Positions 1 to 55,460 of a stretch of 55,460 bases of DNA are shown piece by piece (positions within the stretch are counted from its first letter, which is position 1; the number at the start of each line of letters is the position of its first letter). The position numbers were made by a program, and so were the translations under genes. Source of the DNA: a virus (Duplodnaviria > Caudoviricetes); the IMG/VR virus record IMGVR_UViG_3300034149_000152, positions 1-55,460 of that record. One strand, 5' to 3'. The notes under the pieces were generated by a model. That model searched no databases and was not told where the DNA came from. It was given only the letters and a program-made list of their open reading frames with translations.

Positions 1-127
1 GGGTGCCGCCGAACTGGCAGCGCAAGACCGACAAGGACCTCGACGGCTTCAGAAATCAATTTCTCTACAACCCGGGCAATCGGATATTCGCCACCGAACG
101 CGAGCAGATCATCAACTGGCAGTTCGC
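1..127. repeat. Terminal direct repeat (copy 1), circular-assembly overlap
   Basis: Bases 1-127 are identical to 55334-55460. A length of 127 nt matches a common assembler k-mer, so this is most likely a circularisation overlap. Confidence 0.97.
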
Positions 128-1526
128 CGATCTGTCCGCCGTGGCGCCGTTCCGCTATCACAGCGTCCGGTCGCTGGGATTCCTACTGTATTCCGTCTGC
201 CACCTGCAAAACAGGATGCGCTGCAAGTTCAACGAGGCCGTGTTTGAGCAGATGATGATTTATTTCCGGGTCAAGAGCATGGAGGACGCCCAGCGTTCGT
301 TGAAGGTGGACCTGTTCGACCGCGCGTTCATAGACGATACGATTGACTTCATCAAGCCGCAGGACCGCTATCAGGTAAACGCGCAGCTTGTTGAACTTGG
401 ACTGGGTGAGAACCGGAACATCATCGGTCAGAATTCAGCTTCTTACACCGCACAACCTCAGAACGGCCAGCGCAACAACGTCGAGAAAACCAAGTTCGAG
501 GTCATGGCCGAAGTCCAGTCCATGACCAGCCTTGTCTCCGCCGGATTGCAACAGGCGTATTTCTATCAGCAACCCGAATATCGGGAAACCTTCCGCCGCT
601 TCACCATCAAGGATTCCCGGGACCCCGAAGTTAGAACCTTCCAAGCCAACTGTCTCAAGGCCGGGGTCCCGGGACGAATTCTTTACAACCCGGAATGCTG
701 GGAACTGGAGCCCGACCGAGTTATGGGCGCGGGCAACAAGACTTTGGAGATGGCTATTGCCCAGCAGTTGATGCAATTCCGGACGCTTTACGATCCCGAG
801 GCCCAACGCCAGATTCTGCACGATGTCACGCTGGCCATTACCGACGATCCCGCCCGCGCGGACGATCTGGTGCCGGATTCGGTGGCCAAGGTGACGGACT
901 CCGTTCACGACGCCCAGCTTGCGGCTGGAACGCTGATGCAGGGCTTGCCGGTCGCAGTCAAGAGCGGCATGAACCACGTCGAGTATGTGGAAACACTCAT
1001 CGGGACGCTGATGCAAATCATCCAGCAGGGCGCTACTTCTATGGAGCGCGTAATGGGGATGCAAAACATCGCCCAGAACATCGCCCAACATATTGCCGTC
1101 ATCGCTCAGAACCCGGAGGAGAAGCAGAGGGTGGCGAAATACAACCAGCAAATGGCGAAGTTGATGAATCTGGTCAAAGCGATGGCGCAGAAACTTGAGG
1201 AACAGCAGAAGGCCCAAGGCGGCCAGGAGAACGGCGAATCCCAGGCCAAGATTCAGACGATGATGATGGAAGCCAAGGTCAAGGCGGACAACACATCGCA
1301 GGCTCACGCCCAGCGCACCGCGCAACGCCAGATCCAGTTCGAGATGGAGGAGAAACAGAAACAGCAGAAGTTCGGGATGGAAATGCGCCGCTATCAGATC
1401 GAGACAGACCACGAAATGAAGATGGGCGCCGCCGAAACCGCCCACGACATGCGCCTAAAGTCATTCGAGGCTGCCAACGACGCCAAGATCGAACGGGACA
1501 AGCCCGCGTCCAAACCGGAAAAATAA
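1..1526 (+). CDS. Portal protein, C-terminal part
   Basis: In-frame continuation of the 54505 ORF, with a Gln-rich coiled-coil C-terminus like the P22 portal barrel. Confidence 0.75.
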   Translation, partial: VPPNWQRKTDKDLDGFRNQFLYNPGNRIFATEREQIINWQFADLSAVAPFRYHSVRSLGFLLYSVCHLQNRMRCKFNEAVFEQMMIYFRVKSMEDAQRSLKVDLFDRAFIDDTIDFIKPQDRYQVNAQLVELGLGENRNIIGQNSASYTAQPQNGQRNNVEKTKFEVMAEVQSMTSLVSAGLQQAYFYQQPEYRETFRRFTIKDSRDPEVRTFQANCLKAGVPGRILYNPECWELEPDRVMGAGNKTLEMAIAQQLMQFRTLYDPEAQRQILHDVTLAITDDPARADDLVPDSVAKVTDSVHDAQLAAGTLMQGLPVAVKSGMNHVEYVETLIGTLMQIIQQGATSMERVMGMQNIAQNIAQHIAVIAQNPEEKQRVAKYNQQMAKLMNLVKAMAQKLEEQQKAQGGQENGESQAKIQTMMMEAKVKADNTSQAHAQRTAQRQIQFEMEEKQKQQKFGMEMRRYQIETDHEMKMGAAETAHDMRLKSFEAANDAKIERDKPASKPEK

Positions 1527-1543
1527 TGGTGGACTCGGGCTAT

Positions 1544-1578
1544 TTAGCTATGGTAGCAATGTAAGCAAACAAAGCTTA
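1544..1578. promoter_or_regulatory. Tandem operator-like palindromes (TTAGC-N7-GCAAT and TAAGC-N7-GCTTA)
   Basis: Same geometry as TTAGC-N7-GCTAA at 37968 and 50724. Lies in the intergenic region upstream of ORF 1597. Confidence 0.45.
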
Positions 1579-1596
1579 TATTAACACCTGAAGAAT

Positions 1597-1875
1597 ATGA
1601 AAGAAACGGTTGACCGTAGAAACAACCTCCTGTGGAAGGTAGCGGAAGAACTGAATAAGGGACATAAAGCCAGGCTGCTTGAAGCGGCAGCCGCATGGCA
1701 AAAGGGAGGCTCTAAGGCCCTGAAAAAGCTTTTTGAAAGCAGAAAAAAAGCCAGGGACATGAATGAAATAATTTTAACGCGCAATCCAAACAAGATTCTG
1801 GGCTATCTCACGCAGCCCATCACCGATTTGCCAGTAAAACACCCAAACAAGTTGGCGAAAAAGAACGCGCAATGA
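1597..1875 (+). CDS. Hypothetical basic protein
   Basis: 92 aa ORF with ATGA overlap to the next gene. Confidence 0.6.
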   Translation: MKETVDRRNNLLWKVAEELNKGHKARLLEAAAAWQKGGSKALKKLFESRKKARDMNEIILTRNPNKILGYLTQPITDLPVKHPNKLAKKNAQ

Positions 1876-2174
1876 GCGAACCGATCATCGTAAATCCAAC
1901 GCCCCGCCAGTCATTCCAGTCGTCGCCGGCCTTCGTAAAAGAGCATCGTGAATTGATGCAAAATCAGACATTGGTGAGGTCTGTACAATTCGCCTTGGCC
2001 CACTTTCACCGCAAGTTGTCGGATTCCCGGCCTCCGGACGGCACATCCGCCGCGATGACCTTCTTCAAGCTGCAAGGCGCCCACGAATTTCTGGACACCC
2101 TGATAAAGCTGGGCGAGCCGGATTCGGTTCAGACACAGCCCGTGGATAAAGGCCAGTTGAATTACAAGGTATGA
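1872..2174 (+). CDS. Hypothetical protein (head module)
   Basis: 100 aa, coupled by overlaps at both ends, between portal and scaffold. Confidence 0.7.
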   Translation: MSEPIIVNPTPRQSFQSSPAFVKEHRELMQNQTLVRSVQFALAHFHRKLSDSRPPDGTSAAMTFFKLQGAHEFLDTLIKLGEPDSVQTQPVDKGQLNYKV

Positions 2175-2518
2175 ATCCCAGAATTCCACTCAAAAGTGCC
2201 TTGGCCTATCCGGCTTCGTTGTGGAATTCCTTATGTTGCCGTGTTTCCGTGGGATACCTTTTGTTGCTCATCGGATTCCTAAAGCAAAGGAATCTTCAAC
2301 TTGCCAGAATAAACCAGGAACTTTCACTCAGGAAGTTTCATCTTGAGTGTGCGATTGGAAGGCTTGAGTCAGGGGAAAAACCTTCATTCACCATAAAGCA
2401 CAACGGACTTCCGATAACGATTGAGGAATTGAACCGTCAGCTTATCTTGAATCCTGTGAATCGTGTAACTGTGAAAGACGGGTTGGAAATTAACATAAAT
2501 CCTGAATATGAGCGTTGA
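2171..2518 (+). CDS. Hypothetical protein
   Basis: 115 aa, AT-richer ORF that fills the gap with overlaps at both ends. Confidence 0.5.
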   Translation: MNPRIPLKSALAYPASLWNSLCCRVSVGYLLLLIGFLKQRNLQLARINQELSLRKFHLECAIGRLESGEKPSFTIKHNGLPITIEELNRQLILNPVNRVTVKDGLEININPEYER

Positions 2519-3863
2519 AGCCCCCGTAGCCCCGGCACCAAAACCCGCGTCGGTTGGCAGCGCGTTTCCACCGTCAACTGGCGAGATCAAAGTATCCGCC
2601 ATGGCGCCACCAGCCTCCAAGCCGGTGACGCCGGAGACCCCGGCGCCTAAGCCGACTCCATTGGGCCAGCCTTTGATTGACGACGGCAAGACGCCGATGG
2701 GCAAGACTCGTCAGGAAAAGCTGATGGAGGACTTGCGGGCCAAGTCCAAGCTTACCATGACGCCGGACGAACGGGACAAACCACCCGAGGCGCCAGCCAA
2801 GCCCGGTGAAAAGCCTGCCGTGACCGCTGAAGGCGAGGAAGGCACTCCGGCCAAGACTCCAGAGGTCGATCCCGTCAAAGCCGCCGCCAAGATCGAGGAG
2901 GCCATTGATAAGAAAAAGACAAACCCATGGAAGGTCATAGACGAGCATAAGAAAGCCCGGGCACAGTTGGAGGCCGAGAATGCCGATCTCCGGAAACAAA
3001 TCACCGACCCGGAGGCGCGCAAAAAGGAATACGAACGCCTTTCCGGTGTCGAGAAGCGAAATCAAGAACTGGAGGAGCAAATCCGGTTTGTGGATTACAA
3101 AGAGTCCAAGGAATTTCAGGAGAAGTATCAGGTCCCTTACGAGCAGGCGTGGACTCGCGCCATGTCCGAGCTTAAGGAATTGACCATTGAGGACCCGGAT
3201 GGAAACGCCCGCCAGATGGCGCCTCAGGACCTATTGGAACTGGTGAATATGCCGCTCAAGCAGGCCCGGGAACGCGCTGACGAATTATACGGCGCATCCG
3301 CCAACGAAGTGATGGCTTACCGAAAGGAAATCCGTGGGCTTTACGAGAACCAGACCATCGCGCTGGACAAAGCCAAAAAGGACGGCTCCGAGAAGTTCAC
3401 CCGGGACCAGGAACAGCGTCAGGTTCAGATGAAGTCCGTTCAGGAGGAGACTGGGAAATACTGGGAGGAATACAACAAGGCCATCCTGGAAAACGAAGTC
3501 ACCGGTAAATACTTCAAGCCCGTGGATGGAAATGAGGAGATCAACAACCGATTGGAGGCCGGATTCAAGTTCGTGGACGAAACCATGGCGATCAATCCCC
3601 TTAATCCCAAGCTCACGCCCGAACAACGCAAGGAAGCCGTGCGCCGTCATGCGTCTCTGCGCTCCCGCGCCGCCGCCTTTGGCCGTCTGCGCCACGAACT
3701 CGAAACCGCCCTCAAAGAGTTGGATGCGTCCAAGAAAAAGCTGGGTGAATTCGAGGAAACCGTTCCCGACTTCGGCGCCGGCGACCCAAATGCCGGAGCA
3801 CCGCTTCCCACCGGAAACCGCATGGGAACCCTCATGCAGGGCTTGAGGAAGATTGCGAAATGA
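2508..3863 (+). CDS. Capsid scaffolding protein (putative)
   Basis: 451 aa with Pro/Ala/Glu-rich N-terminus and long charged coiled coil, immediately upstream of the major capsid gene. Confidence 0.7.
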   Translation: MSVEAPVAPAPKPASVGSAFPPSTGEIKVSAMAPPASKPVTPETPAPKPTPLGQPLIDDGKTPMGKTRQEKLMEDLRAKSKLTMTPDERDKPPEAPAKPGEKPAVTAEGEEGTPAKTPEVDPVKAAAKIEEAIDKKKTNPWKVIDEHKKARAQLEAENADLRKQITDPEARKKEYERLSGVEKRNQELEEQIRFVDYKESKEFQEKYQVPYEQAWTRAMSELKELTIEDPDGNARQMAPQDLLELVNMPLKQARERADELYGASANEVMAYRKEIRGLYENQTIALDKAKKDGSEKFTRDQEQRQVQMKSVQEETGKYWEEYNKAILENEVTGKYFKPVDGNEEINNRLEAGFKFVDETMAINPLNPKLTPEQRKEAVRRHASLRSRAAAFGRLRHELETALKELDASKKKLGEFEETVPDFGAGDPNAGAPLPTGNRMGTLMQGLRKIAK

Positions 3864-3875
3864 AAGCACGATTCG

Positions 3876-4109
3876 ATGACCTTCTACGAAGCAAGATACC
3901 GAAACCGGATGCTGTGGCTGAGGCGAGTGCTAAAAGTAACAATAGCAGCCGTGCCGTGTTTTTGTCTGTGGGAAGGGATACGCCTGCCGTGGTCAATATC
4001 GCTGCCATTATTAGCCCTATGGCTTGCTATTGGGCCTTTTCTAAAATTTGTCGAAACATACCGAGGCGTCGCTACGACACCTAACGACCAATCTCAACGA
4101 CGGCCCTGA
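3876..4109 (+). CDS. Small membrane protein (cassette-like insert)
   Basis: 77 aa with two hydrophobic segments, ending in an attC-like element (...TPNDQSQRRP). Confidence 0.45.
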   Translation: MTFYEARYRNRMLWLRRVLKVTIAAVPCFCLWEGIRLPWSISLPLLALWLAIGPFLKFVETYRGVATTPNDQSQRRP

Positions 4110-4125
4110 CAGCGAGGGTTGAGCG
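4079..4125 (-). repeat. attC-like element
   Basis: Minus strand reads ...GCCGTCGTTGAGATTGGTCGTTAGGT, resembling the right arm (L' box and GTTRRRY) of integron attC sites. Confidence 0.45.
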
Positions 4126-4141
4126 CCAGAAAAGAAACGGT

Positions 4142-4170
4142 TTGACAGACTGTGAGTCCGTGGATTATGT
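4142..4170 (+). promoter_or_regulatory. Sigma70-type promoter for the capsid operon
   Basis: TTGACA-N17-TTATGT upstream of the capsid leader. Confidence 0.5.
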
Positions 4171-4174
4171 GTCC

Positions 4175-4400
4175 TTGCTGCATAAATCCCAGCATCCGAT
4201 GCCCTGACATCTTAATCAGGCGGTAGCGTGCGGGCCGTATAAGCCGCAGGGGCCTGATGGGCCATAGGGACAGCTTGCCTGTTCACATCGAGATAGAGTA
4301 GAGAGTGCCGCAGACCATAGGTTTGGGTGCGACTTTACTAACTGGTGGCAAAATGGATTAAAACCATAGTAGCCATAAAGTCTTGATAATGAAAGGTAAA
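4175..4400 (+). ncRNA. Structured 5' leader or candidate ncRNA upstream of the major capsid gene
   Basis: About 230 nt non-coding, with serial stems: CCTGA/TCAGG, TGCGG/CCGCA, GGCC/GGCC, ACAG/CTGT, AGACC/GGTTT and GACTTTA/TAAAGTC. Confidence 0.35.
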
Positions 4401-4404
4401 CATT

Positions 4405-5865
4405 GTGTCATGCCCTACTGGCCAGATTGTAGCTGCTTGCGATTTTCCCCAGTTTTTCGTCGACCAAACGCCTCGTTTCGACGAGCTAATCATGGAGGAC
4501 ATCCGGCCCACTGATGGCTGGATTCTAAACGTGTCCACTGGAACTACCCCGATGGGGACGCCGGTGGAAATAACCCAGGACCGATTCCGTTCCGTGTGGC
4601 CAAACACCACCAAGGCGTGGAACCGAGTCAGTGCCGCAGGTCCGGGCTGCGATGGCGCTCCTTGCGATCCCACCGAAAATCAAATCGGGTGGGGTGCTGA
4701 CCGGCTCACCTACTACGCGGAGCAACAGGTCTGGGCTACTCCCCTGCTGTGCTACGACCAGGACATGCACATCACCCAGGCCGAGCAGCATGTCGCGCAG
4801 GTCATCAATGAAATCCTTCGTCCGGCGACGATTGCGATTTCGAGCAATTTCCTACGCAAGCGCGCCTTGCTCTGGGCCAAGTACCGGCACATGGCGAACT
4901 CACTGTTGAGTTCATTCAGCTTTCAGTGGAATCCGTCCGCAGCGGGCGCGGGTGATGAAGTGTTCTTCGACACGTCCGCCGCTCCCACCAGCCTGTTTCA
5001 TCTGGTGCCCCAGATGTTGCAGAACAACTTCAACAAAACCATGTTGGAGGGCTACGCTGGAAAGAATCCCTTCAAGGAGACCAGCCCGTTCATCGAACTG
5101 GTTTCCGACATGGACACCGTTTGGTTCCTGGAAAAGTTGGGCGGCCAGCAAGGTGTTGGCGGCGCCAATAACCCGAGCGTGCTTGGGAACTGGCGTTTCG
5201 AGCAGTTCAGTGAAGCCAGCAAATACTGGCGCTATGGGTTCTCCGGCCAGATCGGCAACTACATGGCCAGAGTTGACGCGATGGGTCTGCGGTTCAACTT
5301 CGTCAGGGACCTGGGCGCGGCAGCCAACGGTGGAAACGGAAACCGCTACCGCTACCAGATCGTCCTTCCGTTCACCAACGGCACCACGACCGGCGCCGGC
5401 GGAGCAGCCGGCATCGGCAGCGACGTGAATCCGAATTTCGACACGGCGCAATTTGCCATCAGCTTCCAGTGGCACAAAAAGGCCATGGAATTGCTGGTGC
5501 CGGATGCGCGTCCGCTCAATCCGGAGATGCCGTTCAGCCACCGTGATTTCGGCGGCAAATGGCAGTTCCAGATGCACGACCTTGGCGCCGCTGCCAATGG
5601 CAACGTCATCAGCAATGCGTGGGGCAACAAGGGCCGGTTCGCTTCGTGGTTCAAGTACTACGTGCGCCCGTTGCACTACGAATTCGCCCGGATGTACTTC
5701 CACAAGCGCGAGCAATTCTGCATCCCGCAGATCGACGTGTGCTCGGCTTCGCCCGGATACCCGGCCCAGAATTACAACAGCGCGCTGCCCGTCTGCCCGG
5801 CGCCGGATGGCCTGTATGGTTCTGGTGTTCCAACTGGAACTCAGGATGGACCTGTTCCGGAGTAA
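4405..5865 (+). CDS. Major capsid protein (putative)
   Basis: 486 aa, GTG start with AAAGG upstream, strongly GC3-biased codons. Follows the scaffold and precedes a terminator. Confidence 0.75.
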   Translation: MSCPTGQIVAACDFPQFFVDQTPRFDELIMEDIRPTDGWILNVSTGTTPMGTPVEITQDRFRSVWPNTTKAWNRVSAAGPGCDGAPCDPTENQIGWGADRLTYYAEQQVWATPLLCYDQDMHITQAEQHVAQVINEILRPATIAISSNFLRKRALLWAKYRHMANSLLSSFSFQWNPSAAGAGDEVFFDTSAAPTSLFHLVPQMLQNNFNKTMLEGYAGKNPFKETSPFIELVSDMDTVWFLEKLGGQQGVGGANNPSVLGNWRFEQFSEASKYWRYGFSGQIGNYMARVDAMGLRFNFVRDLGAAANGGNGNRYRYQIVLPFTNGTTTGAGGAAGIGSDVNPNFDTAQFAISFQWHKKAMELLVPDARPLNPEMPFSHRDFGGKWQFQMHDLGAAANGNVISNAWGNKGRFASWFKYYVRPLHYEFARMYFHKREQFCIPQIDVCSASPGYPAQNYNSALPVCPAPDGLYGSGVPTGTQDGPVPE

Positions 5866-5888
5866 GGTCCGTTGACATTGTTTGGTGT

Positions 5889-5924
5889 GCCGCCCCGGTC
5901 AGTGAATGGGCCGGGGCGGCTTTT
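5889..5924 (+). terminator. Rho-independent terminator
   Basis: GCCGCCCCGG-loop-CCGGGGCGGC followed by TTTT, just after the capsid stop. Confidence 0.8.
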
Positions 5925-5941
5925 AACCGCGAAAGGACCCA

Positions 5942-6205
5942 ATGCCAGAAGATTATCTTAGTGACGCCCCCGAGGCCGAAGCCGCGCCCGAAGCGAAGGC
6001 GAAATCCGATGTCAAAACCGCCCTGCTGCCAGTGGCCTTCTTTCAAGGCAAAGAGTTGGAGCCGGGGACCGTCTGTAAAATCAAAATCGAATCCGTGGAG
6101 GACGACCAGGCGCAGGTCAGCTATGTGCCGCACGAAGAACGCGAGGAGATGAAGGGTGATCTTGAGGAAGCGCCCGCTGCTGCTCCCGAAGAATACATGG
6201 GGTGA
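5942..6205 (+). CDS. Small acidic hypothetical protein
   Basis: 87 aa, AAAGGA SD upstream. Confidence 0.7.
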   Translation: MPEDYLSDAPEAEAAPEAKAKSDVKTALLPVAFFQGKELEPGTVCKIKIESVEDDQAQVSYVPHEEREEMKGDLEEAPAAAPEEYMG

Positions 6206-6208
6206 TCC

Positions 6209-6787
6209 ATGGCGGCCATAGACATAGGCACGCTGCCGGATGAGGCCAAGTGTTACGCTTGCTTTGCGCCGGAATATGTTCCGGAATTGTCAAAGCTGGC
6301 GTTGCTTTCCAGGATTTCGGATTTGTCCCAAGGCACATCTTGGATTACCAGCTTCACTGGAAACACCACCCGAAACAATTTCACCGGAGTGGTGGGCGGC
6401 ACATTAACGGTTGCAGCGGCGCCAATAACCGTCTCCCACCTTGGATGCCATATTGTGGCCGGGGGAACCAAAATTCATACCCTTAGACTTCACACTACGG
6501 CTTGCGTTGTGGTCGCCTCTGGCACCATTGATTTCACGGGTTTATCCGGATTCAATTACGTCGCCGTTACGCCGGCAATTTTATCAGCCGCCACCGCTTA
6601 TTGGCTGTCGCTATCCGTTGTTACTGGCGAGGATTTTTGGTGGGAGGATTTGGGATGCGTAATAGTCACCACTCCGGTTGCCACCCTGGGTGCCAGCCGA
6701 TTCGGTCCTGCAATTACCTGCCCATCAAATTCAGGGAATCCTGCTACTGAATGGGCCGGAGTTAATTTCAAATACACCAGTCCTTGA
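6209..6787 (+). CDS. Virion decoration/fibre-like protein with N-terminal CYAC module
   Basis: N-terminus EAKCYACFAPE...KLALLSRIS is shared with the two downstream genes. The C-terminal domain is beta-rich. Confidence 0.6.
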   Translation: MAAIDIGTLPDEAKCYACFAPEYVPELSKLALLSRISDLSQGTSWITSFTGNTTRNNFTGVVGGTLTVAAAPITVSHLGCHIVAGGTKIHTLRLHTTACVVVASGTIDFTGLSGFNYVAVTPAILSAATAYWLSLSVVTGEDFWWEDLGCVIVTTPVATLGASRFGPAITCPSNSGNPATEWAGVNFKYTSP

Positions 6788-6797
6788 GGAATAAATT

Positions 6798-7037
6798 ATG
6801 GCCGCTATATCCACCCAAACTTTACTGTCCGAGGTCCAATGCTATGCCTGCTACGGATCATCCATAACCACTCTGCTGAAGCTGGCATTGCTGCGCCGAA
6901 TCCTATTGGCCGCCGTGCCATCGGCTGATGTGTCAGCCTCCGCGCTGATCGCCTACGCCAAGTGCTACGCCTGCTATGGCTCTTCGGTGATGGACCTTAT
7001 CGAACTGGCGTTGCTGGACCAGATCGCCCAATCGTAA
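6798..7037 (+). CDS. Small protein made of two tandem CYAC modules
   Basis: GAGGA SD. Contains QCYACYGSS...LALL and KCYACYGSS...LALL. Confidence 0.75.
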   Translation: MAAISTQTLLSEVQCYACYGSSITTLLKLALLRRILLAAVPSADVSASALIAYAKCYACYGSSVMDLIELALLDQIAQS

Positions 7038-7810
7038 TGAGCGCCCTAGCGATTCCAACCTTGTTGGAGGAGTCGAAATGCTATGCCTGTTTCGCTCCCG
7101 AAGATGTGCCGTCGCTGGCCAAGCTGTCGCTGTTGACCCGCATATCCCAGTTAAGCCGGGACATAGAATTTTCGCTGCTGGGAACTTCTCTGGCCAATGC
7201 GTTCTCAGGCACCGTTCAGGTCATGGTGGCTCCGGAACCAAATTGCCTGCTGCTATTTTTCTTCTGCGGCAGTCAGGAATTAGAGACTCCAACAGTTACG
7301 GTAGCGGGATTGGGGCTGACATGGGTACTGGTTCAGCAAGGAAACGACATCGGTGGCATTCCATCCATTCAGGCGGTTTACCGGGCCATGGCCACTACGC
7401 CAGTTGCCCCCGGTTTGGTGGCGGCAACATTCACCAATCCTTTCGCGGCTGATGAAGTCATTTGCTCACTGGTTCAGTTCAAAAATGTTGATACATCAGG
7501 AACCAATGGCAGCGGTGCGGTGGTTCAATCGGCTCAGGCAACCGGAGCCTCTGGAAATGCAAATGTGGCGCTGGCTGCCATCACTCCAACCGGGAAAAAC
7601 GCCACGGTTGAATTCTCCACGAATACAATGCTTCCGTATGACGGAACCGCCGAGGCTGGTTGGACGGAGGATTTTGACAGTGGTTGTGTCAATGTGAATA
7701 TAGACGGGATGTTCGTGGGCCACAAACTGTTGAGTCTGGACAACACTTGTTCGATAACCTCAGCAGTCACAAACTGGTGGATTGCCGGCCTTGAAATCAA
7801 AGCCCAATGA
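7037..7810 (+). CDS. Virion decoration/fibre-like protein with N-terminal CYAC module
   Basis: TAATG coupling at 7035-7039. MSALAIPTLLEESKCYACFAPE... followed by a beta-rich domain. Confidence 0.65.
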   Translation: MSALAIPTLLEESKCYACFAPEDVPSLAKLSLLTRISQLSRDIEFSLLGTSLANAFSGTVQVMVAPEPNCLLLFFFCGSQELETPTVTVAGLGLTWVLVQQGNDIGGIPSIQAVYRAMATTPVAPGLVAATFTNPFAADEVICSLVQFKNVDTSGTNGSGAVVQSAQATGASGNANVALAAITPTGKNATVEFSTNTMLPYDGTAEAGWTEDFDSGCVNVNIDGMFVGHKLLSLDNTCSITSAVTNWWIAGLEIKAQ

Positions 7811-8409
7811 AAATCATTGCCGCCATCGTGATCCTGCTATCGCTGTGCGTCATGGGCCAGCCGTTGCTTTCGCCGCGAGCGGCTTCGGTCATGTCATCAG
7901 CCCCACTGCCCGTTGGCGGATTGTCGGCGGCGGCAACCCCATTCGGTATTTCGGCTTCGGTGCCAAGACCATCGTTGGGCCGCGTGACGCTGCAATGGAA
8001 TCCAAGTCCATCGGCGGATGTGGTTGCACATGTGATTTACTTCGGAACTTCACCCGGAGCCTACTTCAATTCGGTGTCGGTGAATCTGCCATCAACCACA
8101 ACCACCATTTCCGGACTGCTGGAAGGCGTGAAGTATTACTTCTCCTGCACGGCGGTTGACGCCTCGTCATTGGAGAGCGACTTTTCCAATGAAATATCGG
8201 CCTACACATCGGCCCGGACCACCATACGATCCGAACGCATGGCGATTGAATCCGCCGGTGTTCTGGGCAAGACCAACGATATTTTTATGACCACAAATCC
8301 GGCGTCCAACTGGACCAAAGTGATGACTTTCACTGGCAACGGAGTGCCGGTTGTGTATCTTCACACCAACAACAGTGTTGGCGCCTATTTCAAGGTGATT
8401 CCGAGATGA
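7807..8409 (+). CDS. Secreted fibronectin type III domain protein
   Basis: Signal peptide, then FN3 motifs VTLQWNPS...YFGTSPGAY...ISGLLEGVKYYFSCTAVD...ESDFSNEIS. Confidence 0.75.
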   Translation: MKIIAAIVILLSLCVMGQPLLSPRAASVMSSAPLPVGGLSAAATPFGISASVPRPSLGRVTLQWNPSPSADVVAHVIYFGTSPGAYFNSVSVNLPSTTTTISGLLEGVKYYFSCTAVDASSLESDFSNEISAYTSARTTIRSERMAIESAGVLGKTNDIFMTTNPASNWTKVMTFTGNGVPVVYLHTNNSVGAYFKVIPR

Positions 8410-8603
8410 AGGCTGAGAACATGACAACTGCAACGGTAGGGGTGACGGGATTTCTAGCGACCCTTTCGCTGATAAAATACAGCGAGATCGCCGCCGCAAT
8501 CACGGGTACCTTTACCGCCCTGTGGATGATGTTCAAGTGCTTCGACTGGATTGAGGCCAGGATTCTGGCCAGCAAACAACGAACAAAAGAAAAAACCAAA
8601 TGA
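8406..8603 (+). CDS. Holin-like small membrane protein
   Basis: 65 aa with 1-2 transmembrane segments and a basic C-terminus. Confidence 0.45.
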   Translation: MKAENMTTATVGVTGFLATLSLIKYSEIAAAITGTFTALWMMFKCFDWIEARILASKQRTKEKTK

Positions 8604-9022
8604 AACTGAAATACATCATCCTATCCATAGCGGCCACTGTGCTGCTTATCACCGCCTGCACCACGGCTCAATACACCCGTAACCCGGACGGCACCACGTC
8701 CACCAGTTACGCGGTTGATCCCAAGCTTACGGCTGGACTGGCAACGGCTGGGGCAGTGAACTCGGTGACGGCCGCCGTAAATCCATATTCACCGGCGGTT
8801 GAAATCGGTCTGACAACCATTACGGCGCTCGCCGCTTGGGTCGCCAAGCGCAAGACTGACAAGGCGAATCAACAAAGTCTGCTGCTCAAAACCGTGATTC
8901 AGGGAGTGGAAAATGGAGCCGATTCCAAGGTGAAGGCAGCCATTCAAGCCCAGGCCACAGCCGTTGGCGTTGAGGGTGAACTTGGGACCACTGTGCAAAA
9001 GATCAATTCGGGTATCCTGTAA
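8600..9022 (+). CDS. Lipoprotein (possible spanin-like lysis protein)
   Basis: Lipobox LLITA-C plus a second hydrophobic segment. Confidence 0.5.
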   Translation: MKLKYIILSIAATVLLITACTTAQYTRNPDGTTSTSYAVDPKLTAGLATAGAVNSVTAAVNPYSPAVEIGLTTITALAAWVAKRKTDKANQQSLLLKTVIQGVENGADSKVKAAIQAQATAVGVEGELGTTVQKINSGIL

Positions 9023-9024
9023 TT

Positions 9025-11976
9025 TCAGGCTGCTTGATTGAGTTGCCCGCAAGTTATGAGCTTGCGGGCTTTTTTGCGCAGTTCATCGCGCCAGTCCGGT
9101 CCACGCTTGATCTTGGGCGCCATGGTGGACAGTTTGGTGATGACGAATCCCCGCTGGCGGGCGCCAAAGAGGCCGACGGAGACTGCATCGGCACAATTTT
9201 GGACTAGAATCCCGTTTGCGTAGTAAGCGTTATGATCCACCAGGGTCAGGTTGTAAACCCTTTCGGACTTTCCATCTCCGTATGGCAGCACACTTATGGG
9301 AGCAACATTCCGTTGATTCGTGCTTAAACACACTAAACTCTTTACCACATTCCACACACAATCGAATAACGACATTTCGTTTTCTTGAGGATTTTTGCTG
9401 GCAACTATTGGAGCAGTATTTGGCGTCCCTAAATGACTTGAACTCAAATTTGATTCCGCAAACATCACACTTGTGGGTTTTAGGCTTTCGGTTCTTCCAC
9501 TGTTCCTTGGAGTGTTCGCTGTGCCACTTTCTGCCGGCATCGGTTCCATGCCATGCAACAGCCGCTTTGACAGCCTTTGAAATCGAAACCTTATTTCTTG
9601 CAGCAAACTCAGGGTCTTGGAACCGTTCCAGCATGTGATGGCGCCCGTGATCCCTGACCTCCATGAGTTCAAGATTTTCGATTGAGTTATTGCGCCAGTT
9701 GTCATCCTTATGATGGACACACATACGCGGAGGAATAAGCCCATGGTGCTCAATCCAGATGACTCGGTGTAGAAGTCTCTCACCCTGATTATTCCCGTGG
9801 TAGCCGTCTTGAAAGTATCGGCCAGAGCTTTGAAGCCAGTATTTCCGGCCTTTGTAAACAAAGCGTTCAATAGATGCCATAGGAATAGGGTTTTAACCCC
9901 TTCCACCCGGTCTGTCAACTTCAACTCGCACAATTTTATCCACCCGCGTGTCCATGTGAAAACCCTGTGCGACCCCTTTCCTGTAAGGCTGGAGCCGTCA
10001 CTGAATGAGGATCGGAAAAGACTGCTTGTTTCCACGCAATGAACGGCTATTACGGCTGACGGACCAAACGGAGTTTCCACCATATCTCCAATACAAATTC
10101 TCTCAATCGGGACCTCGCCTGAAGGGGTATCAATCATGGTTCCAGACACAAAACAATCGGGCGATCTTCCGCTTTTTTGCCGCATGTCATCCTTGCTCTC
10201 GATTTCAATTCTATTCCCGGAAACCATCTTCCATTCGCGCTGGCAGAATTCCGTGCAGGCTTCCTCGGTCATGCCACGGAACTGTCCGGCTTCGACGGCG
10301 TATCGGACGGAAAACCACAACTCGGTTACGAACTTGGAATAGTAATCCCGGCAGGGAGTGGTAATCTCTGCGCTGACGGGCTTTTCAGATGGCTTGCCGC
10401 CGCAGTCAATCGAGTTGACGTTCACATCCCACAATCGCGAGAAGGCCGTGACCAACGATGTTCTCATGCCGGCATCGTAGAAGAAATTACCGGGCACTAT
10501 GCCGCGTCCAACGCATTGCTCCATCACGAACTTGACGATTTGATCCTCCGCCTGATCGGATCCAGGAGTGGAATCAATGGGAACGATCATCAGGTCTATT
10601 AGCGCGATTATCTGGCGGCCACGCTCTGACATTGGCGACTGGGAGATCATCGTGGATACCAGCGCCTCTGGACTCAGCGGTTCAACCTCGTAACCGAATT
10701 GAAGCTCGCCAAACACGCAGCGGTCGCCACCCACTCCACGGTAGGCCGCATCCAGAAATGCGATTCGTGTCCTTCTTGAATCCCGCCAGTTAGGCGACTC
10801 AAACGCCTTGAACTTGAGGCAGGCTTGCCGCGTAAGCACCCGTCGCGATCCCTGGCCACGCGGCATCTTGGCATCAACGAACATCTGATGATGCCAGTCG
10901 TCAACGCCCCATATTTTAGCCTCATCTGCTATGTGCTCTCGCGTGATAAGGAATGGAAATGGAGGAGGTTCCCCCGGCGGGGCCGCCATGTTGGGAGAAT
11001 CGTTTCCGGGAAGCTGTATGCAGATGCCATTCGGAAACCGGGTCGGCCAGGTCTTGGTGCCTGGCATCTGGTCGGCGCCGCCTTCCCATCCCCCCATCTC
11101 TACTGAAGGCTCACACAGGAAACCGTGGGCATTGGTGGTCTCACTTGGATTTCCAAGCCCAACCAGCTTGAAGTCCTCGCACTTACTCAGGTTGGAGGCG
11201 GAGTCCAAAAAGGCGCGCGGCATGAGTTGCAATTCGTCAGCTAAAATCCTAACGCGCTTGTTGTGTATCCCGATGAGTGATTGGATGCCGACGTAGGTAT
11301 TACCTTTTCGGGTGGCTACAGCGATAATTCCGTTCTTAAAATCCCGGCCTTCACCAGCCTCGTCCTTGGGATTAAGTGTGAGCATCTGTTTGCCTTCTAT
11401 CAGATAACCGGGAATCCAGTTGTGCTCCGACTTCACCGAACGATGATATTTTTTTATCATTCCCCAGATGCGAAGTTCAAGACTCTTGAGGTCCGTAGAT
11501 GAAACAAGAACCGTGGTGTAGCTGGAATGGGCATACCAATCGGTGAGCACGTTGCCGCCAAACGAATCCGATTTTCCAGATGATGCACAGCCACACGCGC
11601 CTATGTATTTGTAGTTCAGATAAACTTCCAGGCACTTCTCCGCCCAATAGTTTTTGAACGGACCTTTCTCCCAAATCTTCTCCGGCCAGGCGATCTCCTG
11701 GAAACGGCGGTAATGGTAGTACAATCCGTTGCCGGCGGTTTCACCGTCCGATTTTGTCCATGTTCCACCTTGGGTAATCATGTCCAACTCGATCTTCAAC
11801 GGGGTCGCGTACGGACTGAACCACATGTTGTATTTTTTGAATCTGCCGGATGATTTGATGTAGGTGGGTTTTATCGCCGGGAATTGCTGCGATGCTGGAA
11901 TCTGGACTTGCGGTGGTATTGGAAGGACTTCCGGTGCTGGAATCTGGACTTCCGGTGGGCTGGCATCAGTGCTCAT
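9025..11976 (-). CDS. terL: Terminase large subunit, intein-containing
   Basis: Walker A-like GCASSGKS, Walker B ILADE, coupling motif LGNP, nuclease motifs FLDAA..GGDRC and GRSPD|CADA. Start placed at ATG 11976 because the longer ORF overlaps the divergent 12020 gene. Confidence 0.9.
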   Translation of the reverse strand: MSTDASPPEVQIPAPEVLPIPPQVQIPASQQFPAIKPTYIKSSGRFKKYNMWFSPYATPLKIELDMITQGGTWTKSDGETAGNGLYYHYRRFQEIAWPEKIWEKGPFKNYWAEKCLEVYLNYKYIGACGCASSGKSDSFGGNVLTDWYAHSSYTTVLVSSTDLKSLELRIWGMIKKYHRSVKSEHNWIPGYLIEGKQMLTLNPKDEAGEGRDFKNGIIAVATRKGNTYVGIQSLIGIHNKRVRILADELQLMPRAFLDSASNLSKCEDFKLVGLGNPSETTNAHGFLCEPSVEMGGWEGGADQMPGTKTWPTRFPNGICIQLPGNDSPNMAAPPGEPPPFPFLITREHIADEAKIWGVDDWHHQMFVDAKMPRGQGSRRVLTRQACLKFKAFESPNWRDSRRTRIAFLDAAYRGVGGDRCVFGELQFGYEVEPLSPEALVSTMISQSPMSERGRQIIALIDLMIVPIDSTPGSDQAEDQIVKFVMEQCVGRGIVPGNFFYDAGMRTSLVTAFSRLWDVNVNSIDCGGKPSEKPVSAEITTPCRDYYSKFVTELWFSVRYAVEAGQFRGMTEEACTEFCQREWKMVSGNRIEIESKDDMRQKSGRSPDCFVSGTMIDTPSGEVPIERICIGDMVETPFGPSAVIAVHCVETSSLFRSSFSDGSSLTGKGSHRVFTWTRGWIKLCELKLTDRVEGVKTLFLWHLLNALFTKAGNTGFKALADTFKTATTGIIRVRDFYTESSGLSTMGLFLRVCVSIIRMTTGAITQSKILNSWRSGITGAITCWNGSKTLSLLQEIRFRFQRLSKRLLHGMEPMPAESGTANTPRNSGRTESLKPTSVMFAESNLSSSHLGTPNTAPIVASKNPQENEMSLFDCVWNVVKSLVCLSTNQRNVAPISVLPYGDGKSERVYNLTLVDHNAYYANGILVQNCADAVSVGLFGARQRGFVITKLSTMAPKIKRGPDWRDELRKKARKLITCGQLNQAA
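9196..10155 (-). mobile_element. Intein (320 aa) in the TerL nuclease motif SPD|CADA
   Basis: Block A CFVSGTMIDTPSGEVPIERI, block B LTGKGSHRVFT, blocks F/G VYNLTL...YYANGILVQN, and +1 Cys. Confidence 0.92.
9230..9880 (-). CDS. HNH endonuclease with C-terminal Zn-ribbons, nested out of frame inside the TerL intein
   Basis: LLHRVIW..HHG.IP...VHHKDDNWRNNSIENLEL...DH.RHH, plus CDVC/CSNSC and CVEC/CSHKC. It lies in the -1 frame relative to the intein. Confidence 0.88.
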   Translation of the reverse strand: MASIERFVYKGRKYWLQSSGRYFQDGYHGNNQGERLLHRVIWIEHHGLIPPRMCVHHKDDNWRNNSIENLELMEVRDHGRHHMLERFQDPEFAARNKVSISKAVKAAVAWHGTDAGRKWHSEHSKEQWKNRKPKTHKCDVCGIKFEFKSFRDAKYCSNSCQQKSSRKRNVVIRLCVECGKEFSVFKHESTECCSHKCAAIRRWKVRKGLQPDPGGS

Positions 11977-11983
11977 TGTTTGC

Positions 11984-12019
11984 TTGAAATGAAGGTGGTT
12001 CAGACGCATTGTCGGGTCA
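11984..12019. promoter_or_regulatory. Overlapping divergent promoter candidates between terL and the tail genes
   Basis: Plus strand TTGAAA-N17-CATTGT-N7-ATG(12020). Minus strand TTGACC-N17-CACCTT toward terL. The -10 boxes are weak. Confidence 0.35.
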
Positions 12020-14107
12020 ATGCCGGAAAGCGATGTCATCATTACGGATGGTTCGATAGATTTCTCGGGTGGAGTAAATTCCATAGCCACGACCACGATT
12101 CAATCCCAGCGAAATCCCAACGGCCTTCCTCGCAATCAACTTGCCTGGATGGATAACTGCACTGTCCGCGACGGCGGCATCACCTGCCGCTCTGGATTCC
12201 ATCGGATCATGCAGGTCCACAACAGCGCGGGATTCTTCCAGGGCAAGTTCATGTATGAACCGCAGAGCGCCGATCCTTACGAGGTCATGTCCATCAGCGG
12301 GCACATCTATCTGGTCAACATTGACGCTCACGTGGTCATTGATCTGACGGCGGCATTCCCGGCCAATGTGCCCCAGTTCAATCCGGGTGGCGATGTTCAG
12401 GCGTTCTTCGTTCAGGCCGAACAATTCCTGGTGATTCAAGCCGGGGACAGCACGACGCTACCGTTTATCTGGGATGGAACAACTTTGAGGCGAAGTATTG
12501 GCACCACCGATATTGTGGCCGGTCAGCCTGCGGCGACTTATGGACTAACGCCAACCGATACGTGGGTGGTGCCACCACTGGCTTCCACGACCACGCTGAA
12601 TCTTCCAACTCAATATCCTGGAATTGTGGGAAACATCGGAGTCTATCAGGTGAATGCTGGAAGCCTGCCGGTTGGCACTTTTCAGGTGACTGCATTTACT
12701 GCCATCGCGCCATTTACGCTGACGCTGAAAACAAACGCAACCAACGCCATAGGAAAGAAAATCCTGGCTGGATTCGCCGCCACATTCACCGTTGGGCCTG
12801 TTCCGTCGCCGCCCAATACCAGCGAACTCCCCGCCGCCGGGGCCATGGACTATTTCATGGGGCGCCTATGGTATGCCCAAGGCCGTCAGGTATCCGCCGG
12901 AGACATTGTGCGCGGGCCATCAGGAACTCTGGCCTACGACTTCACCGACTCCGTTCTGAAAGTAACCGAGAATCCCATGGTGCTGGGCGGGGACGGATTC
13001 ACGATCCCATCCAGCGACGGCAATGTCATTCGGGCGATCAAGCACAGTGCCAACATTGATGCCGCACTTGGCCAAGGTCGGCTGTTCGTAGGCACCCGCA
13101 AGGCCATTTATGCCATGAACGTACCAGTCACCAGGGACGAGTGGATTGCCGCCGGCAACAACAACCAGCCGTTGATGACCCCGGTTCAACTGGCCAATGG
13201 CTGGGTCAACGACCGTTCCGTGGTGGCGGTGAATGGCGACTTGTTCTATCAGTCTTTGGAGCCGGGCATACGGTCACTCAACCAATCCACTCGCTTCTTT
13301 GGCCAGTGGGGTAACATCCCTATCAGCGCCAACGAGAATCGAATCCTGCAATACAACAACCGCGCCCTGCTGCGCTATTCGAGCGGAATCTATTTTGACA
13401 ATCGCCTGCTTCAAACCCAGCTTCCGGTATCCACGGCTCAAGGCGTGATAAGCCGCGCCTTGGTGCCAATGGACTTCCTTCCCATCAGCAGCTTCAATAA
13501 GCAGAAGGAGCCGACCTGGGAAGGCATGTATGAAGGGCTGGATATTTTCCAGCTTAACACCGGCGACTTCGGAGGACGCGAGCGCGCCTTCGCCACGGTG
13601 AGATCGCAACTGGATTCCAGCATTGAACTCTGGGAGATAACCACGGGGACGAGATTCGACACGATCCAAGGCGAGGAACATCGCACAGTCTGGGTCATGG
13701 AATTCCCGGCATTCACATGGGGCGATGAGACGATTCTAAAGCGCCTTGAGGGGGCCGAGATATGGGTGGACCGCATTTATGGCGTGGTGCAATTCACGTT
13801 AGAGTACAGGCCCGATGGACAGGCTTGCTGGATCAACTGGCATAACTGGAAAATCTGTAACACGAAGAACACCGATGAGAGCGTCCAGAATCCAATCTCC
13901 TATCCGGTTCAGCCATGTTTGGAGGGGTATCGCTCTACAATGACCCTGCCGAAGCCTCCATCAGACATCTGTTCAACTGGACGGCCATCGGATTTAGGCT
14001 ATCAATTCCAACCTCGTCTGGTCATTAAAGGCTTCGCCAGGATTCGCGGTTTGTATTTACACGCGACCAAAGTTGGGCGACAACTCTATGCGAATATAAC
14101 GTGTTGA
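12020..14107 (+). CDS. Tail tubular protein B / P22 gp10-like stabilisation protein (putative)
   Basis: 695 aa, beta-rich. N-terminal DFSGGVNS...NQLAWMDNC...GGITCRSG pattern is typical of podovirus nozzle proteins. Confidence 0.65.
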   Translation: MPESDVIITDGSIDFSGGVNSIATTTIQSQRNPNGLPRNQLAWMDNCTVRDGGITCRSGFHRIMQVHNSAGFFQGKFMYEPQSADPYEVMSISGHIYLVNIDAHVVIDLTAAFPANVPQFNPGGDVQAFFVQAEQFLVIQAGDSTTLPFIWDGTTLRRSIGTTDIVAGQPAATYGLTPTDTWVVPPLASTTTLNLPTQYPGIVGNIGVYQVNAGSLPVGTFQVTAFTAIAPFTLTLKTNATNAIGKKILAGFAATFTVGPVPSPPNTSELPAAGAMDYFMGRLWYAQGRQVSAGDIVRGPSGTLAYDFTDSVLKVTENPMVLGGDGFTIPSSDGNVIRAIKHSANIDAALGQGRLFVGTRKAIYAMNVPVTRDEWIAAGNNNQPLMTPVQLANGWVNDRSVVAVNGDLFYQSLEPGIRSLNQSTRFFGQWGNIPISANENRILQYNNRALLRYSSGIYFDNRLLQTQLPVSTAQGVISRALVPMDFLPISSFNKQKEPTWEGMYEGLDIFQLNTGDFGGRERAFATVRSQLDSSIELWEITTGTRFDTIQGEEHRTVWVMEFPAFTWGDETILKRLEGAEIWVDRIYGVVQFTLEYRPDGQACWINWHNWKICNTKNTDESVQNPISYPVQPCLEGYRSTMTLPKPPSDICSTGRPSDLGYQFQPRLVIKGFARIRGLYLHATKVGRQLYANITC

Positions 14108-14108
14108 T

Positions 14109-15602
14109 ATGGCAAATTTCCAGTGCGACATCCCGTGTATCGTCTGCGATCCGCCGATTGTGGTGGGCCAGGGATTGGCGCCGAACGATCCGAATAATCC
14201 GTTCCTGAACCTGTCCAGCGAGTTGCCCGATATTGACCTGTTCATCGGGCGACGTTACACCATAGGACTCCCGCCGCTGGGCCAGTTTTTCTACGCCGTT
14301 GGCTGCATAGGAATCTGTTTCTCCGAGGAATCGCAGGAGGACGCCGAACTATGCGCCGCGCGTCAGAATGTTCTGTGCAATTCGAGTAACTGGCCGATCT
14401 CTATACCAAATCCTGAATTTCCAGGAAGCCCCAATAATCCTCAGCCTCCCACCATTCCAAGGCCCAGAATCACCTATCTGAACACTTCGCAGTCGGCCCA
14501 ATTCGTCTGCCCGAATGGCACTGTGTTCACCTACACGACGCCCGCTGGAACATTCAGAGCACTAAGTCAGGTGGCAGCCAATGCCAAGGCATTATCCGAC
14601 GCGCAGAACAAAGCGATTTCTCATCGTATCTGTTTGGGGCCTCTTTCCGAAACCCGGGTTTGTCTTGGGTCTGTATCCGGTCTGCAACTGGCCGTTGAAA
14701 CAAATTTTGGACCATGCGAATTTACGGTGGTGGCGGAAAATCTTCCAGTGGGAATTTCAGTGGCGGATGATGGCACGAATTTCTTTCTTATCGGCGACTT
14801 CACTACCGCTGGCGACTGGACATTTACGCTTCTGGTGCTAGATCAACTCGGTAACGAGCAAACCGGCGCTTACAGCTTCACGGTGCTTGGAATCACAAAT
14901 GGCACCGCCCTGACTGATGCCGAAGTTGGCACCGCCTATTCGGAGCAATTGAATGTGGCCGGAACACTGGATGGGACTCCACAATTCACCATCGTCTCTG
15001 GCGCGCTGCCCGATGGCTTGACCTTGAACGCTTCCACCGGATTGATAAGCGGCACACCGACGACCGAGCAGGATTCCAGTTTCACAGTTCAAGTGGCGGA
15101 TGAAAGCCTGACGTGCCAGAAGGCGTTTACGATTTCAGTCGAACAGGCCGATGAGTGCCCGGACTGGTCCATGCTCGTGTGGGGCGCTCCCAGCATATTC
15201 CTGAACGGAAACGGATCGGCCTCAGCCAGTGGAGCCGGCAACACTGCCCATGCGGAATCGGATTCTGGAGTATTCGGCGGAGGAGTGGACAGCGGTTTTG
15301 CTGGAATAGTTGGGAACGTAAACTACACAGGTCCGGGATCGACCTGCTGTGTTACGGTGGCCATTTCGGGCACTCCACTTATCCCCTTCGAGAATCTTTA
15401 CAACCTTCAGATCACGCAGGATTTTGCTCCGCTTCTTTTCCTTGATGCCAGCAATCCAGCCGGGACATACTCATTTGTGGTGGCTAATTCTCCTGGTGTT
15501 TCGGCCATTGAAGTTACGCTCCTTGCCAATTCTGAAGCTAATTTTGGAAGTCCGGCTCAGAAAAATATATCCGTGGACATCACTCTGATACCTTGCCCCT
15601 GA
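14109..15602 (+). CDS. Tail protein with putative Ig (He_PIG-like) domains
   Basis: AEVGTAYSEQL...SGALPDGLTLNASTGLISGTPT...FTVQVAD. Confidence 0.7.
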   Translation: MANFQCDIPCIVCDPPIVVGQGLAPNDPNNPFLNLSSELPDIDLFIGRRYTIGLPPLGQFFYAVGCIGICFSEESQEDAELCAARQNVLCNSSNWPISIPNPEFPGSPNNPQPPTIPRPRITYLNTSQSAQFVCPNGTVFTYTTPAGTFRALSQVAANAKALSDAQNKAISHRICLGPLSETRVCLGSVSGLQLAVETNFGPCEFTVVAENLPVGISVADDGTNFFLIGDFTTAGDWTFTLLVLDQLGNEQTGAYSFTVLGITNGTALTDAEVGTAYSEQLNVAGTLDGTPQFTIVSGALPDGLTLNASTGLISGTPTTEQDSSFTVQVADESLTCQKAFTISVEQADECPDWSMLVWGAPSIFLNGNGSASASGAGNTAHAESDSGVFGGGVDSGFAGIVGNVNYTGPGSTCCVTVAISGTPLIPFENLYNLQITQDFAPLLFLDASNPAGTYSFVVANSPGVSAIEVTLLANSEANFGSPAQKNISVDITLIPCP

Positions 15603-15605
15603 TTT

Positions 15606-15650
15606 ATGAGAACCAGACTTTATGATGTTATGACCTCGCGGATGCCATCA
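15606..15650 (+). pseudogene. Orphaned duplicate 5' end of the 16225 tail gene
   Basis: RTRLYDVMTSRMPS versus RTRVYDFMVSRGPS at 16231 (10/14 aa identical). Similarity ends exactly at the HNH stop codon. Confidence 0.65.
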
Positions 15651-16109
15651 TGGGATGTGCTTCCACGATCTGTTGGTTCTGATTTTCCAGACCGTGCTTG
15701 GGTGAACCCCAAGCCTTATGGAGACGGCCAGTGTCTTATCAGAAGATTTGCGAATATCATCAATATCGGAAGGGGTAAGTTTTTTGTAATGAATTTTATC
15801 CCTACCCTTTTTCATCATGTCCTGAGAGTTGTCTTTTTTTGTTCCAAGGAACAGGTGGTTAGGGTTGCAGCACTTTGGGTTATCGCAACGGTGAAGAACA
15901 AACAGACGGTCAGGAACAGGACCATTCTCAATCTCCCATGCAACTCTTGGGGCAACTTTGGATTTTCCATCCAGCCTAAACCTTCCGTATCCCAGCGGGG
16001 ACGAGCACCCGGTCCATATCCAGCACATTTCATGGGTTCTAATTTGAACCTTGGACCAGAATCTTTTAGGCATAGGAACAAAAGTTCTCGAGTATGCTAT
16101 TTTTTGCAT
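15648..16109 (-). CDS. Free-standing HNH homing endonuclease
   Basis: RFWSKV...CWIWTG...GYGRF...RVAWEIENGPVP..LFVLHRCDNPKCCNPNHLFLGT..DN..DM..KGR, then a C-terminal HTH-like segment. Start is uncertain (16109 or 16073). Confidence 0.9.
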   Translation of the reverse strand: MQKIAYSRTFVPMPKRFWSKVQIRTHEMCWIWTGCSSPLGYGRFRLDGKSKVAPRVAWEIENGPVPDRLFVLHRCDNPKCCNPNHLFLGTKKDNSQDMMKKGRDKIHYKKLTPSDIDDIRKSSDKTLAVSIRLGVHPSTVWKIRTNRSWKHIP

Positions 16110-16224
16110 TCTCCTGTATTGTTCGACCGTCCTTCGCTTGGACGATCCTACTCCGGCTCTGCCGGCCAAAACATGGGCATTACTCATAGGTGTGCAATTA
16201 TGCACAACGAAGCAAAGGAATCAA

Positions 16225-17283
16225 ATGCAAAGAACGAGAGTTTATGATTTCATGGTATCGAGGGGACCTTCCCTGCTGGGCCTCTGTAAGGACAATCTGC
16301 CGGGCATTTGCGGCTACATAAATTCAGCCCAGCAGCGTTTGCTCTACGCCAGAGAAGCGATGGACGAGGGCTGGTGGGGAACCTGGGCTGAGATCGTGTT
16401 CAACGTGAGCCGCGAGCAACCTTACATCACATTCCCGCGTGACATCGCCCGACTGCAATCCATCAACGTCTGCAACGTGCCGGTGTTCGTGCAAAACCAA
16501 TTTTTTGAATACTTGAGCTTCGGCAATGGCCGGATGCCCAAGACCCAGCCGTGGTGCAACGGAAATGGCATTGGTCAAAACGCCTTCACCCGGAACAACG
16601 CGATCACCTTCCTTGAAATGACCAACGCGCCGCAATACATCACGGCTTACGCGACGGACGCACAGGATAAAGCAGGATTGAGCCGGGTCCTGATTCAAGG
16701 GCTGGATGCCAACGGCAACACGGTTTATTCACAGGATGTTGACCAGAACGTGACAGGCGTTTTCCTGACGCTGCAATCGCCATCCATCACCACGCCAATG
16801 ACCTTCAGTAGCATCAACGGCATTCAGAAGGACATCACGGTGGGGCCCGTGCGGTTTTATCAACATGATCCAACCACGGGGGATGAAATCCTGTTGCTAA
16901 CCATGGAGCCCAGCGAACAGACGGCCAGCTACCGGCGTTATTACCTGCACAATCTGCCGTGCAACTGTTGCCCGAATCCGAGCAACAGCACCCAGGTTCA
17001 GGTGACGGCCATCGCCAAACTGGAATTGATTCCGGTGCTTGTGCAGACCGATTATCTGTTGATCCAGAACCGCGAAGCCATCATCGAAGAATGCCAGTCC
17101 ATCCGTTACAGTCAGATGGATGATCTGAGGGCCAAACAGATGGCGGCGGAACGGCACAAGCAGGCCATTGGCCTTTTGAATGGAGAACTGTGCCATTACC
17201 TTGGCATGAACACGCCGGCGGTTGGACTGTTCCCATTCGGATCGGCCCGGCTTGAACGGCAGAAGATCGGTTTACTTATTTGA
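16225..17283 (+). CDS. Tail tubular protein A / head-tail adaptor (putative)
   Basis: AAAGGAA SD before ATG 16225. 352 aa with the adaptor-like YINSAQQRLL...W motif, positioned in the tail module. Confidence 0.6.
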   Translation: MQRTRVYDFMVSRGPSLLGLCKDNLPGICGYINSAQQRLLYAREAMDEGWWGTWAEIVFNVSREQPYITFPRDIARLQSINVCNVPVFVQNQFFEYLSFGNGRMPKTQPWCNGNGIGQNAFTRNNAITFLEMTNAPQYITAYATDAQDKAGLSRVLIQGLDANGNTVYSQDVDQNVTGVFLTLQSPSITTPMTFSSINGIQKDITVGPVRFYQHDPTTGDEILLLTMEPSEQTASYRRYYLHNLPCNCCPNPSNSTQVQVTAIAKLELIPVLVQTDYLLIQNREAIIEECQSIRYSQMDDLRAKQMAAERHKQAIGLLNGELCHYLGMNTPAVGLFPFGSARLERQKIGLLI

Positions 17284-17286
17284 CTT

Positions 17287-18180
17287 ATGGCACTATACGA
17301 CCGCTATTCGGAGGACGCCCTTAAACAGGATGCCCAGAGATATTCAGGTTCCACTGCGGGCGGTTACTCCCTTCCAAATTTCGAGGCTGAGGCCCAGCGC
17401 AACAACCAGTTTATGACGGGGCAGGCGCAGGCACCGTATCTGGCCAATCTGCCCAACTACGCCCAGATGATCGCCCAGCGCAGCGGTAACGTGACGCAGC
17501 AGTTGAAGGGGCAATTGCCGGAAGATGTGATAAGGCAGCTCCGCCAGCAAAGCGCCGAGCTTGGCATTGCAACCGGCACCCCTGGATCACCTAGAACCAA
17601 TTCCGCGTATCTTCGGGCGCTGGGATTGAACTCACTTCAAATGCAGCAGCAAGCCAGCGGCGAGGTTAGCCGGTTAATTGCCGATACGCCGGTGCCGGAA
17701 CTGTCCAACCCTTGGGGCGTAAGTGTACCGCTGTTCATGGGCCAGCAGGAATTGAATGCCGCCCGTGGCGGCGGTGGCGGCAGTCGTGGGCCTTATTCAA
17801 ACATAACAGGGATGCCCAATGTTGGGATTGGTGGTTTTGGAAGCCCAAGTAGTAATTTAGCAAACGCTCCCGCTGTTGGTCGAATCGGATACTTTGACGA
17901 TAGGCCAGCAACAAGCCCGTCCACTCTGGCGAGCAACTGGTGGAATACTTATGGCGGCAAAAATCTGAACAGCAATGCCACATTCGGAAGTCCTCAGTCC
18001 CCATTCAACCAATTCGCCGAGGAGGATGCCTATTTCGCCAACATGGCGCCACCCAATCAGTTCGCCGAGGAGGACGCTTACTTCAATAACATGGCACCAT
18101 CGTATAACGCCAGTTCGGAGGACTGGGGCAATTACGATTGGGAGAGCGAAGCCTCTACTGATTACGGATCGTACGAGTAA
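17287..18180 (+). CDS. Internal virion / DNA ejection protein (putative)
   Basis: Gln/Ala/Gly-rich, first of three genes after the tail-tube genes. Confidence 0.5.
   Translation: MALYDRYSEDALKQDAQRYSGSTAGGYSLPNFEAEAQRNNQFMTGQAQAPYLANLPNYAQMIAQRSGNVTQQLKGQLPEDVIRQLRQQSAELGIATGTPGSPRTNSAYLRALGLNSLQMQQQASGEVSRLIADTPVPELSNPWGVSVPLFMGQQELNAARGGGGGSRGPYSNITGMPNVGIGGFGSPSSNLANAPAVGRIGYFDDRPATSPSTLASNWWNTYGGKNLNSNATFGSPQSPFNQFAEEDAYFANMAPPNQFAEEDAYFNNMAPSYNASSEDWGNYDWESEASTDYGSYE
18007..18102 (+). repeat. 48-bp in-frame tandem duplication
   Basis: NQFAEEDAYFANMAPP / NQFAEEDAYFNNMAPS. Confidence 0.85.
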
Positions 18181-18188
18181 TAATTTTT

Positions 18189-19142
18189 ATGCCGCAACTG
18201 CGTTCATTCGGCGCCTATGCTCCCAAGCCTGATTTGGCTGGGGCCGCTCTTGGCGCGGCCAACATTGTCCAGCGCGGTCAGCAAGCTGCCCAGCAGGTCC
18301 AACTTGGCCGGGAAAAGATCGCCGCCGACATGGCGCAATCCAACATGGAGTTGCAGGCCAAACAGGCCGCGCTTCAATCGCAGGCATTGCGCGACGATCA
18401 GGAGTTGAAGATCAAACAGCAGTATCAGCAGACGATGCTGTCCATGCAGGAGCGCGAGTTGTCGCAGAAGCAGGAGGTCATCCAACGGCAGACGCAGGAA
18501 GCCGCTCGCGTGTTCGCCGCCCAGCAGCAGATGCAGCAGGAATACGTTTCCGGTGGGTCCACTCCCGAATCGTTCCAGAAGGCCGCGCTGATGCATGGCC
18601 CGATGGCCAAGCTTCCCGGATCGGTTTACTCGCAGGCGATGACACCGGAAAAGGACAGGAGTGAACTTGGAAAATTCAAGCCCGTAGAGGGCATGGACCC
18701 AAAGAAGTTCGGTCAGTTTGTTTCCGGCGCCGGATCACGACAGTTGGTTAAACTGCCGGAGAACCTTGAAACCGGAGGCCCGGCGCCTGCTGGCTACACC
18801 CGGGTAGGCACCCGTATTATTCCGGAACGTGAACCCATAGAAATACAGAACAAGAGGAAGTACCTTTCACGGCTTGAAAGACGGCTGGAAGGCGAGTCAT
18901 TCAAGAAGGCCCGCATGATCGCGTCTGACGTGGAGTCGAATCCGGACAAGAAGTTGCAACCCGCCCAAAAATCCATGCTGGATGGCTACCGCAAGGCACA
19001 AAAGGAGGCCGATGACCTTAGCCAAGAATTGAAAGCTGCACCAGTAAAACGAGTAACCTCCAAAGAGGAATACGACGCTCTTGATGTTGGTGACATCTAC
19101 ATTGACGCTGACGGCAAGAAGCACAAAAAGACCAAGCAATAG
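18189..19142 (+). CDS. Internal virion / DNA ejection protein (putative)
   Basis: Gln-rich coiled coil. C-terminal EEYDALDVGDIYIDADG.K..K motif. Confidence 0.55.
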   Translation: MPQLRSFGAYAPKPDLAGAALGAANIVQRGQQAAQQVQLGREKIAADMAQSNMELQAKQAALQSQALRDDQELKIKQQYQQTMLSMQERELSQKQEVIQRQTQEAARVFAAQQQMQQEYVSGGSTPESFQKAALMHGPMAKLPGSVYSQAMTPEKDRSELGKFKPVEGMDPKKFGQFVSGAGSRQLVKLPENLETGGPAPAGYTRVGTRIIPEREPIEIQNKRKYLSRLERRLEGESFKKARMIASDVESNPDKKLQPAQKSMLDGYRKAQKEADDLSQELKAAPVKRVTSKEEYDALDVGDIYIDADGKKHKKTKQ

Positions 19143-19145
19143 CTT

Positions 19146-22100
19146 ATGTGGCAGCCACCTGAAACCGACGAGTTGGTGGAGGACTCCGGCTGGTCGCCAC
19201 CGGAGAGCGATGTGTTGGTTGAGGATAATCCATCGGGCTTCAACTTCGATACTTTCACGCCGCCGCCACAGATTCCAGCACCGGCCTTTCTTGGTTCCGA
19301 TGAACAGATGTCCGCCGCCGCCAATCGTGATTTCCAGTCCAACCTGCCGGCCAATCTTCCAAAGGACACGCTCCACGGCATGAACGAATGGCAGGCGGCT
19401 GAAAACCGAAGATTCGAGTCACAGCAGGCGGCATTTCAACGCCAGGAACAGGAAGCGGAAGCCGCAAAATATCGCCAACAATTAATCCAGAAAAATCTGG
19501 CTGGTGTACGGGATATGCCAACATCTTTGAAGGCCGGGGCCGAAATCCAGGCCAACGAGGAGTTGGGCCTTCAACTTCCAGAGCGGACATCAAAGGCGGT
19601 GTCCGATCTGTTCATGGTGCCGGAGATACTGGATCTGATGGCCGGCCCGAATCCAGGAGGCTTCAAAACCTACCGGCAGATTGCGGACGAGGATTTCGCA
19701 TACCTGAACCGCAAGGAACAGGAGACGGCCAGGTATCTTTCAGACATCACAGACAACAGCACTGGATACGCATTGCTTGGAGGGGTTTCCCGGGCGGTGA
19801 CGGAGCTACCTTTCCAGATGGCCGCCGGATTCAGGGCTGCCAGCGTTCCACAGGCGCTTGCCAGGGCTTCCATTGCCGCCGGTGGTCTCCAAGGCACAGC
19901 CCGCTATGCCCAAGACCGTGGTGAAGGCCGCAGCCGCATGGACGCACTGCCTGGTGCTGTTGCAAGCGGACTAATCACAGGACTTACAACCAGAGCTTTT
20001 GGCGCCACGGGGGCGGAGTCCATATACCGAAAGGAGGGGTTCAGGGGTCTTTGGAACAGGGCCCGGCATACAGCCGAGGATTCCGGATTCGAGTTTGGTG
20101 AAGAATTTTCCGATGAAACCCAGCAGCAATTCTTGAATTTTCTTGATAAGGATCCAAACCTTACGTTTGGTGAGGCGTTCAACAACGCGCTGATGGCGGG
20201 CGGCATTGGTTCTATTGTTGGGGCTGGCGCTGGCGCAGTTTCATCCATGAAAGGCCGTGGGGTTAAGAAACCGATGGCCGACCAACCAGCCACCAAGGCC
20301 GACGAAGCGACCCAAGCCATCGGCGAAGCCACTGCGGCTGGCCCACTCAAGCCGGAATCTAAGCTTACCGATATCGAGCATGATGAGATGGTCAAGCTTC
20401 AGACAGTTAAGAAAGCCGGGATGTTGTCATTGGGAGATGCCAAGAAATTGCATGACTTGGAGCGCATCGCCAGCGGTGAGATTACCACAGTGGAGCCAGA
20501 ATACCGATCCGACCTTGACAGCGTGATAGAGGAGACAGGCGCAGGGGTGGAAATACGGCAGGACTACGATCCTAATTCCCCGTTTGCCGGACAGGTCGCC
20601 ACGATTGATCGCAAGAACAAAAAGGTGGTCATCAACCCGGACGGATTAAACAAGGCTCTGGCGAGCATTCCGAAAGAGCATCGAAAAGAATACCTCACGT
20701 CTTTAATTGAGGGAGAGGAGAAAACCCATCTGGCGACACCCGATTATGTCGCGTTTGATTTCCTGAATAACTCCACCGCTTTGGAGCGGAAAATTGCCGA
20801 TATAATTTACACTGGAACGTTGGATAAGTCTGCCACCCGTGGAAATGTTGGGACCGACGAAACGATGCTAGGTCACGAGATGCTGCGGATGCAAATGCAG
20901 CGCCTAAAACGCATGAAGTCAACCGAGGTTGCCAGAATGGCTGGATTTCCGGAGATGACCGCGGGCAACGTGGCGGAGATGGCCAACATGACTCCACGCG
21001 AGGCTGCCCGTCGGATGTTGGATTTCAAAATTACCATTCAGACACTTGAGGCGGTCAACAACGCCATATTCTCCATCCGCAAGGCGCTTGGCACCCGGGC
21101 CAGCAAGCAACAGTTGAAGTATCTCGACGAGGTAGCCGGCAACATCAAGCAGGCAAAGACTGTCATTGAAGGCGGGGCTGCGGCGCCGGCTTCCACTCAA
21201 CGTGAGGTTACCGACGAAACAAAAAAGTTCTCTGATGCCTTCCTTGATTATCAGGGAAAATCTAAAATCAGTAATACCATTCCAAAAAATGCCACGCCCG
21301 AACAGGTGGCCAACAGCATCACAACCAGAAATACAGGACTGGCCATGAAAAGCGTGGCTGACTTGGACGAAATGCTCAGGATTGATCGGGCAGCGCGAAA
21401 GGAGTTGAGTGATTACAAGGCCAGGGTTGCCGCTGGGGAAACTTTATCGCCGGAAGATTCCGCCCGACGATGGGCAATAGCCCAGAAGGTTCAATTCCCG
21501 CGTGAGACGATCACGACTGCCACACAGTCCGGAAATAGATCAAAGGCCATGGAGGCTAATCTTCCAGAAGGACTCCCCACAGAACGAACGCTGGACTGGG
21601 AGAAGAATCCGGAAGTTGAGGCGTGGCTTCGCGAACATGGAAAGGAGATTGGAGTTGAGTTACCTGAGACGACACCAGCCTCCCCACGCCGTGAGATGTC
21701 TAAAGATGATTTCATGTTCGAGCTTACCGAGACGGGCTTTGCGGAAAGCGAGCCAAAAGGGAAGGCTGTTAGCGATGCCTGGCAACGCGCGATAGTGGCT
21801 GGACGCAACGGAAGCCTGCCAGTCGAGCAACTGGTCAAGGGCATAAACGCAGCGGAGATTAAATTTTCGCCGCAAAATAGCAGCATGACGATTGACGTTG
21901 CCGGTCATGGAACGGATCGCGGAGTTGGATCGGACCTTGGAATCAAACACGAAACCGTAACAGTGACCGTCACTGACGATGGTTCACTCCGAATTTCTAC
22001 CACAGGGGGCCGCGAGCCAAGGCTTTTGAAATTTGCCATAGACAAGGCGATGAGTTTGTTGGAAGGCAAGCCTCCAATTCCTAGCGGGCCAAGGGCGTTG

Positions 22101-24641
22101 CCCGCCACAGGCGAACCTGAAACCCCCGGCTCCCTACGCCGCCAAATCCGCACCTTGACTCCTAAAAAGGCCGGCGACTCCATGTCAAACATGATCCGGG
22201 ACTTCGCCTCCTTCTACGACGAATGGATGGTGGATCGCATGGAGCGACTGGGTGGCGACATGACCAGGAAAGCCGCCTCGGATTTCCGGAAGATCATAGA
22301 CCGCGAGAAGAAGCTTTACGGGGATTTGACTCCGGTGCTTGACCGCGCCCGGGCATTGGCCGGTGGCAACAAGATAAGTCGAGTTATAGGAACCAACATC
22401 AAATTTCAGAGGCCGGGTCTGAGCACCATCAAGGCAACCTCATTCCTGAACGATCTGAAAAAGGTAAGGGGCGCTCCGTTCGGAGCCACTGCCAACGTGG
22501 TTGAGGCCATTGAGACTGGAAGAATTGGTGGTGGTCCGGTCCCTCCGGCGGTTCAGAGTCTCATCAATGCCGGACAAATAGCCAACCTGGCTATTGGAAA
22601 GATGGCGCAATCAACCAGTCCTGGATTTAAGGCCGGTGGTAAATTCCAGCGCAACCTGACTGCCCAGGGCTTCGACCTTTTCCGGGAGGGCCGTGGAAAG
22701 AGATGGGAACGTTACACCTACGCGACTGCGAAATTGAACCAGATGCCGCTCGCTAATGTCCGGGAAGTGTTCCGGGAATTCAAACAAAAACTGAATGCCC
22801 CGGGAGTGGACATGGCGGCGATTGAAAAGATGAACCAGGATTTCAATCGGAAGATTCCAAAGGTGGTGACGCATGTCCTGCACGGCGCCCAATGGCACGA
22901 GATCGTGCATTCCAATCTGTTCGATTACCTGGAAAACACCGCGCGCCGCGTGACCCATAAGAAGGCATTCCGTGAAACATTCCCGGACACAGAAGAAGGC
23001 AACGCCAAACTGGCTGAGGTGCGCGATTCTGTGGTCAATGAAATGGGCGGTGATGGACTGGACTCCTTCGACACCATGATCCGGACCATGCAGGGAATTC
23101 CCACAGACGATTATTCCAAGTGGGGAATGCTTGGGCCTACAAAGCTGCCCGGGCAGGCGTTTCGGATGATGAACCAGACGGTCGGAAACCTGATGGCCAA
23201 GATGGTTCTTACCGGCCAGATGTTCGTTCAGCCGGGTGAAACATTTGCGGGGGCCACGCCGATCTTTTTGGGATACAAGAATTACGCCCGGGCGCTGGCC
23301 AGGGTTGGACAGCTTTACGCCATGATGGAACAGCAGGGTGACGTGAACCGGATGATGCACGATTTTTCATGGCACACCTGGGCGCCGGCGAGATCGGCAT
23401 TCCGCATTGCCGGGAACCTCATTTCAAAAGCATTCGGCAACAATGTGCTCAATGAATTTCAGGAAGCATGGTCCGCAGCCACCGCACAGGTTGTAAGCGA
23501 GCGCATCAAGAACCAGACCTTGAGCGACTGGGAAAAGAGGATTTTACCGGAGACATTCCGGGCGATGGGCTTCAATACTTCTGAAGTGCCGAGAATGATG
23601 CAGGGTGACGCGGAATTATTGGGCCAGTTCGAGCGCAAAGCATCTGCGTTCCTTACATCTGGAAACAGGGCCATATCCGAAGGCAGCAAACTGGAGGCGA
23701 ACCGGCTCTTTAATTCCGTGTTCCGGTTCCAATCCTATCCGATGACGAGGGCGAACCAGTTTCGCAGGGTAAGCGCCCGATGGGTGGAGGCTTTGGGCAG
23801 CGGAACAGGCAAAGAGAAAGGTGCGGCCACGGAACAATTCACCCGGTTCATGTTCGGGGTTACGCTTCAAGGAGTCCTGACTACAGGAATTGCGACACTT
23901 GCTTATATGGGCTGGCCTGGACTCAAGATAAAGTATGAGGAAGCCAAGGATGAACCGCTCAAGTTTGCTCTGGAATCATTCGTGGCCAGCATTGCCGGCC
24001 CGCTCTATCTGGTGTTGCGCGGCATGAAATACAAAGGCATTCCAGGCATCGGCGAGTCCTTGCTTAGGATGGCTTTCCCATACTCGATAGTTCGAGAAAT
24101 GACTGACATGGCCCAAGGTGCCGGGCGCTATCGCGATCAGACGACTTTCGACCGCATCGGGACATTCCTGAAGGCCCGCACGCCGGGTACCAGGGCTATC
24201 CGTCAGGGAATGGCTCTCACCGGCCTGTCCATGGACGACAAGGGTCTGGATGCGGCACTGGATGGATTCTACCGCTGGCGCCGGGATGAACAGGGATTCA
24301 CCGAGTTTCAGGATTTCAGCAAAGAAGATGTCCGACTGGGATTCCGTACTGAGATGAAGAAGGTGGTTGAGGCCATCAAGGAAGGCAACCACGACAAGTT
24401 CCTGAAGCATTACCAGGCAGCCGAAGCGCAACTGGTGGACATCATGTCCAAGGACAGCGCGGGCAACGCGCTAAAACGCGCCAAGGTGCTTCAGAATGTT
24501 AAAGGTGGAGATTTAACCGAGGAGGACATGAAGAAGCTTCGAGCCCGCATCGGCGACGAGGCGGTTGACCGGCTGGAGTATTTCGATCTCATGCTGGACA
24601 GCGCAGCCGGTGGCACATTGATCCCGAAGTTTGAGAAATGA
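19146..24641 (+). CDS. Large internal virion / ejection protein (1831 aa)
   Basis: Largest ORF, helical Ala/Gly-rich, last gene of the structural module as in podoviruses. Confidence 0.6.
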   Translation: MWQPPETDELVEDSGWSPPESDVLVEDNPSGFNFDTFTPPPQIPAPAFLGSDEQMSAAANRDFQSNLPANLPKDTLHGMNEWQAAENRRFESQQAAFQRQEQEAEAAKYRQQLIQKNLAGVRDMPTSLKAGAEIQANEELGLQLPERTSKAVSDLFMVPEILDLMAGPNPGGFKTYRQIADEDFAYLNRKEQETARYLSDITDNSTGYALLGGVSRAVTELPFQMAAGFRAASVPQALARASIAAGGLQGTARYAQDRGEGRSRMDALPGAVASGLITGLTTRAFGATGAESIYRKEGFRGLWNRARHTAEDSGFEFGEEFSDETQQQFLNFLDKDPNLTFGEAFNNALMAGGIGSIVGAGAGAVSSMKGRGVKKPMADQPATKADEATQAIGEATAAGPLKPESKLTDIEHDEMVKLQTVKKAGMLSLGDAKKLHDLERIASGEITTVEPEYRSDLDSVIEETGAGVEIRQDYDPNSPFAGQVATIDRKNKKVVINPDGLNKALASIPKEHRKEYLTSLIEGEEKTHLATPDYVAFDFLNNSTALERKIADIIYTGTLDKSATRGNVGTDETMLGHEMLRMQMQRLKRMKSTEVARMAGFPEMTAGNVAEMANMTPREAARRMLDFKITIQTLEAVNNAIFSIRKALGTRASKQQLKYLDEVAGNIKQAKTVIEGGAAAPASTQREVTDETKKFSDAFLDYQGKSKISNTIPKNATPEQVANSITTRNTGLAMKSVADLDEMLRIDRAARKELSDYKARVAAGETLSPEDSARRWAIAQKVQFPRETITTATQSGNRSKAMEANLPEGLPTERTLDWEKNPEVEAWLREHGKEIGVELPETTPASPRREMSKDDFMFELTETGFAESEPKGKAVSDAWQRAIVAGRNGSLPVEQLVKGINAAEIKFSPQNSSMTIDVAGHGTDRGVGSDLGIKHETVTVTVTDDGSLRISTTGGREPRLLKFAIDKAMSLLEGKPPIPSGPRALPATGEPETPGSLRRQIRTLTPKKAGDSMSNMIRDFASFYDEWMVDRMERLGGDMTRKAASDFRKIIDREKKLYGDLTPVLDRARALAGGNKISRVIGTNIKFQRPGLSTIKATSFLNDLKKVRGAPFGATANVVEAIETGRIGGGPVPPAVQSLINAGQIANLAIGKMAQSTSPGFKAGGKFQRNLTAQGFDLFREGRGKRWERYTYATAKLNQMPLANVREVFREFKQKLNAPGVDMAAIEKMNQDFNRKIPKVVTHVLHGAQWHEIVHSNLFDYLENTARRVTHKKAFRETFPDTEEGNAKLAEVRDSVVNEMGGDGLDSFDTMIRTMQGIPTDDYSKWGMLGPTKLPGQAFRMMNQTVGNLMAKMVLTGQMFVQPGETFAGATPIFLGYKNYARALARVGQLYAMMEQQGDVNRMMHDFSWHTWAPARSAFRIAGNLISKAFGNNVLNEFQEAWSAATAQVVSERIKNQTLSDWEKRILPETFRAMGFNTSEVPRMMQGDAELLGQFERKASAFLTSGNRAISEGSKLEANRLFNSVFRFQSYPMTRANQFRRVSARWVEALGSGTGKEKGAATEQFTRFMFGVTLQGVLTTGIATLAYMGWPGLKIKYEEAKDEPLKFALESFVASIAGPLYLVLRGMKYKGIPGIGESLLRMAFPYSIVREMTDMAQGAGRYRDQTTFDRIGTFLKARTPGTRAIRQGMALTGLSMDDKGLDAALDGFYRWRRDEQGFTEFQDFSKEDVRLGFRTEMKKVVEAIKEGNHDKFLKHYQAAEAQLVDIMSKDSAGNALKRAKVLQNVKGGDLTEEDMKKLRARIGDEAVDRLEYFDLMLDSAAGGTLIPKFEK

Positions 24642-24644
24642 GTT

Positions 24645-24782
24645 ATGCCAAAAAAATACTTAATTCTAAAAGCCGCAATGCAACGGGAATATGGCATCAA
24701 GCGCGGAGCCAAGATCGCGGCCATGACTTGGAACAAGAAAATGAAAGGCACCGGCCAGACAGTTGGCCGGGGCCGTAACTGA
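24645..24782 (+). CDS. Small basic protein (45 aa)
   Basis: MPKKYLILKAAMQREYGIKRGAKIAAMTWNKK... Below the ORF-track cutoff, and fills the gap to the convergent genes. Confidence 0.5.
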   Translation: MPKKYLILKAAMQREYGIKRGAKIAAMTWNKKMKGTGQTVGRGRN

Positions 24783-24783
24783 T

Positions 24784-24987
24784 TCACGCCGTCGGTGGCG
24801 GCGGAGTCGGATTCATTGCCAGATGCAGAATGGTCACGGCGCTGTTCGCGGTGGCCGTCAACTGCATCATGGTAATCGCTACTTCCTTGCTAACGGTTTC
24901 CTGTGACATCGCATCGGCGTATTGCGCCGCGCGCTTCAGCTTGTAGGCGGCGTCAACGAATAGGGCGTGTTTTTCGTGGGCGGTCAT
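24784..24987 (-). CDS. Hypothetical protein
   Basis: 67 aa, last gene of the leftward arm. Confidence 0.55.
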   Translation of the reverse strand: MTAHEKHALFVDAAYKLKRAAQYADAMSQETVSKEVAITMMQLTATANSAVTILHLAMNPTPPPPTA

Positions 24988-24988
24988 G

Positions 24989-25171
24989 TCAGTTCCTAGC
25001 GTCTTGGTTTATCACCATAGACTTTGGATTTTCTGGATCGGAGATGTCCACCACGTCGTATGATCCCAGCGCCAGCCAAGTTTGGACTTCCTCATGGGCT
25101 ATCGGGTTTGGTGAATGGAGCACCCGCCACAAGACCGGCGACCGGCTGATGATCAGGTAGTGAAAGTTCAT
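24989..25171 (-). CDS. Hypothetical protein
   Basis: 60 aa, ATGA-coupled to the upstream ORF. Confidence 0.55.
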   Translation of the reverse strand: MNFHYLIISRSPVLWRVLHSPNPIAHEEVQTWLALGSYDVVDISDPENPKSMVINQDARN

Positions 25172-25503
25172 AGTTCCTCAATTATTATTGTTGCTCCCTC
25201 TTTTCCTTTTTCCACTTCCTCGCAATAGACATGCTGCTCAGGAACCCATTGCAGTGAATCGTCGAGCGGCAGTGACAAGGCAGTCCAAAAGACTTGATAC
25301 GGCCCCGTCAGCATCACGCCTTCGGTTATCTGAGAAACGGAGGTGAATTGTAACACGAAACTTTGGATGCAGGCGTCCATCCACTTTTTTGTTTTTGGTT
25401 CCGTCATCAGGAACAGCGGCCCGTTTCGCTTCCGGGCCACGCGCTTCTTGTTTTTGAATGACGGGACGTGTCCCATGTTTTTTATCTGCAATTCTATCTT
25501 CAT
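25168..25503 (-). CDS. RusA-like resolvase, chain A (N-terminal PS..N segment and C-terminal LDD segment; lacks D-x-D)
   Basis: VPSFKNKKR...TKKW matches the RusA N-terminus. LDDSLQWV...EGATIIIEEL matches the RusA C-terminus. Confidence 0.6.
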   Translation of the reverse strand: MKIELQIKNMGHVPSFKNKKRVARKRNGPLFLMTEPKTKKWMDACIQSFVLQFTSVSQITEGVMLTGPYQVFWTALSLPLDDSLQWVPEQHVYCEEVEKGKEGATIIIEEL

Positions 25504-25540
25504 AGGCTTTCAATTGTTCGCTAGTCCAGGTGGGCATCAT
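25238..25540 (-). CDS. RusA-like resolvase, chain B (central catalytic segment), overlapping frame
   Basis: GGAGG SD and ATGA coupling. RVTIHLRFSDNRRRDADGAVSSLLDCLV resembles RusA [28 protein letters not shown]. Confidence 0.6.
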   Translation of the reverse strand: MMPTWTSEQLKAYEDRIADKKHGTRPVIQKQEARGPEAKRAAVPDDGTKNKKVDGRLHPKFRVTIHLRFSDNRRRDADGAVSSLLDCLVTAARRFTAMGS

Positions 25541-25806
25541 TGCTCCTCCACGGTAAACGCGCCCGATACAGTGACCGCCTTGCCGTTCACGATGAACCAG
25601 CATGTGCCGCCTCTGTCCTCGACTTTGGATTGCGTCGTCCATTCCCGGATGACGCCGCCGTTTGAGTTGTAGAGCGTGATTTTCCGGTTCAGCCCAGTTA
25701 GAGACGAGTGCATGTGCTTTCGCATATTTTGCCACTCGGCGCTTGAGAAGAACACGATCAGTAACATTGCGATGATTACCACCGCACCAGCTATCAGTTT
25801 TTTCAT
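25537..25806 (-). CDS. Membrane-anchored hypothetical protein
   Basis: N-terminal transmembrane segment followed by a small beta domain (RKITLY...G.VIREW). Confidence 0.7.
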   Translation of the reverse strand: MKKLIAGAVVIIAMLLIVFFSSAEWQNMRKHMHSSLTGLNRKITLYNSNGGVIREWTTQSKVEDRGGTCWFIVNGKAVTVSGAFTVEEQ

Positions 25807-25822
25807 AAATGTTCAGGTGACA

Positions 25823-26677
25823 TCATGGTTTTCTGTTGTTAGCGCAATCCGTCGCACGCCGCTTCGATGAACAGCGCCCCGACTTGCGGCACGATTGCAT
25901 TGCCCGCGCCGCGCAGTCCATCCACGCGCGCGGGTTGTAGCCCATCAGCCAGAGGGAAAAATAAGGGTTCAGCACTAATCCTCCGCTTGCATCTTTCGCC
26001 TGTGCGTGGGTGACACATTTCGACTTCTTTGGCATCAGACCAGAAACCTGCTGCGATAGCGGTATTCCAGTGTCCTGCGGTCTTGGAGGTTTCACACCCC
26101 GACTGTGATCTTGCGCGGTCGGACTGCACCACCCGATGAGCTTCACGAGCATTGTCAGGTTTGTGATGGTCGTCATATCCCTTGGATGTCGTGCCATTCG
26201 CGCGAGGTACATGTCCAATGACTGATGTTCGCGCGAGTCCATTGCTTTTGGAGTTGGCCACCCAATAAAGCCTTTGTCTTCGATGCGGGGCGCCGACGCA
26301 CGCAGCGCACAGATCGGCAGCCCCGACGGCATATCCTGCTCCTTCCAGGTCAGTGCGTATTCCGGCGAGCCATTCACGTCCGTCAGGGCCAGCAACCTGT
26401 TCTCCAAACACCGTTGAAGGTTTGCACTCGGCGATGAGCCGATAAAAAGCGGGCCACAGGTGTCGTTCGTCGGCATGGCCTTTTCGCTGTCCAGCGCACG
26501 AAAACGGCTGACACGGACATGAGCCAGTCCAGACAGGTTCTTCGTCAGGCCATCCAGAGAGCCGGAGCGCGAGTGACCATCCGCCGATGCCGGCGAAGAA
26601 ATGGCATTGGTTGTAGTCTCGCAGTTCATCGGCTTTGACATCGCAGATGCTTCTTTCATCCACGACTCCGTTGCCAA
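25823..26677 (-). CDS. C5 methyltransferase beta chain (TRD-like region and motif IX) in an alternative frame; start uncertain
   Basis: WPTPKAMD / WCSPTAQD repeats and LNPYFSLWLMGY..W (motif IX-like) in the +1 frame inside the alpha gene. Confidence 0.7.
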   Translation of the reverse strand: MATESWMKEASAMSKPMNCETTTNAISSPASADGHSRSGSLDGLTKNLSGLAHVRVSRFRALDSEKAMPTNDTCGPLFIGSSPSANLQRCLENRLLALTDVNGSPEYALTWKEQDMPSGLPICALRASAPRIEDKGFIGWPTPKAMDSREHQSLDMYLARMARHPRDMTTITNLTMLVKLIGWCSPTAQDHSRGVKPPRPQDTGIPLSQQVSGLMPKKSKCVTHAQAKDASGGLVLNPYFSLWLMGYNPRAWMDCAARAMQSCRKSGRCSSKRRATDCANNRKP

Positions 26678-26750
26678 TTTCGCCAGCGCGGATTAGTTCC
26701 CGCAGCCATGCCGCAGCCGTCGTACTGTTTTCGTTGTAGTAGTTCATCAC
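25839..26750 (-). CDS. DNA (cytosine-5)-methyltransferase, alpha chain
   Basis: Motif I FFAGIGG, IV GSCPCQPFS, VI FGEQV, VIII APHRRQRLYWVA, X LRGAGNAIVPQV. No motif IX in this frame. Confidence 0.9.
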   Translation of the reverse strand: MMNYYNENSTTAAAWLRELIRAGEIGNGVVDERSICDVKADELRDYNQCHFFAGIGGWSLALRLSGWPDEEPVWTGSCPCQPFSCAGQRKGHADERHLWPAFYRLIAECKPSTVFGEQVAGPDGREWLAGIRTDLEGAGYAVGAADLCAACVGAPHRRQRLYWVANSKSNGLARTSVIGHVPRANGTTSKGYDDHHKPDNAREAHRVVQSDRARSQSGCETSKTAGHWNTAIAAGFWSDAKEVEMCHPRTGERCKRRISAEPLFFPLADGLQPARVDGLRGAGNAIVPQVGALFIEAACDGLR

Positions 26751-26776
26751 TCACAAATTGCGTTAACCAATGTTCG

Positions 26777-26809
26777 TTTTCTTCGATTTTCAGGATTAGT
26801 TTTATCATA
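26777..26809 (-). repeat. 33-bp direct repeat (copy 1), orphan MIKLILKIEEN gene start
   Basis: 32/33 identical to 30171-30203. Confidence 0.85.
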
Positions 26810-26836
26810 CTTGTTGTTGTTTCATGTTTTCTGTTT

Positions 26837-27667
26837 TCATGGATTCCTCCATACCAATCCTGACACGATTGAGTTGAATGACTGGCGATTGCCTCCACGC
26901 GAAACGAACTCCCGCATGTCCTTGGTCGGCAGCGTTACGGTGCAGCTTGGCACTTCCAGTAGTTCGGACAGAGCTATGGCCCCCTGTATGCCTGGATTGA
27001 CCGTAACACCGTTTATCTCTCGGTCATTGTCCACATCGGCAACGATCACGACCCGGTGAATGTTGCGCTTCTTGATGAACTCATTGAGCATGTTCACTCC
27101 GCCGCTGCAATTGAAACGGCCCACGGCATACAATCCAATGCTGATGGCAGCAGCGCAATCTGTCGGTCCCTCCGTGATTACAAGTTCAGATTGGGGATTG
27201 ATGCGCTGTGGAATGAACAAACCGTTATGGCTTCCCGGTTCGCACCATTTCCTGCCATTCTCATGGCGCAGTCGGATGCCGATGATGTAATTCAATCCAT
27301 CCCGCATCGGGAACGCCCATACGGAATGCTGCGGAGACTTGACGCAGCCTAGCATATCCAACGATTCACGGGTGACTCCCAGTGTTTTGGACAGATATTC
27401 CAGAGATCGGGTGCCGTAAAGCAGATCCCACTTTTCCAATATCAATCGGCAATTGATCGGAGATTCTTGCGGCTTGTGGTAAACCGGACGCGGCAGTGGA
27501 GTTCCATTTCTCGCGTGCAGATAGGCAGTGGAACCGTCGGCGAACGTCTTTTGACGCGGGCTGGCCACCCTCATGCAAAAAATGATGTCCGTTCCGGTCA
27601 TGCACCATGAATCCTTGTCGCAAACGGGACACGGATGCGCTTTGTTGACACGTTGGGGAGTGCTCAT
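26837..27667 (-). CDS. DNA primase (Zn-finger plus TOPRIM)
   Basis: CPVC...WC...C Zn finger and TOPRIM motifs VITEGPTD...VVIVADVD. Confidence 0.85.
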   Translation of the reverse strand: MSTPQRVNKAHPCPVCDKDSWCMTGTDIIFCMRVASPRQKTFADGSTAYLHARNGTPLPRPVYHKPQESPINCRLILEKWDLLYGTRSLEYLSKTLGVTRESLDMLGCVKSPQHSVWAFPMRDGLNYIIGIRLRHENGRKWCEPGSHNGLFIPQRINPQSELVITEGPTDCAAAISIGLYAVGRFNCSGGVNMLNEFIKKRNIHRVVIVADVDNDREINGVTVNPGIQGAIALSELLEVPSCTVTLPTKDMREFVSRGGNRQSFNSIVSGLVWRNP

Positions 27668-28017
27668 AATCGTCGATGTTCAAAGCATTCGTAACCACTC
27701 CACTTGTTAGGACTGACAACGGTTGTCCGGTTGAATTTAAGGCAACGCCCACCAATGAAAACATTTGGCTTGTGGACCACTTCTACAATTCTGCCATCCG
27801 TTCGCTTCAACTGGCTTACGGTTTCAGGCGCAAGCACTCCCCGTTGGTAGTGCTTGCAATCGTTACAGTCAGCATCAATCATCTGACAGTCGAATGCCTC
27901 TAGTTTCACGCCTTCGTCCTTGCATAACTTGTGGCAGATGAACGGAAATCCACTGTCCCCACGGTTCGACTGTCCAGAATCCACCGGGGAATCGCGTGAT
28001 GATGCCACCGCGTTCAT
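27664..28017 (-). CDS. Cys-rich hypothetical protein
   Basis: DADCNDCKHY...C...CFEHR. ATGA-coupled to the primase. Confidence 0.55.
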   Translation of the reverse strand: MNAVASSRDSPVDSGQSNRGDSGFPFICHKLCKDEGVKLEAFDCQMIDADCNDCKHYQRGVLAPETVSQLKRTDGRIVEVVHKPNVFIGGRCLKFNRTTVVSPNKWSGYECFEHRRL

Positions 28018-28120
28018 CTATCCAACTGCGGAGCGCGGCCATAGTCGGAGACAATGACGCCGAAGCAGGCGCTGCAGCGAATGACGCCATCGCGTCTTGG
28101 GTGTTATTCGGAGCGTTCAT
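27875..28120 (-). CDS. Hypothetical protein, probably truncated
   Basis: Starts within an attC-like element. Contains GGIITRFPGGFWT and overlaps the next ORF. Confidence 0.35.
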   Translation of the reverse strand: MNAPNNTQDAMASFAAAPASASLSPTMAALRSWIDERGGIITRFPGGFWTVEPWGQWISVHLPQVMQGRRRETRGIRLSDD

Positions 28121-28125
28121 TTGGC
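28059..28125 (+). repeat. attC-like palindrome
   Basis: GCCGAAG-CAGGC-GCTGCAGCGAATGACGCC ... GGTGTTATTCGGAGC-GTTC-ATTTGGC, an imperfect hairpin. Confidence 0.5.
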
Positions 28126-28388
28126 GGCACGAGTGAGATCATCACGCCTCGCAGCCGCTCCACATCAGCCAGCGTAAGATTACGAGGAAGGTCAAGGTAT
28201 GCTGTCCGGTCGCCCAGCGGGACTGGATAGCGCACCAGTGCCGCAGAACAAGGGCGCGGCACCGAATCCGCGCCCCGCTCTGCGATCAAAGTTTCAGGTT
28301 TATTCATGTGTTTCCTTGCGCTCAACGCCGAACCGGCCGGATGCTGCGAACCGGGGGTTCGCTTTTGGAGTGAGGTTTTCTTGCTCAT
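28104..28388 (-). CDS. Hypothetical protein
   Basis: C-terminal AYLDLPRNLTLADVERL motif. The N-terminus is encoded by attC-like elements. Confidence 0.5.
   Translation of the reverse strand: MSKKTSLQKRTPGSQHPAGSALSARKHMNKPETLIAERGADSVPRPCSAALVRYPVPLGDRTAYLDLPRNLTLADVERLRGVMISLVPPNERSE
28243..28295 (+). repeat. attC-like left arm (repeat of 29609-29660)
   Basis: GCAGAACAAGGGCGCGGCACCGAATCCGCGCCCCGCTC..CAAAGT versus GCCTAAACACACGCTGCACCGAATCCTCGCCCCGCTC..CAAAGT. Confidence 0.55.
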
Positions 28389-28432
28389 AAAGTCATTTGG
28401 TATTCGCGCGGTCGCTGGAGCCGGCGTTAGCG
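28327..28432 (+). repeat. attC-like palindrome
   Basis: GCCGAAC-CGGCCGG..GCGAACCG ... CGGTCGC..CCGGC-GTTAGCG. The arms pair and carry AAC/GTT cores. Confidence 0.6.
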
Positions 28433-28653
28433 TGCCTGAGATTCCAGATCATGGCGGCTTGTTCTGGCGTTTCGCGCCATCCTTGTCTCGCATGGCATCG
28501 CAAGCAGCGGGCACAGTAGGTTTTCTGCCATCCGAAGATGAAACTGTCATCCTCGATATATGCAGGCGCACCGCAAAATGGGCACGCCAACAATTCAGTG
28601 CAGGACAACCAAGCTAGTGCTGCTAGCTTCGTTGTGAGCGTGTTCGTTTTCAT
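28393..28653 (-). CDS. Lar-family restriction alleviation protein
   Basis: LLACPFCG...CLRC...EQAAMIWNLR, the typical Lar-family pattern. Confidence 0.7.
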   Translation of the reverse strand: MKTNTLTTKLAALAWLSCTELLACPFCGAPAYIEDDSFIFGWQKTYCARCLRCHARQGWRETPEQAAMIWNLRHANAGSSDRANTK

Positions 28654-28961
28654 AGGTCTTTTTGCTTTTGGTCGCACTCGGTTTTACCCGCCGAGTGCCT
28701 GACTTCACCGTTAGGCGGCATCGTGCGCTCCACTCCGAAACGCAGCGGCCCGATGAAGACGTTCACAAATATCATGTTGCCATCATTCATCCAGTTTCGC
28801 GTGGCCAGCCAGTTCACGCCGGCCATCCACTGGCTCATTGTGAGAGCGATTTCAACAGCGCACGCACTGGACAGGTCGATGCGTTTACACCACGACCACG
28901 GCTTAGGTTCGCGGCCAGTCGTTGAGCCAGTGTCGTTGGCGTATTCGATTTTCCATTTCAT
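28650..28961 (-). CDS. Hypothetical protein
   Basis: 103 aa, ending PPNGEVRHSAG (attC-like arm). Confidence 0.5.
   Translation of the reverse strand: MKWKIEYANDTGSTTGREPKPWSWCKRIDLSSACAVEIALTMSQWMAGVNWLATRNWMNDGNMIFVNVFIGPLRFGVERTMPPNGEVRHSAGKTECDQKQKDL
28670..28716 (+). repeat. attC-like element (right arm plus hairpin)
   Basis: GCACTCGG/CCGAGTGC stem, then CTGACTTCACC-GTTAGGC. Confidence 0.45.
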
Positions 28962-28969
28962 AGTTTTGT

Positions 28970-29404
28970 TCAGTTCGGCGAATACGTCCCGCCACTGCGT
29001 TTTGCTATCGCTTCACCGAGGTCGTGCAGTTCGTCACACGTTAGATGTCGGAGCGCGTTCACCAGTATCCATGCCACGCCACCGGCTGCGTGAAGTCGGC
29101 TCTCGTCTGCCACGCACGCGATTGTATTCAGTTCGTCATCCAGCAGCGTCAGTGCGTGGTTTCTGATCATGTGCTCAAAGAGCGGATACCACGTCGAACC
29201 ATGACTTTTCTCATTCGGTGTCATTTCAACACCAGCGTCATTGTTTTGCCTGAAGTTTTTGGTTGCAGAGTTACCTGCGAAGTCTGCAATAATCCGGACG
29301 ATTTCTTTTACCCGTTCCGGTGTGTCGTCCCATTCCAGTGTGAGCCCGTCAGTTTTGAAACCGACGCGGACGAGCCGAACCTGGGTTGAGGTTTCAGGGT
29401 TCAT
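28970..29404 (-). CDS. Hypothetical protein (possibly fused small genes)
   Basis: 144 aa, ending in CCGAAC-TGA. Confidence 0.5.
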   Translation of the reverse strand: MNPETSTQVRLVRVGFKTDGLTLEWDDTPERVKEIVRIIADFAGNSATKNFRQNNDAGVEMTPNEKSHGSTWYPLFEHMIRNHALTLLDDELNTIACVADESRLHAAGGVAWILVNALRHLTCDELHDLGEAIAKRSGGTYSPN

Positions 29405-29408
29405 GGTT

Positions 29409-29930
29409 TCAGTGCTCGGGCCGGAGCGACTTCGCCAGTAGCGTTTCCAGTTCTACGGCGAGCTTCACCACTTCTGCGTTGTGAGTTTCCGCGCCGCAGT
29501 CACACTCTTTCGGGATTTCGCGGGAACAGCCATCTCGTGAGAGTGGGCAGCCATACCAGTTATCTTCGTCGCAGTTGTAGTGTTCGCGCTTTGCAAGTTC
29601 GACCAGTCGCCTAAACACACGCTGCACCGAATCCTCGCCCCGCTCGACGCTCAAAGTCTCTTGGTCACTCCTAGATTGGGACACCAAGTTTCCCCAGCCT
29701 TCCGACGGTCTGTAAGAGGTTTCGCCGAACTTCCACTCACGAGTAGCTTCGACGAGTTCGCGACGGCCTTCGGTCATCGCCTCGCCTTCTTCGGAATCAA
29801 GATCAATCTCATCCTCAAGTTCCACGATAAGCATGTTGATTGTTTTCTGCGTCTCATTTGCAAAGTTACCAACCGGCTTTAGGGCTTTAAGGGCAGTGAT
29901 TTCTTTGTCTATTTTTTCCTTCGTTCTCAT
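29409..29930 (-). CDS. Hypothetical protein (fusion of two small genes through an attC-like arm)
   Basis: Internal TLSVERGEDSVQRVFRRL is encoded by the 29609-29660 repeat. Confidence 0.55.
   Translation of the reverse strand: MRTKEKIDKEITALKALKPVGNFANETQKTINMLIVELEDEIDLDSEEGEAMTEGRRELVEATREWKFGETSYRPSEGWGNLVSQSRSDQETLSVERGEDSVQRVFRRLVELAKREHYNCDEDNWYGCPLSRDGCSREIPKECDCGAETHNAEVVKLAVELETLLAKSLRPEH
29609..29660 (+). repeat. attC-like left arm
   Basis: GCCTAAAC-ACAC-GCTGCACCGAATCC, a repeat of 28243-28295. Confidence 0.55.
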
Positions 29931-30202
29931 CGTGTTGTTCCTTTGGTTGAGCGCCCCTCCAATGTTTCAGGTGAGTCATCCGGGCGAAGATTTAGTTTGT
30001 GTTCAGCTTCTTCGCCTATGAGCGTTTTCCCGCCTCCCAGTTCATGCAGCCGCTTCGATTCATTGATTGCTGCTTCGCGGATTGCCTGCAGGAAGATTCC
30101 AAGTTTCTTTTCTTCGGATTCCACCGGCTCGTGTCTTTCCGTCTCGTCGTATATGCACACGCCTTTGTCATTTTCTTCGATTTTCAGGATGAGTTTTATC
30201 AT
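29927..30202 (-). CDS. Hypothetical protein
   Basis: 91 aa, MIKLILKIEEN..., ATGA-coupled downstream. Confidence 0.6.
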   Translation of the reverse strand: MIKLILKIEENDKGVCIYDETERHEPVESEEKKLGIFLQAIREAAINESKRLHELGGGKTLIGEEAEHKLNLRPDDSPETLEGRSTKGTTR

Positions 30203-30203
30203 A
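30171..30203 (-). repeat. 33-bp direct repeat (copy 2)
   Basis: 32/33 identical to 26777-26809. Confidence 0.85.
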
Positions 30204-30251
30204 GGTCGTTGTCGAAGAGCGAACTGCCGCCCCGCGTTTCATTTGGTTAGT

Positions 30252-30470
30252 TTAATCGGCCTCTGTCCACACAATACGCCGCTCCGTCGTGTCATATACA
30301 TGCGCCCAAGAGGAGCGCCATAGTTCAGACAAATCGTCTCCGTTTTCCATTTTCGCGTGCGCCACGACTGCCTGGATAGCCTCAGAGAGTGAGTCGAAGT
30401 CGGCATGGAAGTCGTACATACCGCCGGCTGGGTAGTAAATTGAGCCTTCAAATGTCAGAAATCGTTTCAT
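30252..30470 (-). CDS. Small phage hypothetical protein
   Basis: MKRFLTF...YYPAGG..DF...FDS pattern seen in small phage early proteins. Confidence 0.7.
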   Translation of the reverse strand: MKRFLTFEGSIYYPAGGMYDFHADFDSLSEAIQAVVAHAKMENGDDLSELWRSSWAHVYDTTERRIVWTEAD

Positions 30471-30489
30471 AGTAACATGCTAGGCGACT

Positions 30490-30789
30490 TCATGCGTGTC
30501 CCCTCACCACTTCCGGGTAGTTGTAGATTGGCATGGATTTCTCTGCCCACTCCCAGAACTCACGGTGGCTGTCCTTCGTCGCCTCCTGAGAGTACGCGGT
30601 AGGCACATGCGGTTGGTCATACCACGGCCCGTCATTCAGTTTCAGGTGGAGATGCAGGCAGTGCTTGCCGCTGCGCTCATGGAACATCCGCACCAGGCAC
30701 AGACCTTTTGGGACTTGAGACCAGTCGGCTAACCATGCTTTGCAGCGAACGGCCTTCCCGCTTTCCGATTCGATGCTTTCAGGTTTCAT
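30490..30789 (-). CDS. Hypothetical protein
   Basis: Start MKPES lies inside the 30727-30812 element. Confidence 0.5.
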   Translation of the reverse strand: MKPESIESESGKAVRCKAWLADWSQVPKGLCLVRMFHERSGKHCLHLHLKLNDGPWYDQPHVPTAYSQEATKDSHREFWEWAEKSMPIYNYPEVVRGHA

Positions 30790-30812
30790 TGCGTCTCTTT
30801 GGGTGGTTAGGT
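30727..30812 (+). repeat. attC-like element
   Basis: GGCTAAC-CATGC-TTTGCAGCGAAC ... TG-GTTAGGT, with RYYYAAC/GTTRRRY-like cores. Confidence 0.6.
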
Positions 30813-31066
30813 GTGCTCGCCGTCTCACCATGAACGCACCCAAATTCAGGGCCGGTTTCTATCGCCCCATAGCCGTCATCAACTCCTGCCGTTTCGTCAT
30901 ACGGAGGCAGTCCGTTATTTCTGAGTTTCGGATTATTGCATGGCCGATGCGAACTTCTGCCTCTTGGTGATTCTGCATCCCACCATTGACACGCGGCACA
31001 CCTAATAATTCGATGGATCGAACTGCGTCCCGCCACGGGTTGGATTGCAAATGTGTCGTTTGGCAT
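30779..31066 (-). CDS. Small Cys-containing hypothetical protein
   Basis: CAACQWW...C...TGPEFGCVH. Confidence 0.65.
   Translation of the reverse strand: MPNDTFAIQPVAGRSSIHRIIRCAACQWWDAESPRGRSSHRPCNNPKLRNNGLPPYDETAGVDDGYGAIETGPEFGCVHGETASTPNHPKRRNET
31000..31064 (+). repeat. attC-like element
   Basis: ACCTAAT-AATTC-GATGGATCGAAC ... GTC-GTTTGGC. Confidence 0.45.
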
Positions 31067-31069
31067 ATT

Positions 31070-34000
31070 TCAGAATGGCGCGATCTCGGTTTCTGCGGAT
31101 TGGATTGGCGCCAGCGGTCTTTTCCATCCGTTGGAGGACAGCTTATCCAGCAAAGTCCTGGCGGTGGCGGATGTCATGTTGGCGTCGGTATAACCGTACC
31201 GTCGCAATACCTTCAATTGACCAAGTGTAGCCAGCTTATTGCCCCAACGCCGGAACATCTCGTTCAATACCTGCTTGGACTGTGCATACGGCATTACTTC
31301 GGGATTGATTCCCTGCTTTAAGAGCAGGGCCTTTTGCTTTTGAGAAAGCGATTTGCCATTGTCCCATCCTCTCTCCTTGACGGGCGTCATTTGGAATATG
31401 TCGAACGGGTTTACCATTCTGCTGGTGTAGCTTGACCGGGCGATCAGCCTTGCCTTCCGGGCTTCCTCCAGCCGGCGACGTTCTGCGGCTTCCTTTATTA
31501 ACTTTTCCTCCTGTTCGTCGAGCAGACCGGCCATTCTGACAGCGCAGCCTTTTTCCGTGGCAATCTTAACCGCCCGATCACAGGCTTCATCGCTGACTTT
31601 TCCGCCCAGAATATCAGCCGAAGTCATCAACTTATGCCGGCCACTGTTGCCGACGAAATCCAAGGCAATCATTGAAGGTTTGCCGCTGGCGGCGATGCAA
31701 GCCTTGCGATCATCGGCGGTGGTCTGGCCATCCACCACTCCGGCCAGTGGCCGCATGGCCCGCCCTAAAATTTGTGCATACAAAGACCGGCTCTTGGTTG
31801 GGCGCGCATTAACCACCACTTCGACGAGAGGGTTGTCGTAACCCTCGGAATTGCCAACCACGGTGACAGTTCCTCGTCGCCGAACAATTATGTTTCCGCT
31901 TGTGCTCGTCACACACCACACACGCTCAGGACTCCATCCTTCCTCGATACGGAGGCGGTATTTCGTCATCATGTGTGCTTCGCGCTTTGTGAAGGATAAG
32001 AACCAAAGCCAATGCTTTCCGTTTGGTCTCTTTATCAGGCTGGTCCGGTATCCCCGCACGCAGGCAATTGCTTGCAGCAACGAGAATAATTGCGGCCTCG
32101 CTCCGCAAATACGAATCAGGGGGGTCGGGGGACGCATGTTATTCCCATGGTCTCCGTCGGCCATCCAGTACCCATTAAGCAGGGCGTCAAATTGGCGGCC
32201 ATTGAGTCCCCAAAGCAGATCAGAGCCGTGCTTTTGGAGATAAGGTTCAAGCGCAAAGACTCCGCACCTTTTTTGCGAACCGAATCCAGTACCCCTTGGC
32301 AATGACCACACAACGACTTTGCTTTCTTTGTTGGGTTTGTCGGCAAAACTTCCGAGTGATGGTTTCACCCGCCGCACCGAATCAAATCCACAGGCTGCAA
32401 TTAGATCATCAACCCGCGCAACGATCTCGGAACAGTTTTCGAATTGACATAAGGTGTACTCCATACCACCGCTTTTTAGGTGCGCAACGCTTCCATCGCC
32501 AAGCCAGAACCCGATGAATTCGCATTCTTCCAGAGAGAGAGCCGCCGGGTGCTTGTATTCCAGAGAATCGCGTCTATCAATTCTTCGATTGGCCTCTGCA
32601 ATAGATTCCTCCCATTCAAATCCATTATTTTTCCGGAGCATGTGCGCATTGGCTGCGACCCGGATGCATCTGAGCCTTTTGCTTCGCCGTGGAGTTGGTA
32701 TCTCAACGGATAATGGGTCAGCCATTCCAGAAATTGGAAGGGCGGCTATTTTACCAACAAGTTCGGATGCGTGCGCCATCTTCCAATCAGACCGTGGCAC
32801 CGTTCGGTAAATCATACGATGATCCTCAGTCACGCGGATTGACCTGTTCTTGGTTTCCAAAACGACCATGCGCTCGTTTGGTAATCTGTCTCTGCGAATT
32901 ATGAACTTGGGCTTGTCGAAAAACACTTGACCATTATCCCAATTCGCAATCATGTGTTCGTAACTCATCGCCTCCATGTTCACCCAACCATCGGTGGTTA
33001 GGATTTCAGTTTGTGAATCCAGACAATAAATTCCGCAGTTACAAACTACTTGAAGCATTCCGGACTTGAATCTTGAATTGATGTCCTCGCGCACGTCGTT
33101 GCTGGTCTTGTCGCAAACCCATTCCGACATGCCTGCGCGCACACGGTTCAAGATATTAGACAGAATTTCCGCGTGTTTTACAGATGATGTGAAGCACAGG
33201 GTAATTTTCTTGCAGGTCGCATTCGCTTCAATGTACTCGCCCCACTGCAATGGATCGACTGTTTTAAGTGTGTGCTGGCCAAGACCGAATAACACTTCCA
33301 ATGTGGGTTGCACGATGCACTGCACGGCTTCCTCACTCTCCATCACTGCCGCAAGGTCCGCTCCGTTCAAATCTCCCGCCGTAGTCCGGATATGCGACCA
33401 GTCAATCGTGGTGGGGATCATCCATTGATCCACATTCAACAACCAGCCGTCATGGATGGCATCAAGTATTTCGTAATCGAAAGCAACCGTGTCGAATATC
33501 TGGCCCAGTGCCTCCTCGTCAGCCCGGTCGGGGGTTGCCGTGACCCCGAGAATTTTTATCTCCGGGTTGTTGGTCTTGTAATAATTGATGAGCGAGCGAT
33601 AGCTATCAGCGGTTCCGTGGTGGCAGTTTGAAACTACGACACCGTTTGCGATGTAGCTGTGGACCCTTTCAACTTCGAGATTGTAGACGTAACCGTCCGG
33701 ACACATTCCGCCAAATGTTCCGTCACCTGTCTGTTTTTGAATCTCAACACTGTCCACCCAAGCCCAATGAGATTGGAAGTCTTGAGCTTGTCTCTCTGTT
33801 TCACCGTTTCCGCGTAATGGCTCGGGCCGTCCACTTCGACTGCTATTTTGAGTTCTCTGTTCCCAATTGGTGCATAACACCATATCAAATCCTGTAAGTA
33901 AAGAGGCTTTTTTCCATCCGTCTTTTGTCCATATTTTGTGGTTCATGGTGCAAGTGATGATTTTTGTGCCGGCGCTGATCTGACACAGATAGTTGGAGCG

Positions 34001-34522
34001 AGGCCGGTGCTTGAAAGTTCTGAGGATACGTCGAGGTCCAAATTGATGCGTGGCTGGATCGAACGCAATAACTGTTTCACCGGCTTTGAAACTCTCAATC
34101 GGTCTGCCATCAACCCGTGTCCCAGCAGGAAAACACTCATCAACAATCAACACCCCAAATTCTTCAGGTTTGAACCGGCCCATGCGCTTGCGGTCGCCGT
34201 GGTTTGAGTTCTGGGTCTGGATGGTTGAGATTACGACCGGGGGATTTCCAAATAGCGAATTATTAACAAACAGTTCCGCCATTTCGATTCCGCATTCAAG
34301 CCCGGTTACGTGATGAATTTTCTCCCGGGCCTGCCAGATCAATTCTTTCCTTTGAGCAATTATCATCGCCCGCTTCGGTTGAACGCTGTCAATGACCATG
34401 GCAAAGAGAACGGTCTTACCGCAGCCGGTTGGGGCCACAACGAGAGTTGAGGTCACGCTTTCCCATTCCTTGAAAATGGCATCATGGGCCTCGGTCTGAT
34501 AATCGCGGGGCACGAAGTTCAT
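31070..34522 (-). CDS. SF2 DEAD/DEAH-box helicase with two inteins (about 588 aa after splicing)
   Basis: RDYQ, APTGCGKT, DE|CH, TATPDR, Y|SEGYD and QILGRAMR motifs. Confidence 0.92.
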   Translation of the reverse strand: MNFVPRDYQTEAHDAIFKEWESVTSTLVVAPTGCGKTVLFAMVIDSVQPKRAMIIAQRKELIWQAREKIHHVTGLECGIEMAELFVNNSLFGNPPVVISTIQTQNSNHGDRKRMGRFKPEEFGVLIVDECFPAGTRVDGRPIESFKAGETVIAFDPATHQFGPRRILRTFKHRPRSNYLCQISAGTKIITCTMNHKIWTKDGWKKASLLTGFDMVLCTNWEQRTQNSSRSGRPEPLRGNGETERQAQDFQSHWAWVDSVEIQKQTGDGTFGGMCPDGYVYNLEVERVHSYIANGVVVSNCHHGTADSYRSLINYYKTNNPEIKILGVTATPDRADEEALGQIFDTVAFDYEILDAIHDGWLLNVDQWMIPTTIDWSHIRTTAGDLNGADLAAVMESEEAVQCIVQPTLEVLFGLGQHTLKTVDPLQWGEYIEANATCKKITLCFTSSVKHAEILSNILNRVRAGMSEWVCDKTSNDVREDINSRFKSGMLQVVCNCGIYCLDSQTEILTTDGWVNMEAMSYEHMIANWDNGQVFFDKPKFIIRRDRLPNERMVVLETKNRSIRVTEDHRMIYRTVPRSDWKMAHASELVGKIAALPISGMADPLSVEIPTPRRSKRLRCIRVAANAHMLRKNNGFEWEESIAEANRRIDRRDSLEYKHPAALSLEECEFIGFWLGDGSVAHLKSGGMEYTLCQFENCSEIVARVDDLIAACGFDSVRRVKPSLGSFADKPNKESKVVVWSLPRGTGFGSQKRCGVFALEPYLQKHGSDLLWGLNGRQFDALLNGYWMADGDHGNNMRPPTPLIRICGARPQLFSLLQAIACVRGYRTSLIKRPNGKHWLWFLSFTKREAHMMTKYRLRIEEGWSPERVWCVTSTSGNIIVRRRGTVTVVGNSEGYDNPLVEVVVNARPTKSRSLYAQILGRAMRPLAGVVDGQTTADDRKACIAASGKPSMIALDFVGNSGRHKLMTSADILGGKVSDEACDRAVKIATEKGCAVRMAGLLDEQEEKLIKEAAERRRLEEARKARLIARSSYTSRMVNPFDIFQMTPVKERGWDNGKSLSQKQKALLLKQGINPEVMPYAQSKQVLNEMFRRWGNKLATLGQLKVLRRYGYTDANMTSATARTLLDKLSSNGWKRPLAPIQSAETEIAPF
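31850..33025 (-). mobile_element. Intein (392 aa) with in-frame LAGLIDADG endonuclease in helicase motif V
   Basis: CLDSQTEILTTDGW...VTEDHRM; FIGFWLGDG and LLNGYWMADG; VWCVT...VVGN|S. Confidence 0.92.
33626..34135 (-). mobile_element. Mini-intein (170 aa) in the helicase Walker B (DE|CHH)
   Basis: CFPAGTRVDG...TCTMNHKIWT...VYNLEVERVHSYIANGVVVSN|C. Confidence 0.92.
33634..33870 (-). pseudogene. Truncated DUF559/Vsr-like endonuclease, out of frame inside the mini-intein
   Basis: IGNRELKIAVEVDGPSH...RDKLKT..L..LGWTVLRFKN in the +1 frame. The N-terminal half is missing. Confidence 0.75.
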
Positions 34523-34726
34523 TCAATGTTTGGCTTGTTGTTCAAAAAAATCACAGATTACAGCGCCGGCATCCGCCAGTTTTTCAAGCCTTCCGTCTTT
34601 TGCAATTCCCGCGCCTTTTGACTTCCAGCCCTCGCAGGACATGGCATAGCCTCCGCTCTCGGTTTTGAATACAAGGACCAAAATAAAAGGAGGGTTAACC
34701 TCTTTGAGTAATTCGATGATTTCCAT
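34523..34726 (-). CDS. Hypothetical protein
   Basis: 67 aa, tightly packed in the operon. Confidence 0.6.
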   Translation of the reverse strand: MEIIELLKEVNPPFILVLVFKTESGGYAMSCEGWKSKGAGIAKDGRLEKLADAGAVICDFFEQQAKH

Positions 34727-34729
34727 GGT

Positions 34730-35491
34730 TTATTTTTTTGTCCTTAGCGCCTTGATTTCCACCGGGACACATCTTTCCCATTTCCATTTGCCGATTAGTC
34801 CACGGCCCTTGCACAAACGACAACCGCCTTTTTGCGCTTCCGGATGTCCCTGGCAGACTGAGCATACGGCATAAGGCATAGTGTTTTTTATGTTATGCCG
34901 CACCTTGTCCAGATCGGCGATGTTGCCGGTGATTTCCATTTCGGCAAACAGCAGGTCTTGAATCTCATTGGCCTCCTTGATCGCCTTAATGACACCGCTG
35001 ATGGCGTTCACCAATTCCTTGAGTTCATCCTTGCGCCTCCAATACTGCTGCACCTTGACCGGGATCGGATGTCCGAGATCGTCTTTTATGACTTCGACCG
35101 CATCCACAATTTTGGGCACATTGGACGATTTGGCAGCTATTTCTATGACCTTATTTGACTTTTTTTGGTCAGGTTGCTTGGACACTTGCTTGGACACAAA
35201 GTGAACATTATATTCACTCTTGGACGGCCCATCAACGACTTGTGACTCAACTGGATCTATAATGGCTTCTGATGCAATGAGCATTTTATTGGTATGCTGA
35301 GGGGTAAGTTTCAAAGACCCTCTACAGAAATCTTCCCAGCTTTGGTACTCGATCAAATAGAACTTGGATTCTTTGATTTCCTTCACCGCCGACCAGACCT
35401 TGAATCCAGCTTCAAGGTGGTCGGCAATCACCTTTTTTAGCTTTTGGTATCGCAGCCGGTCAAAGGTAGAAACTGGTTTTTCAGAATTCAT
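34730..35491 (-). CDS. Hypothetical DNA-binding protein with C-terminal Zn finger
   Basis: EIKE..FY..EYQSWEDFC N-terminal domain and CSVC...CRLCKGRG. Confidence 0.7.
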   Translation of the reverse strand: MNSEKPVSTFDRLRYQKLKKVIADHLEAGFKVWSAVKEIKESKFYLIEYQSWEDFCRGSLKLTPQHTNKMLIASEAIIDPVESQVVDGPSKSEYNVHFVSKQVSKQPDQKKSNKVIEIAAKSSNVPKIVDAVEVIKDDLGHPIPVKVQQYWRRKDELKELVNAISGVIKAIKEANEIQDLLFAEMEITGNIADLDKVRHNIKNTMPYAVCSVCQGHPEAQKGGCRLCKGRGLIGKWKWERCVPVEIKALRTKK

Positions 35492-36603
35492 TTCGCAAGA
35501 GCCAGTGAAGGTTCGTTCTTTTTCTCGTCAGTGATGCCGTCCAAAAGTTCTTTCAGTTTCGACGCGAGACCCTTCCCTTTAAGACCGGTGGCGATTCTCA
35601 CCTGCGCTTCCAGGTTCCCCTTTCTGATGTCCACGCAGGCCATAAATTGCTCGGTGGTGCCGCCAGCGGCGAGGAAACGAGAATGAAGTTCGTTGGGATT
35701 GTTTATTGAGTGCCGCGTGTTTCCCTCCTCCAAAGTCCAACCCGGAACGGACGCCGGCTCTTTGGCGATCATGGCCTTCATCTGGTTCTTACATTCCTCA
35801 AGCCACTTCATGGCGGCAGGCAGCCTTTCGCAGAACAGTGATCTTTGTTCCGGCGTCCACTCGGCCACTGGAACGGTAAGCGATGACATGGCCACCGGCA
35901 CCGATACCGCTGTCCAGTTCGCGTATTCCTTGCACGTAAAACGGGCGAGGCAGAATTTGCATTGCACGGCGCCCGCTGTCCGTTTGGCTTCTGGATCGTG
36001 TGAGCGGGTTATTCTGCTTACCATTTCGGATTGAGCTTTTTTTATGTCCGATGAGTAGTAAGGACACGGTACTGGGGAGTAAGTGACGAGTGGTTGGACA
36101 ATATACACAACCACTTCATCGAGCATCATGTAGCCGGCGGCCAACGCCACTTGATCGCGCAGTTGCAGGTTGGAAGCCACCCCGGGAACGTCTGCCGGAA
36201 GGCTCTTGTATTCGAGGATAAGACCTTTGGAGCCGTGCCGCACATTCAAATCTGGTTTACCGCTGTGAATCAGCGATTCGTCCTTGGACTTATACCAAAG
36301 CCGTTTCTCCTTGAAACGCACGGCCTGGGTGGCGTCGGGGCCGAAAGTGTCGGAGATCAAGCGGTCCCTGATTTCAACGCAGCCCTCGTAAATGGATAGC
36401 TGGTCGGGATCGAGTTTGGAGGGATCATCATTTGCGAGCGCAGCATGAACGCGCGTTCCGAACTGGCTGTCGGTGGTGCTGATGTCGGCCAGCCCGCGCT
36501 GGGCCTGATGCCGGCCTTCGCATAGCAAATCGGCTTGCGCGTTTGAGGCGGAAGTGCCCCCGCCTACTTCGTCGGCATGGGTTGGTGTTTTGTCGGTGTT
36601 CAT
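35488..36603 (-). CDS. PD-(D/E)XK / Cas4-like exonuclease (RecT partner)
   Basis: FGTRVH, SGKPD...LEYKS, QL..Q and CKFC...C. Confidence 0.75.
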   Translation of the reverse strand: MNTDKTPTHADEVGGGTSASNAQADLLCEGRHQAQRGLADISTTDSQFGTRVHAALANDDPSKLDPDQLSIYEGCVEIRDRLISDTFGPDATQAVRFKEKRLWYKSKDESLIHSGKPDLNVRHGSKGLILEYKSLPADVPGVASNLQLRDQVALAAGYMMLDEVVVYIVQPLVTYSPVPCPYYSSDIKKAQSEMVSRITRSHDPEAKRTAGAVQCKFCLARFTCKEYANWTAVSVPVAMSSLTVPVAEWTPEQRSLFCERLPAAMKWLEECKNQMKAMIAKEPASVPGWTLEEGNTRHSINNPNELHSRFLAAGGTTEQFMACVDIRKGNLEAQVRIATGLKGKGLASKLKELLDGITDEKKNEPSLALAK

Positions 36604-36782
36604 AGTGCGTCTGATTTTGGAAGCAACGCCTGCTCGGCGATTTTAGTCATGCTTGCGATTACGTTTTTTGCGAATGTAAGTGGGTCGCGGCTATAAGGTC
36701 CTTCGGCTGCTGCAATTGCCTCAAGAGCTTTCCGGAACCGCTCGTTTTCTTCAACAAGTTGTATTTCATATTCTCTTGTCAT
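36600..36782 (-). CDS. Hypothetical protein
   Basis: 60 aa with ATGA overlaps. Confidence 0.6.
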   Translation of the reverse strand: MTREYEIQLVEENERFRKALEAIAAAEGPYSRDPLTFAKNVIASMTKIAEQALLPKSDAL

Positions 36783-36988
36783 AATTGTTTGATAGGAACG
36801 GTTTCACCGCAGCGGGTGCAGTGGATGGATTTTACGGTTGATACTCTGGTTTTTAATCCTTCAAGCATTGAGACGCCTTCTATCTTAGCTCCCTTAAAAC
36901 CGTCTGGCAGTCTTGAACTGGTGTCGTAAACGGTGACGATGCTGTGGCCGAACAGGTAGCCATAAAGCCCGATACATTCTTTGTTCAT
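36779..36988 (-). CDS. Small Zn-binding hypothetical protein
   Basis: C...FGH...CTRCG. Confidence 0.65.
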   Translation of the reverse strand: MNKECIGLYGYLFGHSIVTVYDTSSRLPDGFKGAKIEGVSMLEGLKTRVSTVKSIHCTRCGETVPIKQL

Positions 36989-37953
36989 ACTGTCTCTTTG
37001 ATGCGTTGGGAGAATTCCTCCCAGTCTTTGATTATGGTTTGCAGCGCCACATCATTGGCCGTGTGGGCTTCCTCCAATGTCTTGATATTCTCATCCGCCA
37101 GCCCGATGGCCTGCATGAATTCGATTAAGGTTGATTCAGTAATGTTGGCGTCCTCCATCAACGCCTTCAAATCGACCAGCGCATCGGTCACTGACGGAGC
37201 CGGTGCCAATGTTTTCGGCGGCTCGACGTTGGTAACATTTCCGAAGATGGGCTTGACCGGCATTGCCGGCAGCTTGTCGGCAATGGAATCGTCATCGGCG
37301 TTGAACGCCTGCCGGATTTCCGGCGACATATCCCAGCGTTTTGAGTGACGTTTAATGACGGTTTTTTTTGCCATCTCACCCCAGGAATTTTTCCAGGGAG
37401 AAGAATCCTTCGCTTTGGAGTACCGCTGACGCACATCCTCGACCTCTTCCGCCGACATGATTTCATAGTCCACCTGGCCGTCCTTCATCACCGCCCGCGA
37501 GTAGACGGCCTGTATTTCGCCGCGCGGCGAACGGTAATCAACGCTGTGATTTATCCTCGTGCGTCCATTGCCGTCGTCCTCCTCCACTGAGAATTTGTCG
37601 GTGGAGAACACGAGCTTGGGAGTAACCAGCACGCCGGCGCGGCTGGCCAGCGAACAGATGCCCTTCACGTCGAATACGGTCTGAACATCCTTTCCGAAAG
37701 CGATCAAATGCGCTTCACGTCCATCCGGGTAGAGTCCCGCCCGGGCGCATTTGAGCAATGCAAGCAGGAAGCTCTTTGGATCCACGTTATTGAACTTGGG
37801 ATCGGAGGCGGTGCTTCGTGCAACCCGCAACAGGGCTTCAAGTGCGATTTCCTTTGGAATCACTTTGGCCACTTCTTCCTTCCATACATCACTACCAATG
37901 CAAGAAAGCACGGTGGGGGCTGATTTGATTACCGCTGTTTTTAGTTCACTCAT
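36985..37953 (-). CDS. recT: RecT-family ssDNA annealing recombinase
   Basis: SFLLALLKCARAGL.P.GREAHLIAF...KG; SPW...WGEMAKKTVIKR. Confidence 0.88.
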   Translation of the reverse strand: MSELKTAVIKSAPTVLSCIGSDVWKEEVAKVIPKEIALEALLRVARSTASDPKFNNVDPKSFLLALLKCARAGLYPDGREAHLIAFGKDVQTVFDVKGICSLASRAGVLVTPKLVFSTDKFSVEEDDGNGRTRINHSVDYRSPRGEIQAVYSRAVMKDGQVDYEIMSAEEVEDVRQRYSKAKDSSPWKNSWGEMAKKTVIKRHSKRWDMSPEIRQAFNADDDSIADKLPAMPVKPIFGNVTNVEPPKTLAPAPSVTDALVDLKALMEDANITESTLIEFMQAIGLADENIKTLEEAHTANDVALQTIIKDWEEFSQRIKETV

Positions 37954-37967
37954 ATTTCACTCATATA

Positions 37968-38002
37968 TTAGCTAAGTATGCTAATTTAATTCGCTGCGTC
38001 AA
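37968..38002 (-). promoter_or_regulatory. Promoter (TTGACG-N16-CATACT) with operator TTAGC-N7-GCTAA over the -10 box
   Basis: Upstream of the recT operon. The palindrome lies at 37968-37984. Confidence 0.55.
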
Positions 38003-38235
38003 TCTTTTTCCAGTCTGCCAAGGAATGCTTCGATTTCGTCGCGGGCCATGACCCGATGCGCCGATGAGTAAGGGTTTGGTTTTCCCCTTGGTGCTCGTTG
38101 TGGATGCGCTCGAATGGCGAAGATGCCACCGGCCCAGCCGCGAAGCGTGACGGCGAAGCGCAAATCATTATCCGGGTTGAGGACTTTTAGGCGCCTGAAT
38201 TTCATCAACTCTTGCAAGGTTGGGGAATTTTTCAT
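37999..38235 (-). CDS. Hypothetical protein
   Basis: MKNSPTLQEL..., ATGA-coupled. Confidence 0.5.
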   Translation of the reverse strand: MKNSPTLQELMKFRRLKVLNPDNDLRFAVTLRGWAGGIFAIRAHPQRAPRGKPNPYSSAHRVMARDEIEAFLGRLEKD

Positions 38236-38705
38236 CGGTAAAAAGCCCGGTAAAAGCAGCCGGTGACAGGCTGGTTGGTTATCGCCACGTCGAAACATTC
38301 CGGATCGCCAGTGAACGAGACACACTCTGTCCACTGAATCAGGTTGGTGCTGCTTTCAATTCGGATGGTTACGGGGGATTCCAACTCAAACAGATTGCCA
38401 ATGGTGTTCGTGCAAACCAGCGCGCAGTCGCCGTGCTTCTTGAATGGACCGTGGTTGATAGTCCAGCCGTTTATCTGACATTCGCGTTTGGTGGTGGGGC
38501 AACACCATTGCCACCCAGGATTGTCCGGGTCGGTGACGCAGTAATACTTGGGTCCGCAAGTGTTGACGTAAACCACCATGCAGCCACCTACCACCAGAGT
38601 TCCAATGACCAGACAGATCATGGCCGGAGTGGACTGCGAGCGTGTTTCCTGAATGGGGGCTGACACCAATGCGGCGCACAGTCCCGCGATTATGAATTGT
38701 TTCAT
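38232..38705 (-). CDS. Secreted/membrane Cys-rich protein with Verrucomicrobia-type C-terminal motif
   Basis: Signal peptide and transmembrane segment, then IESSTNLIQW...CFYRA. Confidence 0.6.
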   Translation of the reverse strand: MKQFIIAGLCAALVSAPIQETRSQSTPAMICLVIGTLVVGGCMVVYVNTCGPKYYCVTDPDNPGWQWCCPTTKRECQINGWTINHGPFKKHGDCALVCTNTIGNLFELESPVTIRIESSTNLIQWTECVSFTGDPECFDVAITNQPVTGCFYRAFYR

Positions 38706-38854
38706 TTGGGTTTCGAGTGTTGAGGGTTGACCATCTTGGCCTGCGATAGCTGGTTTTTCCAAGCTGTCCGCAGTGCCATGTGATAATTTGCGATGACAAG
38801 CGCCGCCACGATCAGCATGACGGCCAGAGCTTTTTCAAGGTTGGTTTTTATCAT
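38702..38854 (-). CDS. Small membrane protein (50 aa)
   Basis: MIKTNLEKALAVMLIVAALVIANY..., ATGA-coupled to 38705. Confidence 0.5.
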   Translation of the reverse strand: MIKTNLEKALAVMLIVAALVIANYHMALRTAWKNQLSQAKMVNPQHSKPK

Positions 38855-39143
38855 AGATTTTAAAGAGTTCCGGGAAAAATTCGTTGAGTATGCCGGGTTT
38901 AGTAAAGTTAGATTTCATCCTGAGTGTTCCGAAAGAATAAAAAGCCGACCAAACGTAAAACTCAAGGGCTTTAGATTTGGCTTTTGGCAAGAAAAGTAGC
39001 GCCTTTCCATGACTTTTGAATGGCCCCAGGAGTAGTTGTATCCTTTCGCCGTCCTTCACCGAACAATAGTAAGTGCCCCGGCGAAGGTCCGGCAACTGTT
39101 CCGGGACCGGACTGGTATGCTGATAAGCGGTGATTTGTTTCAT
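38835..39143 (-). CDS. Hypothetical protein
   Basis: YYCSVKDG...LLLGPF..H..AL...FYSFGT. ATGA-coupled. Confidence 0.6.
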   Translation of the reverse strand: MKQITAYQHTSPVPEQLPDLRRGTYYCSVKDGERIQLLLGPFKSHGKALLFLPKAKSKALEFYVWSAFYSFGTLRMKSNFTKPGILNEFFPELFKIYDKNQP

Positions 39144-39361
39144 GGCTTGACCCCTTTCATGTAGTCCCAACCATCGAAGTAAACACCTTCCTTTTTGGTA
39201 TCATCGCGGCTGCAATGTTCTATCGCTTCCGTTTCTGTCAGCCCGTTTTTAATGGTGCGCGGGTTGCGACCGGACCGGAACATCCGGATAATGCGATAAC
39301 ATCGCGGGCTATCTTTTCCTTGGTTTTTCATACGTTTGGTTTTGGTTTTGGTTTCTCCCAA
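39140..39361 (-). CDS. Small phage hypothetical protein
   Basis: YRIIRMF...TIKNGLT..EA..HC...T....YFDG. Confidence 0.65.
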   Translation of the reverse strand: MGETKTKTKRMKNQGKDSPRCYRIIRMFRSGRNPRTIKNGLTETEAIEHCSRDDTKKEGVYFDGWDYMKGVKP

Positions 39362-39775
39362 TCATTCAATCACCGGGGCCAAAATCTGATTGTTTCCCCA
39401 GTCGCGATGCAGGGGAAATTCTGTTGCGGCTTTTTCGCCGTTTCCGCTGTCCAGCTTCAGCACATAGCCGCGAGGGTCGCCATTGACGAAGAACGCGGGT
39501 GGCAATTTACCTCCGAAAACTGCCGCGACTTTCGCCGTGATTACCGCTTTGAACGATTCCCATTCCTCAGTCTCACGGTACGGCTGGCCGCCGTAGCCTT
39601 CGCCATTACATTGAGCGCAAGCCGCACTTCTTGCCGCAATCTCAAGCCGGCGCAGCTTGCGCCAGAGTTGCAGTCCGGATAGTTTGTTGTAGGGGTTAAG
39701 ACTGTTGGCGAGCGCCGCAAGCGCCGCGTGGTGTTGGTTTCTCTCTTCTTTTATTTTCATACATTGCCTTTTCAT
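39362..39775 (-). CDS. Phage hypothetical protein
   Basis: CNGE...FFVNGDPRGYVLKL...DWG...LAP. Confidence 0.7.
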   Translation of the reverse strand: MKRQCMKIKEERNQHHAALAALANSLNPYNKLSGLQLWRKLRRLEIAARSAACAQCNGEGYGGQPYRETEEWESFKAVITAKVAAVFGGKLPPAFFVNGDPRGYVLKLDSGNGEKAATEFPLHRDWGNNQILAPVIE

Positions 39776-39924
39776 GGTTTGGTTTCCTTCTTCAATTTCA
39801 AAGCCCGCTTCGCGGTCTTGGCCGCCCTCATTGCCAACGACTGAAACCGCGTCAACTTGCGCCGCGACTTCTGACCGCCTCGCCGACCTATTTCAGCGAG
39901 GTATTTTCGCACTTCATTGTTCAT
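39772..39924 (-). CDS. Small basic protein with KGG-like motif (50 aa)
   Basis: MNNEVRKYLAEIGRRGGQKSRR... with ATGA overlaps at both ends. Confidence 0.65.
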   Translation of the reverse strand: MNNEVRKYLAEIGRRGGQKSRRKLTRFQSLAMRAAKTAKRALKLKKETKP

Positions 39925-40115
39925 ACGCAGGTCTGGGGTTCCGGAAGATCGTCAAACAACCGCCACCAGCCACGCTCCAAGGCCAGCAGGTAGTCCGGTT
40001 CATCAAGCAGCCGCAAATGGCCAATCATGCGATCAAACACTTGATTAGACTGCAGCGGAAATTGTGTGTCGCACCAATCCGAGAGATGCCGGACGATGAA
40101 CTTGTCAATTGTCAT
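39921..40115 (-). CDS. Hypothetical protein
   Basis: 64 aa, in operon. Confidence 0.55.
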   Translation of the reverse strand: MTIDKFIVRHLSDWCDTQFPLQSNQVFDRMIGHLRLLDEPDYLLALERGWWRLFDDLPEPQTCV

Positions 40116-40118
40116 ACT

Positions 40119-40457
40119 TCACTGTGCGATTTCGGCGGCGTGAATCGCCAGCGCGGTCTGACGAGATTGGAATCCAGGATTATCCAGCGCGTCGAGTTTT
40201 ACGCAGATTGCCGCATAGTGGGCTTTGCTGGAGGCACGAGCCGAGTGCGCTTCGACCAGCGCGACATTCATGGCATCGGCGAGGCTGTCCACGTTCGCGG
40301 CAATTTCATTCCAGCGCGCCGTGCTGATCCAGCACCGCGTTGTAAGCCGGACAGCCTTGTCTTTGGAGTCGCGGACGCAATCGGCGATACTTTGGCCGAC
40401 CCTGACGTAACGGGGATACGATTTGCGCGCCGGGAGTTGCTTTGCGAGCGTGGTCAT
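40119..40457 (-). CDS. Hypothetical protein
   Basis: MTTLAKQLPA..., first gene of the leftward arm. Confidence 0.55.
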   Translation of the reverse strand: MTTLAKQLPARKSYPRYVRVGQSIADCVRDSKDKAVRLTTRCWISTARWNEIAANVDSLADAMNVALVEAHSARASSKAHYAAICVKLDALDNPGFQSRQTALAIHAAEIAQ

Positions 40458-40563
40458 ACTTTTCTTTCTTTCATACCCCCACACTATCACAACCCGCTTA
40501 CGCTGCCCAACTCCTATTATTACGGACGTATCTACACGGATACACCATCCGTATTCATTCGTG

Positions 40564-40597
40564 TTGCTATCGTAACCGGATTACGTTAGATTCAGGT
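40564..40597 (+). promoter_or_regulatory. Promoter TTGCTA-N17-TAGATT with palindrome CGTAA-N5-TTACG in the spacer
   Basis: The -10 box lies 5 nt before ATG 40598. Confidence 0.5.
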
Positions 40598-40750
40598 ATG
40601 AAAATTAAAGACTATGTGTTGAATGTCATTTGCGTTCTTCCCTACAAAGGACCATGGCGCGACACGGTGCGCGAAGCCTATGTCTCGCGCTGGGTTGCCT
40701 TGGGGTGGATCATCATTGGCAATCCCGGCAACCGCATTGAAGCACAGTGA
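40598..40750 (+). CDS. Hypothetical protein (50 aa)
   Basis: MKIKDYVLNV... directly after the promoter. Confidence 0.45.
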   Translation: MKIKDYVLNVICVLPYKGPWRDTVREAYVSRWVALGWIIIGNPGNRIEAQ

Positions 40751-41043
40751 TCCCACTTCCTATGACAAAGCTAACCAAGCCAGTCCACCGCGAGACCAGC
40801 AAGACCTACGGCTCACGCCCCGTAATCGTCACCCTGGCCCCAGCCGGCAGTCAAAGCGAAGCCTTGATCGGTCTGCGTCTAAAAGGTAAGCGAACCCAGT
40901 ACGTCTGCGCTCTCTCGGACGTGTTTCTCATGGCCGCCCTCTGGCACGGCCAGAAAGAAGCCGCCGCCCGCCGCACCGCCCGCAAGAACGGTGTCCCCTG
41001 GCGATCTGCCAAGAAGCAATTCACAGCCGCCAACTCAATATGA
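40747..41043 (+). CDS. Hypothetical basic protein
   Basis: MTKLTKPVHRET...RPVIVTL...IGLRLKGKR. The start may be a few codons downstream. Confidence 0.65.
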   Translation: MIPLPMTKLTKPVHRETSKTYGSRPVIVTLAPAGSQSEALIGLRLKGKRTQYVCALSDVFLMAALWHGQKEAAARRTARKNGVPWRSAKKQFTAANSI

Positions 41044-41306
41044 ACCCCTCCTTCCTCGGCACCGTCTGGCCTACCAAAGCCCAACTCGATGCCGCCGACC
41101 GCCACGCCGACAAGTTGCTCGCGGCCGCCCTCGCCAGCGCCCAATTGGAACTGGCTGGCCTGGACAAGCGCACCGTCGCCGGCGAAGTCCGCTACTACAA
41201 AACCCCAACCATCTACACCCCAGCCGTGAAGCGCGGCACCATCCGCCGCTGGTTCGAGACCCGCATTGACGGTGACTACGCCATCAAATCACCCAGCTTG
41301 GAATGA
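41040..41306 (+). CDS. Hypothetical protein
   Basis: 88 aa with ATGA overlaps. Confidence 0.6.
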   Translation: MNPSFLGTVWPTKAQLDAADRHADKLLAAALASAQLELAGLDKRTVAGEVRYYKTPTIYTPAVKRGTIRRWFETRIDGDYAIKSPSLE

Positions 41307-41563
41307 ACCCTTCCAATATGAAAATTGCAGAACTCAACGGCTTTTCGGCGCATTTGCCCTTAAGCGGCGGAAAGGCTGGCAAAGGCCACCAAAAAACAGG
41401 CGCGATACAGGTGCGCCGTGAAAACTTGATCGTAAAACAGTTCCGGTTCGTGTGGGACGAAAAATCTAGCCGACTCAAAGCAATCAGATCCGCAAAGCTT
41501 TACATGTCCCTTACATGCCAGCTTAGGTCGACTCTCCTTTGCCCACCCACACACCACCGTTGA
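41303..41563 (+). CDS. Hypothetical protein
   Basis: 86 aa with ATGA overlap. Confidence 0.55.
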   Translation: MNPSNMKIAELNGFSAHLPLSGGKAGKGHQKTGAIQVRRENLIVKQFRFVWDEKSSRLKAIRSAKLYMSLTCQLRSTLLCPPTHHR

Positions 41564-41594
41564 CGCCCGGTCACTCAAGCGTTACGATGCCCGC
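41560..41594 (+). promoter_or_regulatory. Sigma70 promoter, probably leaderless
   Basis: TTGACG-N17-TACGAT-N6-ATG(41595). Confidence 0.65.
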
Positions 41595-41882
41595 ATGTGG
41601 GCTACTAAACCTTACAGAGACGCCGTTGCCATCCAGTCGCTTATCTCTGACGATGCCAAAATGGTCGATTGCGACCCAAAAGTCCGTTGTCTGCTGTCAC
41701 GCGCTTTCGTAGAGCTAGAGACGCTCAAGCTCCGTTTGCGAATGAAACCAGCTCCCAAAGCGATTGACACGACTAAGTTGATTCCAAAGGGTCAAAGGCG
41801 AAAGCTGGCCGGCTCTACGATGACCGAGACCAGCCACGAACCCAGCCCGCCGCCGGCTGCCCCGGGACCCACGGAAGGCTAA
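41595..41882 (+). CDS. Hypothetical protein (candidate small terminase)
   Basis: 95 aa with its own promoter, adjacent to the large non-coding skew-switch region. The function is inferred from position only. Confidence 0.4.
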   Translation: MWATKPYRDAVAIQSLISDDAKMVDCDPKVRCLLSRAFVELETLKLRLRMKPAPKAIDTTKLIPKGQRRKLAGSTMTETSHEPSPPPAAPGPTEG

Positions 41883-42590
41883 GACCCTCGCTTGACCAGT
41901 GCCGGCAGGCACGACAGACCCGTGACCTTAGCCCAAGGACAGCCTAGGACGCCCTAGGACTCACGGAAAGGCAAAGTCGGACACTCAGACCATCAAAACG
42001 CCCTGGCGCCCCCAAGCAGCAAGGAATCTCTTTGAACCCGACCGCCCCCGCCACCCCGCCGGCTAGAGGGGAAAACGCCAGGACGCCGGGACCAAACGAG
42101 GAGGTAGCCCACGGTGCAAGATTTCTATGGGAAAGGTTCTGGAAAAAGTTTGGAAAAAAAACTGGAAAAAAGTTTCAGGAAATTTTCGGGATGGTTGAGA
42201 TGTACAGGTAGGAGGTGGGAAAGATGGAATTGGGTTTGATGACAGCAGAGGGGACCGATGGGAACCATGAACGGACGGTCAGGGAGGAGGCAGTTCTACG
42301 CCGATTGCGGTTTTTTCTGTGGACAGTGGAATTGCGGTAAGCGAATAGAGGCTAAAGAAAAGAAACACGGCAGGGCGTCTGTATATCATTCCTTCTTCTT
42401 GTGTCAACGAATTGTCCTTGAAGTGTCCACAGTGTCCACCGTTGACATTGAAATTTAGGGGGCTGGTTTGAGGAGGAGCGAGTGGCGAGTATGGGTTAAA
42501 AAGTGGATAGGCGCAGCACGCCCCTGTTAGTGGAGGGAAGCTCCTGGGCATCTCGCCGGAGAGCTTCCGGGACGAGACGATCAGAACGGC
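41883..42590. other. Largely non-coding region with strand-skew switch and phased A-tracts (candidate pac/ori or genome end)
   Basis: The plus strand changes from C-rich to G-rich near 42060. GGAAAA(A) is repeated about every 10-13 bp at 42130-42186, and CCTAGGAC is tandemly repeated. Confidence 0.45.
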
Positions 42591-42867
42591 TCTAAATACG
42601 GCTGGCGCATCCCTTAAGGCGGATGAACCATCGGCGGCTCTGATCTATATTCGAGTCCTTGTGTTGGTGCCGTTTACCCAAACCTCGACCGGGGCGTGGT
42701 TCGCGTGGCTTCGGGAGGGGTTTCCCCCATCGCAAAGGTGCTAGGATGTTGCTCTGAGACATACGGCTCAACCGATTTCGGCGGACAACCCACTTGGGCT
42801 GGAGGTTGCCGGGTTTTGGCGCGGCAATCTTGGTTTGCGGAAGTACCAACGGACTGGAAATTGGGGT

Positions 42868-43068
42868 TCATACGTGCCACCCCCGGCAATCGCCTTTTGA
42901 AAGGGAAGGGCTGGTGCCCACGATGGATTCGACTTCGGCGAGGGTTTTGCCTTCGTACATGCCTGGGGTGAAGGGGCGGGTGATGTCGTGCGGTGCCCAG
43001 CGTTCAAACCACGCCCGGTAATCGGGGTCGGATGGGCTGTGGTCGGTGATGGGAACTGGCTTGGTCAT
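42868..43068 (-). CDS. Hypothetical protein
   Basis: 66 aa with plausible composition. Confidence 0.4.
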   Translation of the reverse strand: MTKPVPITDHSPSDPDYRAWFERWAPHDITRPFTPGMYEGKTLAEVESIVGTSPSLSKGDCRGWHV

Positions 43069-43427
43069 GGCTTTTGGAAAAGGGACTCCGGGGACGAATT
43101 ACGGGCAAACACAGTTAGAAATCCCGAACGATGTTGAAAACCGTTTGCCCCGGAGCAGGAGCGGATGACCAAATCGAAGCCCCGCCGGGCCGTATGAAGG
43201 TCAATTGCGATGACCCGAGGGCTTACCAGGCCGTCAACCCGGCGGGGACCATGGACCGGCGGACTCAAAGACGCCGGTAAAAACAAAGCGCCCGACCTGG
43301 TGCAAGCCCCATTGAAAGGCCCCCATTTCTGGGCAGATCGGGCGTTAAATTCAACATTCAATGAATGAGGCACAGTTGTTTTTCCTACATCAGAGCGTTT
43401 TAGTCAACGGATATTTTGAAAAATCTT

Positions 43428-43715
43428 TCAGGGACATCCGCCCCCGGGCGTTCCCACCGCCGATCCGCCCCCGGACGATCCGGACCAGCCCGACGATTTC
43501 AGGCCCAAACCGGCACCAGATCGTCCGCGGCGGGGCACCTGGTCGGCCACTGAATCCGTCCCGATGCACGGGCCAATCGCGAACCATTCGCAGATCTCCG
43601 GCGTCACAACTACGATGGGCGGCACCGGCGGGATGGGCGGTATCGGTGGCGCCGGGGCCGCCACGAGGCACGACCCGGCAAAATACAGCGTTCCAAAAAT
43701 GTTGCAACCGAACAT
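43428..43715 (-). CDS. Small Pro/Gly-rich virion-associated protein (putative)
   Basis: MFG...FG..YF N-terminus and PPIPP linker, 3 nt after the methyltransferase stop. Confidence 0.5.
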   Translation of the reverse strand: MFGCNIFGTLYFAGSCLVAAPAPPIPPIPPVPPIVVVTPEICEWFAIGPCIGTDSVADQVPRRGRSGAGLGLKSSGWSGSSGGGSAVGTPGGGCP

Positions 43716-43718
43716 GAG

Positions 43719-44306
43719 TCATTTGGGTTTGAGGAGCCGGGGCTTCTTCGTCAGCGTGGCCCACATGTCCTGGTAACTCTCCAAGTAATGCGTGAAGGCA
43801 TACAACTGGGCTTCATGCGCCCGGGTGCTGAAAGACGGGCTGACGCCTACGGGACCGGCTTGATGATCGAAATTGCACTTCAAATCGTAGTAACCGTAAT
43901 TGAGCTTGTTCAACTCGCGCCAGTTCTCGTTCAGATAAAAGAACGCCATCGCGACCACGGGCGGCCAGACATGGGACATGTCGCCGAAGGCGCGCTCCGA
44001 TTTCCAGTTGGGCACGAACACCTTCATTATCCCGTCGTCCTTGAGCACACGCCAGCATTCCTCGAAAAACGGCCAGCGAAATGTGCGCGGGATGTGTTCG
44101 ACGAAATGCGAACAATAAATCTCGGTGACGGCCCCGTCCTTCCACGGCCACGGGAACTTGAACAGGTCCAGTTTCGTGTCCGCCTCCGGTGAATACAGGT
44201 CAACCCCGTGGAACCCGGACTGTTTCTGCCGCCCGCAAGCCAGATCAAGTCTCAATTCCGGAGGCGGTTCAATTTTCTTCACCTTCAATTTCGATTTATT
44301 GCTCAT
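43719..44306 (-). CDS. Class I SAM-dependent methyltransferase
   Basis: LDLACG...GVD...DL...PWPWKDG.V.EI..SHFVEH...E.WRVLK.DG. Confidence 0.85.
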   Translation of the reverse strand: MSNKSKLKVKKIEPPPELRLDLACGRQKQSGFHGVDLYSPEADTKLDLFKFPWPWKDGAVTEIYCSHFVEHIPRTFRWPFFEECWRVLKDDGIMKVFVPNWKSERAFGDMSHVWPPVVAMAFFYLNENWRELNKLNYGYYDLKCNFDHQAGPVGVSPSFSTRAHEAQLYAFTHYLESYQDMWATLTKKPRLLKPK

Positions 44307-44311
44307 TCAAG

Positions 44312-45037
44312 TCACCACGCGATATCGGATTCGATGTCTAGGTGAGCCACCTTAACCCTGGTGTCCACCGCTATTTTGCCCCCGGATTTGATTACCTTTT
44401 CGTAGAACCACAGGTCTTGCGTGTAACATTTTACGCCGGTATTCGGGTCCCACGATTGCTTGGTCTCAAACCACGGCGCGGGCAGCTTCTTGAACAGTTC
44501 GATTCGGAACAAAGTGGCCCCCATGCCGGTGCCGTTGCAGCGTTGCACGGTGTTTTCCACCGGCATCTGCGGAATGAAATTGAGCGGGGTGATGTCCGGG
44601 TTGCCATAGATCATGGGTTGACCCGCCTCGCCCTTCGTGAAATACAATCCGCCCACCACATCGTAATCCTTGATGCTCTCGTAGAGCTTGAGCAGGGCGT
44701 CCGGAGGCAGGAGGTTGTCGTCCTCCACCGTGAGCATGTATTTGAACTTTGCCAGCACCGGATTGGCCAGGATCATCTCGACCGCGCTGTTGAACGCCTG
44801 GCCTACCTCCATGCCGGACAGGAACACGGGTCCGAAGCACTGCTGATTCATGGGCCGCATCAACCCCATGATCATGGAAACGAAGCGCGGGCACAGCGAC
44901 CGTCCGCCGCGAGTGGGCGTGACGATGATGGTGGACAAATCCTGGTAACTGCGTCCGGTGGCCAGCCGTTCGTTCGCCTTTTTCAGATCGGCGTTCTGGG
45001 TTCCCGGCAGATAGGGCAGGATGATTTCAGGTTTCAT
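44312..45037 (-). CDS. Glycosyltransferase, GT-A fold (GT2-like)
   Basis: IIVTPTRG; LTVEDD (DxD-like); VVGGLYF; GMGATLF; QDLWF...VDTRVKVAH. Confidence 0.8.
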   Translation of the reverse strand: MKPEIILPYLPGTQNADLKKANERLATGRSYQDLSTIIVTPTRGGRSLCPRFVSMIMGLMRPMNQQCFGPVFLSGMEVGQAFNSAVEMILANPVLAKFKYMLTVEDDNLLPPDALLKLYESIKDYDVVGGLYFTKGEAGQPMIYGNPDITPLNFIPQMPVENTVQRCNGTGMGATLFRIELFKKLPAPWFETKQSWDPNTGVKCYTQDLWFYEKVIKSGGKIAVDTRVKVAHLDIESDIAW

Positions 45038-45297
45038 TCGGATACCCGAGGTCCCAGGCTTCTTCTGGTGACACCAAAGGCTTTAGTTCTAAGAATTGGA
45101 TGACCATTCGCGCAATCAATGAAACTGTCCGGATGGAGCGGAAATCCATTTGGAACCACGACCCTAACATTGCAAACGGAACAATGTTTTATTTCACCAT
45201 AGCCAATACTGGAATCAAAAACGGAAAATTCGAGGGTTTCGTGAGCTTGAATTTCGTAACGATCCCGGGGCACGGTTGGAATTAAAAAAGCATTCAT
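45034..45297 (-). CDS. Hypothetical protein
   Basis: 87 aa, AT-richer, coupled at both ends. Confidence 0.45.
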   Translation of the reverse strand: MNAFLIPTVPRDRYEIQAHETLEFSVFDSSIGYGEIKHCSVCNVRVVVPNGFPLHPDSFIDCANGHPILRTKAFGVTRRSLGPRVSE

Positions 45298-45298
45298 T

Positions 45299-47908
45299 TC
45301 AGCACAGGGCCATGTAATAGCGGCGCAACATCGAATTGAAACTTATCTCGCTGAACGCGATGCTGGTCGGGAAGGCGCTGCTCGTCACGGAGTAAATTCC
45401 CAGCCCGGGAATGGCTTGAACGCTGGAATTGGTGAACCCGCCAAATCCGGTTCCCCATGACCCGTTGGACATCACCGAGAAACCCAGTTGATTTATGCGG
45501 ATAAGCGAGTCCGCCCGAGCCGCTCCCGCCGTGGAGGACGATACCCGCTGGGCAAACACATATTCTCCGGCGGACAGGCTGGTGGCCGCGCCCCACGGCA
45601 TGTATTTCTGGCCGGAATACGTGAGGTTTTGAAACACGGCGGAAAGCGTGCTGTGCGTGGTGGAAATGCTGCCATCGGTGGAGCCTGTGGCCCAGCCGAA
45701 CGTCAGCGAAATACTGGAACTGGACGCGCTGTAAGAGCAGGACGTGCTGGCCCGGGTGCTGAAGAACGTCACCCATTTCGTGCTGGCGCTGAAATTGGTC
45801 GCCCCGGAATCCGTCACGCTGCGCGAGTAGATCGCAAAGTCATTGGTGAAGCGATGCAGGCCGGTTGACCCCGGGTTCTGACTGCTGCCAATCACGTTGA
45901 ACGATGCCAGTTGCCGGATTTGAGTCATGGAAACAGCAACCGGAAGCTGAACCGGATCGAAATAGATCGTGTTGTTGCTGTTCGACGTGAACGTAGTTCC
46001 GCCGCTGAAAGCAAACGGCAGGTTTTCATAGAAGGAAATCGTATTACCGGCCCCCGACGCCACACTCGCGCTGGCTGTTATGGTGGAACCGTTCAACCCG
46101 AAACTCACGTTATTGGAATTGGAAAAGACGATGCTGCGGCTGACGTTGTTGGCCGCTGCTCCGGCGGAAAAGTTCAACTCAAACTTGGCCGTTATGTCCT
46201 GGTTGTTGGACATGCCGAAACTGATGCCGTTCGAGTCCACGAAACTAACTCCCGCCACCGCCTGCTGGGTGCCGGCGTTTACCTCGGAAATAGCCTGCTG
46301 AACGGTCTGATTGAACGAGGCCGTGATGGTCCCAAGATTGATTCCAAAGCTGATGCTGTTTGAATTGGCGAACACAATCTGGCTGCTGATGGTTTCCGAA
46401 TCCGCCCCGACCGAGAAGTTCAGGGCGTGACGGGCGGTGATGGTGGACCCGTTCAGGCCGAAGCTGACCAGATTGGAATTCGAGAAAACCACCGTGCCCA
46501 GGTTGTTGCTCGTCGTGCCGGCGCTGAAAGCGACCGGAGACGCCGCCGCCGCCGGGGCGGATGCCGTCATCACCGATCCCGCCAGCCCGAAGGATACGCC
46601 GCCTGCGTCCCCAAAGGTAATCGCGGAAAGATTGTTGCTCGTCGTCCCTCCGGAAATCTTGATGTTCGTCAGGCTGGTCGCCACCGAGGCGGTGATCGTG
46701 GAACCATTGATCCCGAACGATACGTTGCTCCCGTCACTGAACGAAAGGTTGGACACCAGATTGTTGGTCGTGCCGGCGCTGAACCGGATGCTGCCTTGGG
46801 TGGATGCCACGGTGGCACTGGCGAATATCGCGCTGCCCGCCGACGTGCTGAAGCTGACGTTATTCGCGTTGGAGAACGAGAGCGTCTGGAAGGTGAATCC
46901 GCCGTTGGCCGCTGTGATCTGTTGGTTGGATTGGGTGACGGTCACGCTGGCCGTCACCGTCGATCCATCCAGTCCGAACGTCACATTGTTCGAGTTGGAG
47001 AACACCACCTGCCCAAGGGCAACGCTCGTCGTGCCGGCGGAAATCGAACCTGGCGCCCCACCGGCGGCAACACTCGCGGTAATAATTCCACCGGCGCTGC
47101 TGCCAAAAGTGATTCCATTGGCGTTGCTGAAGTTGAGCGTTGAAAACAGGAAGGAACCGTTGCTGGCCGAAGCCGCCACCGGCTGAACGGATTGAGTCGG
47201 CACTGTGTAGGACGCCTCGACCGAACCTAGGCTGTTGGAAAATGTGATTCCGTTGGCGTTGCGAAAACTCAATGTCTGGAACGTGCTGGAACCTCCGGAC
47301 GCGGAGAATGCCACGTTGGTCTGCGTGGGCACCGTGTAAATGGCCGTCACTCGGGACAGCGCGGCGTCCAGGCCGAAGCTTATGCCATTGGAATTTGAGA
47401 ACGTCAGCGCGCTGAGATTCTGGCTGGTGGTTCCGGCGGAGAAATTGATGTTGGTCAGCCCGCCGCCCGCCGGCGCCACCGAAGCCGTAACCGTCTGGCC
47501 CGCGACTCCGAACGATACACCGTTCGCATTTGAAAATACCACTTGTGACGCGGTGGCCACGGCGGCTCCGGCTGAGATGCCCTGGATCATGGCATTCTCC
47601 ATCGTCGTGAACACCAAGTTGGTGCTGGTATTGGCGATCTGATAGCCGGTGGCTATCGCGATGGCTGCCGTCCCTTCCTGTCCCCGGACAATCGTGAACA
47701 CGTCGCCAACAACGCCAGTGACCCGGATGATTTCGGCATTGGCTGCGGTCGGGGAAACTGCGGACGGCCAGACGGTGCAGTTGAATGGGGTTGCCGGAAA
47801 TAATGCGCCTTCCCCGGCGGCAACCGTAAGGCTCAAACCCGTCAGCGCGGGAGCGGGAGCGGTGGCGACAGTGCTGGCGCCAAAATTTGCGTGCTGGTCA
47901 AATGCCAC
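45299..47908 (-). CDS. Tail fibre / adhesin, Ser/Thr/Asn-rich repeat protein
   Basis: Phage fibre N-terminus (EIIRVT...FTIVRGQEGT), then about 12 repeats of SAG....L.FSNSN.VSFG..GSTITAS. Confidence 0.75.
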   Translation of the reverse strand: MAFDQHANFGASTVATAPAPALTGLSLTVAAGEGALFPATPFNCTVWPSAVSPTAANAEIIRVTGVVGDVFTIVRGQEGTAAIAIATGYQIANTSTNLVFTTMENAMIQGISAGAAVATASQVVFSNANGVSFGVAGQTVTASVAPAGGGLTNINFSAGTTSQNLSALTFSNSNGISFGLDAALSRVTAIYTVPTQTNVAFSASGGSSTFQTLSFRNANGITFSNSLGSVEASYTVPTQSVQPVAASASNGSFLFSTLNFSNANGITFGSSAGGIITASVAAGGAPGSISAGTTSVALGQVVFSNSNNVTFGLDGSTVTASVTVTQSNQQITAANGGFTFQTLSFSNANNVSFSTSAGSAIFASATVASTQGSIRFSAGTTNNLVSNLSFSDGSNVSFGINGSTITASVATSLTNIKISGGTTSNNLSAITFGDAGGVSFGLAGSVMTASAPAAAASPVAFSAGTTSNNLGTVVFSNSNLVSFGLNGSTITARHALNFSVGADSETISSQIVFANSNSISFGINLGTITASFNQTVQQAISEVNAGTQQAVAGVSFVDSNGISFGMSNNQDITAKFELNFSAGAAANNVSRSIVFSNSNNVSFGLNGSTITASASVASGAGNTISFYENLPFAFSGGTTFTSNSNNTIYFDPVQLPVAVSMTQIRQLASFNVIGSSQNPGSTGLHRFTNDFAIYSRSVTDSGATNFSASTKWVTFFSTRASTSCSYSASSSSISLTFGWATGSTDGSISTTHSTLSAVFQNLTYSGQKYMPWGAATSLSAGEYVFAQRVSSSTAGAARADSLIRINQLGFSVMSNGSWGTGFGGFTNSSVQAIPGLGIYSVTSSAFPTSIAFSEISFNSMLRRYYMALC

Positions 47909-47952
47909 GGCTCTACGTTTAATCTGTGGGCCTTGATTCTACAACTGAAATG

Positions 47953-48348
47953 TTACACCGCCGCCTTGGGAGGCATTGGAATCTTTTGATCCGTTGGCCT
48001 CCATAAATGGAGCACGCAAGGGTGGCAATTTATGTAGTCGGATTCCGGAGGATGAAGCTGCATCACAGGTTCGTCATCCTCCCAGAAAAGCTTCTTCACC
48101 GCGCACATCTCGTCCCAGGTGGGAATGCGCTCCTTGATCTTTCCGTGATACTTCAACACTCCAATTCTAACACTAACGTGCTCCCAGGGCATTGCTTCAG
48201 GATCGCCTTCGCTGGCAATTATGATAGCCACACACCCTACAGCCAATGGAACCACGAACAAGCCGGTCATGCCCAGGTTGTCGTCGCTCTTGTAAAGCGG
48301 ATGAGAACGGTTTCGGAATCGGTTGATGTGGGTGGAATCGGTTCTCAC
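47953..48348 (-). CDS. Conserved phage hypothetical protein
   Basis: WEHVSV...PTWDEMC.VK.LFW...VMQLHP..SDYINCHP.VLHLWRP. Confidence 0.8.
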   Translation of the reverse strand: MRTDSTHINRFRNRSHPLYKSDDNLGMTGLFVVPLAVGCVAIIIASEGDPEAMPWEHVSVRIGVLKYHGKIKERIPTWDEMCAVKKLFWEDDEPVMQLHPPESDYINCHPCVLHLWRPTDQKIPMPPKAAV

Positions 48349-48545
48349 AACCTGGCGATCTTGTTTCTAAAAGCCCACAGCGCGGCTTGGACATGGTTGG
48401 TGGCGCCGGTCTTTTTCTTAATCAACGCCCAGTGATATTCAACCGACTTGACGCCATTGCCCATGATCGGGGCGATCTGCTTGATCTCATAGCCCTGTGC
48501 AATCAGCTTGAGAACCTTGATCTGGTCGGGAGTCAAATCAATCAT
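48345..48545 (-). CDS. LuxR/GerE-type HTH regulator
   Basis: LTPDQIKVLKLIAQG...KQIA..M..GVKSVEYH...I.KK.G. Confidence 0.85.
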   Translation of the reverse strand: MIDLTPDQIKVLKLIAQGYEIKQIAPIMGNGVKSVEYHWALIKKKTGATNHVQAALWAFRNKIARL

Positions 48546-49810
48546 GGCATGGGAGGGATGACTTCTATTTCAGGAAGCGGAAATATGAAACCCGGACTGC
48601 GTCCCGTCAGGGCGTGGGCCTCCCGCTCGCGTTGGATGAATTCACTCCTGAAATGCCAGGGGAGCACCAGATAGTAATCCGGATTCCGGGCGCGCGATTC
48701 CTCCTCGCTCACGATCTGGATGCAGGTGCCCAATGTCATGGCCTGGTTCTTGGCCGGGTTACGATCCGCCGCGCAATCAATCAAGCGGCTGTCTATGCCA
48801 CACCATTGCAACAGCGTATTACCCTTTGTGGAGGCGCCGTAGATGTGGATGGTCTTGCCGTCCTGCTTCAACTTCCTCAGAATAGCCACAAGCTTGTCCC
48901 TATGATTGCAAATTCGGCTCTGGAACGATGCGTAAGGCTTGTCGGTGTCCAACTCCAGGTCAAACTCGAATTGCCGCATGAACTTCAATTCCTCCTGCCA
49001 TCCATGGTTGGACCTGGAAGCTCCTTCATGCTGCACATAACACTGAATGCTGCCGCCATTGCTACCGTTCAACAACGCCCGGAAAATTGACAATCCAGCC
49101 TTTCGCATGACGCGGTCCAAAACTGACAGACTGTAAAAAAGCAGGTGTTCGTGGCAGATCGTATCGTAGGAGTTGTTAGCCAGCATCGTCGGCATGTAGG
49201 CCATTTCCACGATCCAGATACCATCGTCGGACAGCAACTCTCTGATAGACCTGGCAAAATTCACCGGGTCCTCCAGATCGTAGAACATGGCAATGGATGT
49301 GATGACATCGAATTGTCCGTCGATCTTGTCGCTGGGGAAAAAATCCTTCACCACTCTTATACCGGATTCGGGCACTGTGTCCGATACGTTTGAGGGATCA
49401 ATTCCAATCCGGTCCCAGTCCTCTGGAAAGAAATTTAGCAACGTGAGGTCGTTGCAGCCAATATCCAAAACCCTGCGAGGATTGACGTGTGAATCCGGGA
49501 AGAACGAATTGGCCGAACCAGCAATGTCCTTTAGATGATCGCGCATCGTCTGATTCGTTCCCGATACATACCAATAATTGGAATACAGAATCTCCGGAGG
49601 AACACTGTGCTTCATCTGGAGCAGGCCGCAGGCGTTCTCATCCCGCGTGGGATCGCAGCGGACCAGTTCACAGGGAATCCGGCGGTTGGGCGGCATATTC
49701 ATGCCCAGCTTCACGAATGAACCTTGCAGGTGTTGCAGTCCAAGATTGATGACCGGCGTAAGAGCGGTGGAGCCGCACACGCGGCAGGATTGAATGTGTT
49801 TCAGGTGCAT
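48542..49810 (-). CDS. NDP-hexose C-methyltransferase
   Basis: CRVCG...LG.Q; VLDIGCND; FYDLEDP; YDTICHEH; YGASTKGNTLLQ; YLVLPWHF; FIFPLP. Confidence 0.88.
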   Translation of the reverse strand: MHLKHIQSCRVCGSTALTPVINLGLQHLQGSFVKLGMNMPPNRRIPCELVRCDPTRDENACGLLQMKHSVPPEILYSNYWYVSGTNQTMRDHLKDIAGSANSFFPDSHVNPRRVLDIGCNDLTLLNFFPEDWDRIGIDPSNVSDTVPESGIRVVKDFFPSDKIDGQFDVITSIAMFYDLEDPVNFARSIRELLSDDGIWIVEMAYMPTMLANNSYDTICHEHLLFYSLSVLDRVMRKAGLSIFRALLNGSNGGSIQCYVQHEGASRSNHGWQEELKFMRQFEFDLELDTDKPYASFQSRICNHRDKLVAILRKLKQDGKTIHIYGASTKGNTLLQWCGIDSRLIDCAADRNPAKNQAMTLGTCIQIVSEEESRARNPDYYLVLPWHFRSEFIQREREAHALTGRSPGFIFPLPEIEVIPPMP

Positions 49811-49999
49811 TGTCGTTTTCGGGGTTGCCGGACTCCGCATCTCATGCAAGCCCCCATATACCAGCGATGCTGCTTGAGGCCGTCAACGCAGGCCCCGGAC
49901 TTTCGAGGCCCGCGTTTCGTGGAGGCTGGGATCAATACTTCATCCCTTTTCCTTTTTTCTTTTTTGGCATCTGCGCTCACCTTCTTTCGGTGATGGCTG

Positions 50000-50299
50000 C
50001 TATTTCGGAAGCACCATCAAAATCTGGTCATTGGTGACGATCATGTCGCCGTGCGGCAACGTCACGACATCCGGCCCCTTGTCGTAGGCGTGGCATATCA
50101 CCCGGTCGCCGTATTCACATTCCGGCGGCACTAGAACGCCTTTCCTGGTGCGCCTGCCCGGACCCACGACCATGACATAATACTCCTTGGGACCGTTGAC
50201 GTGCGAATCGTGCAGCGATTCTGGAAGCTCGATCAGGCCCGACTTGGTTCTGGGAATCGGACGCACGATCAGGCGGTCGCCCAGAAGCCGTATGTTCAT
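50000..50299 (-). CDS. groES: Co-chaperonin GroES (Cpn10)
   Basis: IRLLGDRLIV...TKSGLIELP...VMVVGPG...G..VP...GDRVI...QIL.V. Confidence 0.85.
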   Translation of the reverse strand: MNIRLLGDRLIVRPIPRTKSGLIELPESLHDSHVNGPKEYYVMVVGPGRRTRKGVLVPPECEYGDRVICHAYDKGPDVVTLPHGDMIVTNDQILMVLPK

Positions 50300-50526
50300 T
50301 TCAAAGCCTTCTCATAAGCCTTGATCAGGCTGGGCCGCCACGCGCGTTTGCCATGCTCCAGATCGGAAAGGTAGGGCTTGGAAAGTCCCATTCGGTCGGC
50401 AATGGAAGTCTGGGTAATGCCTTTTACTACGCGATGGTTCCGGAGCACACTGCCCACCGCCTTGTGGTCCAATTCCTTTCCGGAGCCTTCGCAGCAGTGG
50501 CAGTCTTGATGTTTCAGATCGGCCAT
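50296..50526 (-). CDS. XRE-family HTH regulator with N-terminal CxxC
   Basis: LRNHR...GITQ..IADRMGLSKPYLSDLEHGKR. Confidence 0.85.
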   Translation of the reverse strand: MADLKHQDCHCCEGSGKELDHKAVGSVLRNHRVVKGITQTSIADRMGLSKPYLSDLEHGKRAWRPSLIKAYEKALK

Positions 50527-50529
50527 GGG

Positions 50530-50700
50530 TCAAGGTTTTGCCCAGTGGGTGCTAGAAATACTATCGTTTACCTCAGTCAGTCCGGCTTTTATGGCGGCTT
50601 GATTTGTCTGCTGATGTAAGTAACAGGCCCCAAGTGAAACTATCACAATGAGAATTCCAACCACCGCTATAAACGACAACCAAAAACTATTGTCATCCAT
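50530..50700 (-). CDS. Small membrane protein
   Basis: Single transmembrane segment. Start placed at MDDNSFW, downstream of the promoter. Confidence 0.55.
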   Translation of the reverse strand: MDDNSFWLSFIAVVGILIVIVSLGACYLHQQTNQAAIKAGLTEVNDSISSTHWAKP

Positions 50701-50723
50701 TTCAATTTTCACAGGAGGCACAT

Positions 50724-50790
50724 TTAGCATGGTAAGCTAATTAAGCGCAAGAAAAAATTGCAAAAAGTTTAAGCCGTGGTAAAACGGTGA
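50724..50790. promoter_or_regulatory. Divergent promoter region with operator TTAGC-N7-GCTAA (50724-50740)
   Basis: Minus strand TTGCGC...TGcTAAAT. Plus strand TTGCAA-N16-TAAAAC-N5-ATG(50791). Confidence 0.5.
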
Positions 50791-51516
50791 ATGGCATACA
50801 GACTAAAGAACCGAAATATGCAGGTGCCCAATGGGTATAAGTTCCTCCAGCCGGAAACAGGCTGGATGGCTCCTCGCATGGTCAGCTTCAGCAGCATTGT
50901 CCGGTCGTTGATAGCCCACCGCCGTGGGCGTCCTGATCTGATAACCAAGCACGGTTGGAGCACGGATGAAAACGAGGTGTCGTCAGAGGTCGAGGCATTC
51001 AACGTCCGTATCTGCCTGCAACATGGCTGGACAAACTATTTGGATGGCGCCGACATGGGAGGCGGCTTGCCCCCAAAATCGAGCCACCCGTCGCAACAGG
51101 AGCTACAGCAGGTAAGTGTTGCGGCGGGTAGGGCCAAGAAAATATGGGCCGGAGTCAGGACCTTGAATGACTGGATTGATTCCAATGATCCTCCCGTGGC
51201 TCCCGATCTGGCCCATTCCCGGGCCTCAGTGTGTGTCGCCTGCCCCAAAAACACGAAGGGGGACTTTACCACCTGGTTCACCAAGCCGGCGGCGGGCGCC
51301 ATCCAGCAGCAGATCGAACGGCTTCAGGACCGAAAATTATCCACCCCTCTGGACGATCAGATCAACGTTTGTGAAATCTGCCTGTGTCCGTTGAAGCTGA
51401 AGGTTCACACGCCATTGGCGTATATCAAATCCCATCTCACGGACTCCATATTCAACGAATTAAGGGGTGCCCCAGGATGTTGGATCGTGTCTGAAATTCA
51501 AAATTCAACCACTTAG
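50791..51516 (+). CDS. Cys-rich hypothetical protein
   Basis: R..VCVACP.N...CEICLCPLKLKVH...CWI. Confidence 0.75.
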   Translation: MAYRLKNRNMQVPNGYKFLQPETGWMAPRMVSFSSIVRSLIAHRRGRPDLITKHGWSTDENEVSSEVEAFNVRICLQHGWTNYLDGADMGGGLPPKSSHPSQQELQQVSVAAGRAKKIWAGVRTLNDWIDSNDPPVAPDLAHSRASVCVACPKNTKGDFTTWFTKPAAGAIQQQIERLQDRKLSTPLDDQINVCEICLCPLKLKVHTPLAYIKSHLTDSIFNELRGAPGCWIVSEIQNSTT

Positions 51517-51564
51517 GTTAAGTGACTTAGCGAAAATTTGTCAACCATGGTTGGCAAATTCAAC

Positions 51565-52206
51565 ATGAAAGTAGTCCTCACCTATGTCTATCCCGATCTG
51601 GACGCCAGGACCTATGTGCCGCTGGCACGACGATTCGTCGAGAGCTACATGGAACATCCTCCGGGATCCTTGGATCATGAAATCCATGTGCTGGTGAACT
51701 ACGGCCTTCCGAACAATCCAGCCTACCCAAAACTGTTCCGGCCATTGACCTGTTCCTTCATGCTGCACGACAACCAGGGAAAGGACATTGGGGCCTTCCA
51801 GAAAGCGGCGGAGGAAATACCCTGCGATCTGATGGTCTTTCTGGGCGCTCCGATTCACTTCTACCGGGCTGGCTGGCTGGACCGGATTGTGAATGTCTAT
51901 GAGCAGAATGGTCCCGGTCTGTATGGATGCCGGGGCTACACCACGCCCATGCACCACTTGCGGACCACCAGTTTCTGGTGTGCCCCTGAACTCCTGAATT
52001 CCTATCCTTACACGGTCCACAATGACAGCCGCTACGAATTCGAGCATGGCGCTCGAAGCATAACCCAGCATGTCCGTTCGATTGGACTGGAATGCTTCAT
52101 GGTGACTTGGAATGGGTGTTATCCGTATGATTCGTGGGGCCGGACACCCAACGGTTCAAACTTGATGCTAGATCAGTGGTCCGACATGAACGGAGAAAAA
52201 GAGTGA
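51565..52206 (+). CDS. Glycosyltransferase-like protein (GT-A / RgpF-like)
   Basis: N.GKDIGAF...MVFL; HLRTTSF; RYEFEHG. Confidence 0.55.
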   Translation: MKVVLTYVYPDLDARTYVPLARRFVESYMEHPPGSLDHEIHVLVNYGLPNNPAYPKLFRPLTCSFMLHDNQGKDIGAFQKAAEEIPCDLMVFLGAPIHFYRAGWLDRIVNVYEQNGPGLYGCRGYTTPMHHLRTTSFWCAPELLNSYPYTVHNDSRYEFEHGARSITQHVRSIGLECFMVTWNGCYPYDSWGRTPNGSNLMLDQWSDMNGEKE

Positions 52207-52853
52207 AACAAATAGCAGTTTATTATCACACCCGGCTTTCCGGTGGCGATCCGCACATTGATCCCGACCATGCCATGGGGATCATGGCGGAGCAGATGGC
52301 TGAATTGAGGCGAAGCGGACTGGAGGAGGCTGCCAGCCGGATTGTTGTGGGCGTAAACGGCGGCGACTGCGATTTTGCGGCGGCAGCGATGATGGCCCCG
52401 GGTAAGGCGGAACTGGTTCAGCATCCGGATCATTTCCGGGGGGAACTTCCTACCATGTTCCTGATGCAGAAGTGGGCCAAGGAAAATCCGGACTGGTATG
52501 TAATGTATCACCACACGAAAGGCGCCATTCACAAAAACGAACCACTCTACGATGTCTGGCGGCACCGGATGCAGGATGCCGTGGTGACAAACTGGCGGAG
52601 GGCAATAAAGGACATGGATGCGGGCATTGAATCGGTTGGTGCCCACTGGCTGACTCCGGAGGGATGGCCGGCGCTCGTTACCGCCCCGTTCTGGGGCGGT
52701 AATTTCTGGTGGGCCAAGGCTTCATTCCTGAACACCCTCCCGCAACTCAGGCAGACCGCCATGAGCCGGGCTGAATTCTACGATGCTGAATCCTGGATTG
52801 GATGGGGTCCAAGACGCCCAATCGTGAAGGATTACTGCCCAGGATGGCCATGA
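52203..52853 (+). CDS. Glycan-modifying enzyme-like protein (Y.HTKG motif)
   Basis: GE.PT...; VMYHHTKG; WR..M; GGNFWWA..SF..TLP; R...AESWIG. GTGA-coupled. Confidence 0.55.
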   Translation: MKQIAVYYHTRLSGGDPHIDPDHAMGIMAEQMAELRRSGLEEAASRIVVGVNGGDCDFAAAAMMAPGKAELVQHPDHFRGELPTMFLMQKWAKENPDWYVMYHHTKGAIHKNEPLYDVWRHRMQDAVVTNWRRAIKDMDAGIESVGAHWLTPEGWPALVTAPFWGGNFWWAKASFLNTLPQLRQTAMSRAEFYDAESWIGWGPRRPIVKDYCPGWP

Positions 52854-53077
52854 ACATAGAAACAAAATCCACCGCGGCCTTGATTGACGAATTGATCACC
52901 ACTTCAATGAAGTGCTGGCACGCTCAGGATAGGATAATGGATGTTGAGCTTTCCCAGGAGCAGAGGCTGGCAGCGGCAGAAATGGCTCAGAAAACAAACG
53001 CCAGAAGATGTGAACTAATGGTGGCCATTGATGGAAGGATGGGAGAAAGATCAGTTCTAGCCAAGACGTATGCCTAA
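52850..53077 (+). CDS. Small helical hypothetical protein
   Basis: LIDEL.T..MKCWH.QD...N.RR.EL..AID. ATGA-coupled. Confidence 0.65.
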   Translation: MNIETKSTAALIDELITTSMKCWHAQDRIMDVELSQEQRLAAAEMAQKTNARRCELMVAIDGRMGERSVLAKTYA

Positions 53078-53807
53078 GAAAATCGCCGTCACCCACCCCG
53101 GAAAAATAGGGGATGCGCTGTGGTCGTTGCCCACCATCAGGAAGCTGTGCGAACAGCACGAAGCGGTTGCAGACTTCTATACCAGCAGCCTGTGCCGGCC
53201 CATGAAGGACCTGGTGGAAGTCCAGCCTTATATCTATCAGATGGTGGAGTGCGCGCCTTACAACATACTCTCCATTGGTTGCGGTGTTCAGCCCTGGGAA
53301 ATGCCGATTTCGGAGTTGGGTTACGTGAAATGCTACCAACTTGGATTCAGGGGAGTTCCCGACTGCTGCATTGGGGAATGGATCGCCTATCATGCCGGAC
53401 TTCCCATGGAGAACGGATCAAAGGTAATGTATGAAAACATCCCCGCGTTCGGATTCGACGGGGAGTATGTGGTGCTGGCCACTCGCGGGGCTGAATTTGC
53501 AACCCTGTTCCAGGAACTGGCGCAACGCTGTTCTATGCCGTGCCTGGAAATTGGAATTCCGGGACAGGCGGTGGGAGCGGGCCGTAACTTCACCACAAAA
53601 TCCATATTGCAGATGGCGTCCATCATTTCCGGCGCCAGGGCGTTCGTGGGGCTGATGAGCGCACCGCTTGTCATAGCCAATGGGTATCCGATGCCTAAGA
53701 TAGTCCCATGCCACGGAGGCAGCGGAGATATGCGTCATCTGATGATTACGCCGCAACATCATTACCTTCAACATCCCAGTTCAGACCAAATTCTTGCCCT
53801 GATATGA
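53070..53807 (+). CDS. GT9 (heptosyltransferase)-like glycosyltransferase
   Basis: GKIGDAL..LP.IR.L; A.IISGA.AFVG..SAP..IA. Confidence 0.7.
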   Translation: MPKKIAVTHPGKIGDALWSLPTIRKLCEQHEAVADFYTSSLCRPMKDLVEVQPYIYQMVECAPYNILSIGCGVQPWEMPISELGYVKCYQLGFRGVPDCCIGEWIAYHAGLPMENGSKVMYENIPAFGFDGEYVVLATRGAEFATLFQELAQRCSMPCLEIGIPGQAVGAGRNFTTKSILQMASIISGARAFVGLMSAPLVIANGYPMPKIVPCHGGSGDMRHLMITPQHHYLQHPSSDQILALI

Positions 53808-54508
53808 AAATTGCCATCGCCACGACTTTTCATCCCAGCCTTGCCCATCTGGCGGCCATCACGGACCAGAACAAGAGGGACTATGCGGCCATCCATGGCT
53901 ATGACTATCACCGGATAGACATACTCCCTGCTGGAATGAACTATGCCTGGTCCCGATGGAGGCAGTTCTTGGACCTTTTCCAGAATGGTTATGCCTGGAT
54001 TCTTTGTTGTGGGGTGGATGTCATCTTCACCAACTTCTACATCCAGATCGAGGCGCTGATTGGAAATGACACGGATGTAATAGCTTCCCGGGACGCTCTG
54101 ATGATCCAGGGTGACGTATTATTGGTACGTAATTCCCAGAAAGGACGCGAGTTTCTGGAGGAGGTTATTTCATTGGAACCGGTTTACCGGCATGACTGGT
54201 TCCAAGACCAGACCGCGATGGAGCACATCATAAAAACCAGACCAGGACTAGTCACATTGGTGCCGCAGTTCGTTTTGCAAACCTATGAATACGCCAAGTA
54301 TGCCGGCTTGGGTGGAAATTACGCTCTTTCCCTGGACGCCCAGGGTAATCGAGGTCAGTGGCGTTCCGGAGACTACATTCTTCACGTTCCAGGCTGCGAA
54401 ATGAACACCAAGATAGCGGAGATTGAAGCGCATCTTCCGATGGTAATACGACCATCTTCAACTCCACGGTTGAGTAATCCTCCAATCCAGAGTAAAGCAG
54501 CACCATGA
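53804..54508 (+). CDS. GT34 (MNN10/GMA12-like) glycosyltransferase
   Basis: NKRDYA..HGY; W.R; WIL..GVDVIFTN; DQ.AM; W..GDYILHVPG. Confidence 0.75.
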   Translation: MKIAIATTFHPSLAHLAAITDQNKRDYAAIHGYDYHRIDILPAGMNYAWSRWRQFLDLFQNGYAWILCCGVDVIFTNFYIQIEALIGNDTDVIASRDALMIQGDVLLVRNSQKGREFLEEVISLEPVYRHDWFQDQTAMEHIIKTRPGLVTLVPQFVLQTYEYAKYAGLGGNYALSLDAQGNRGQWRSGDYILHVPGCEMNTKIAEIEAHLPMVIRPSSTPRLSNPPIQSKAAP

Positions 54509-55460
54509 AATTTGATCTTCCCGAACAGGTCGAGTCAGTCTGTTTCCAAATGCGACAAGGTGACTGGCCGCGCGGACAGAACCGGGCGCTCATCAACAAC
54601 CTGTTCAACGGACTTCCCCCTTACAGCCTGGAGGAGGCCGAGGCTGATGGCCGGAACGTCAATGTGAACTTCCTGGAATCCACCCGGCTGGGCCACGAAG
54701 GGCGGACTCAGTTCTACCAGGCGTTCCAGAAGCCCGGAAATTACTTCACCTGCTCCACGGACACTGGGGCGCCGCACAAGCGGTCGGAATACGGCAACAT
54801 CGTCACCAGGCAGATCAACCGGATAATGAAGCGGTCCATTCCCTACATGGAATGCCTGCGGTCAAAATTCGCCATGGATGTGCTTCATGGCATCGCGCCC
54901 GCCGGCTTCAAGGATTCTCAACGCTGGCGTCCGGATGCCATCGGAATCGAAGATGTTCTGGTACCATCCAACACGCTGCTGACGATGTGCAACCTGCCGT
55001 TCTTCGCGATCCGGAAATCATTCACCGCTCCTGAGCTTATCAAGCTTACCGGCCCCGCCGTGGCTGATCCCGGGTGGAACAAGAAAATGGTGAAGTCGTG
55101 CATCAAGTTGGTGGATACCCAGAGCATGGCGCTGTTGGGCACCAACTTCCCGGACGTGTGGTCCCCCGAGAAGATGGCTGAGCGCGTCAAGAGCGACGGC
55201 GGTTTCTACGTTGGCGATTCAGTTCCCACGATTAACGTGTTCGATTTCTATTTCTGGAGCGATGAAGGCAAGAAATCCGGCTGGCGCCGGCGCATTGTGC
55301 TGGACGCCTGGGGGACACCCGACGGCGCCGCCGGGGTGCCGCCGAACTGGCAGCGCAAGACCGACAAGGACCTCGACGGCTTCAGAAATCAATTTCTCTA
55401 CAACCCGGGCAATCGGATATTCGCCACCGAACGCGAGCAGATCATCAACTGGCAGTTCGC
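54505..55460 (+). CDS. Portal protein, N-terminal part (continues across the junction into 1..1526; about 784 aa in total)
   Basis: ATG at 54505 overlaps the upstream stop (ATGA). MKFDLPEQVESVCFQMRQGD... is open to the window end and in frame with ORF 3..1526 through the terminal repeat. Size and position upstream of scaffold and capsid fit a P22-like portal. Confidence 0.75.
   Translation, partial: MKFDLPEQVESVCFQMRQGDWPRGQNRALINNLFNGLPPYSLEEAEADGRNVNVNFLESTRLGHEGRTQFYQAFQKPGNYFTCSTDTGAPHKRSEYGNIVTRQINRIMKRSIPYMECLRSKFAMDVLHGIAPAGFKDSQRWRPDAIGIEDVLVPSNTLLTMCNLPFFAIRKSFTAPELIKLTGPAVADPGWNKKMVKSCIKLVDTQSMALLGTNFPDVWSPEKMAERVKSDGGFYVGDSVPTINVFDFYFWSDEGKKSGWRRRIVLDAWGTPDGAAGVPPNWQRKTDKDLDGFRNQFLYNPGNRIFATEREQIINWQF
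55334..55460. repeat. Terminal direct repeat (copy 2), circular-assembly overlap
   Basis: Identical to 1-127. Confidence 0.97.

Follow-up and report, generated by a model that had tools for sequence, protein, structure and literature searches.

The large terminase gene (terL) in the window analysed here (the whole 55,460-nucleotide stretch, IMG/VR record IMGVR_UViG_3300034149_000152, Caudoviricetes) is interrupted by an intein, and the middle of this intein is also open in a second reading frame that encodes an HNH endonuclease. We think, with a probability of about 0.8, that terL carries a mobile intein and that the homing endonuclease of this intein is encoded by a gene of its own, overprinted on it, the activities of both being those predicted from their sequences. 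The locus is composed of the following features:

9025..12096, minus strand: terL (large terminase) open reading frame with its intein; the longest ORF has 1023 aa.
10156..12096, minus strand: N-extein (TerL ATPase and most of the nuclease domain), ending in GRSPD, from sequence and alignment.
9196..10155, minus strand: class-1 intein of 320 aa (Cys1 to Asn320).
9881..10155, minus strand: N-terminal splicing part (blocks A and B), coding in the TerL frame only, as judged from codon-position diversity.
9893..9895, minus strand: TAA that closes the HNH frame 15 nt ahead of its ATG, read from the sequence.
9230..9880, minus strand: HNH endonuclease gene overprinted on terL in its -1 frame, coding for 216 aa (ATG at 9878-9880, TAA at 9230-9232).
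9635..9775, minus strand: HNH_3 catalytic core, residues 36-82 (H56, H57, N69, H78, H82); the Pfam match covers residues 36-80.
9401..9469, minus strand: zinc ribbon 1 of the HNH protein (C138, C141, C156, C160), from its invariant cysteines.
9290..9358, minus strand: zinc ribbon 2 (C175, C178, C193, C197); C175, C178 and C197 are invariant and C193 is present in at least 90%.
9271..9879, minus strand: "shadow" segment, the TerL-frame reading of the HNH gene, stop-free and not conserved as protein.
9196..9270, minus strand: C-terminal splicing blocks F/G (..VYNLTLVDHNAYYANGILVQN), from sequence and alignment.
9025..9195, minus strand: C-extein of 56 aa plus stop codon, beginning with the +1 Cys (CADAVSVG..).

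The intein translation runs from CFVSG (block A starts CFVSGT) to ILVQN and is followed by Cys. For comparison, 59 homologous inteins were collected from viral contigs, 39 of which serve as representatives less than 85% identical in DNA; alignment queries were needed for this purpose, since a single-protein scan of the viral contigs with the HNH found nothing. In all 39 representatives C1, T6, T10 and G13 of block A, H63 of block B, N320 and the Cys at +1 are invariant, so that the N-terminal Cys, the block-B His and the C-terminal Asn followed by Cys point to a class-1 intein of HINT fold. The window shows Lys where Thr is usual, three residues before the block-B His, and its penultimate intein residue is Gln, not His. 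In the TerL frame of the terL ORF, Pfam recognizes only Hint_2 (30.6 bits, cut-off 28.4) and a sub-threshold Intein_splicing, with no nuclease family. We infer protein splicing because unspliced terL would be left without the end of its nuclease motif; a group I or II intron was also looked for, and Rfam gave no matches at E up to 1 in 8900-10500.

TerL shows recognizable Walker A (SSGKS) and Walker B (ADEL) motifs, and the N-extein is 25% identical (E 2e-5) to "terminase" genes of seven Streptomyces phages. Searches with Pfam, PHROGs and NCBIfam left the N-extein unnamed, and a sequence search of the PDB returned nothing useful for it or for the HNH profile. An intein-less TerL homologue (P0201), used as the Atlas query as the N-extein itself is absent from the Atlas, adjoins Terminase_6N/6C clusters with scores of 0.98-0.99, a lead only. 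The PHROG "terminase" match of the whole terL ORF falls solely within the intein. The database protein for terL (P0002, 1005 aa) starts at 12042, 18 codons downstream of the longest-ORF start.

The second reading frame is recognized independently, by Pfam as HNH_3 (PF13392; E 6.6e-14, 51.7 bits with a cut-off of 24.8) and by PHROGs as phrog_15471 "HNH endonuclease" (E 4.8e-25), with no Endonuclease_7 match in Pfam at E up to 0.1. Over 9196..10155 the TerL frame has no stops, the HNH frame has 5, all outside intein codons 87-306, and the third frame has 27; the plus-strand frames have 19, 11 and 12. The HNH ORF reaches into block F with its final 41 nt, and its stop codon is supplied by the His-Asn codons of that block. 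A sequence-only reading of this DNA had claimed a 320-aa TerL intein with splicing blocks and no endonuclease motifs in its own frame, and in the -1 frame a 216-aa HNH protein with intact catalytic motifs, two Zn-ribbons, its own ATG and an in-frame TAA shortly upstream, both frames remaining open. All of this was reproduced, and its proposal that profile searches should find Hint only in one frame and HNH in the other was borne out.

The arrangement is only moderately improbable at a single locus. When the HNH protein was recoded with the extein codon usage, the TerL frame had 4.5 stops on average and was open in 0.57% of 3000 trials, and when its codons were permuted among synonyms the frame was open in 2.4% of trials, that is, a chance of 0.6-2.4%. 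Therefore, the case for dual coding rests on the comparative data. The shadow peptide, with a Kyte-Doolittle mean of -0.24 and a net charge of +8.3 per 100 aa, is not obviously disorder-like; its non-conservation suggests that it is tolerated as an unstructured linker.

In the mechanism that we propose, the terL mRNA would be read in frame 0 through the whole insert, giving a precursor formed by the N-extein, the intein (about 90 aa of N-terminal splicing part, a shadow linker of about 200 aa, which results from reading the HNH gene in +1, and a C-terminal splicing part of about 25 aa) and the 56-aa C-extein. Class-1 splicing via Cys1, the block-B His63, Asn320 and the +1 Cys would restore the nuclease motif SPD-C-ADA. 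Internal initiation in the -1 frame at the ATG (9880) would yield the 216-aa HNH_3 nuclease with its two C-terminal zinc ribbons, translation ending at the TAA in block F. In a mixed infection, this nuclease would cut an intein-less terL near the site coding for GRSPD-L-ADA, and the cut allele would acquire the intein together with the nuclease gene by repair. The lineage of this nuclease appears to be specialised on the 3' end of terL and is found in three states: free-standing, overprinted, and between the halves of a split intein.

Judging from its distribution, the element looks mobile. Among the 120 nearest TerL homologues (58-81% identical), 112 have no Hint domain, and two intein-less alleles (L076, L077) read GRSPD-L-ADA at the insertion site; such a sporadic presence among close terL alleles, with the empty site apparently intact, is what is expected of a homing endonuclease gene. 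At least four insertion points are used, one of them at Walker B in a different TerL family. In 38 representatives the HNH protein is 27-50% identical to that of the window, and their N-exteins range from 63% identity to no blastp hit (8/38). This decoupling suggests that the element and its host gene have had different histories.

The same data bear on the possibility that the HNH protein is a terminase packaging helper rather than a homing enzyme, placed inside terL for co-expression. HK97 gp74 is an HNH protein with a role in packaging. The position of the family would fit: the cultured-phage homologues (27 tblastn hits) all lie at or beside terminase genes, a constancy that packaging would also explain, and Acinetobacter phage BP10 has the gene order HNH-terS-terL, with the HNH before terS. 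There is also a parallel in the zinc-ribbon HNH nucleases described as adjoining cos sites and terminase genes in the available text of PMC3592412. However, the 112 homologues without intein are therefore without this HNH copy as well (the count refers to the intein copy only), carriers are few in well-sampled phage groups (3 Salmonella and 3 Pseudomonas records among the 27 matches), terL stays open in variants in which the HNH has a nonsense codon or a deletion, and HNH similarity does not follow extein similarity. We thus regard a packaging role as improbable, although it is the strongest of the alternatives to a homing nuclease overprinted on a mobile intein.

The comparison of homologous loci demonstrates dual coding and indicates on which frame selection acts. 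The TerL frame has no stops in 59/59 homologous inteins, the third frame has 10-48, and in 54/59 loci the -1 frame stays open over 209 codons or more. All 60 of the -1-frame stretches match the HNH of the window (E 2e-70 to 5e-13), and none of the 60 third-frame stretches does. Nucleotide diversity at TerL codon positions 1/2/3 is 0.457/0.356/0.671 in the N-terminal splicing part, 0.435/0.625/0.487 in the overlap and 0.220/0.138/0.636 in the C-terminal splicing part; the same switch of periodicity is seen in three close pairs, with 12/3/52 differences as against 52/134/78. These values support selection on the HNH frame in mid-intein, the TerL-frame periodicity being confined to the splicing parts. 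When the same nucleotide blocks are translated, the HNH frame yields 40.1% amino-acid identity, compared with 24.9% for the TerL shadow and 22.4% for the third frame, which is never translated; HNH-frame identity exceeds shadow-frame identity in 741/741 pairs.

The TerL frame, for its part, appears to be selected to stay open over the HNH gene. In embedded copies it has no stops in 39/39 representatives and three cultured phages; the same frame has 4-11 stops in free-standing homologues (n=4) and 14 in the split form. Embedded loci make up 55 of the 68 distinct ones found with the HNH profile. They were told from free-standing ones by the open frame because block-motif patterns are too strict: these left 24 loci with "one block" and 7 with "no block" that nevertheless lie within ORFs of 386-1126 codons.

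It could still be thought that a past insertion left the HNH frame as an inactive relic and that only the TerL frame matters now. Decayed copies do exist, one TAA interrupting the HNH frame of L048 and likewise of L066, and the zinc ribbons being lost in L037/L045, with the TerL frame open in all of them. Nevertheless, third-codon-position variability follows the HNH frame, a selection pattern that already contradicts a relic, H56, H57, N69, H78, H82 and seven zinc-ribbon cysteines are invariant in 39/39 representatives despite their divergence, and a nonsense codon in the HNH frame occurs in only 2 of 50 distinct loci. We consider the relic very unlikely. The sequence-only reading had described a separately translated nuclease with a tolerated shadow linker, and had named as adverse to it both HNH-frame stops in homologues and indels restoring an in-frame HNH. 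Homologous terL inteins were collected as it had suggested, and their variability follows the HNH frame in mid-intein and the TerL frame in the splicing blocks; among 50 distinct loci, HNH-frame nonsense codons occur only in L048 and L066, and contigs of two other DNA runs show no indel at either boundary of the HNH ORF. Frame-specific selection, the conserved start and the stop-free TerL frame thus support its view of the locus. A further idea of that reading is that the dose and timing of the nuclease might in this way be uncoupled from splicing.

The start of the putative nuclease gene falls at intein codon 82-94 in all 39 representatives, being ATG in 36 and GTG in 3. A Shine-Dalgarno core precedes it in 13/39 representatives, compared with 9.4% of control positions. 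In the window, no Shine-Dalgarno motif is found at the usual distance before the HNH ATG, which fits this genome, where just one of 24 long ORFs has such a core. A sigma-70-like site at 9960-9933 (minus strand), 53 nt before the HNH ATG, is not evidence, as the region contains 4 such sites compared with 2.4 ± 1.5 in shuffles. RNA folding around the start (mean z -1.10, 13/39 below -2, window -0.12) gives no consistent regulatory hairpin, and accessibility at the start is 0.419 versus 0.468 in a control stretch. Two RNA libraries yielded contigs over 9094-9722 and 10110-10300; as such libraries can contain DNA, this coverage is not evidence of transcription, and its gaps carry no information.

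A nuclease produced by programmed -1 ribosomal frameshifting, as a fusion to the intein N-part with no start of its own, has in its favour the -1 relation of the two frames and a few loci in which the HNH frame is open far upstream, namely L035, from before the intein, and Tetrasphaera phage TJE1, for 305 codons. But in nearly all loci the -1 frame opens just 1-18 codons ahead of the start (in the window from intein codon 87.7), the window has its TAA between the intein N-part and the ATG with no X XXY YYZ heptamer between stop and start, and both the conservation of the start codon and the enrichment of Shine-Dalgarno cores upstream speak for independent initiation; frameshifting is thus even harder to sustain than the relic. 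The weakest proposal, an assembly or sequencing artefact in which two compensating indels mask an ordinary in-frame HNH intein, could invoke the called protein P0292, which joins the intein N-part and the HNH in one frame, but it is refuted by contigs from two other DNA runs that span both HNH ORF boundaries with 0 differences and 0 gaps and by the same frame relation in 59/59 independent loci and four GenBank phage genomes, no HNH Pfam domain occurs in the TerL frame among the 120 TerL homologues listed, and chance would not keep the TerL frame open in all loci.

Cultured phages exemplify each form. The nuclease is embedded in phages TJE1, phiCDHM19 and Highwayman, free-standing in CL2 and PAE1 (free-standing homologues sit between terL and portal), and located between the halves of the terL intein in Vibrio phages 1.238.A/B and 1.245.O; L108 is possibly a further split-intein form. 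The window is not a fractured gene, its TerL frame being free of stops and its intein contiguous. A search of genome contigs gave one locus only (L066), on a Patescibacteria MAG contig, which is not informative on hosts. That ordinary annotation would miss the nuclease, as predicted from the sequence alone, holds for the window, whose HNH is absent from the 10 proteins returned for it (5.8 billion clusters), and for four GenBank phages (TJE1, phiCDHM19, Highwayman and LS06-2018-MD07), in which only terL is annotated over the HNH. As the nuclease escapes standard gene callers, too few homing endonucleases are counted in phage annotation, and such inteins are labelled "endonuclease-less".

A broader proposition is that a single HNH_3/zinc-ribbon lineage, specialised on the 3' end of terL, switched repeatedly among the three states and, as a passenger of inteins, reached several insertion points and TerL families unrelated to each other, both frames being kept open over long divergence; we give this even odds. 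If true, it would provide the first large natural series of intermediates for nuclease capture by inteins and for the origin of split inteins, and the out-of-frame HNH would define a fifth "non-canonical" architecture of inteins. The present data show that nuclease genes overprinted on inteins are not necessarily rare and short-lived accidents: at least 39 lineages, less than 85% identical in DNA, have retained dual coding, with clear signatures that tell the selection on each frame. Besides, an intein able to accommodate an arbitrary insert of 200 aa is of practical interest to protein engineers.

The combination of an intein with an HNH nuclease is reportedly known since a 1997 study, as a domain of the intein polypeptide. 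Intein and HNH are the same partners here, with no in-frame HNH among the 120 TerL homologues listed. Our literature searches found this HNH family unreported, gave three Gogarten-lab papers on out-of-frame nucleases and, for the named phages, no paper that mentions an intein in TJE1, phiCDHM19 or phiCD119. The architecture class itself is not new, as it has been in print since the 2025 preprint of Gosselin, Arsenault and Gogarten on actinobacteriophage inteins with the homing endonuclease in a separate reading frame (bioRxiv 10.1101/2025.01.02.630785). In the portions of that preprint available, the nuclease ORF occupies the region where inteins usually have their endonuclease, although in a different frame ("frame 3" of the same strand in one type), the intein frame is stop-free, the terminase large subunit is among the host proteins, and the origin proposed is a free-standing nuclease gene invading an intein. 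The out-of-frame or antisense nucleases described there are endonuclease VII-like, LAGLIDADG and VSR-like, with HNH only in frame, so that the window, with HNH_3 and two zinc ribbons, would be a further type. Those authors deem such architectures rare, whereas most of the distinct loci found here with the HNH profile are embedded. The only PhagesDB-type phage among our 27 tblastn hits, Tetrasphaera phage TJE1, goes unmentioned in the same portions.

Another close relative is the cyanobacterial dnaX intein with an out-of-frame LAGLIDADG endonuclease (bioRxiv 10.64898/2026.09.14.751524, which credits Gorbalenya 1998). According to its available text, the overlapping nuclease ORF is under purifying selection, the intein frame over it evolves freely, and its distribution is broad but sporadic, as in our case; it differs in nuclease, host gene and host group, and that text identifies no free-standing or split relatives. 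The ShiLan domain, an out-of-frame HNH within an insertion in a phage DNA methylase (PMC11855218), shares, as far as the accessible account goes, a stop-free host frame, an HNH stop in the last bases of the insert and a sporadic distribution. However, it is described there without splicing domains and is thought to be retained in the protein, with a GTG start lacking a ribosome-binding site for which leaderless initiation was proposed, whereas the overlap in the window is flanked by full intein blocks.

Fractured genes, in which the two halves of a split intein are separated by a free-standing endonuclease gene (Dassa et al. 2009, PMC2677866), complete the picture. In the available sections of that paper, the same model of a free-standing nuclease gene invading an intein is proposed, and the 3' end of the endonuclease overlaps the downstream coding region. 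Its nucleases are GIY-YIG and Vsr-like, not HNH. In the window the host frame is unbroken and the intein contiguous; a split form of this type with the present HNH family is that of the Vibrio phages. As cultured phages cover all three states, the model of nuclease capture put forward by Dassa et al. and Gosselin et al. can be tested at the bench. What is new here with respect to print is the nuclease family, the scale, and the series of free-standing, overprinted and split-intein forms.

The observation that an HNH endonuclease gene is overprinted on the intein of the large terminase gene (terL) is confirmed. The 55,460-bp virus record is complete, with terminal repeats, and it has the following features around terL.

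Features at and beside terL in the window
9025..12096, minus strand: terL ORF, 1023 aa (the database protein starts from 12042 and has 1005 aa)
10156..12096, minus strand: N-extein
9196..10155, minus strand: intein, 320 aa, CFVSG...ILVQN then Cys, TerL residues 648-967
9025..9195, minus strand: C-extein
9230..9880, minus strand: HNH ORF, 216 aa, in the -1 frame relative to terL
12020-14107, plus strand: 695-aa ORF beside terL, no match in Pfam, PHROG or NCBIfam
9045-9069, plus strand: GC-rich 11-bp hairpin, then a T-run, just past the terL stop, where the genes on either side converge, resembling a terminator

HMM searches on both frames agree with the sequence-only reading, which had described an intein with splicing blocks but without a nuclease, and a separate HNH ORF in the -1 frame. 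In the TerL frame a Hint_2 match above the Pfam cut-off is the only domain, and Pfam finds no nuclease domain there, whereas the 216-aa ORF matches HNH_3 of Pfam (E 6.6e-14) and phrog_15471 'HNH endonuclease' of PHROGs (E 4.8e-25). This ORF has its own ATG, and an in-frame TAA 15 nt 5' of it shuts the HNH frame. Within 9196..10155 the TerL frame holds no stop, the HNH frame five, each outside codons 87-306, and the third frame 27. The His-Asn codons in block F of the intein supply the TAA that ends the HNH ORF, whose final 41 nt therefore overlap functional intein sequence. The terminase family of the N-extein (10156-12096, minus strand) has more than 1000 homologues at E <= 1e-20 and is without a Pfam, PHROG or NCBIfam match. 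The N-extein matched 'terminase' genes in seven Streptomyces phages (25% identity, E 2e-5), and a 63%-identical intein-less homologue adjoins Terminase_6N/6C clusters in Atlas, which is a lead only but points to a terminase. For one TerL homologue, 63% identical, the source names a Verrucomicrobiota MAG as its origin.

An indel error is countered by contigs of two other DNA runs, which span the two ORF boundaries without a single difference or gap. Chance was evaluated in 3000 trials in which the HNH protein was given and the TerL frame was scored as open or not; it was open in 0.57% of the trials when the HNH was recoded and in 2.4% when its own codons were permuted. The case from the window locus by itself is moderate, and it is the comparative evidence that is decisive. 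An alignment-based scan of viral contigs gave 60 loci, and the intein match is full-length in 59. In all 59 the TerL frame is stop-free, with 10-48 stops in the third frame, and every one of the 60 -1-frame stretches (window included) matches the window HNH (E 2e-70 to 5e-13), while none of the 60 third-frame stretches does. The -1 frame stays open over at least 209 codons in 54 of the 59 loci; it is shorter in contig loci L037 and L045 (116 codons), L048 (125), L049 (179) and L057 (183), and the HNH frames of L048 and of L066 each have one TAA nonsense codon, with terL intact. The zinc ribbons are lost in L037/L045, again with terL intact.

Selection on the two frames was compared on 39 representatives, less than 85% identical; the 60 sequences represent 49 distinct DNAs, and the representatives were drawn from the 44 that remained after leaving out five with short or broken HNH frames (L037, L045, L048, L049, L057).

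Nucleotide diversity at TerL codon positions 1/2/3
N-splicing part: 0.457/0.356/0.671
Overlap: 0.435/0.625/0.487
C-splicing part: 0.220/0.138/0.636

Since TerL position 2 is HNH position 3, the wobble signal shifts to the HNH frame within the overlap, and it appears despite an alignment built on TerL-frame proteins. Three unsaturated pairs show 12/3/52 differences at positions 1/2/3 over the N-splicing part, compared with 52/134/78 over the overlap. Over identical nucleotide blocks, mean amino-acid identity is 40.1% in the HNH frame, 24.9% in the shadow frame (the TerL-frame reading of the HNH gene) and 22.4% in the third frame, the HNH frame exceeding the shadow frame in 741/741 pairs; the BLOSUM62 scores per residue are 2.10, 0.53 and 0.45, respectively. 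The shadow peptide is thus hardly more conserved than an untranslated frame. TerL-frame motifs that seemed conserved proved to be shadows of HNH motifs; the invariant Trp93 is TGG within the conserved ATGG of the HNH start. In the HNH alignment H56, H57, N69, H78, H82 and the cysteines of the two zinc ribbons are invariant in 39/39. Although the shadow peptide is poorly conserved, the TerL frame is kept open: it has 0 stops in 39/39 representatives (8-36 in the third frame), where synonymous permutation expects a mean of 2.37 per locus. As natural controls, the equivalent frame has 4-11 stops in four free-standing homologues and 14 in a split form, and 0 in three cultured phages with the embedded form.

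The start of the HNH gene is conserved, with ATG (36) or GTG (3) at intein codon 82-94 in 39/39 representatives, and the HNH frame generally opens just 1-18 codons 5' of it. A GGAG/GAGG/AGGA core lies 5-17 nt upstream in 13/39, versus 9.4% of 34,653 control positions taken from these inteins. It is absent at this distance before the HNH ATG of the window, where only 1/24 long ATG-start ORFs has such a core, which suggests that the host of this phage initiates without reliance on Shine-Dalgarno pairing. The window has no slippery heptamer in the stretch from the upstream TAA to the HNH ATG, and intron models of Rfam gave no match in region 8900-10500 (E up to 1).

The nuclease family is much broader than this locus. 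Among 1.84 billion proteins its profile matches 1,028 representatives with E <= 1e-30, a number that rises to 6,551 with E <= 1e-10, the best 150 matches being mostly 200-225 aa, and a word-based search with the window HNH found 10 proteins, the window's own ORF not among them. A TerL-intein query found 203 proteins; for 110 of the 120 listed the alignment covers 77% or more of the 424-aa query region, so that the shadow segment must be present in them, and Pfam finds no HNH domain in the TerL frame of any of these 120. Database protein P0292 (545 aa) carries Hint_2 and HNH_3 in one frame: N-extein, the N-part of the intein and some 25 shadow residues run into the HNH frame, which is entered at profile position 44 and followed to the HNH stop. 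This is a frameshifted variant or else an indel error. In P0271 (472 aa), HNH_3 is followed by the N-part of a P22-type portal, which fits the terL-HNH-portal order of the free-standing form and may be a read-through call or a fusion.

Among GenBank phages, tblastn with the window HNH retrieved 27 records. Four phages have the embedded form, with terL unbroken and the HNH in its -1 frame: Tetrasphaera phage TJE1, Clostridium phage phiCDHM19, Acinetobacter phage Highwayman and Rhodobacteraceae phage LS06-2018-MD07. In all of them the annotation is terL alone, so ordinary annotation does miss the gene, as had been anticipated. By frame arithmetic, phiCD119 appears to be embedded too, beneath an older piecemeal annotation. 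The TerL frame is interrupted in Vibrio phages 1.238.A/B and 1.245.O, where a TerL-N/intein-N ORF is followed by the HNH gene and then by a 'hint domain protein' with C-block and C-extein; locus L065 (phage 1.238.A, NC_055735.1 3333-8932), whose first ORF stops in the shadow region, is a cultured-phage example of fractured terL and split intein. Free-standing copies in the order terL-HNH-portal occur in Lactobacillus phage CL2, Exiguobacterium phage vB_EauM-23, Pseudomonas phage PAE1, Sphaerotilus phage SN1, Brevundimonas phage Poludnitsa and Salmonella phage Shemara, and before terS in Acinetobacter phage BP10. A profile scan of viral contigs kept 80 loci, 68 distinct, with the +1 frame open within an ORF of 386-1126 codons in 55/68 and with stops in 13/68, a count biased by a profile made from embedded copies. 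Twelve of the 13 are ORF-HNH-ORF without intein blocks, and the four tested have the order terL (phrog_2), HNH, portal. The thirteenth, L108 (519-3341), has a single TGA of the TerL frame in the shadow segment, an intact HNH frame and, after the TGA and again in the TerL frame, the C-block YYANGILVSNC; recoding is unlikely since other L108 ORFs end in TGA, and it may be a gene in course of fracturing, a dead allele or an error. The maximum-likelihood tree of 51 HNH proteins (midpoint root for drawing only, bootstrap not fully settled) requires at least two embedded/free changes on well-supported branches, and embedded Highwayman is the sister of free-standing BP10 (98/94).

The element also seems mobile. 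Among the best 120 TerL homologues by N-extein (58-81% identical), 112, of 536-673 aa, lack a Hint domain, and two intein-less alleles read ..GRSPD-L-ADA.. where the window has ..GRSPD-[intein]-C-ADA.. Five TerL proteins (P0082, P0100, P0101, P0210, P0212; 68-77% identical) align over just 56-58% of the N-extein and bear Intein_splicing or Hint domains, apparently an intein at a different position of the same terL family. HNH identity to the window is 27-50% across 38 representatives, and that of the N-extein goes from 63% (L005) down to no blastp hit in 8/38; contig locus L004 has an HNH among the closest (50%) and an N-extein at 29%. Insertion is at SPD|C-ADA in most, at SPDxxDAx|C-LTFA, and at two more points nearby (L004, L005). 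In L058 (1848-4046) and L060 the intein with its -1-frame HNH interrupts a phrog_38 terminase at the Walker-B site of the ATPase (..DD[IL]|C..), having switched site within terL relative to the nuclease-motif inteins.

At the level of sequence, the comparisons show two open frames, both under selection, a start codon that is conserved, splicing and catalytic residues that are intact, and a distribution that is sporadic and incongruent; they support the interpretation of an intein with a separately encoded nuclease. The terL message would be translated in both frames, class-1 splicing would restore SPD-C-ADA, and empty alleles would be cut near GRSPD-L-ADA, with repair copying the element. The shadow peptide, because it is poorly conserved, may be an insert that the intein tolerates at the point where nucleases are usually inserted; in composition it has no obvious disorder-like character.

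The architecture itself, taken as unknown by the sequence-only reading, was already described. Gosselin, Arsenault and Gogarten (bioRxiv 10.1101/2025.01.02.630785) describe inteins of actinophages, some of them in terL, with separate-frame nucleases: an antisense LAGLIDADG type, which they credit to Gorbalenya 1998, an antisense VSR-like type, and an endonuclease VII-like gene on the same strand in 'frame 3'. They propose that free-standing nuclease genes invade inteins. Other sources describe frame-specific selection in a dnaX intein (2026 preprint 10.64898/2026.09.14.751524), an out-of-frame HNH within a non-splicing insert (PMC11855218) and split inteins that enclose free-standing nuclease genes (Dassa et al. 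2009, PMC2677866); in these four texts, HNH domains of inteins are in-frame only. An out-of-frame HNH in an intein was not found in the literature searched, with supplements and most subscription journals outside it, nor was a report of an intein in TJE1, phiCDHM19 or phiCD119. Whereas the out-of-frame nucleases of Gosselin et al. are LAGLIDADG, VSR-like and endonuclease VII-like, that of the window is of the HNH_3/zinc-ribbon type, which is new within this recently described class of inteins. Its distinctive points are the scale, the clear two-frame selection signal and the existence of free-standing, overprinted and split forms in a single nuclease lineage.

Follow-up and report, generated by a model that had tools for sequence, protein, structure and literature searches.

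Same-strand gene pairs that overlap in different frames and whose products join in one complex are known from the Rz/Rz1 spanin of phage lambda, and dnaX is a gene with a programmed −1 frameshift. Phage tail assembly chaperones are also described as programmed −1 frameshift genes (excerpts of PMC5764923 and PMC10927666), and phage endolysins with in-frame internal starts as yielding two polypeptides from one gene (excerpts of PMC9430671 and PMC4777826). RusA is, according to PMC1636454, a Mg2+-dependent dimeric endonuclease for which D70, D72, K76, and D90/D91 are critical. A full-text literature search (without supplements) retrieved no split, frameshifted, or two-frame RusA and no domain interleaved between overlapping frames, which agrees with the earlier note on the locus described here, whose author knew of no RusA built in this way. 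From the observed layout of this locus and its conservation, selection that alternates between frames, stop avoidance, the presence of start codons, and homology with single-chain relatives of RusA, we infer that two polypeptides translated from its overlapping frames probably combine into a single fold like that of RusA, whose active site would be composite and would cleave junctions.

Layout of the locus

The window (the whole stretch of DNA analyzed, 55,460 nucleotides) is a complete 55.5-kb sediment phage genome. The locus lies on its minus strand, in a gene neighborhood that corresponds to a phage recombination/replication module with RecT/exonuclease. ORF B is in the −1 frame with respect to ORF A, its codons beginning 1 nt 5′ of those of A. 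The coordinates and readings of both ORFs given in the earlier note could be reproduced, and the features of the locus are as follows:

25503..25168, minus strand: ORF A (chain A), 111 aa, start ATG at 25503, stop at 25170-25168; contains strand β1, the GHVPSFKN loop/hairpin, helix α1, an unconstrained linker (overlapping the catalytic part of B), LDDS, and the final two strands
25540..25238, minus strand: ORF B (chain B), 100 aa counted from the first ATG (~99 aa), start ATG at 25540 or 25537, stop at 25240-25238; contains, from its N-terminal end, the helix motif MPTWTSEQLKAYEDR, an unconstrained linker (B residues 22-55) overlapping the N-terminal part of A, strand β3 and the catalytic helix α2 (KFRVTIHLRFSDNRRRDADGAVSSLLDCLVTAA), and a short tail
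25387..25503, minus strand: segment S1, selected frame A (A residues 1-39), with frame B running through as a "shadow" linker free of stops
25342..25386, minus strand: segment T1, dual coding, with the second half of α1 of A (KWMDACIQSFVLQFT) and the start of β3 of B (VDGRLHPKFRVTIHL) in the same bases
25276..25341, minus strand: segment S2, selected frame B (Arg-rich stretch, D75, D77, helix α2)
25171..25275, minus strand: segment S3, selected frame A (LPLDDS ... KGKEGATIIIEEL); frame B ends after a short tail
25307..25315, minus strand: D75-A76-D77 of B, corresponding to D70-L71-D72 of E. coli RusA, the metal-binding acids of helix α2
25258..25263, minus strand: D81-D82 of A, corresponding to D90-D91 of E. 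coli RusA
25384..25390, minus strand: A AAA AAG heptamer in frame A, with the look of a −1 slippery site, not conserved, 5′ of helix α1
25543..25549, minus strand: GGAGGAG, Shine-Dalgarno-like, preceding the start of B

At exactly 25357-25274, ORF B translates as RVTIHLRFSDNRRRDADGAVSSLLDCLV; across S2, frame A (A residues 55-76) forms a linker that is unconstrained and free of stops. The TGA of the upstream ORF (25806..25537), located at 25539-25537, overlaps the ATGATG of B, and the TGA of A overlaps the ATG (25171) of the next ORF. The ATG of A is located 34-37 nt inside B. The GGAGG before B and the ATGA couplings of B to the upstream gene and of A to the downstream gene, which had been noticed before, were found again. 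Contigs from RNA libraries, which possibly contain DNA and are no proof that the A/B pair is transcribed, covered the downstream ORFs and only the last 82 bases of A (X13, 24994-25249; X15, 24901-25066).

Among 62 loci, 51 carry a frame-A ATG before β1 and 47 an ATG for B, and GTG or TTG is present in most of the others. In locus L011, a 10-nt duplication supplies one ATG per frame; in L101 and L103, frame B is closed upstream and an internal ATG lies ~15 codons ahead of β3. Shine-Dalgarno motifs precede B in 22 and A in 15 of 60 loci, compared with a background of 0.23 at random positions; they are not general in the family and do not distinguish between the starts. For the start of A, no clear motif of this kind was present in the window or in most loci.

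Conservation and selection in two frames

As one lone sequence, the locus would most simply be viewed as a RusA gene carrying two compensating indels, that is, an assembly error or a pseudogene, and relative L079 indeed has the appearance of a frameshifted or decayed gene. Against this view, independent DNA assemblies match the locus base for base (contig X9, 25098-25769, 0 differences), the selection described below acts in alternating frames, and more than 60 phage loci that stem from different samples and have diverged to 30-60% amino-acid identity share this two-frame layout. The divergence of these loci excludes copies of one misassembled template. Error or decay is refuted by the comparative data, and we assign it a probability close to nil. 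The search for homologous loci, proposed in the earlier note, therefore revealed a layout conserved far beyond chance; single-frame close homologues differing by two indels, which that note had considered as the contrary outcome, were not what was found, the close homologues sharing the layout and the single-frame ones being distant.

Both frames are open in 21 of 21 viral loci and in the standard loci among 62 metagenome and two MAG loci, and the layout is kept in all standard relatives compared at the DNA level. A further 14 loci (13 distinct) were found via a B-type query, which means that they were not preselected for an open A frame. There are also relatives without any frame junction, which are ordinary single-chain proteins, and roughly 40 proteins with one junction; a profile of eight one-junction sequences retrieved one new one-junction locus only, L087. 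Together with L080, this locus provides a natural control, as in both of these one-junction relatives A terminates within S2, where it need not reach S3. In a tree of the S2 and S3 blocks (124 rows, 67 columns), SH-aLRT support was ≥95 on 14 of 121 branches; the two-junction type requires five changes on the best tree, of which the well-supported branches force only one, and because of this poor resolution no number or order of architecture changes is claimed. tblastn of A and B against 50,697 phage records gave no match, so this collection contains no cultured phage with an A or B gene, and the sole match of the 1.3-kb region to GenBank phages at the DNA level was the neighboring methylase gene. 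One candidate relative from the first search (L001; A alone against viral contigs) was rejected as a chance match of 12 residues in a non-coding frame.

Selection was assessed in 50 loci sharing <90% nucleotide identity with each other. Purifying selection switches between frames along the gene, in the order B, A, B, A, beginning with the 14 N-terminal codons of B. Mean pairwise amino-acid identity of A and B, respectively, is 0.44 and 0.23 in S1, 0.29 and 0.55 in S2, and 0.44 and 0.27 in S3. Consistently, the wobble position of A is the most variable one in 24 of 32 columns of S1 and in 25 of 33 columns of S3, and that of B (position 2 of A) in 14 of 22 columns of S2. In T1, every codon position is constrained (mean H 1.10/1.12/1.20), with amino-acid identities of 0.42 for A and 0.35 for B; some 15 codons are truly dual-coding.

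No stop codon is present in frame B among 1692 codons of S1, or in frame A among 1100 codons of S2, where synonymous resampling of the selected frame yielded 78.4 (minimum 51) and 21.1 (minimum 8), respectively, numbers that overstate independence because the loci are related. For comparison, the third frame contains 120 stops in S1 and 68 in S2, and frame B in S3, past its selected part, contains 58 stops in 1650 codons, spread over 41 of the 50 loci. In SFKN, phenylalanine is present in 46 of the 50 loci and always encoded by TTC; the first aspartate of DD is present in 45 and always encoded by GAC, the latter because GAT would create TGA in frame B. Each ORF is held open where its own sequence is unconstrained. 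That both are translated, as the earlier note supposed, is suggested by this openness together with the start codons that each possesses.

The same data bear on whether a single polypeptide might be made from the locus through programmed frameshifting, −1 from A to B after α1 and +1 from B to A before LDD, with a further +1 needed near the start of A if the N-terminal helix of B is to be included. The three pieces are indeed collinear with the single-chain relatives, the heptamer at 25390-25384 is of the classical type and in frame A, and in the one-junction locus L087 frame A stops soon past α1, like 0-frame ORFs at −1 sites. However, no conserved slippery heptamer was found among the 50 loci (X XXY YYZ is present in just 13, at varying positions), and the one in the window lies 5′ of α1, so that slipping there would delete this helix. 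No stimulatory RNA structure was found after the window's heptamer either (z = +1.27; folding was equally good or better in 182 of 200 shuffles). Frameshifting would require neither an open frame B in S1, nor an open frame A in S2, nor a separate start for A, yet both frames are stop-free there and a frame-A ATG is present in 51 of 62 loci. Moreover, T1 encodes α1 of A and β3 of B in the same bases, which a single ribosome pass cannot both read fully. The double frameshift that the earlier note had placed beside the two-chain reading is thus very unlikely, and even if it applied, two to three programmed frameshifts in a gene of ~130 codons would lack precedent. The two-chain reading is favored by the open frames, the two starts, and the alternating selection, as far as sequence comparison can tell.

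RusA homology, catalytic residues, and structural models

A profile of the single-frame relatives matches E. coli RusA (1q8r) with an E value of 8.6e-13. On this profile, A 1-49 covers positions 1-48 (32.8 bits), B ~59-90 positions 50-93 (38.0 bits), and A 81-110 positions 98-127 (21.6 bits), and the same A-B-A tiling, without overlap of the pieces, is observed in 61 related loci. All elements of the RusA domain are therefore present in order, but only when both ORFs are combined. De novo overprinting was rejected as an origin, since the pieces in both frames have their homologues in the same single-chain family.

Neither ORF is recognized as RusA by Pfam. Against PF05866 (gathering threshold 22.8 bits), A, B, and a 165-aa version of B hit no family, a six-frame search of the whole phage genome gave no RusA match, and neither did Pfam with 20 B members. 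The one-junction L082-B (21.2 bits) and the single-frame P0068 (22.1 bits) fall just below the cut-off, and the canonical match P0074 reaches 33.2 bits; scores below threshold are expected for fragments of a divergent clade, and membership in the single-chain family is not claimed. The sole RusA-like sequence match of either ORF in the window is a weak one, of the middle of B to PHROG 34 "RusA-like" (E 4.9e-4). Of the 20 B members, 9 matched phrog_34 (best E 9.7e-5) and 7 matched phrog_1532, whose function is unknown, and none of 18 A members matched a RusA family in PHROGs. Profiles of A alone and of B alone yielded only chance rows, and no RusA, among PDB chains. As neither ORF alone reaches Pfam RusA, the assignment relies on the profile of the single-frame relatives and on the fold match described below; the RusA identity proposed in the earlier note holds by this route and not for either ORF by itself.

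Transitive alignment via the same profile places D75 and D77 of B at D70 and D72 of E. coli RusA, so the segment of B had been correctly recognized as the region of these two acids. It also confirms that glycine and serine occupy the positions of N73 and K76, as was noted before, and as is the case in the single-frame relatives of the clade. The catalytic acids are invariant or nearly so in both chains (D75 of B, D81/D82 of A). Of 13 motifs lacking Asp at position 72, 11 have Asp or Glu at position 76, and in none of 172 motifs are both positions acidic; this relocation of a carboxylate from 72 to 76 suggests that the metal site on chain B is functional, as judged from the aligned motifs.

An AF2 model of the single-frame relative P0138 (pLDDT 93.3) had RusA chains as its top seven Foldseek matches (E 4e-6 to 6e-5, TM 0.62-0.72). 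The AF2 model of A alone has high pLDDT in residues 1-58 and 91-110 and values of 51-57 in 61-80: S1 and S3 are modeled confidently, the S2 linker poorly. VIA-align ranked RusA 1q8r_A first of 48,161 chains for this model, albeit weakly (Z 4.1, rmsd 3.5 Å, 81 residues), and Foldseek gave no match at E ≤ 0.001 (best E 1.4). Prediction of the A+B complex resulted in a score of 0.46 (runs 0.48, 0.46, and 0.46), compared with 0.00 for the best of three controls, with a partner pLDDT of at least 51 and agreement between runs in at least 77% of contacts. This is a weak pass of a mark that 58 of 80 solved complexes and 2 of 110 mismatched pairs reach; passes at a score ≤0.60 comprised only 7 of the 80 solved complexes and both of the mismatches. 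The model may also have passed because it had memorized RusA. The complex prediction suggested in the earlier note thus came out positive at a low score, and it returned no interface for comparison with RusA.

The weakness of this prediction, the failure of Pfam to recognize either chain alone, and the missing equivalents of K76 and N73 would also fit if both ORFs were translated without rebuilding a resolvase, each having acquired a role of its own, for example A as a non-catalytic DNA-binding or regulatory remnant and B as an unrelated small protein or inhibitor. We consider such separate roles unlikely. Each chain retains exactly the pieces absent from the other, in the 61 loci the single-chain profile is covered by non-overlapping pieces, the catalytic acids are maintained on both chains, and the D72/E76 compensation is present. 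Furthermore, half-folds with exposed cores would hardly be stable alone, in line with residues 61-80 being predicted as unstructured in the model of A. Finally, segments appear to switch chains among relatives with zero, one, and two junctions, which would be tolerable only if the chains cooperate.

A proposed two-chain enzyme and its relation to known systems

In the two-chain reading, chain A would contribute strand β1, the PSFKN loop/hairpin, helix α1, and the final two strands, which bear the DD motif, and chain B an extra N-terminal helix, the central strand β3, the Arg-rich DNA-binding stretch, and α2 with the D-x-D acids. The structured part of one chain would be encoded by the same bases as the sequence-unconstrained, stop-free linker of the other. 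Each chain would have its own start codon, the two being separated on the same mRNA by between a few and a few tens of bases. We infer that both chains accumulate and associate; they would presumably assemble into the RusA-like fold, probably during their synthesis, with a composite metal site formed by D75/D77 of B and D81/D82 of A. As RusA is a dimer, the enzyme would, by analogy, be active as (AB)2 and cut four-way junctions within the RecT/exonuclease module of the phage.

We lean slightly towards a wider proposal, namely, that one domain is made here as two co-translated chains in overlapping frames and that the family evolves by "frame hopping". Given translation of both frames and assembly of the chains, an indel of one base would pass a secondary-structure element to the other chain and leave the assembled fold unchanged. 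The single-chain, one-junction, and two-junction relatives, and the apparent re-fusions P0034 and P0134, may represent snapshots of this process.

If the chains assemble, this would be a novel mode of encoding a protein in DNA, with one globular domain and its active site alternating between frames. It would follow that frameshift mutations inside a gene translated in both frames are not necessarily lethal, and that long same-strand overlapping genes can arise gradually, without de novo overprinting. The locus would further serve as a natural system in which to study co-translational assembly and the constraints of dual coding, for example changes at the wobble position of A that result in Val/Ile swaps in B. 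Gene callers forbidding long overlaps would systematically hide such pairs: because standard callers keep one of two long overlapping ORFs, these genes are mis-annotated as one hypothetical protein, and RusA-like resolvases, and perhaps other small enzymes, may consequently be under-counted in phage metagenomes.

Compared with E. coli RusA (PF05866; PDB 1Q8R, 2H8C, 2H8E), the order of elements is alike, with β1, a P-S-x-N-type loop, α1, β3, and an Arg-rich stretch, followed by α2 with D70/D72, the DD(90/91) strand, and the final hairpin; the acids are conserved, and single-frame relatives of the clade model as a RusA fold. The differences are that two overlapping ORFs, neither reaching the Pfam threshold, take the place of one gene, that chain B has the extra N-terminal helix, and that the K76/N73 positions are S/G. 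As in Rz/Rz1, the partner gene is in another frame of the same strand and the products would act jointly; however, Rz and Rz1 are two different proteins, whereas A and B are complementary interleaved fragments of one ancestral domain, both frames stemming from the same ancestral gene and neither being overprinted de novo. With programmed −1 frameshift genes, the locus shares two overlapping frames feeding the product and, in the window, A AAA AAG; in contrast to them, both frames have their own starts and stay open well past any junction, with no conserved slip site or structure. Split enzymes and two-polypeptide endolysins, as far as the excerpts cited above describe them, likewise form one functional unit from two polypeptides of one locus, but these are encoded in the same frame or by adjacent genes, whereas here different frames of the same bases encode the pieces in an A-B-A interleaving.

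The overlapping reading frames and their surroundings

The virus record of 55,460 bases is complete, with direct terminal repeats, and the runs containing the sequence are labelled sediment metagenomes. Two of its ORFs overlap:

ORF A: 25503..25168, minus strand, 111 aa
ORF B: 25540..25238, minus strand, 100 aa counted from the first of two ATGs

B lies in the -1 frame of A, its codons starting one base 5′ of those of A, and reads RVTIHLRFSDNRRRDADGAVSSLLDCLV at 25357-25274. GGAGGAG is found upstream of the B start, which overlaps the stop of the upstream ORF; the A stop overlaps the start of the next one. Every one of these details (the ORF coordinates, the B motif, the GGAGG site, and the overlapping starts and stops) had been read correctly in an earlier note. 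The small ORFs flanking the pair (60, 67, and 89 aa; 24784-25171 and 25537-25806, minus strand) are translationally coupled to A/B. That upstream of the pair matches phrog_2316 (function unknown; E 3.3e-11), and the two downstream are covered by contigs from RNA libraries X13 and X15. Further neighbors in the minus-strand block are a RecT-like annealing protein, an exonuclease, a helicase, a primase, and a C5 methylase; recombination/replication blocks of this kind are the usual home of phage resolvases. Most large ORFs of the phage are without family: a 1831-aa ORF (19146-24641, plus strand) lacks a PHROG match, and in a 1023-aa ORF (9025-12096, minus strand) the terminase large subunit match (E 1.8e-8) is confined to the C-terminal third.

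Conservation of the layout and relationship to RusA

No match to A or B was found among 50,697 GenBank phage records. Full-length, single-frame homologues of A amounted to 18 proteins at E ≤ 0.01 among 22 candidates (46-61% identity), and profile searches of DNA yielded 21 loci in viral contigs, 62 in metagenome contigs, and two in MAGs (Verrucomicrobiota and Binatia). These two MAG loci were the sole matches across 185,579 species genomes; they may represent prophages, or phage contigs that ended up in a MAG bin, and could point to hosts. Whether homologous loci keep the two-frame layout, a check proposed in the earlier note, was answered clearly: both frames, including the -1 frame, are open in 21/21 viral loci, and the metagenome loci are alike. 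The viral loci share the B pattern M-P-x-W-T-x-E-x-L ... V-D-G-x-x-H-P-K-F-R-V-T-I-x-L-x-x-S-D-x-R-R-R-D-x-D-G-A-x-S-T-x-L-D-C-L. When the query was a B-type profile, so that an open A frame could not be favored by the search, both ORFs were present in 14 (13 distinct) of the 17 loci found. In two other DNA runs, contigs agree with the window at every base of the locus (X9: 25098-25769, no differences). Because the layout is conserved, the locus is not an error; that it is an assembly artefact is ruled out by this conservation together with the identical X9 contig, and is hardly conceivable.

Individual loci deviate. In L079 (1417-1815), the PSFKN segment sits in the third frame and frame A gives a "shadow" sequence instead, and the copy seems to be decayed or mis-assembled, with additional indels. 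In L027 (690-1307) and L030, chain A is 206 aa long, with a Cys-rich tail of ∼95 residues past the usual end that contains several zinc-finger-like C-x-x-C pairs; extra domains can thus be fused to chain A.

Standard libraries barely detect the similarity to RusA. Pfam returned nothing in A or B, a six-frame PF05866 search of the whole window genome gave no match, and PHROG 34 ("RusA-like Holliday junction resolvase") was matched by B residues 56-91 only (E 4.9e-4). A phmmer search with B of a locus requiring a single frame switch (L082) against 1.84 billion representatives yielded 169 proteins at E ≤ 0.001, and the best 150 of these comprise three architectures: single-chain proteins, one-junction proteins, and B chains of the two-junction type. 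The single-chain P0138 (117 aa) carries all motifs in one frame (V-P-S-F-K-N, I-T-D-P-K-K-Q, S-D-K-R-N-R-D-L-D-G ... D-C-L-V-K-A-G, then D-D-S); P0042, P0068, P0051, P0058, and P0031 are also single-chain. In one-junction proteins (L082-84, L087, and many others), the strand-helix middle and the DD C-terminal part share one frame, and N-terminal to the middle lies R-P-x-V-Q-E-Q, the "shadow" of the frame-A PSFKN segment. Across 22 aligned single-chain members, D70, D72, D80, and D91 (P0138 numbering) are invariant. The resulting profile matches E. coli RusA (1q8r) with E 8.6e-13, and A and B as follows.

Matches of A and B to the single-chain profile
A 1-49: profile positions 1-48, 32.8 bits
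B ∼59-90: profile positions 50-93, 38.0 bits
A 81-110: profile positions 98-127, 21.6 bits

Among 61 related loci, A matches the N-terminal part of the profile in 59 and the C-terminal part in 60, and all B matches end at 92-94, bar one ending at 106. The P0138 model (pLDDT 93.3) has RusA chains as its seven best Foldseek matches (E 3.9e-6 to 6.2e-5, TM 0.62-0.72), the next match following only at E of about 1e-2. Judging by these similarities, the A/B pair is RusA-derived. Zero-, one-, and two-junction relatives occur side by side, and the tree of shared blocks is too weak to order them. P0034 and P0134 look like two-junction genes with the C-terminal part back in frame B. In the one-junction-type L080 (1292-1831; = P0154), frame B continues past K-A-G-A-I-P without a DD segment for 179 codons and A ends in the middle of the overlap; this locus is broken or represents another arrangement. 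Two giant predicted proteins match the RusA-like query repeatedly, P0020 (2619 aa) over 14 separate stretches and P0027 (1529 aa) over 8; these may be repeated resolvase-like modules or gene-calling/assembly artefacts.

Alternating selection and probable translation of both frames

For a codon alignment, 57 distinct sequences were reduced to 50 at <90% nucleotide identity, leaving out L001 (chance match), L079 (frameshifted), L080 and L082-84 (different architecture), and loci cut by contig ends. ORF A falls into the consecutive segments S1, T1, S2, and S3.

Mean pairwise amino acid identity and most variable codon position
S1, A residues 1-39: A 0.44, B 0.23; A wobble (24/32 columns)
S2, A residues 55-76: A 0.29, B 0.55; A second position, that is, B wobble (14/22 columns)
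S3, A residues 77-111: A 0.44, B 0.27; A wobble (25/33 columns)

The first 14 B codons, 5′ of the A start, vary like a gene in frame B (H 1.20/0.98/1.52, 22 loci). Thus, the selected frame follows the order B, A, B, A. In T1 (∼15 codons between S1 and S2), all three codon positions are constrained, the same bases encoding the second half of an A helix (W-M-x-x-C-I-Q-S-F-V-S-Q-L) and a B strand (H-P-K-F-R-V-T-I).

Stop codons were counted in the unselected frames and compared with synonymous resampling, in which the protein of the selected frame was fixed and the codon usage of the contigs applied. Frame B contained no stop in 1692 S1 codons (third frame, 120; expected, 78.4, minimum 51 in 2000 draws), and frame A none in 1100 S2 codons (third frame, 68; expected, 21.1, minimum 8). 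In S3, frame B had 58 stops in 1650 codons (41/50 loci; third frame, 116; expected, 111.8). Long ORFs of the same contigs have 0.036-0.041 off-frame stops per codon. As the loci are related, probabilities from these counts are overstated; the effect is still very large. Of the 50 loci, 46 have the Phe of SFKN and all of these use TTC, since TTT-AAR would create TAA in B; likewise, 45 have Asp as the first residue of DD, in each case encoded by GAC, as GAT-GAY would create TGA in B. The second Asp is GAC 38 times and GAT 12 times. The key result is that A and B each stay open even along stretches in which their own sequence is unconstrained. Ribosomes must therefore pass through S1 reading frame B, and through S2 reading frame A, a passage needed by two separately translated proteins, not by a frameshifted single protein. 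One-junction loci, where the A frame ends within S2 (L087, A = 63 aa from its ATG; L080), are a natural control for the lack of stops in frame A of two-junction loci.

Multiple programmed frameshifts yielding one protein, the other reading in the earlier note, could draw on an A AAA AAG heptamer in frame A of the window (25390-25384, minus strand). However, slippery heptamers occur in just 13/50 loci, at varying positions; slipping at that of the window, which precedes helix alpha1, would delete this helix; and the RNA 3′ of it folds no better than shuffles (z +1.27). With both unselected frames stop-free, which frameshifting does not need, this reading is quite unlikely.

Both ORFs have starts of their own. 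An ATG in frame A lies shortly 5′ of strand beta1 in 51/62 loci and ATG opens B in 47/62, the remaining starts being mostly GTG or TTG. The A start follows the B start by a median of ∼30 bases, often by 4-13; in L011 (2988-3010), a 10-base duplication supplies one ATG per frame. Spacings of just 4-10 bases are frequent (L011, L016, L017, L008, L028, and L054; GTGAATG-type, or a 10-base duplication with two ATGs), which points to a single ribosome-binding region serving both frames. Initiation at AUGUG/GUGUG in E. coli is the subject of PMC9841429. Frame B of L101 and L103 is not open upstream, and an internal ATG lies ∼15 codons ahead of the B strand; the N-terminal helix of B is thus dispensable.

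Putative active site and assembly from two chains

Modeled alone (78 aligned sequences), A is predicted to consist of two confident parts (pLDDT 85-91 at residues 1-50, 90-92 at 91-110) joined by S2 as an unstructured linker (51-57 at 61-80). Foldseek yielded nothing for this half-fold; among 48,161 chains compared by VIA-align, RusA 1q8r_A ranked first, though weakly (Z 4.1, rmsd 3.5 Å over 81 aligned residues; next Z 3.4). Prediction of the A+B complex gave weak support (score 0.46; runs 0.48, 0.46, 0.46; best control 0.00), with partner pLDDT ≥51 and ≥77% of contacts common to the runs. The mark applied is reached by 58/80 solved complexes and 2/110 mismatches, yet at ≤0.60 by just 7/80 solved complexes and both passing mismatches. 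The pass may also stem from likeness to solved RusA.

E. coli RusA is a Mg2+-dependent dimer in which D70, D72, K76, and D90 are critical; its cation site consists of D70/D72/D91, and R66-69 bind DNA (PMC1636454). The Arg-rich stretch and D75-x-D77 (E. coli D70, D72) lie on B, and D81-D82 (E. coli D90, D91) on A. Different from the E. coli enzyme, the window has Gly at the N73 position and Ser at the K76 position, as the earlier note had observed; so do single-chain relatives of the clade. Of 172 distinct core motifs (including window 25307-25315), position 72 is Asp and position 76 non-acidic in 159; in 11, position 72 is not Asp but position 76 is Asp or Glu; and in the remaining two, both are missing (one a pattern artefact, one with Glu at 79). 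Acids at 72 and 76 are mutually exclusive (0/172 with both); the catalytic carboxylate has apparently relocated by one helical turn. Being shifted yet never lost, it argues that the B helix still binds metal; that A and B are two proteins no longer cooperating is rather unlikely.

With the layout conserved, selection alternating, both ORFs provided with starts and kept open, and both homologous to single-chain RusA relatives, the locus is probably best explained, as one of the two readings in the earlier note had it, by a two-chain RusA-like resolvase in overlapping frames, to whose single fold the chains would contribute in the interleaved order A-B-A. Both chains would accumulate, bind each other, dimerize, and cut junctions. 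No comparable architecture was found in full-text searches of the main text of openly accessible articles. Overlapping genes with interacting products, split enzymes, and frameshifted genes are all known already; a single domain whose coding alternates between two frames of one DNA stretch has, as far as we found, not been described.

Follow-up and report, generated by a model that had tools for sequence, protein, structure and literature searches.

The window analysed here is a complete 55,460-bp phage record with direct terminal repeats, in which a row of small genes and worn integron-type sites lies between the helicase and primase genes. The genes of the row and those that bear on it are as follows:

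36985-37953, minus strand: RecT, a short-homology recombination gene of the phage's own
35488-36603, minus strand: exonuclease, likewise a short-homology recombination gene of the phage's own
31070-34522, minus strand: helicase with intein inserts, the upstream border of the array
30779-31066, minus strand: o95, a cassette gene with a homologue in virus record L057
30490-30789, minus strand: o117b, a small gene of no known family that starts in the loop of site C
30252-30470, minus strand: o72, a small phage gene (phrog_1411, E 1.2e-10)
29927-30202, minus strand: o91, whose first 12 codons recur at 26774-26809
29409-29930, minus strand: o173, two gene bodies fused via relic B
28970-29404, minus strand: o144, whose start (MNPET..) carries the loop motif
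28650-28961, minus strand: o103, which ends within site E
28393-28677, minus strand: Lar-like restriction-alleviation gene (PF14354, E 4.4e-9; phrog_599, E 1.5e-10), which starts within site E and ends within the site at 28327-28433
28104-28388, minus strand: o94a, which ends within site D; its likely start is the ATG at 28307
27875-28120, minus strand: o81, which starts within site D
27664-28017: o117a, between site D and the primase
26837-27667, minus strand: primase, downstream of the array

A search for tyrosine recombinases found no PF00589 match anywhere in the 55,460-bp record, which agrees with the statement of a preliminary description of this DNA that the array lacks an integron integrase. 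That description had also proposed seven related attC-like elements, beginning at 28059, 28243, 28327, 28670, 29609, 30727 and 31000. We searched the window with two covariance models, R1 and R2, whose training sets comprised 54 bacterial copies (A4) and 88 viral copies (A6) and from both of which the window was absent, and with a separate sequence profile built from bacterial copies only; the model E-values are rough. The sites and candidate relics are:

28059-28126, plus strand: site D, attC-derived (R1 21.8 bits, E 0.001; R2 26.0 bits, E 1e-4; bacterial-only profile E 3e-4); the L'' box fits the family consensus and the AAC/GTT triplets are lost; holds the o94a stop (28104) and the o81 ATG (28120)
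28243-28310, plus strand: half site A (5' arm and loop), a repeat of 29620-29660 with no model match; the loop holds the AAGGA ribosome-binding site that precedes the o94a ATG at 28307, and that ATG
28327-28433, plus strand: attC-derived site (28327-28432 in the preliminary description; R2 19.6 bits, E 0.005); AAC and GTT retained; holds the stop of the Lar-like gene (28393) and an ATG at 28388
28586-28717, plus strand: site E, attC-derived (R2 26.5 bits, E 7e-5), which includes the proposed element at 28670; AAC and GTT retained; holds the o103 stop (28650) and the Lar starts GTG 28677 and ATG 28653
28915-28939, plus strand: relic F, a possible 3' half site inside o103 codons 8-16 (YANDTGSTTG), not significant by itself (bacterial-only profile E 1.4, model positions 69-93)
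29609-29727, plus strand: relic B, an attC relic translated throughout within o173, not significant by itself (R2 9.6 bits, E 1.9; profile E 1.8)
30727-30813, plus strand: site C, attC-derived (R2 24.7 bits, E 2e-4; R1 14.3 bits, E 0.14; bacterial-only profile E 7e-4); AAC and GTT triplets retained, L box broken; holds the o95 stop (30779) and the o117b ATG (30789)
31000-31064, plus strand: relic G, a possible attC relic directly after the helicase stop, which resembles the family consensus by eye and to which neither R1 nor R2 gives a match at E up to 10; read on the gene strand, it codes for the o95 start (MPNDTF..RIIRC)

The best matches of both covariance models are confined to 28059-30813 and all lie on the plus strand, opposite to the window's genes (for example the PF14354 and phrog_1411 genes), as had been described. 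R2 places four window sites at E 7e-5 to 0.005, the next-best match in the window reaching 10.7 bits (E 1), and in 21 of 22 related phage loci it gave no match at all; the four sites reach 20-26 bits, whereas the training copies from viruses score 24-100 bits. The decayed array thus holds about ten genes and only four model-detectable sites. All seven of the proposed coordinates fall in this single plus-strand repeat family and four are significant, whereas those at 29609, 28243 and 31000 are not individually significant. The elements at 28243 and 29609 are, as had been noticed, repeats of each other (28255-28295 and 29620-29660 share 85% identity over 41 nt), and a 22-mer taken from the two copies, with N at the differing base, has exact matches in two other virus contigs (L025 and L026), the second of which falls within a 46-bit site. 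With four sites at E up to 0.005 within 2.8 kb, the array corresponds to a CALIN (at least two close attC sites and no integron integrase), an assignment that uses our family-specific models and not the generic model of IntegronFinder.

The strict motifs by which the elements had been recognised fared less well. RYYYAAC occurs twice where 3.3 are expected and GTTRRRY seven times where 3.7 are expected, which is no enrichment of the core consensus, and the box GCTGCASCGAA, with one mismatch allowed, has six matches against 2.6 expected, a count reached in 6 of 100 shuffles. AAC...GTT is present in three of the four model-supported sites, yet the strict core 7-mers yield no complementary pair (at least 6/7 complementary bases, 45-150 nt apart) in 27600-31100.

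The same family of sites is found in bacterial integrons. A 22-mer of the L''-R'' arm recurs in bacterial genomes, where at least 143 stretches contain it, and among the 79 matches listed there are 66 distinct contigs, 37 of them Verrucomicrobiota-type and 10 Planctomycetota-type by record label. Four of five array-bearing genomes carry an integrase above the TIGR02249 cut-off, and in three loci (L234, L239 and L243) the arrays adjoin intI and are divergently oriented to it. In the 54 bacterial copies the R box measures 7 bp, the spacer is unpaired, the L box carries two additional bases on the 5' side of the top strand, and the loop varies; in their alignment 95.5% of cells are paired and seven pairs carry compensatory changes, which none of 500 shuffles matched. 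Both the model and the profile built from these bacterial copies match 28059-28126 and 30727-30813 of the window. Covariance-model support for attC kinship, which the preliminary description had suggested seeking, was thus obtained, and by sequence comparison the repeats are confirmed as worn copies of a genuine integron attC family. None of the window's cassettes was found in a bacterial integron, and virus-to-bacterium DNA matches among the compared loci stop at ~180 bp, roughly the length of one site.

Since the sites are reversed relative to the genes, one gene stops and the next starts within each of them. All four supported sites hold a start codon from which an ORF of at least 60 codons extends outward and, by ORF coordinates, the stop codon of the upstream gene as well; in the well-supported ones the stop lies in one arm and the downstream start in or near the loop, and the remaining arm supplies the first 8-25 codons, with three reading frames represented among the copies. 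The earlier claims that the elements encode gene ends and gene starts are both borne out, the ends found in the sites including ..PPNERSE*, ..HANAGSSDR.., ..PPNGE.. and ..ASTPN.., and so is that of ORFs fused through half elements, by o173, which is fused through a site. A canonical integron cassette has its ORF on the top strand of attC and upstream of the site, an arrangement that the window genes do not follow. Among bacterial cases, 131 of 145 have a top-strand ORF that ends at the site, as do 46 of 84 virus cases; these counts are to be read against a high background in G+C-rich DNA, since 75 of 146 bacterial cases also have a bottom-strand ORF that emerges from the site.

The chance-level core consensus, together with folds of which most are no better than shuffles, would suit chance matches combined with ordinary paralogy of protein N-termini. 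We regard this explanation as extremely improbable, as the model matches cluster on one strand in 2.8 kb of a 55-kb genome and are absent from 21 related loci, the repeat DNA is translated in three frames, and the 28255/29620 pair has replacement changes in 5 codons and 2 synonymous changes, which argues against selection on the protein.

Intact relatives of the array in other virus records point to how it was built, as intact sites there flank cassettes homologous to o95 and to the Lar-like gene. The homologue of o95 in L057 (1152-1481; 39% identity, E 1e-16) begins within an intact site, and the alignment stops at ..ASTPN in both proteins, beyond which the sequences diverge; a site near the homologue is absent in three of five further homologue loci. 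The Lar gene of L026 starts inside the 46-bit site, which supports the earlier view of the Lar-like ORF as one of the cassettes. A primase relative (L006) carries three sites opposite to its genes, which include a PAPS-reductase and a RecT gene. Records L067 and L075 have in common a 251-bp block of 100% identity that lies between unrelated flanks and ends on both sides at the AAC core; no comparable footprint was found at the window's own sites. Gene-content breakpoints in other phage records therefore fall on the elements, the opposite of the pattern that the preliminary description had named as evidence against its own reading. An integron-integrase gene lies beside such arrays in two virus records, L244 (above the family cut-off) and L245 (below it).

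We consider it very probable that the stretch represents an array of integron-type gene cassettes that has decayed, set in mirror orientation in a phage that lacks an integrase, and the integron-cassette interpretation first put forward for it is supported. Judging from the intact relatives, the unit on the gene strand would run from the crossover point through a site with a ribosome-binding site and ATG, then the gene body, to the next core, with the crossover predicted at AA|C of the core on the gene strand (G|TT on the top strand). With this layout a cassette would bring along a translation start, and its neighbour would provide the final few codons and the stop. We infer that the cassettes were inserted by an integron integrase acting in trans, from the host or from a co-infecting integrase-carrying phage, and that the sites in the window phage would later have lost their hairpins. 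The earlier proposal of a host integrase acting in trans is thus retained in its second part, whereas a host source is not required, given the integrases beside the arrays of L244 and L245. The record is a metagenome assembly, so a bacterial integron piece joined into a phage contig must also be weighed; we find such a chimera barely credible, as the genes run through the sites on the phage coding strand between helicase and primase, nine sequencing runs contain at least 0.91 of the stretch's words (three of these may be the source sample), contigs in runs X9 to X12 cover it piecewise with chimera joints absent apart from the X9 variant, and the window sites are decayed, unlike the bacterial copies.

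The decay shows in the folding of the bottom strands. A long R/L-box hairpin forms in the intact sites of L239, L045, L006 and L067 and in none of the four best window sites: site E forms two local hairpins instead (z -2.1), the site at 28327-28433 gives z -1.4 (-0.8/-1.2 in a second computation), in site C the R box alone pairs (z +0.2), and site D gives z +0.2. Half site A has a local 8-bp hairpin (z -2.8) and relic B (29609-29727) has no hairpin. Because the window sites no longer fold as attC hairpins, capture of their cassettes by an integrase was probably ancestral.

A variant strain in run X9, in which 29573-29675 is replaced, differs from the window at sites D, B and C. Its breakpoints at 28073 and 29572/29676 lie in or near relics; none is at the crossover point G|TT, and that at 27954 is outside any relic. 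These differences, the AAC and GTT triplets retained in 28327-28433, 28586-28717 and 30727-30813, and the consensus-type integron attC present in the same sediment run (X11) could all be taken to mean that the array is still an active attC cluster, whose cassettes an integrase of the host or of a co-infecting phage excises and inserts today; Qi et al. 2023 (PMC9892861) report, moreover, that IntI1 recombined five of six attC sites from virulent phages. We hold continued activity to be unlikely, in view of the missing hairpins, the broken L box of 30727-30813, the lost triplets of 28059-28126 and variant breakpoints away from G|TT. From the earlier wording that the array is shuffled "now or ancestrally", the ancestral attC descent stands and "now" is doubtful.

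At present the sites most likely serve as gene junctions and as short homologies for RecT/exonuclease recombination, and not as integrase substrates. Such roles invite the alternative that the repeats are RNA elements or recombination linkers of the phage's own, such as intercistronic hairpins or portable translation starts, with their likeness to attC due to convergence. They do contain stops, ribosome-binding sites and starts, their DNA is conserved although it is read in three frames, the phage has RecT and exonuclease genes, and the variant breakpoints fall inside a conserved arm. Convergence is nevertheless very unlikely, since the sequence as well as the shape fits intI-adjacent sites (L'' box, spacer and cores), the bacterially trained model scores intact virus copies at up to 99.9 bits, and two virus records have integrase genes next to arrays of this kind; the repeats may well act on RNA or as linkers today without implying a separate origin.

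Integrons have been studied as bacterial gene-capture devices, their sites being seen as non-coding hairpins behind promoterless genes. Here the same sites, reversed and translated in a virulent-type phage, provide small early genes, including Lar, with stops, ribosome-binding sites, starts and leader peptides. We suggest tentatively, as a possibility that falls somewhat short of an even chance, that phages of hosts with this attC family own a pool of mirror-cassette genes, in which the site would give small early and anti-defence genes a portable ribosome-binding site, start and leader peptide; the cassettes would move between unrelated phages via integrases lent by hosts or phage-carried (as in L244 and L245), and a site decayed to a relic, as in the window, would still drive exchange as a short homology for RecT. 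If mirrored cassettes do form a mobile pool, they would offer phages a route for swapping counter-defence genes and would tie the accessory regions of phages to the integrons of little-studied phyla from soil and sediment, and the generic attC and ORF-orientation rules of integron finders would miss or misread them.

Among known systems, the PeSL mobile regulatory cassettes of T4-type phages, reportedly described by Arbiol et al. 2010, resemble the window in placing a repeated element before small early genes of a hyperplastic region, where it is reported to promote shuffling through homologous recombination; unlike the window's sites, the PeSL is reportedly an early promoter with a stem-loop and is not known to be related to integron sites or to any site-specific recombinase. 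Clusters of attC lacking an integrase have already been published from virulent phages (Qi, Rajabal, Ghaly, Tetu and Gillings 2023, Front Microbiol, PMC9892861). These CALIN and the window are alike in having several attC-type sites within a few kb of a phage without an integron integrase, in carrying anti-restriction-type cassette genes (methyltransferases there, Lar here) and in having an integrase in trans as the proposed actor. The CALIN differ in their usual-orientation cassettes, sites of divergent directions and several ORFs between sites, and come from 10,705 NCBI phage genomes searched with generic attC models, whereas the window holds one specific, decayed family found with family-specific models. 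Bottom-strand genes that start and stop inside the sites, as in the window, were not found mentioned in the portions of that paper that were searched, and a mirrored, translated attC layout was not found in the published literature; to such arrays the window adds a decayed end state, with worn relics that are still detectable. The bacterial arrays have a top-strand ORF ending just before the site (131/145), an intI or CALIN context and sites that fold, in contrast to the bottom-strand genes, missing integrase and worn sites of the window. Yet these sedentary chromosomal integrons, labelled Verrucomicrobiota and Planctomycetota (L234, L239, L242 and L243), are likewise cassette arrays, with ~400-900 bp per cassette, and their attC family is the same as that of the window in L'' box, spacers, cores and loop motif.

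The window, a complete IMG/VR virus record (55,460 bp, rated 100% complete), has direct terminal repeats and carries genes for terminase, tail-fibre-type proteins, RecT, exonuclease, helicase (with intein inserts), primase and a C5 methylase. A distant DNA search with positions 27500-31500 as query gave no DNA match to GenBank phages, and no match to the tyrosine recombinase family PF00589 was found across the record, such a match being present in 14 of 14 control genomes. Small minus-strand ORFs are tightly packed in the 3.4 kb stretch between two replication genes, which border the array:

31070-34522, minus strand: helicase, one border of the array
26837-27667, minus strand: primase, the other border of the array

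Only two of these small ORFs matched known families, the restriction-alleviation gene Lar (PF14354, E 4.4e-9) and o72 (phrog_1411). Relatives of the primase were found in IMG/VR with a primase alignment, a single primase query having found none. In the 24 primase-relative loci (28-56% identity) the 11 small ORFs all lacked homologues, and the gap between helicase and primase ran from ~10 bp to 2.9 kb in 21 of the 24 (two of the others gave no helicase match and one was cut off); we therefore regard this junction as a hyperplastic spot. Rfam searches of 26000-33000 at E up to 10 returned nothing relevant, whilst scans of 26500-31500 gave no promoter-like sites and three terminator-like sites against 6.9 expected. 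The helicase (31070-34522, minus strand) carries inserts at approximately residues 131-294 and 499-881 which are missing in most relatives; the first matches Intein_splicing, and one relative (L004) seems to have it too. A 1,023-aa ORF (9025-12096, minus strand) matches the terminase large subunit only within residues 644-974, is unusually long and may contain an insert or fusion.

A repeat finder and self-BLAST paired 28255-28295 with 29620-29660 (85% over 41 nt, E 1e-6) and 29601-29644 with 30719-30762 (70% identity), and a weaker repeat family links 28058, 29608 and 30726. Read on the coding strand, these stretches serve as the opening codons of different genes or fall within one array ORF, o173. 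As the repeat DNA is translated in three frames (..DSVQRV.., ..AVRCKAWLA.. and ..SFAAAPAS..), and the best pair has 2 synonymous changes versus 5 codons with replacement changes, what is conserved is the DNA and not the protein; judged from sequence, the repeats are genuine and act at the nucleotide level. Another repeat of 36 nt joins 30168-30203 to 26774-26809 (94% identity, E 4e-8). The start of o91, its first 12 codons (MIKLILKIEEN), recurs at the opening of a 51-codon ORF between primase and methylase, and the likeness ends abruptly beyond them; a 29-mer of this repeat had no match in IMG/VR, and a 30-mer of o94a none in JGI metagenome contigs, a searched set which may omit near-identical records.

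The repeats belong to a family that extends well beyond this phage. A 22-mer pattern from the 28255/29620 pair had exact matches in two further virus contigs, and a 16-mer from those two retrieved 65 IMG/VR stretches. About 20 were one unrelated conserved gene and were set aside; about 30 contained a palindromic element made up of two inverse cores, spacers, a variable loop and arms that pair except for two extra bases on one side. A one-arm 22-mer occurred in at least 143 stretches of a one-genome-per-species collection, often in arrays with 400-900 bp spacing, and the depositors' own labels among the matches listed (79 rows, 66 distinct contigs) included 37 of Verrucomicrobiota type and 10 of Planctomycetota type. 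Four of five array-bearing genomes encoded an integron integrase scoring above the TIGR02249 cut-off, the fifth having an integrase split in two pieces, and none of 14 control genomes reached the cut-off. In two bacterial loci (L234, L239) three sites directly adjoin intI and point away from it, and a third (L243) has the same divergent arrangement beside the split intI. Across 54 aligned bacterial copies the R box, L box and stem were paired in 95.5% of cells, with seven pairs showing compensatory changes (a level reached by none of 500 shuffles), pairing fell to 23-41% when partners were slid by 1-3 columns, and a single G and a single A were left unpaired in the top strand's 5' arm. In 131 of 145 bacterial cases the site marked the end of a top-strand ORF. 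The repeat family is a true attC family. The alternative that the repeats originated merely as shared gene 5' ends produced by homologous recombination was dropped after the palindromic partner arm and the arrays in bacteria had come to light; homologous recombination is nevertheless retained as their likely present role. Neither a tRNA-like attP fragment (ARAGORN finds no tRNA and the T-loop likeness is poor) nor, by eye, a sigma-54 promoter or dif site fitted. Separately, a Limisphaerales contig (L242, 14753-15712, minus strand) carries an eight-site array, with a XerC-like recombinase and topA ~2.5 kb away and the split intI ~760 kb away, and is thus a bacterial attC cluster with no adjacent integron integrase.

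The preliminary description had proposed a covariance-model search of the window, and this supported the sites, with the best matches all on the plus strand within 28059-30813. The first model, from bacterial copies alone, was run on the whole window with filters off; its top match was 28059-28126 (plus strand; 21.8 bits, E 0.001), followed by 30727-30813 (plus strand; 14.3 bits, E 0.14). A bacterial sequence profile gave the same two intervals E values of 3e-4 and 7e-4; next came 28915-28939, 29609-29634 and 28341-28367, which fell short of the threshold. Of the six best profile matches, five were in 28-31 kb, all on the plus strand. Applied to virus sequence, the first model identified 88 sites (24-100 bits, E up to 0.001) spread over 29 loci, and a second model, trained on these 88, recovered four sites in the window, which lay outside both training sets (model E values are rough):

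28586-28717, plus strand: attC-derived site E, 26.5 bits, E 7e-5
28059-28126, plus strand: attC-derived site D, 26.0 bits, E 1e-4
30727-30813, plus strand: attC-derived site C, 24.7 bits, E 2e-4
28327-28433, plus strand: attC-derived site, 19.6 bits, E 0.005

The next match in the window scored 10.7 bits (E 1). As a control, 21 of 22 related-phage loci had no match to the second model at E up to 0.05, the exception being L006, which had supplied three sites to its training. The observation of attC-like repeats in this array is confirmed.

All four supported sites lie opposite to the array genes. Within each, the upstream gene terminates (stop codons: o95, 30779; o103, 28650; Lar, 28393; o94a, 28104) and there is a start codon for an ORF running at least 60 codons outward (30789; 28677/28653; 28388; 28120/28090). 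The gene ends read ..ASTPN.., ..PPNGE.., ..HANAGSSDR.. and ..PPNERSE*, the PN or AN being the translated core. Two relics accompany them: relic A (28243-28310) is a half site whose loop holds the AAGGA ribosome-binding site and ATG of o94a, and relic B (29609-29727) is wholly translated within o173, where two gene bodies have therefore been fused through it. The octamer GTTTCAGG, a match to the conserved loop motif of the attC family, occurs 10 times in the window versus 2.3 expected; seven copies are on the plus strand and five of those lie within 27821-30646 (at 27821, 28291, 29391, 29964 and 30639). On the gene strand it yields recurring gene starts M(N/K)PET, and the copies at 29391 and 29964 mark further candidate junctions. 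By eye, the 49-nt gap between o72 and o91 (30204-30256, plus strand) resembles a further short, worn site: it shows a box like L'' and a GTTAG core, and has a weak self-match to 30744-30779.

This mirrored layout, in which genes run opposite to the attC top strand, extends beyond the window. In L006, a primase relative, three sites (47-66 bits with the second model) lie on the opposite strand to a PAPS-reductase gene, small zinc-ribbon genes and recT, and the gene ends ..TPNDRS* and ..AMPNEKS* fall inside sites. In a 57-kb record with direct terminal repeats (L045), four small genes each run from a start in a site loop to an end in the next site, and the Lar gene of L026 (PF14354, E 5e-7) begins within a 46-bit site. 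The canonical top-strand rule held in 46 of 84 virus cases versus 131 of 145 bacterial ones, and 59 of 84 virus versus 75 of 146 bacterial cases had a bottom-strand ORF emerging from the site; as the background is high in G+C-rich DNA, this count is only supportive. A cruder longest-open-frame test of strand use divided the virus arrays 9 versus 8.

Sequence comparisons point to movement of such cassettes. L067 (1397-1647) and L075 (1370-1620) share a 251-bp block at 100% identity with unrelated flanks, which on the gene strand runs from the AAC of one core to the AAC of the next, as predicted for recombination at G|TT, the attC crossover point given by Qi et al. 2023 (PMC9892861, section 3.4). 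The block comprises a site with ribosome-binding site and ATG and a 63-codon ORF, whose tail varies with its neighbour. An L057 ORF flanked by 49.7- and 40.5-bit sites shares 39% identity with o95 of the window (E 1e-16), and the alignment stops at ..ASTPN in both proteins, their tails differing. Among five further o95-homologue loci, L249 has a site right behind the gene, and no site was found in L247, L248, L250 and L251. No cassette body was common to virus and bacterium among the compared loci. Four of the five array-bearing virus records first tested had no PF00589 match. The record of L047 encodes an integron integrase (L244, 1501-2427, minus strand; 347 bits, above cut-off) adjoining three divergent sites, and that of L057 (52 kb, direct terminal repeats) an integron-integrase-like gene (L245, 1501-2442, plus strand), also adjoining three divergent sites, which at 231 bits is under the 265 cut-off, with integron integrase nonetheless its best-matching family. 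With integrase genes beside sites in virus records, the acting integrase could thus be supplied by the host or by a co-infecting phage.

The window sites themselves are worn. When bottom strands were folded as single-stranded DNA, those of L239, L045, L006 and L067 formed a long hairpin with R and L boxes. None of the four window sites did; they gave local hairpins or an R box alone, with fold z of -2.1 (28586-28717), -1.4 (28327-28433), +0.2 (30727-30813) and +0.2 (28059-28126). Both triplets are lost in 28059-28126, the L box is broken in 30727-30813, and the strict core consensus occurs at chance level with no complementary pair in 27600-31100. We therefore read the array as decayed, and present-day integrase activity at these sites is unlikely.

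In the population data, which are from contigs only, nine runs contained 0.91 or more of the stretch's words, and three of these runs may be the source sample. Pieces in X10-X12 were identical to the window (same strain, no structural difference, fragmentary coverage). In a variant strain in X9, 2,403 other letters (including a 37-nt match to 29392-29428) lie where 28073, within site D, is joined to 27954; this strain also has 29573-29675 (site B) replaced and shows five changes across the core, spacer and L'' of site C (30728-30740). An apparent joint of 30203 to 27000 arose artefactually from the 36-nt repeat. Of the four breakpoints, two fall within relics, which make up ~12% of the stretch, a placement that is suggestive and no more. 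None of the four is at the crossover point, and such breakpoints fit homologous exchange in a conserved arm better than integrase action. In X11, a contig of another organism matches only the arm 30729-30767, with consensus attC letters at 30739-30740, which suggests that an integron of this attC family shares the phage's habitat and offers a clue to the host.

The window thus represents the worn end state of a mirrored attC cassette array. The preliminary description had interpreted it as a phage cassette array shuffled, now or ancestrally, by a host integron integrase acting in trans; descent and mirrored layout are supported, and activity today is unlikely. Qi et al. 2023 (PMC9892861), in the text available, report 17 attC clusters without integrase among 10,705 phage genomes, and IntI1 recombined five of six sites from virulent phages, therefore integrase-less phage clusters are a known kind. 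Neither literature listings nor that portion of Qi et al. 2023 (PMC9892861) yielded a published description of the mirrored layout. Bottom-strand genes that both start and stop inside the sites, of which the same portion makes no mention, are a feature of the window, whereas for the phage clusters it describes cassettes of ordinary orientation, sites that diverge in direction and intervals with several ORFs.
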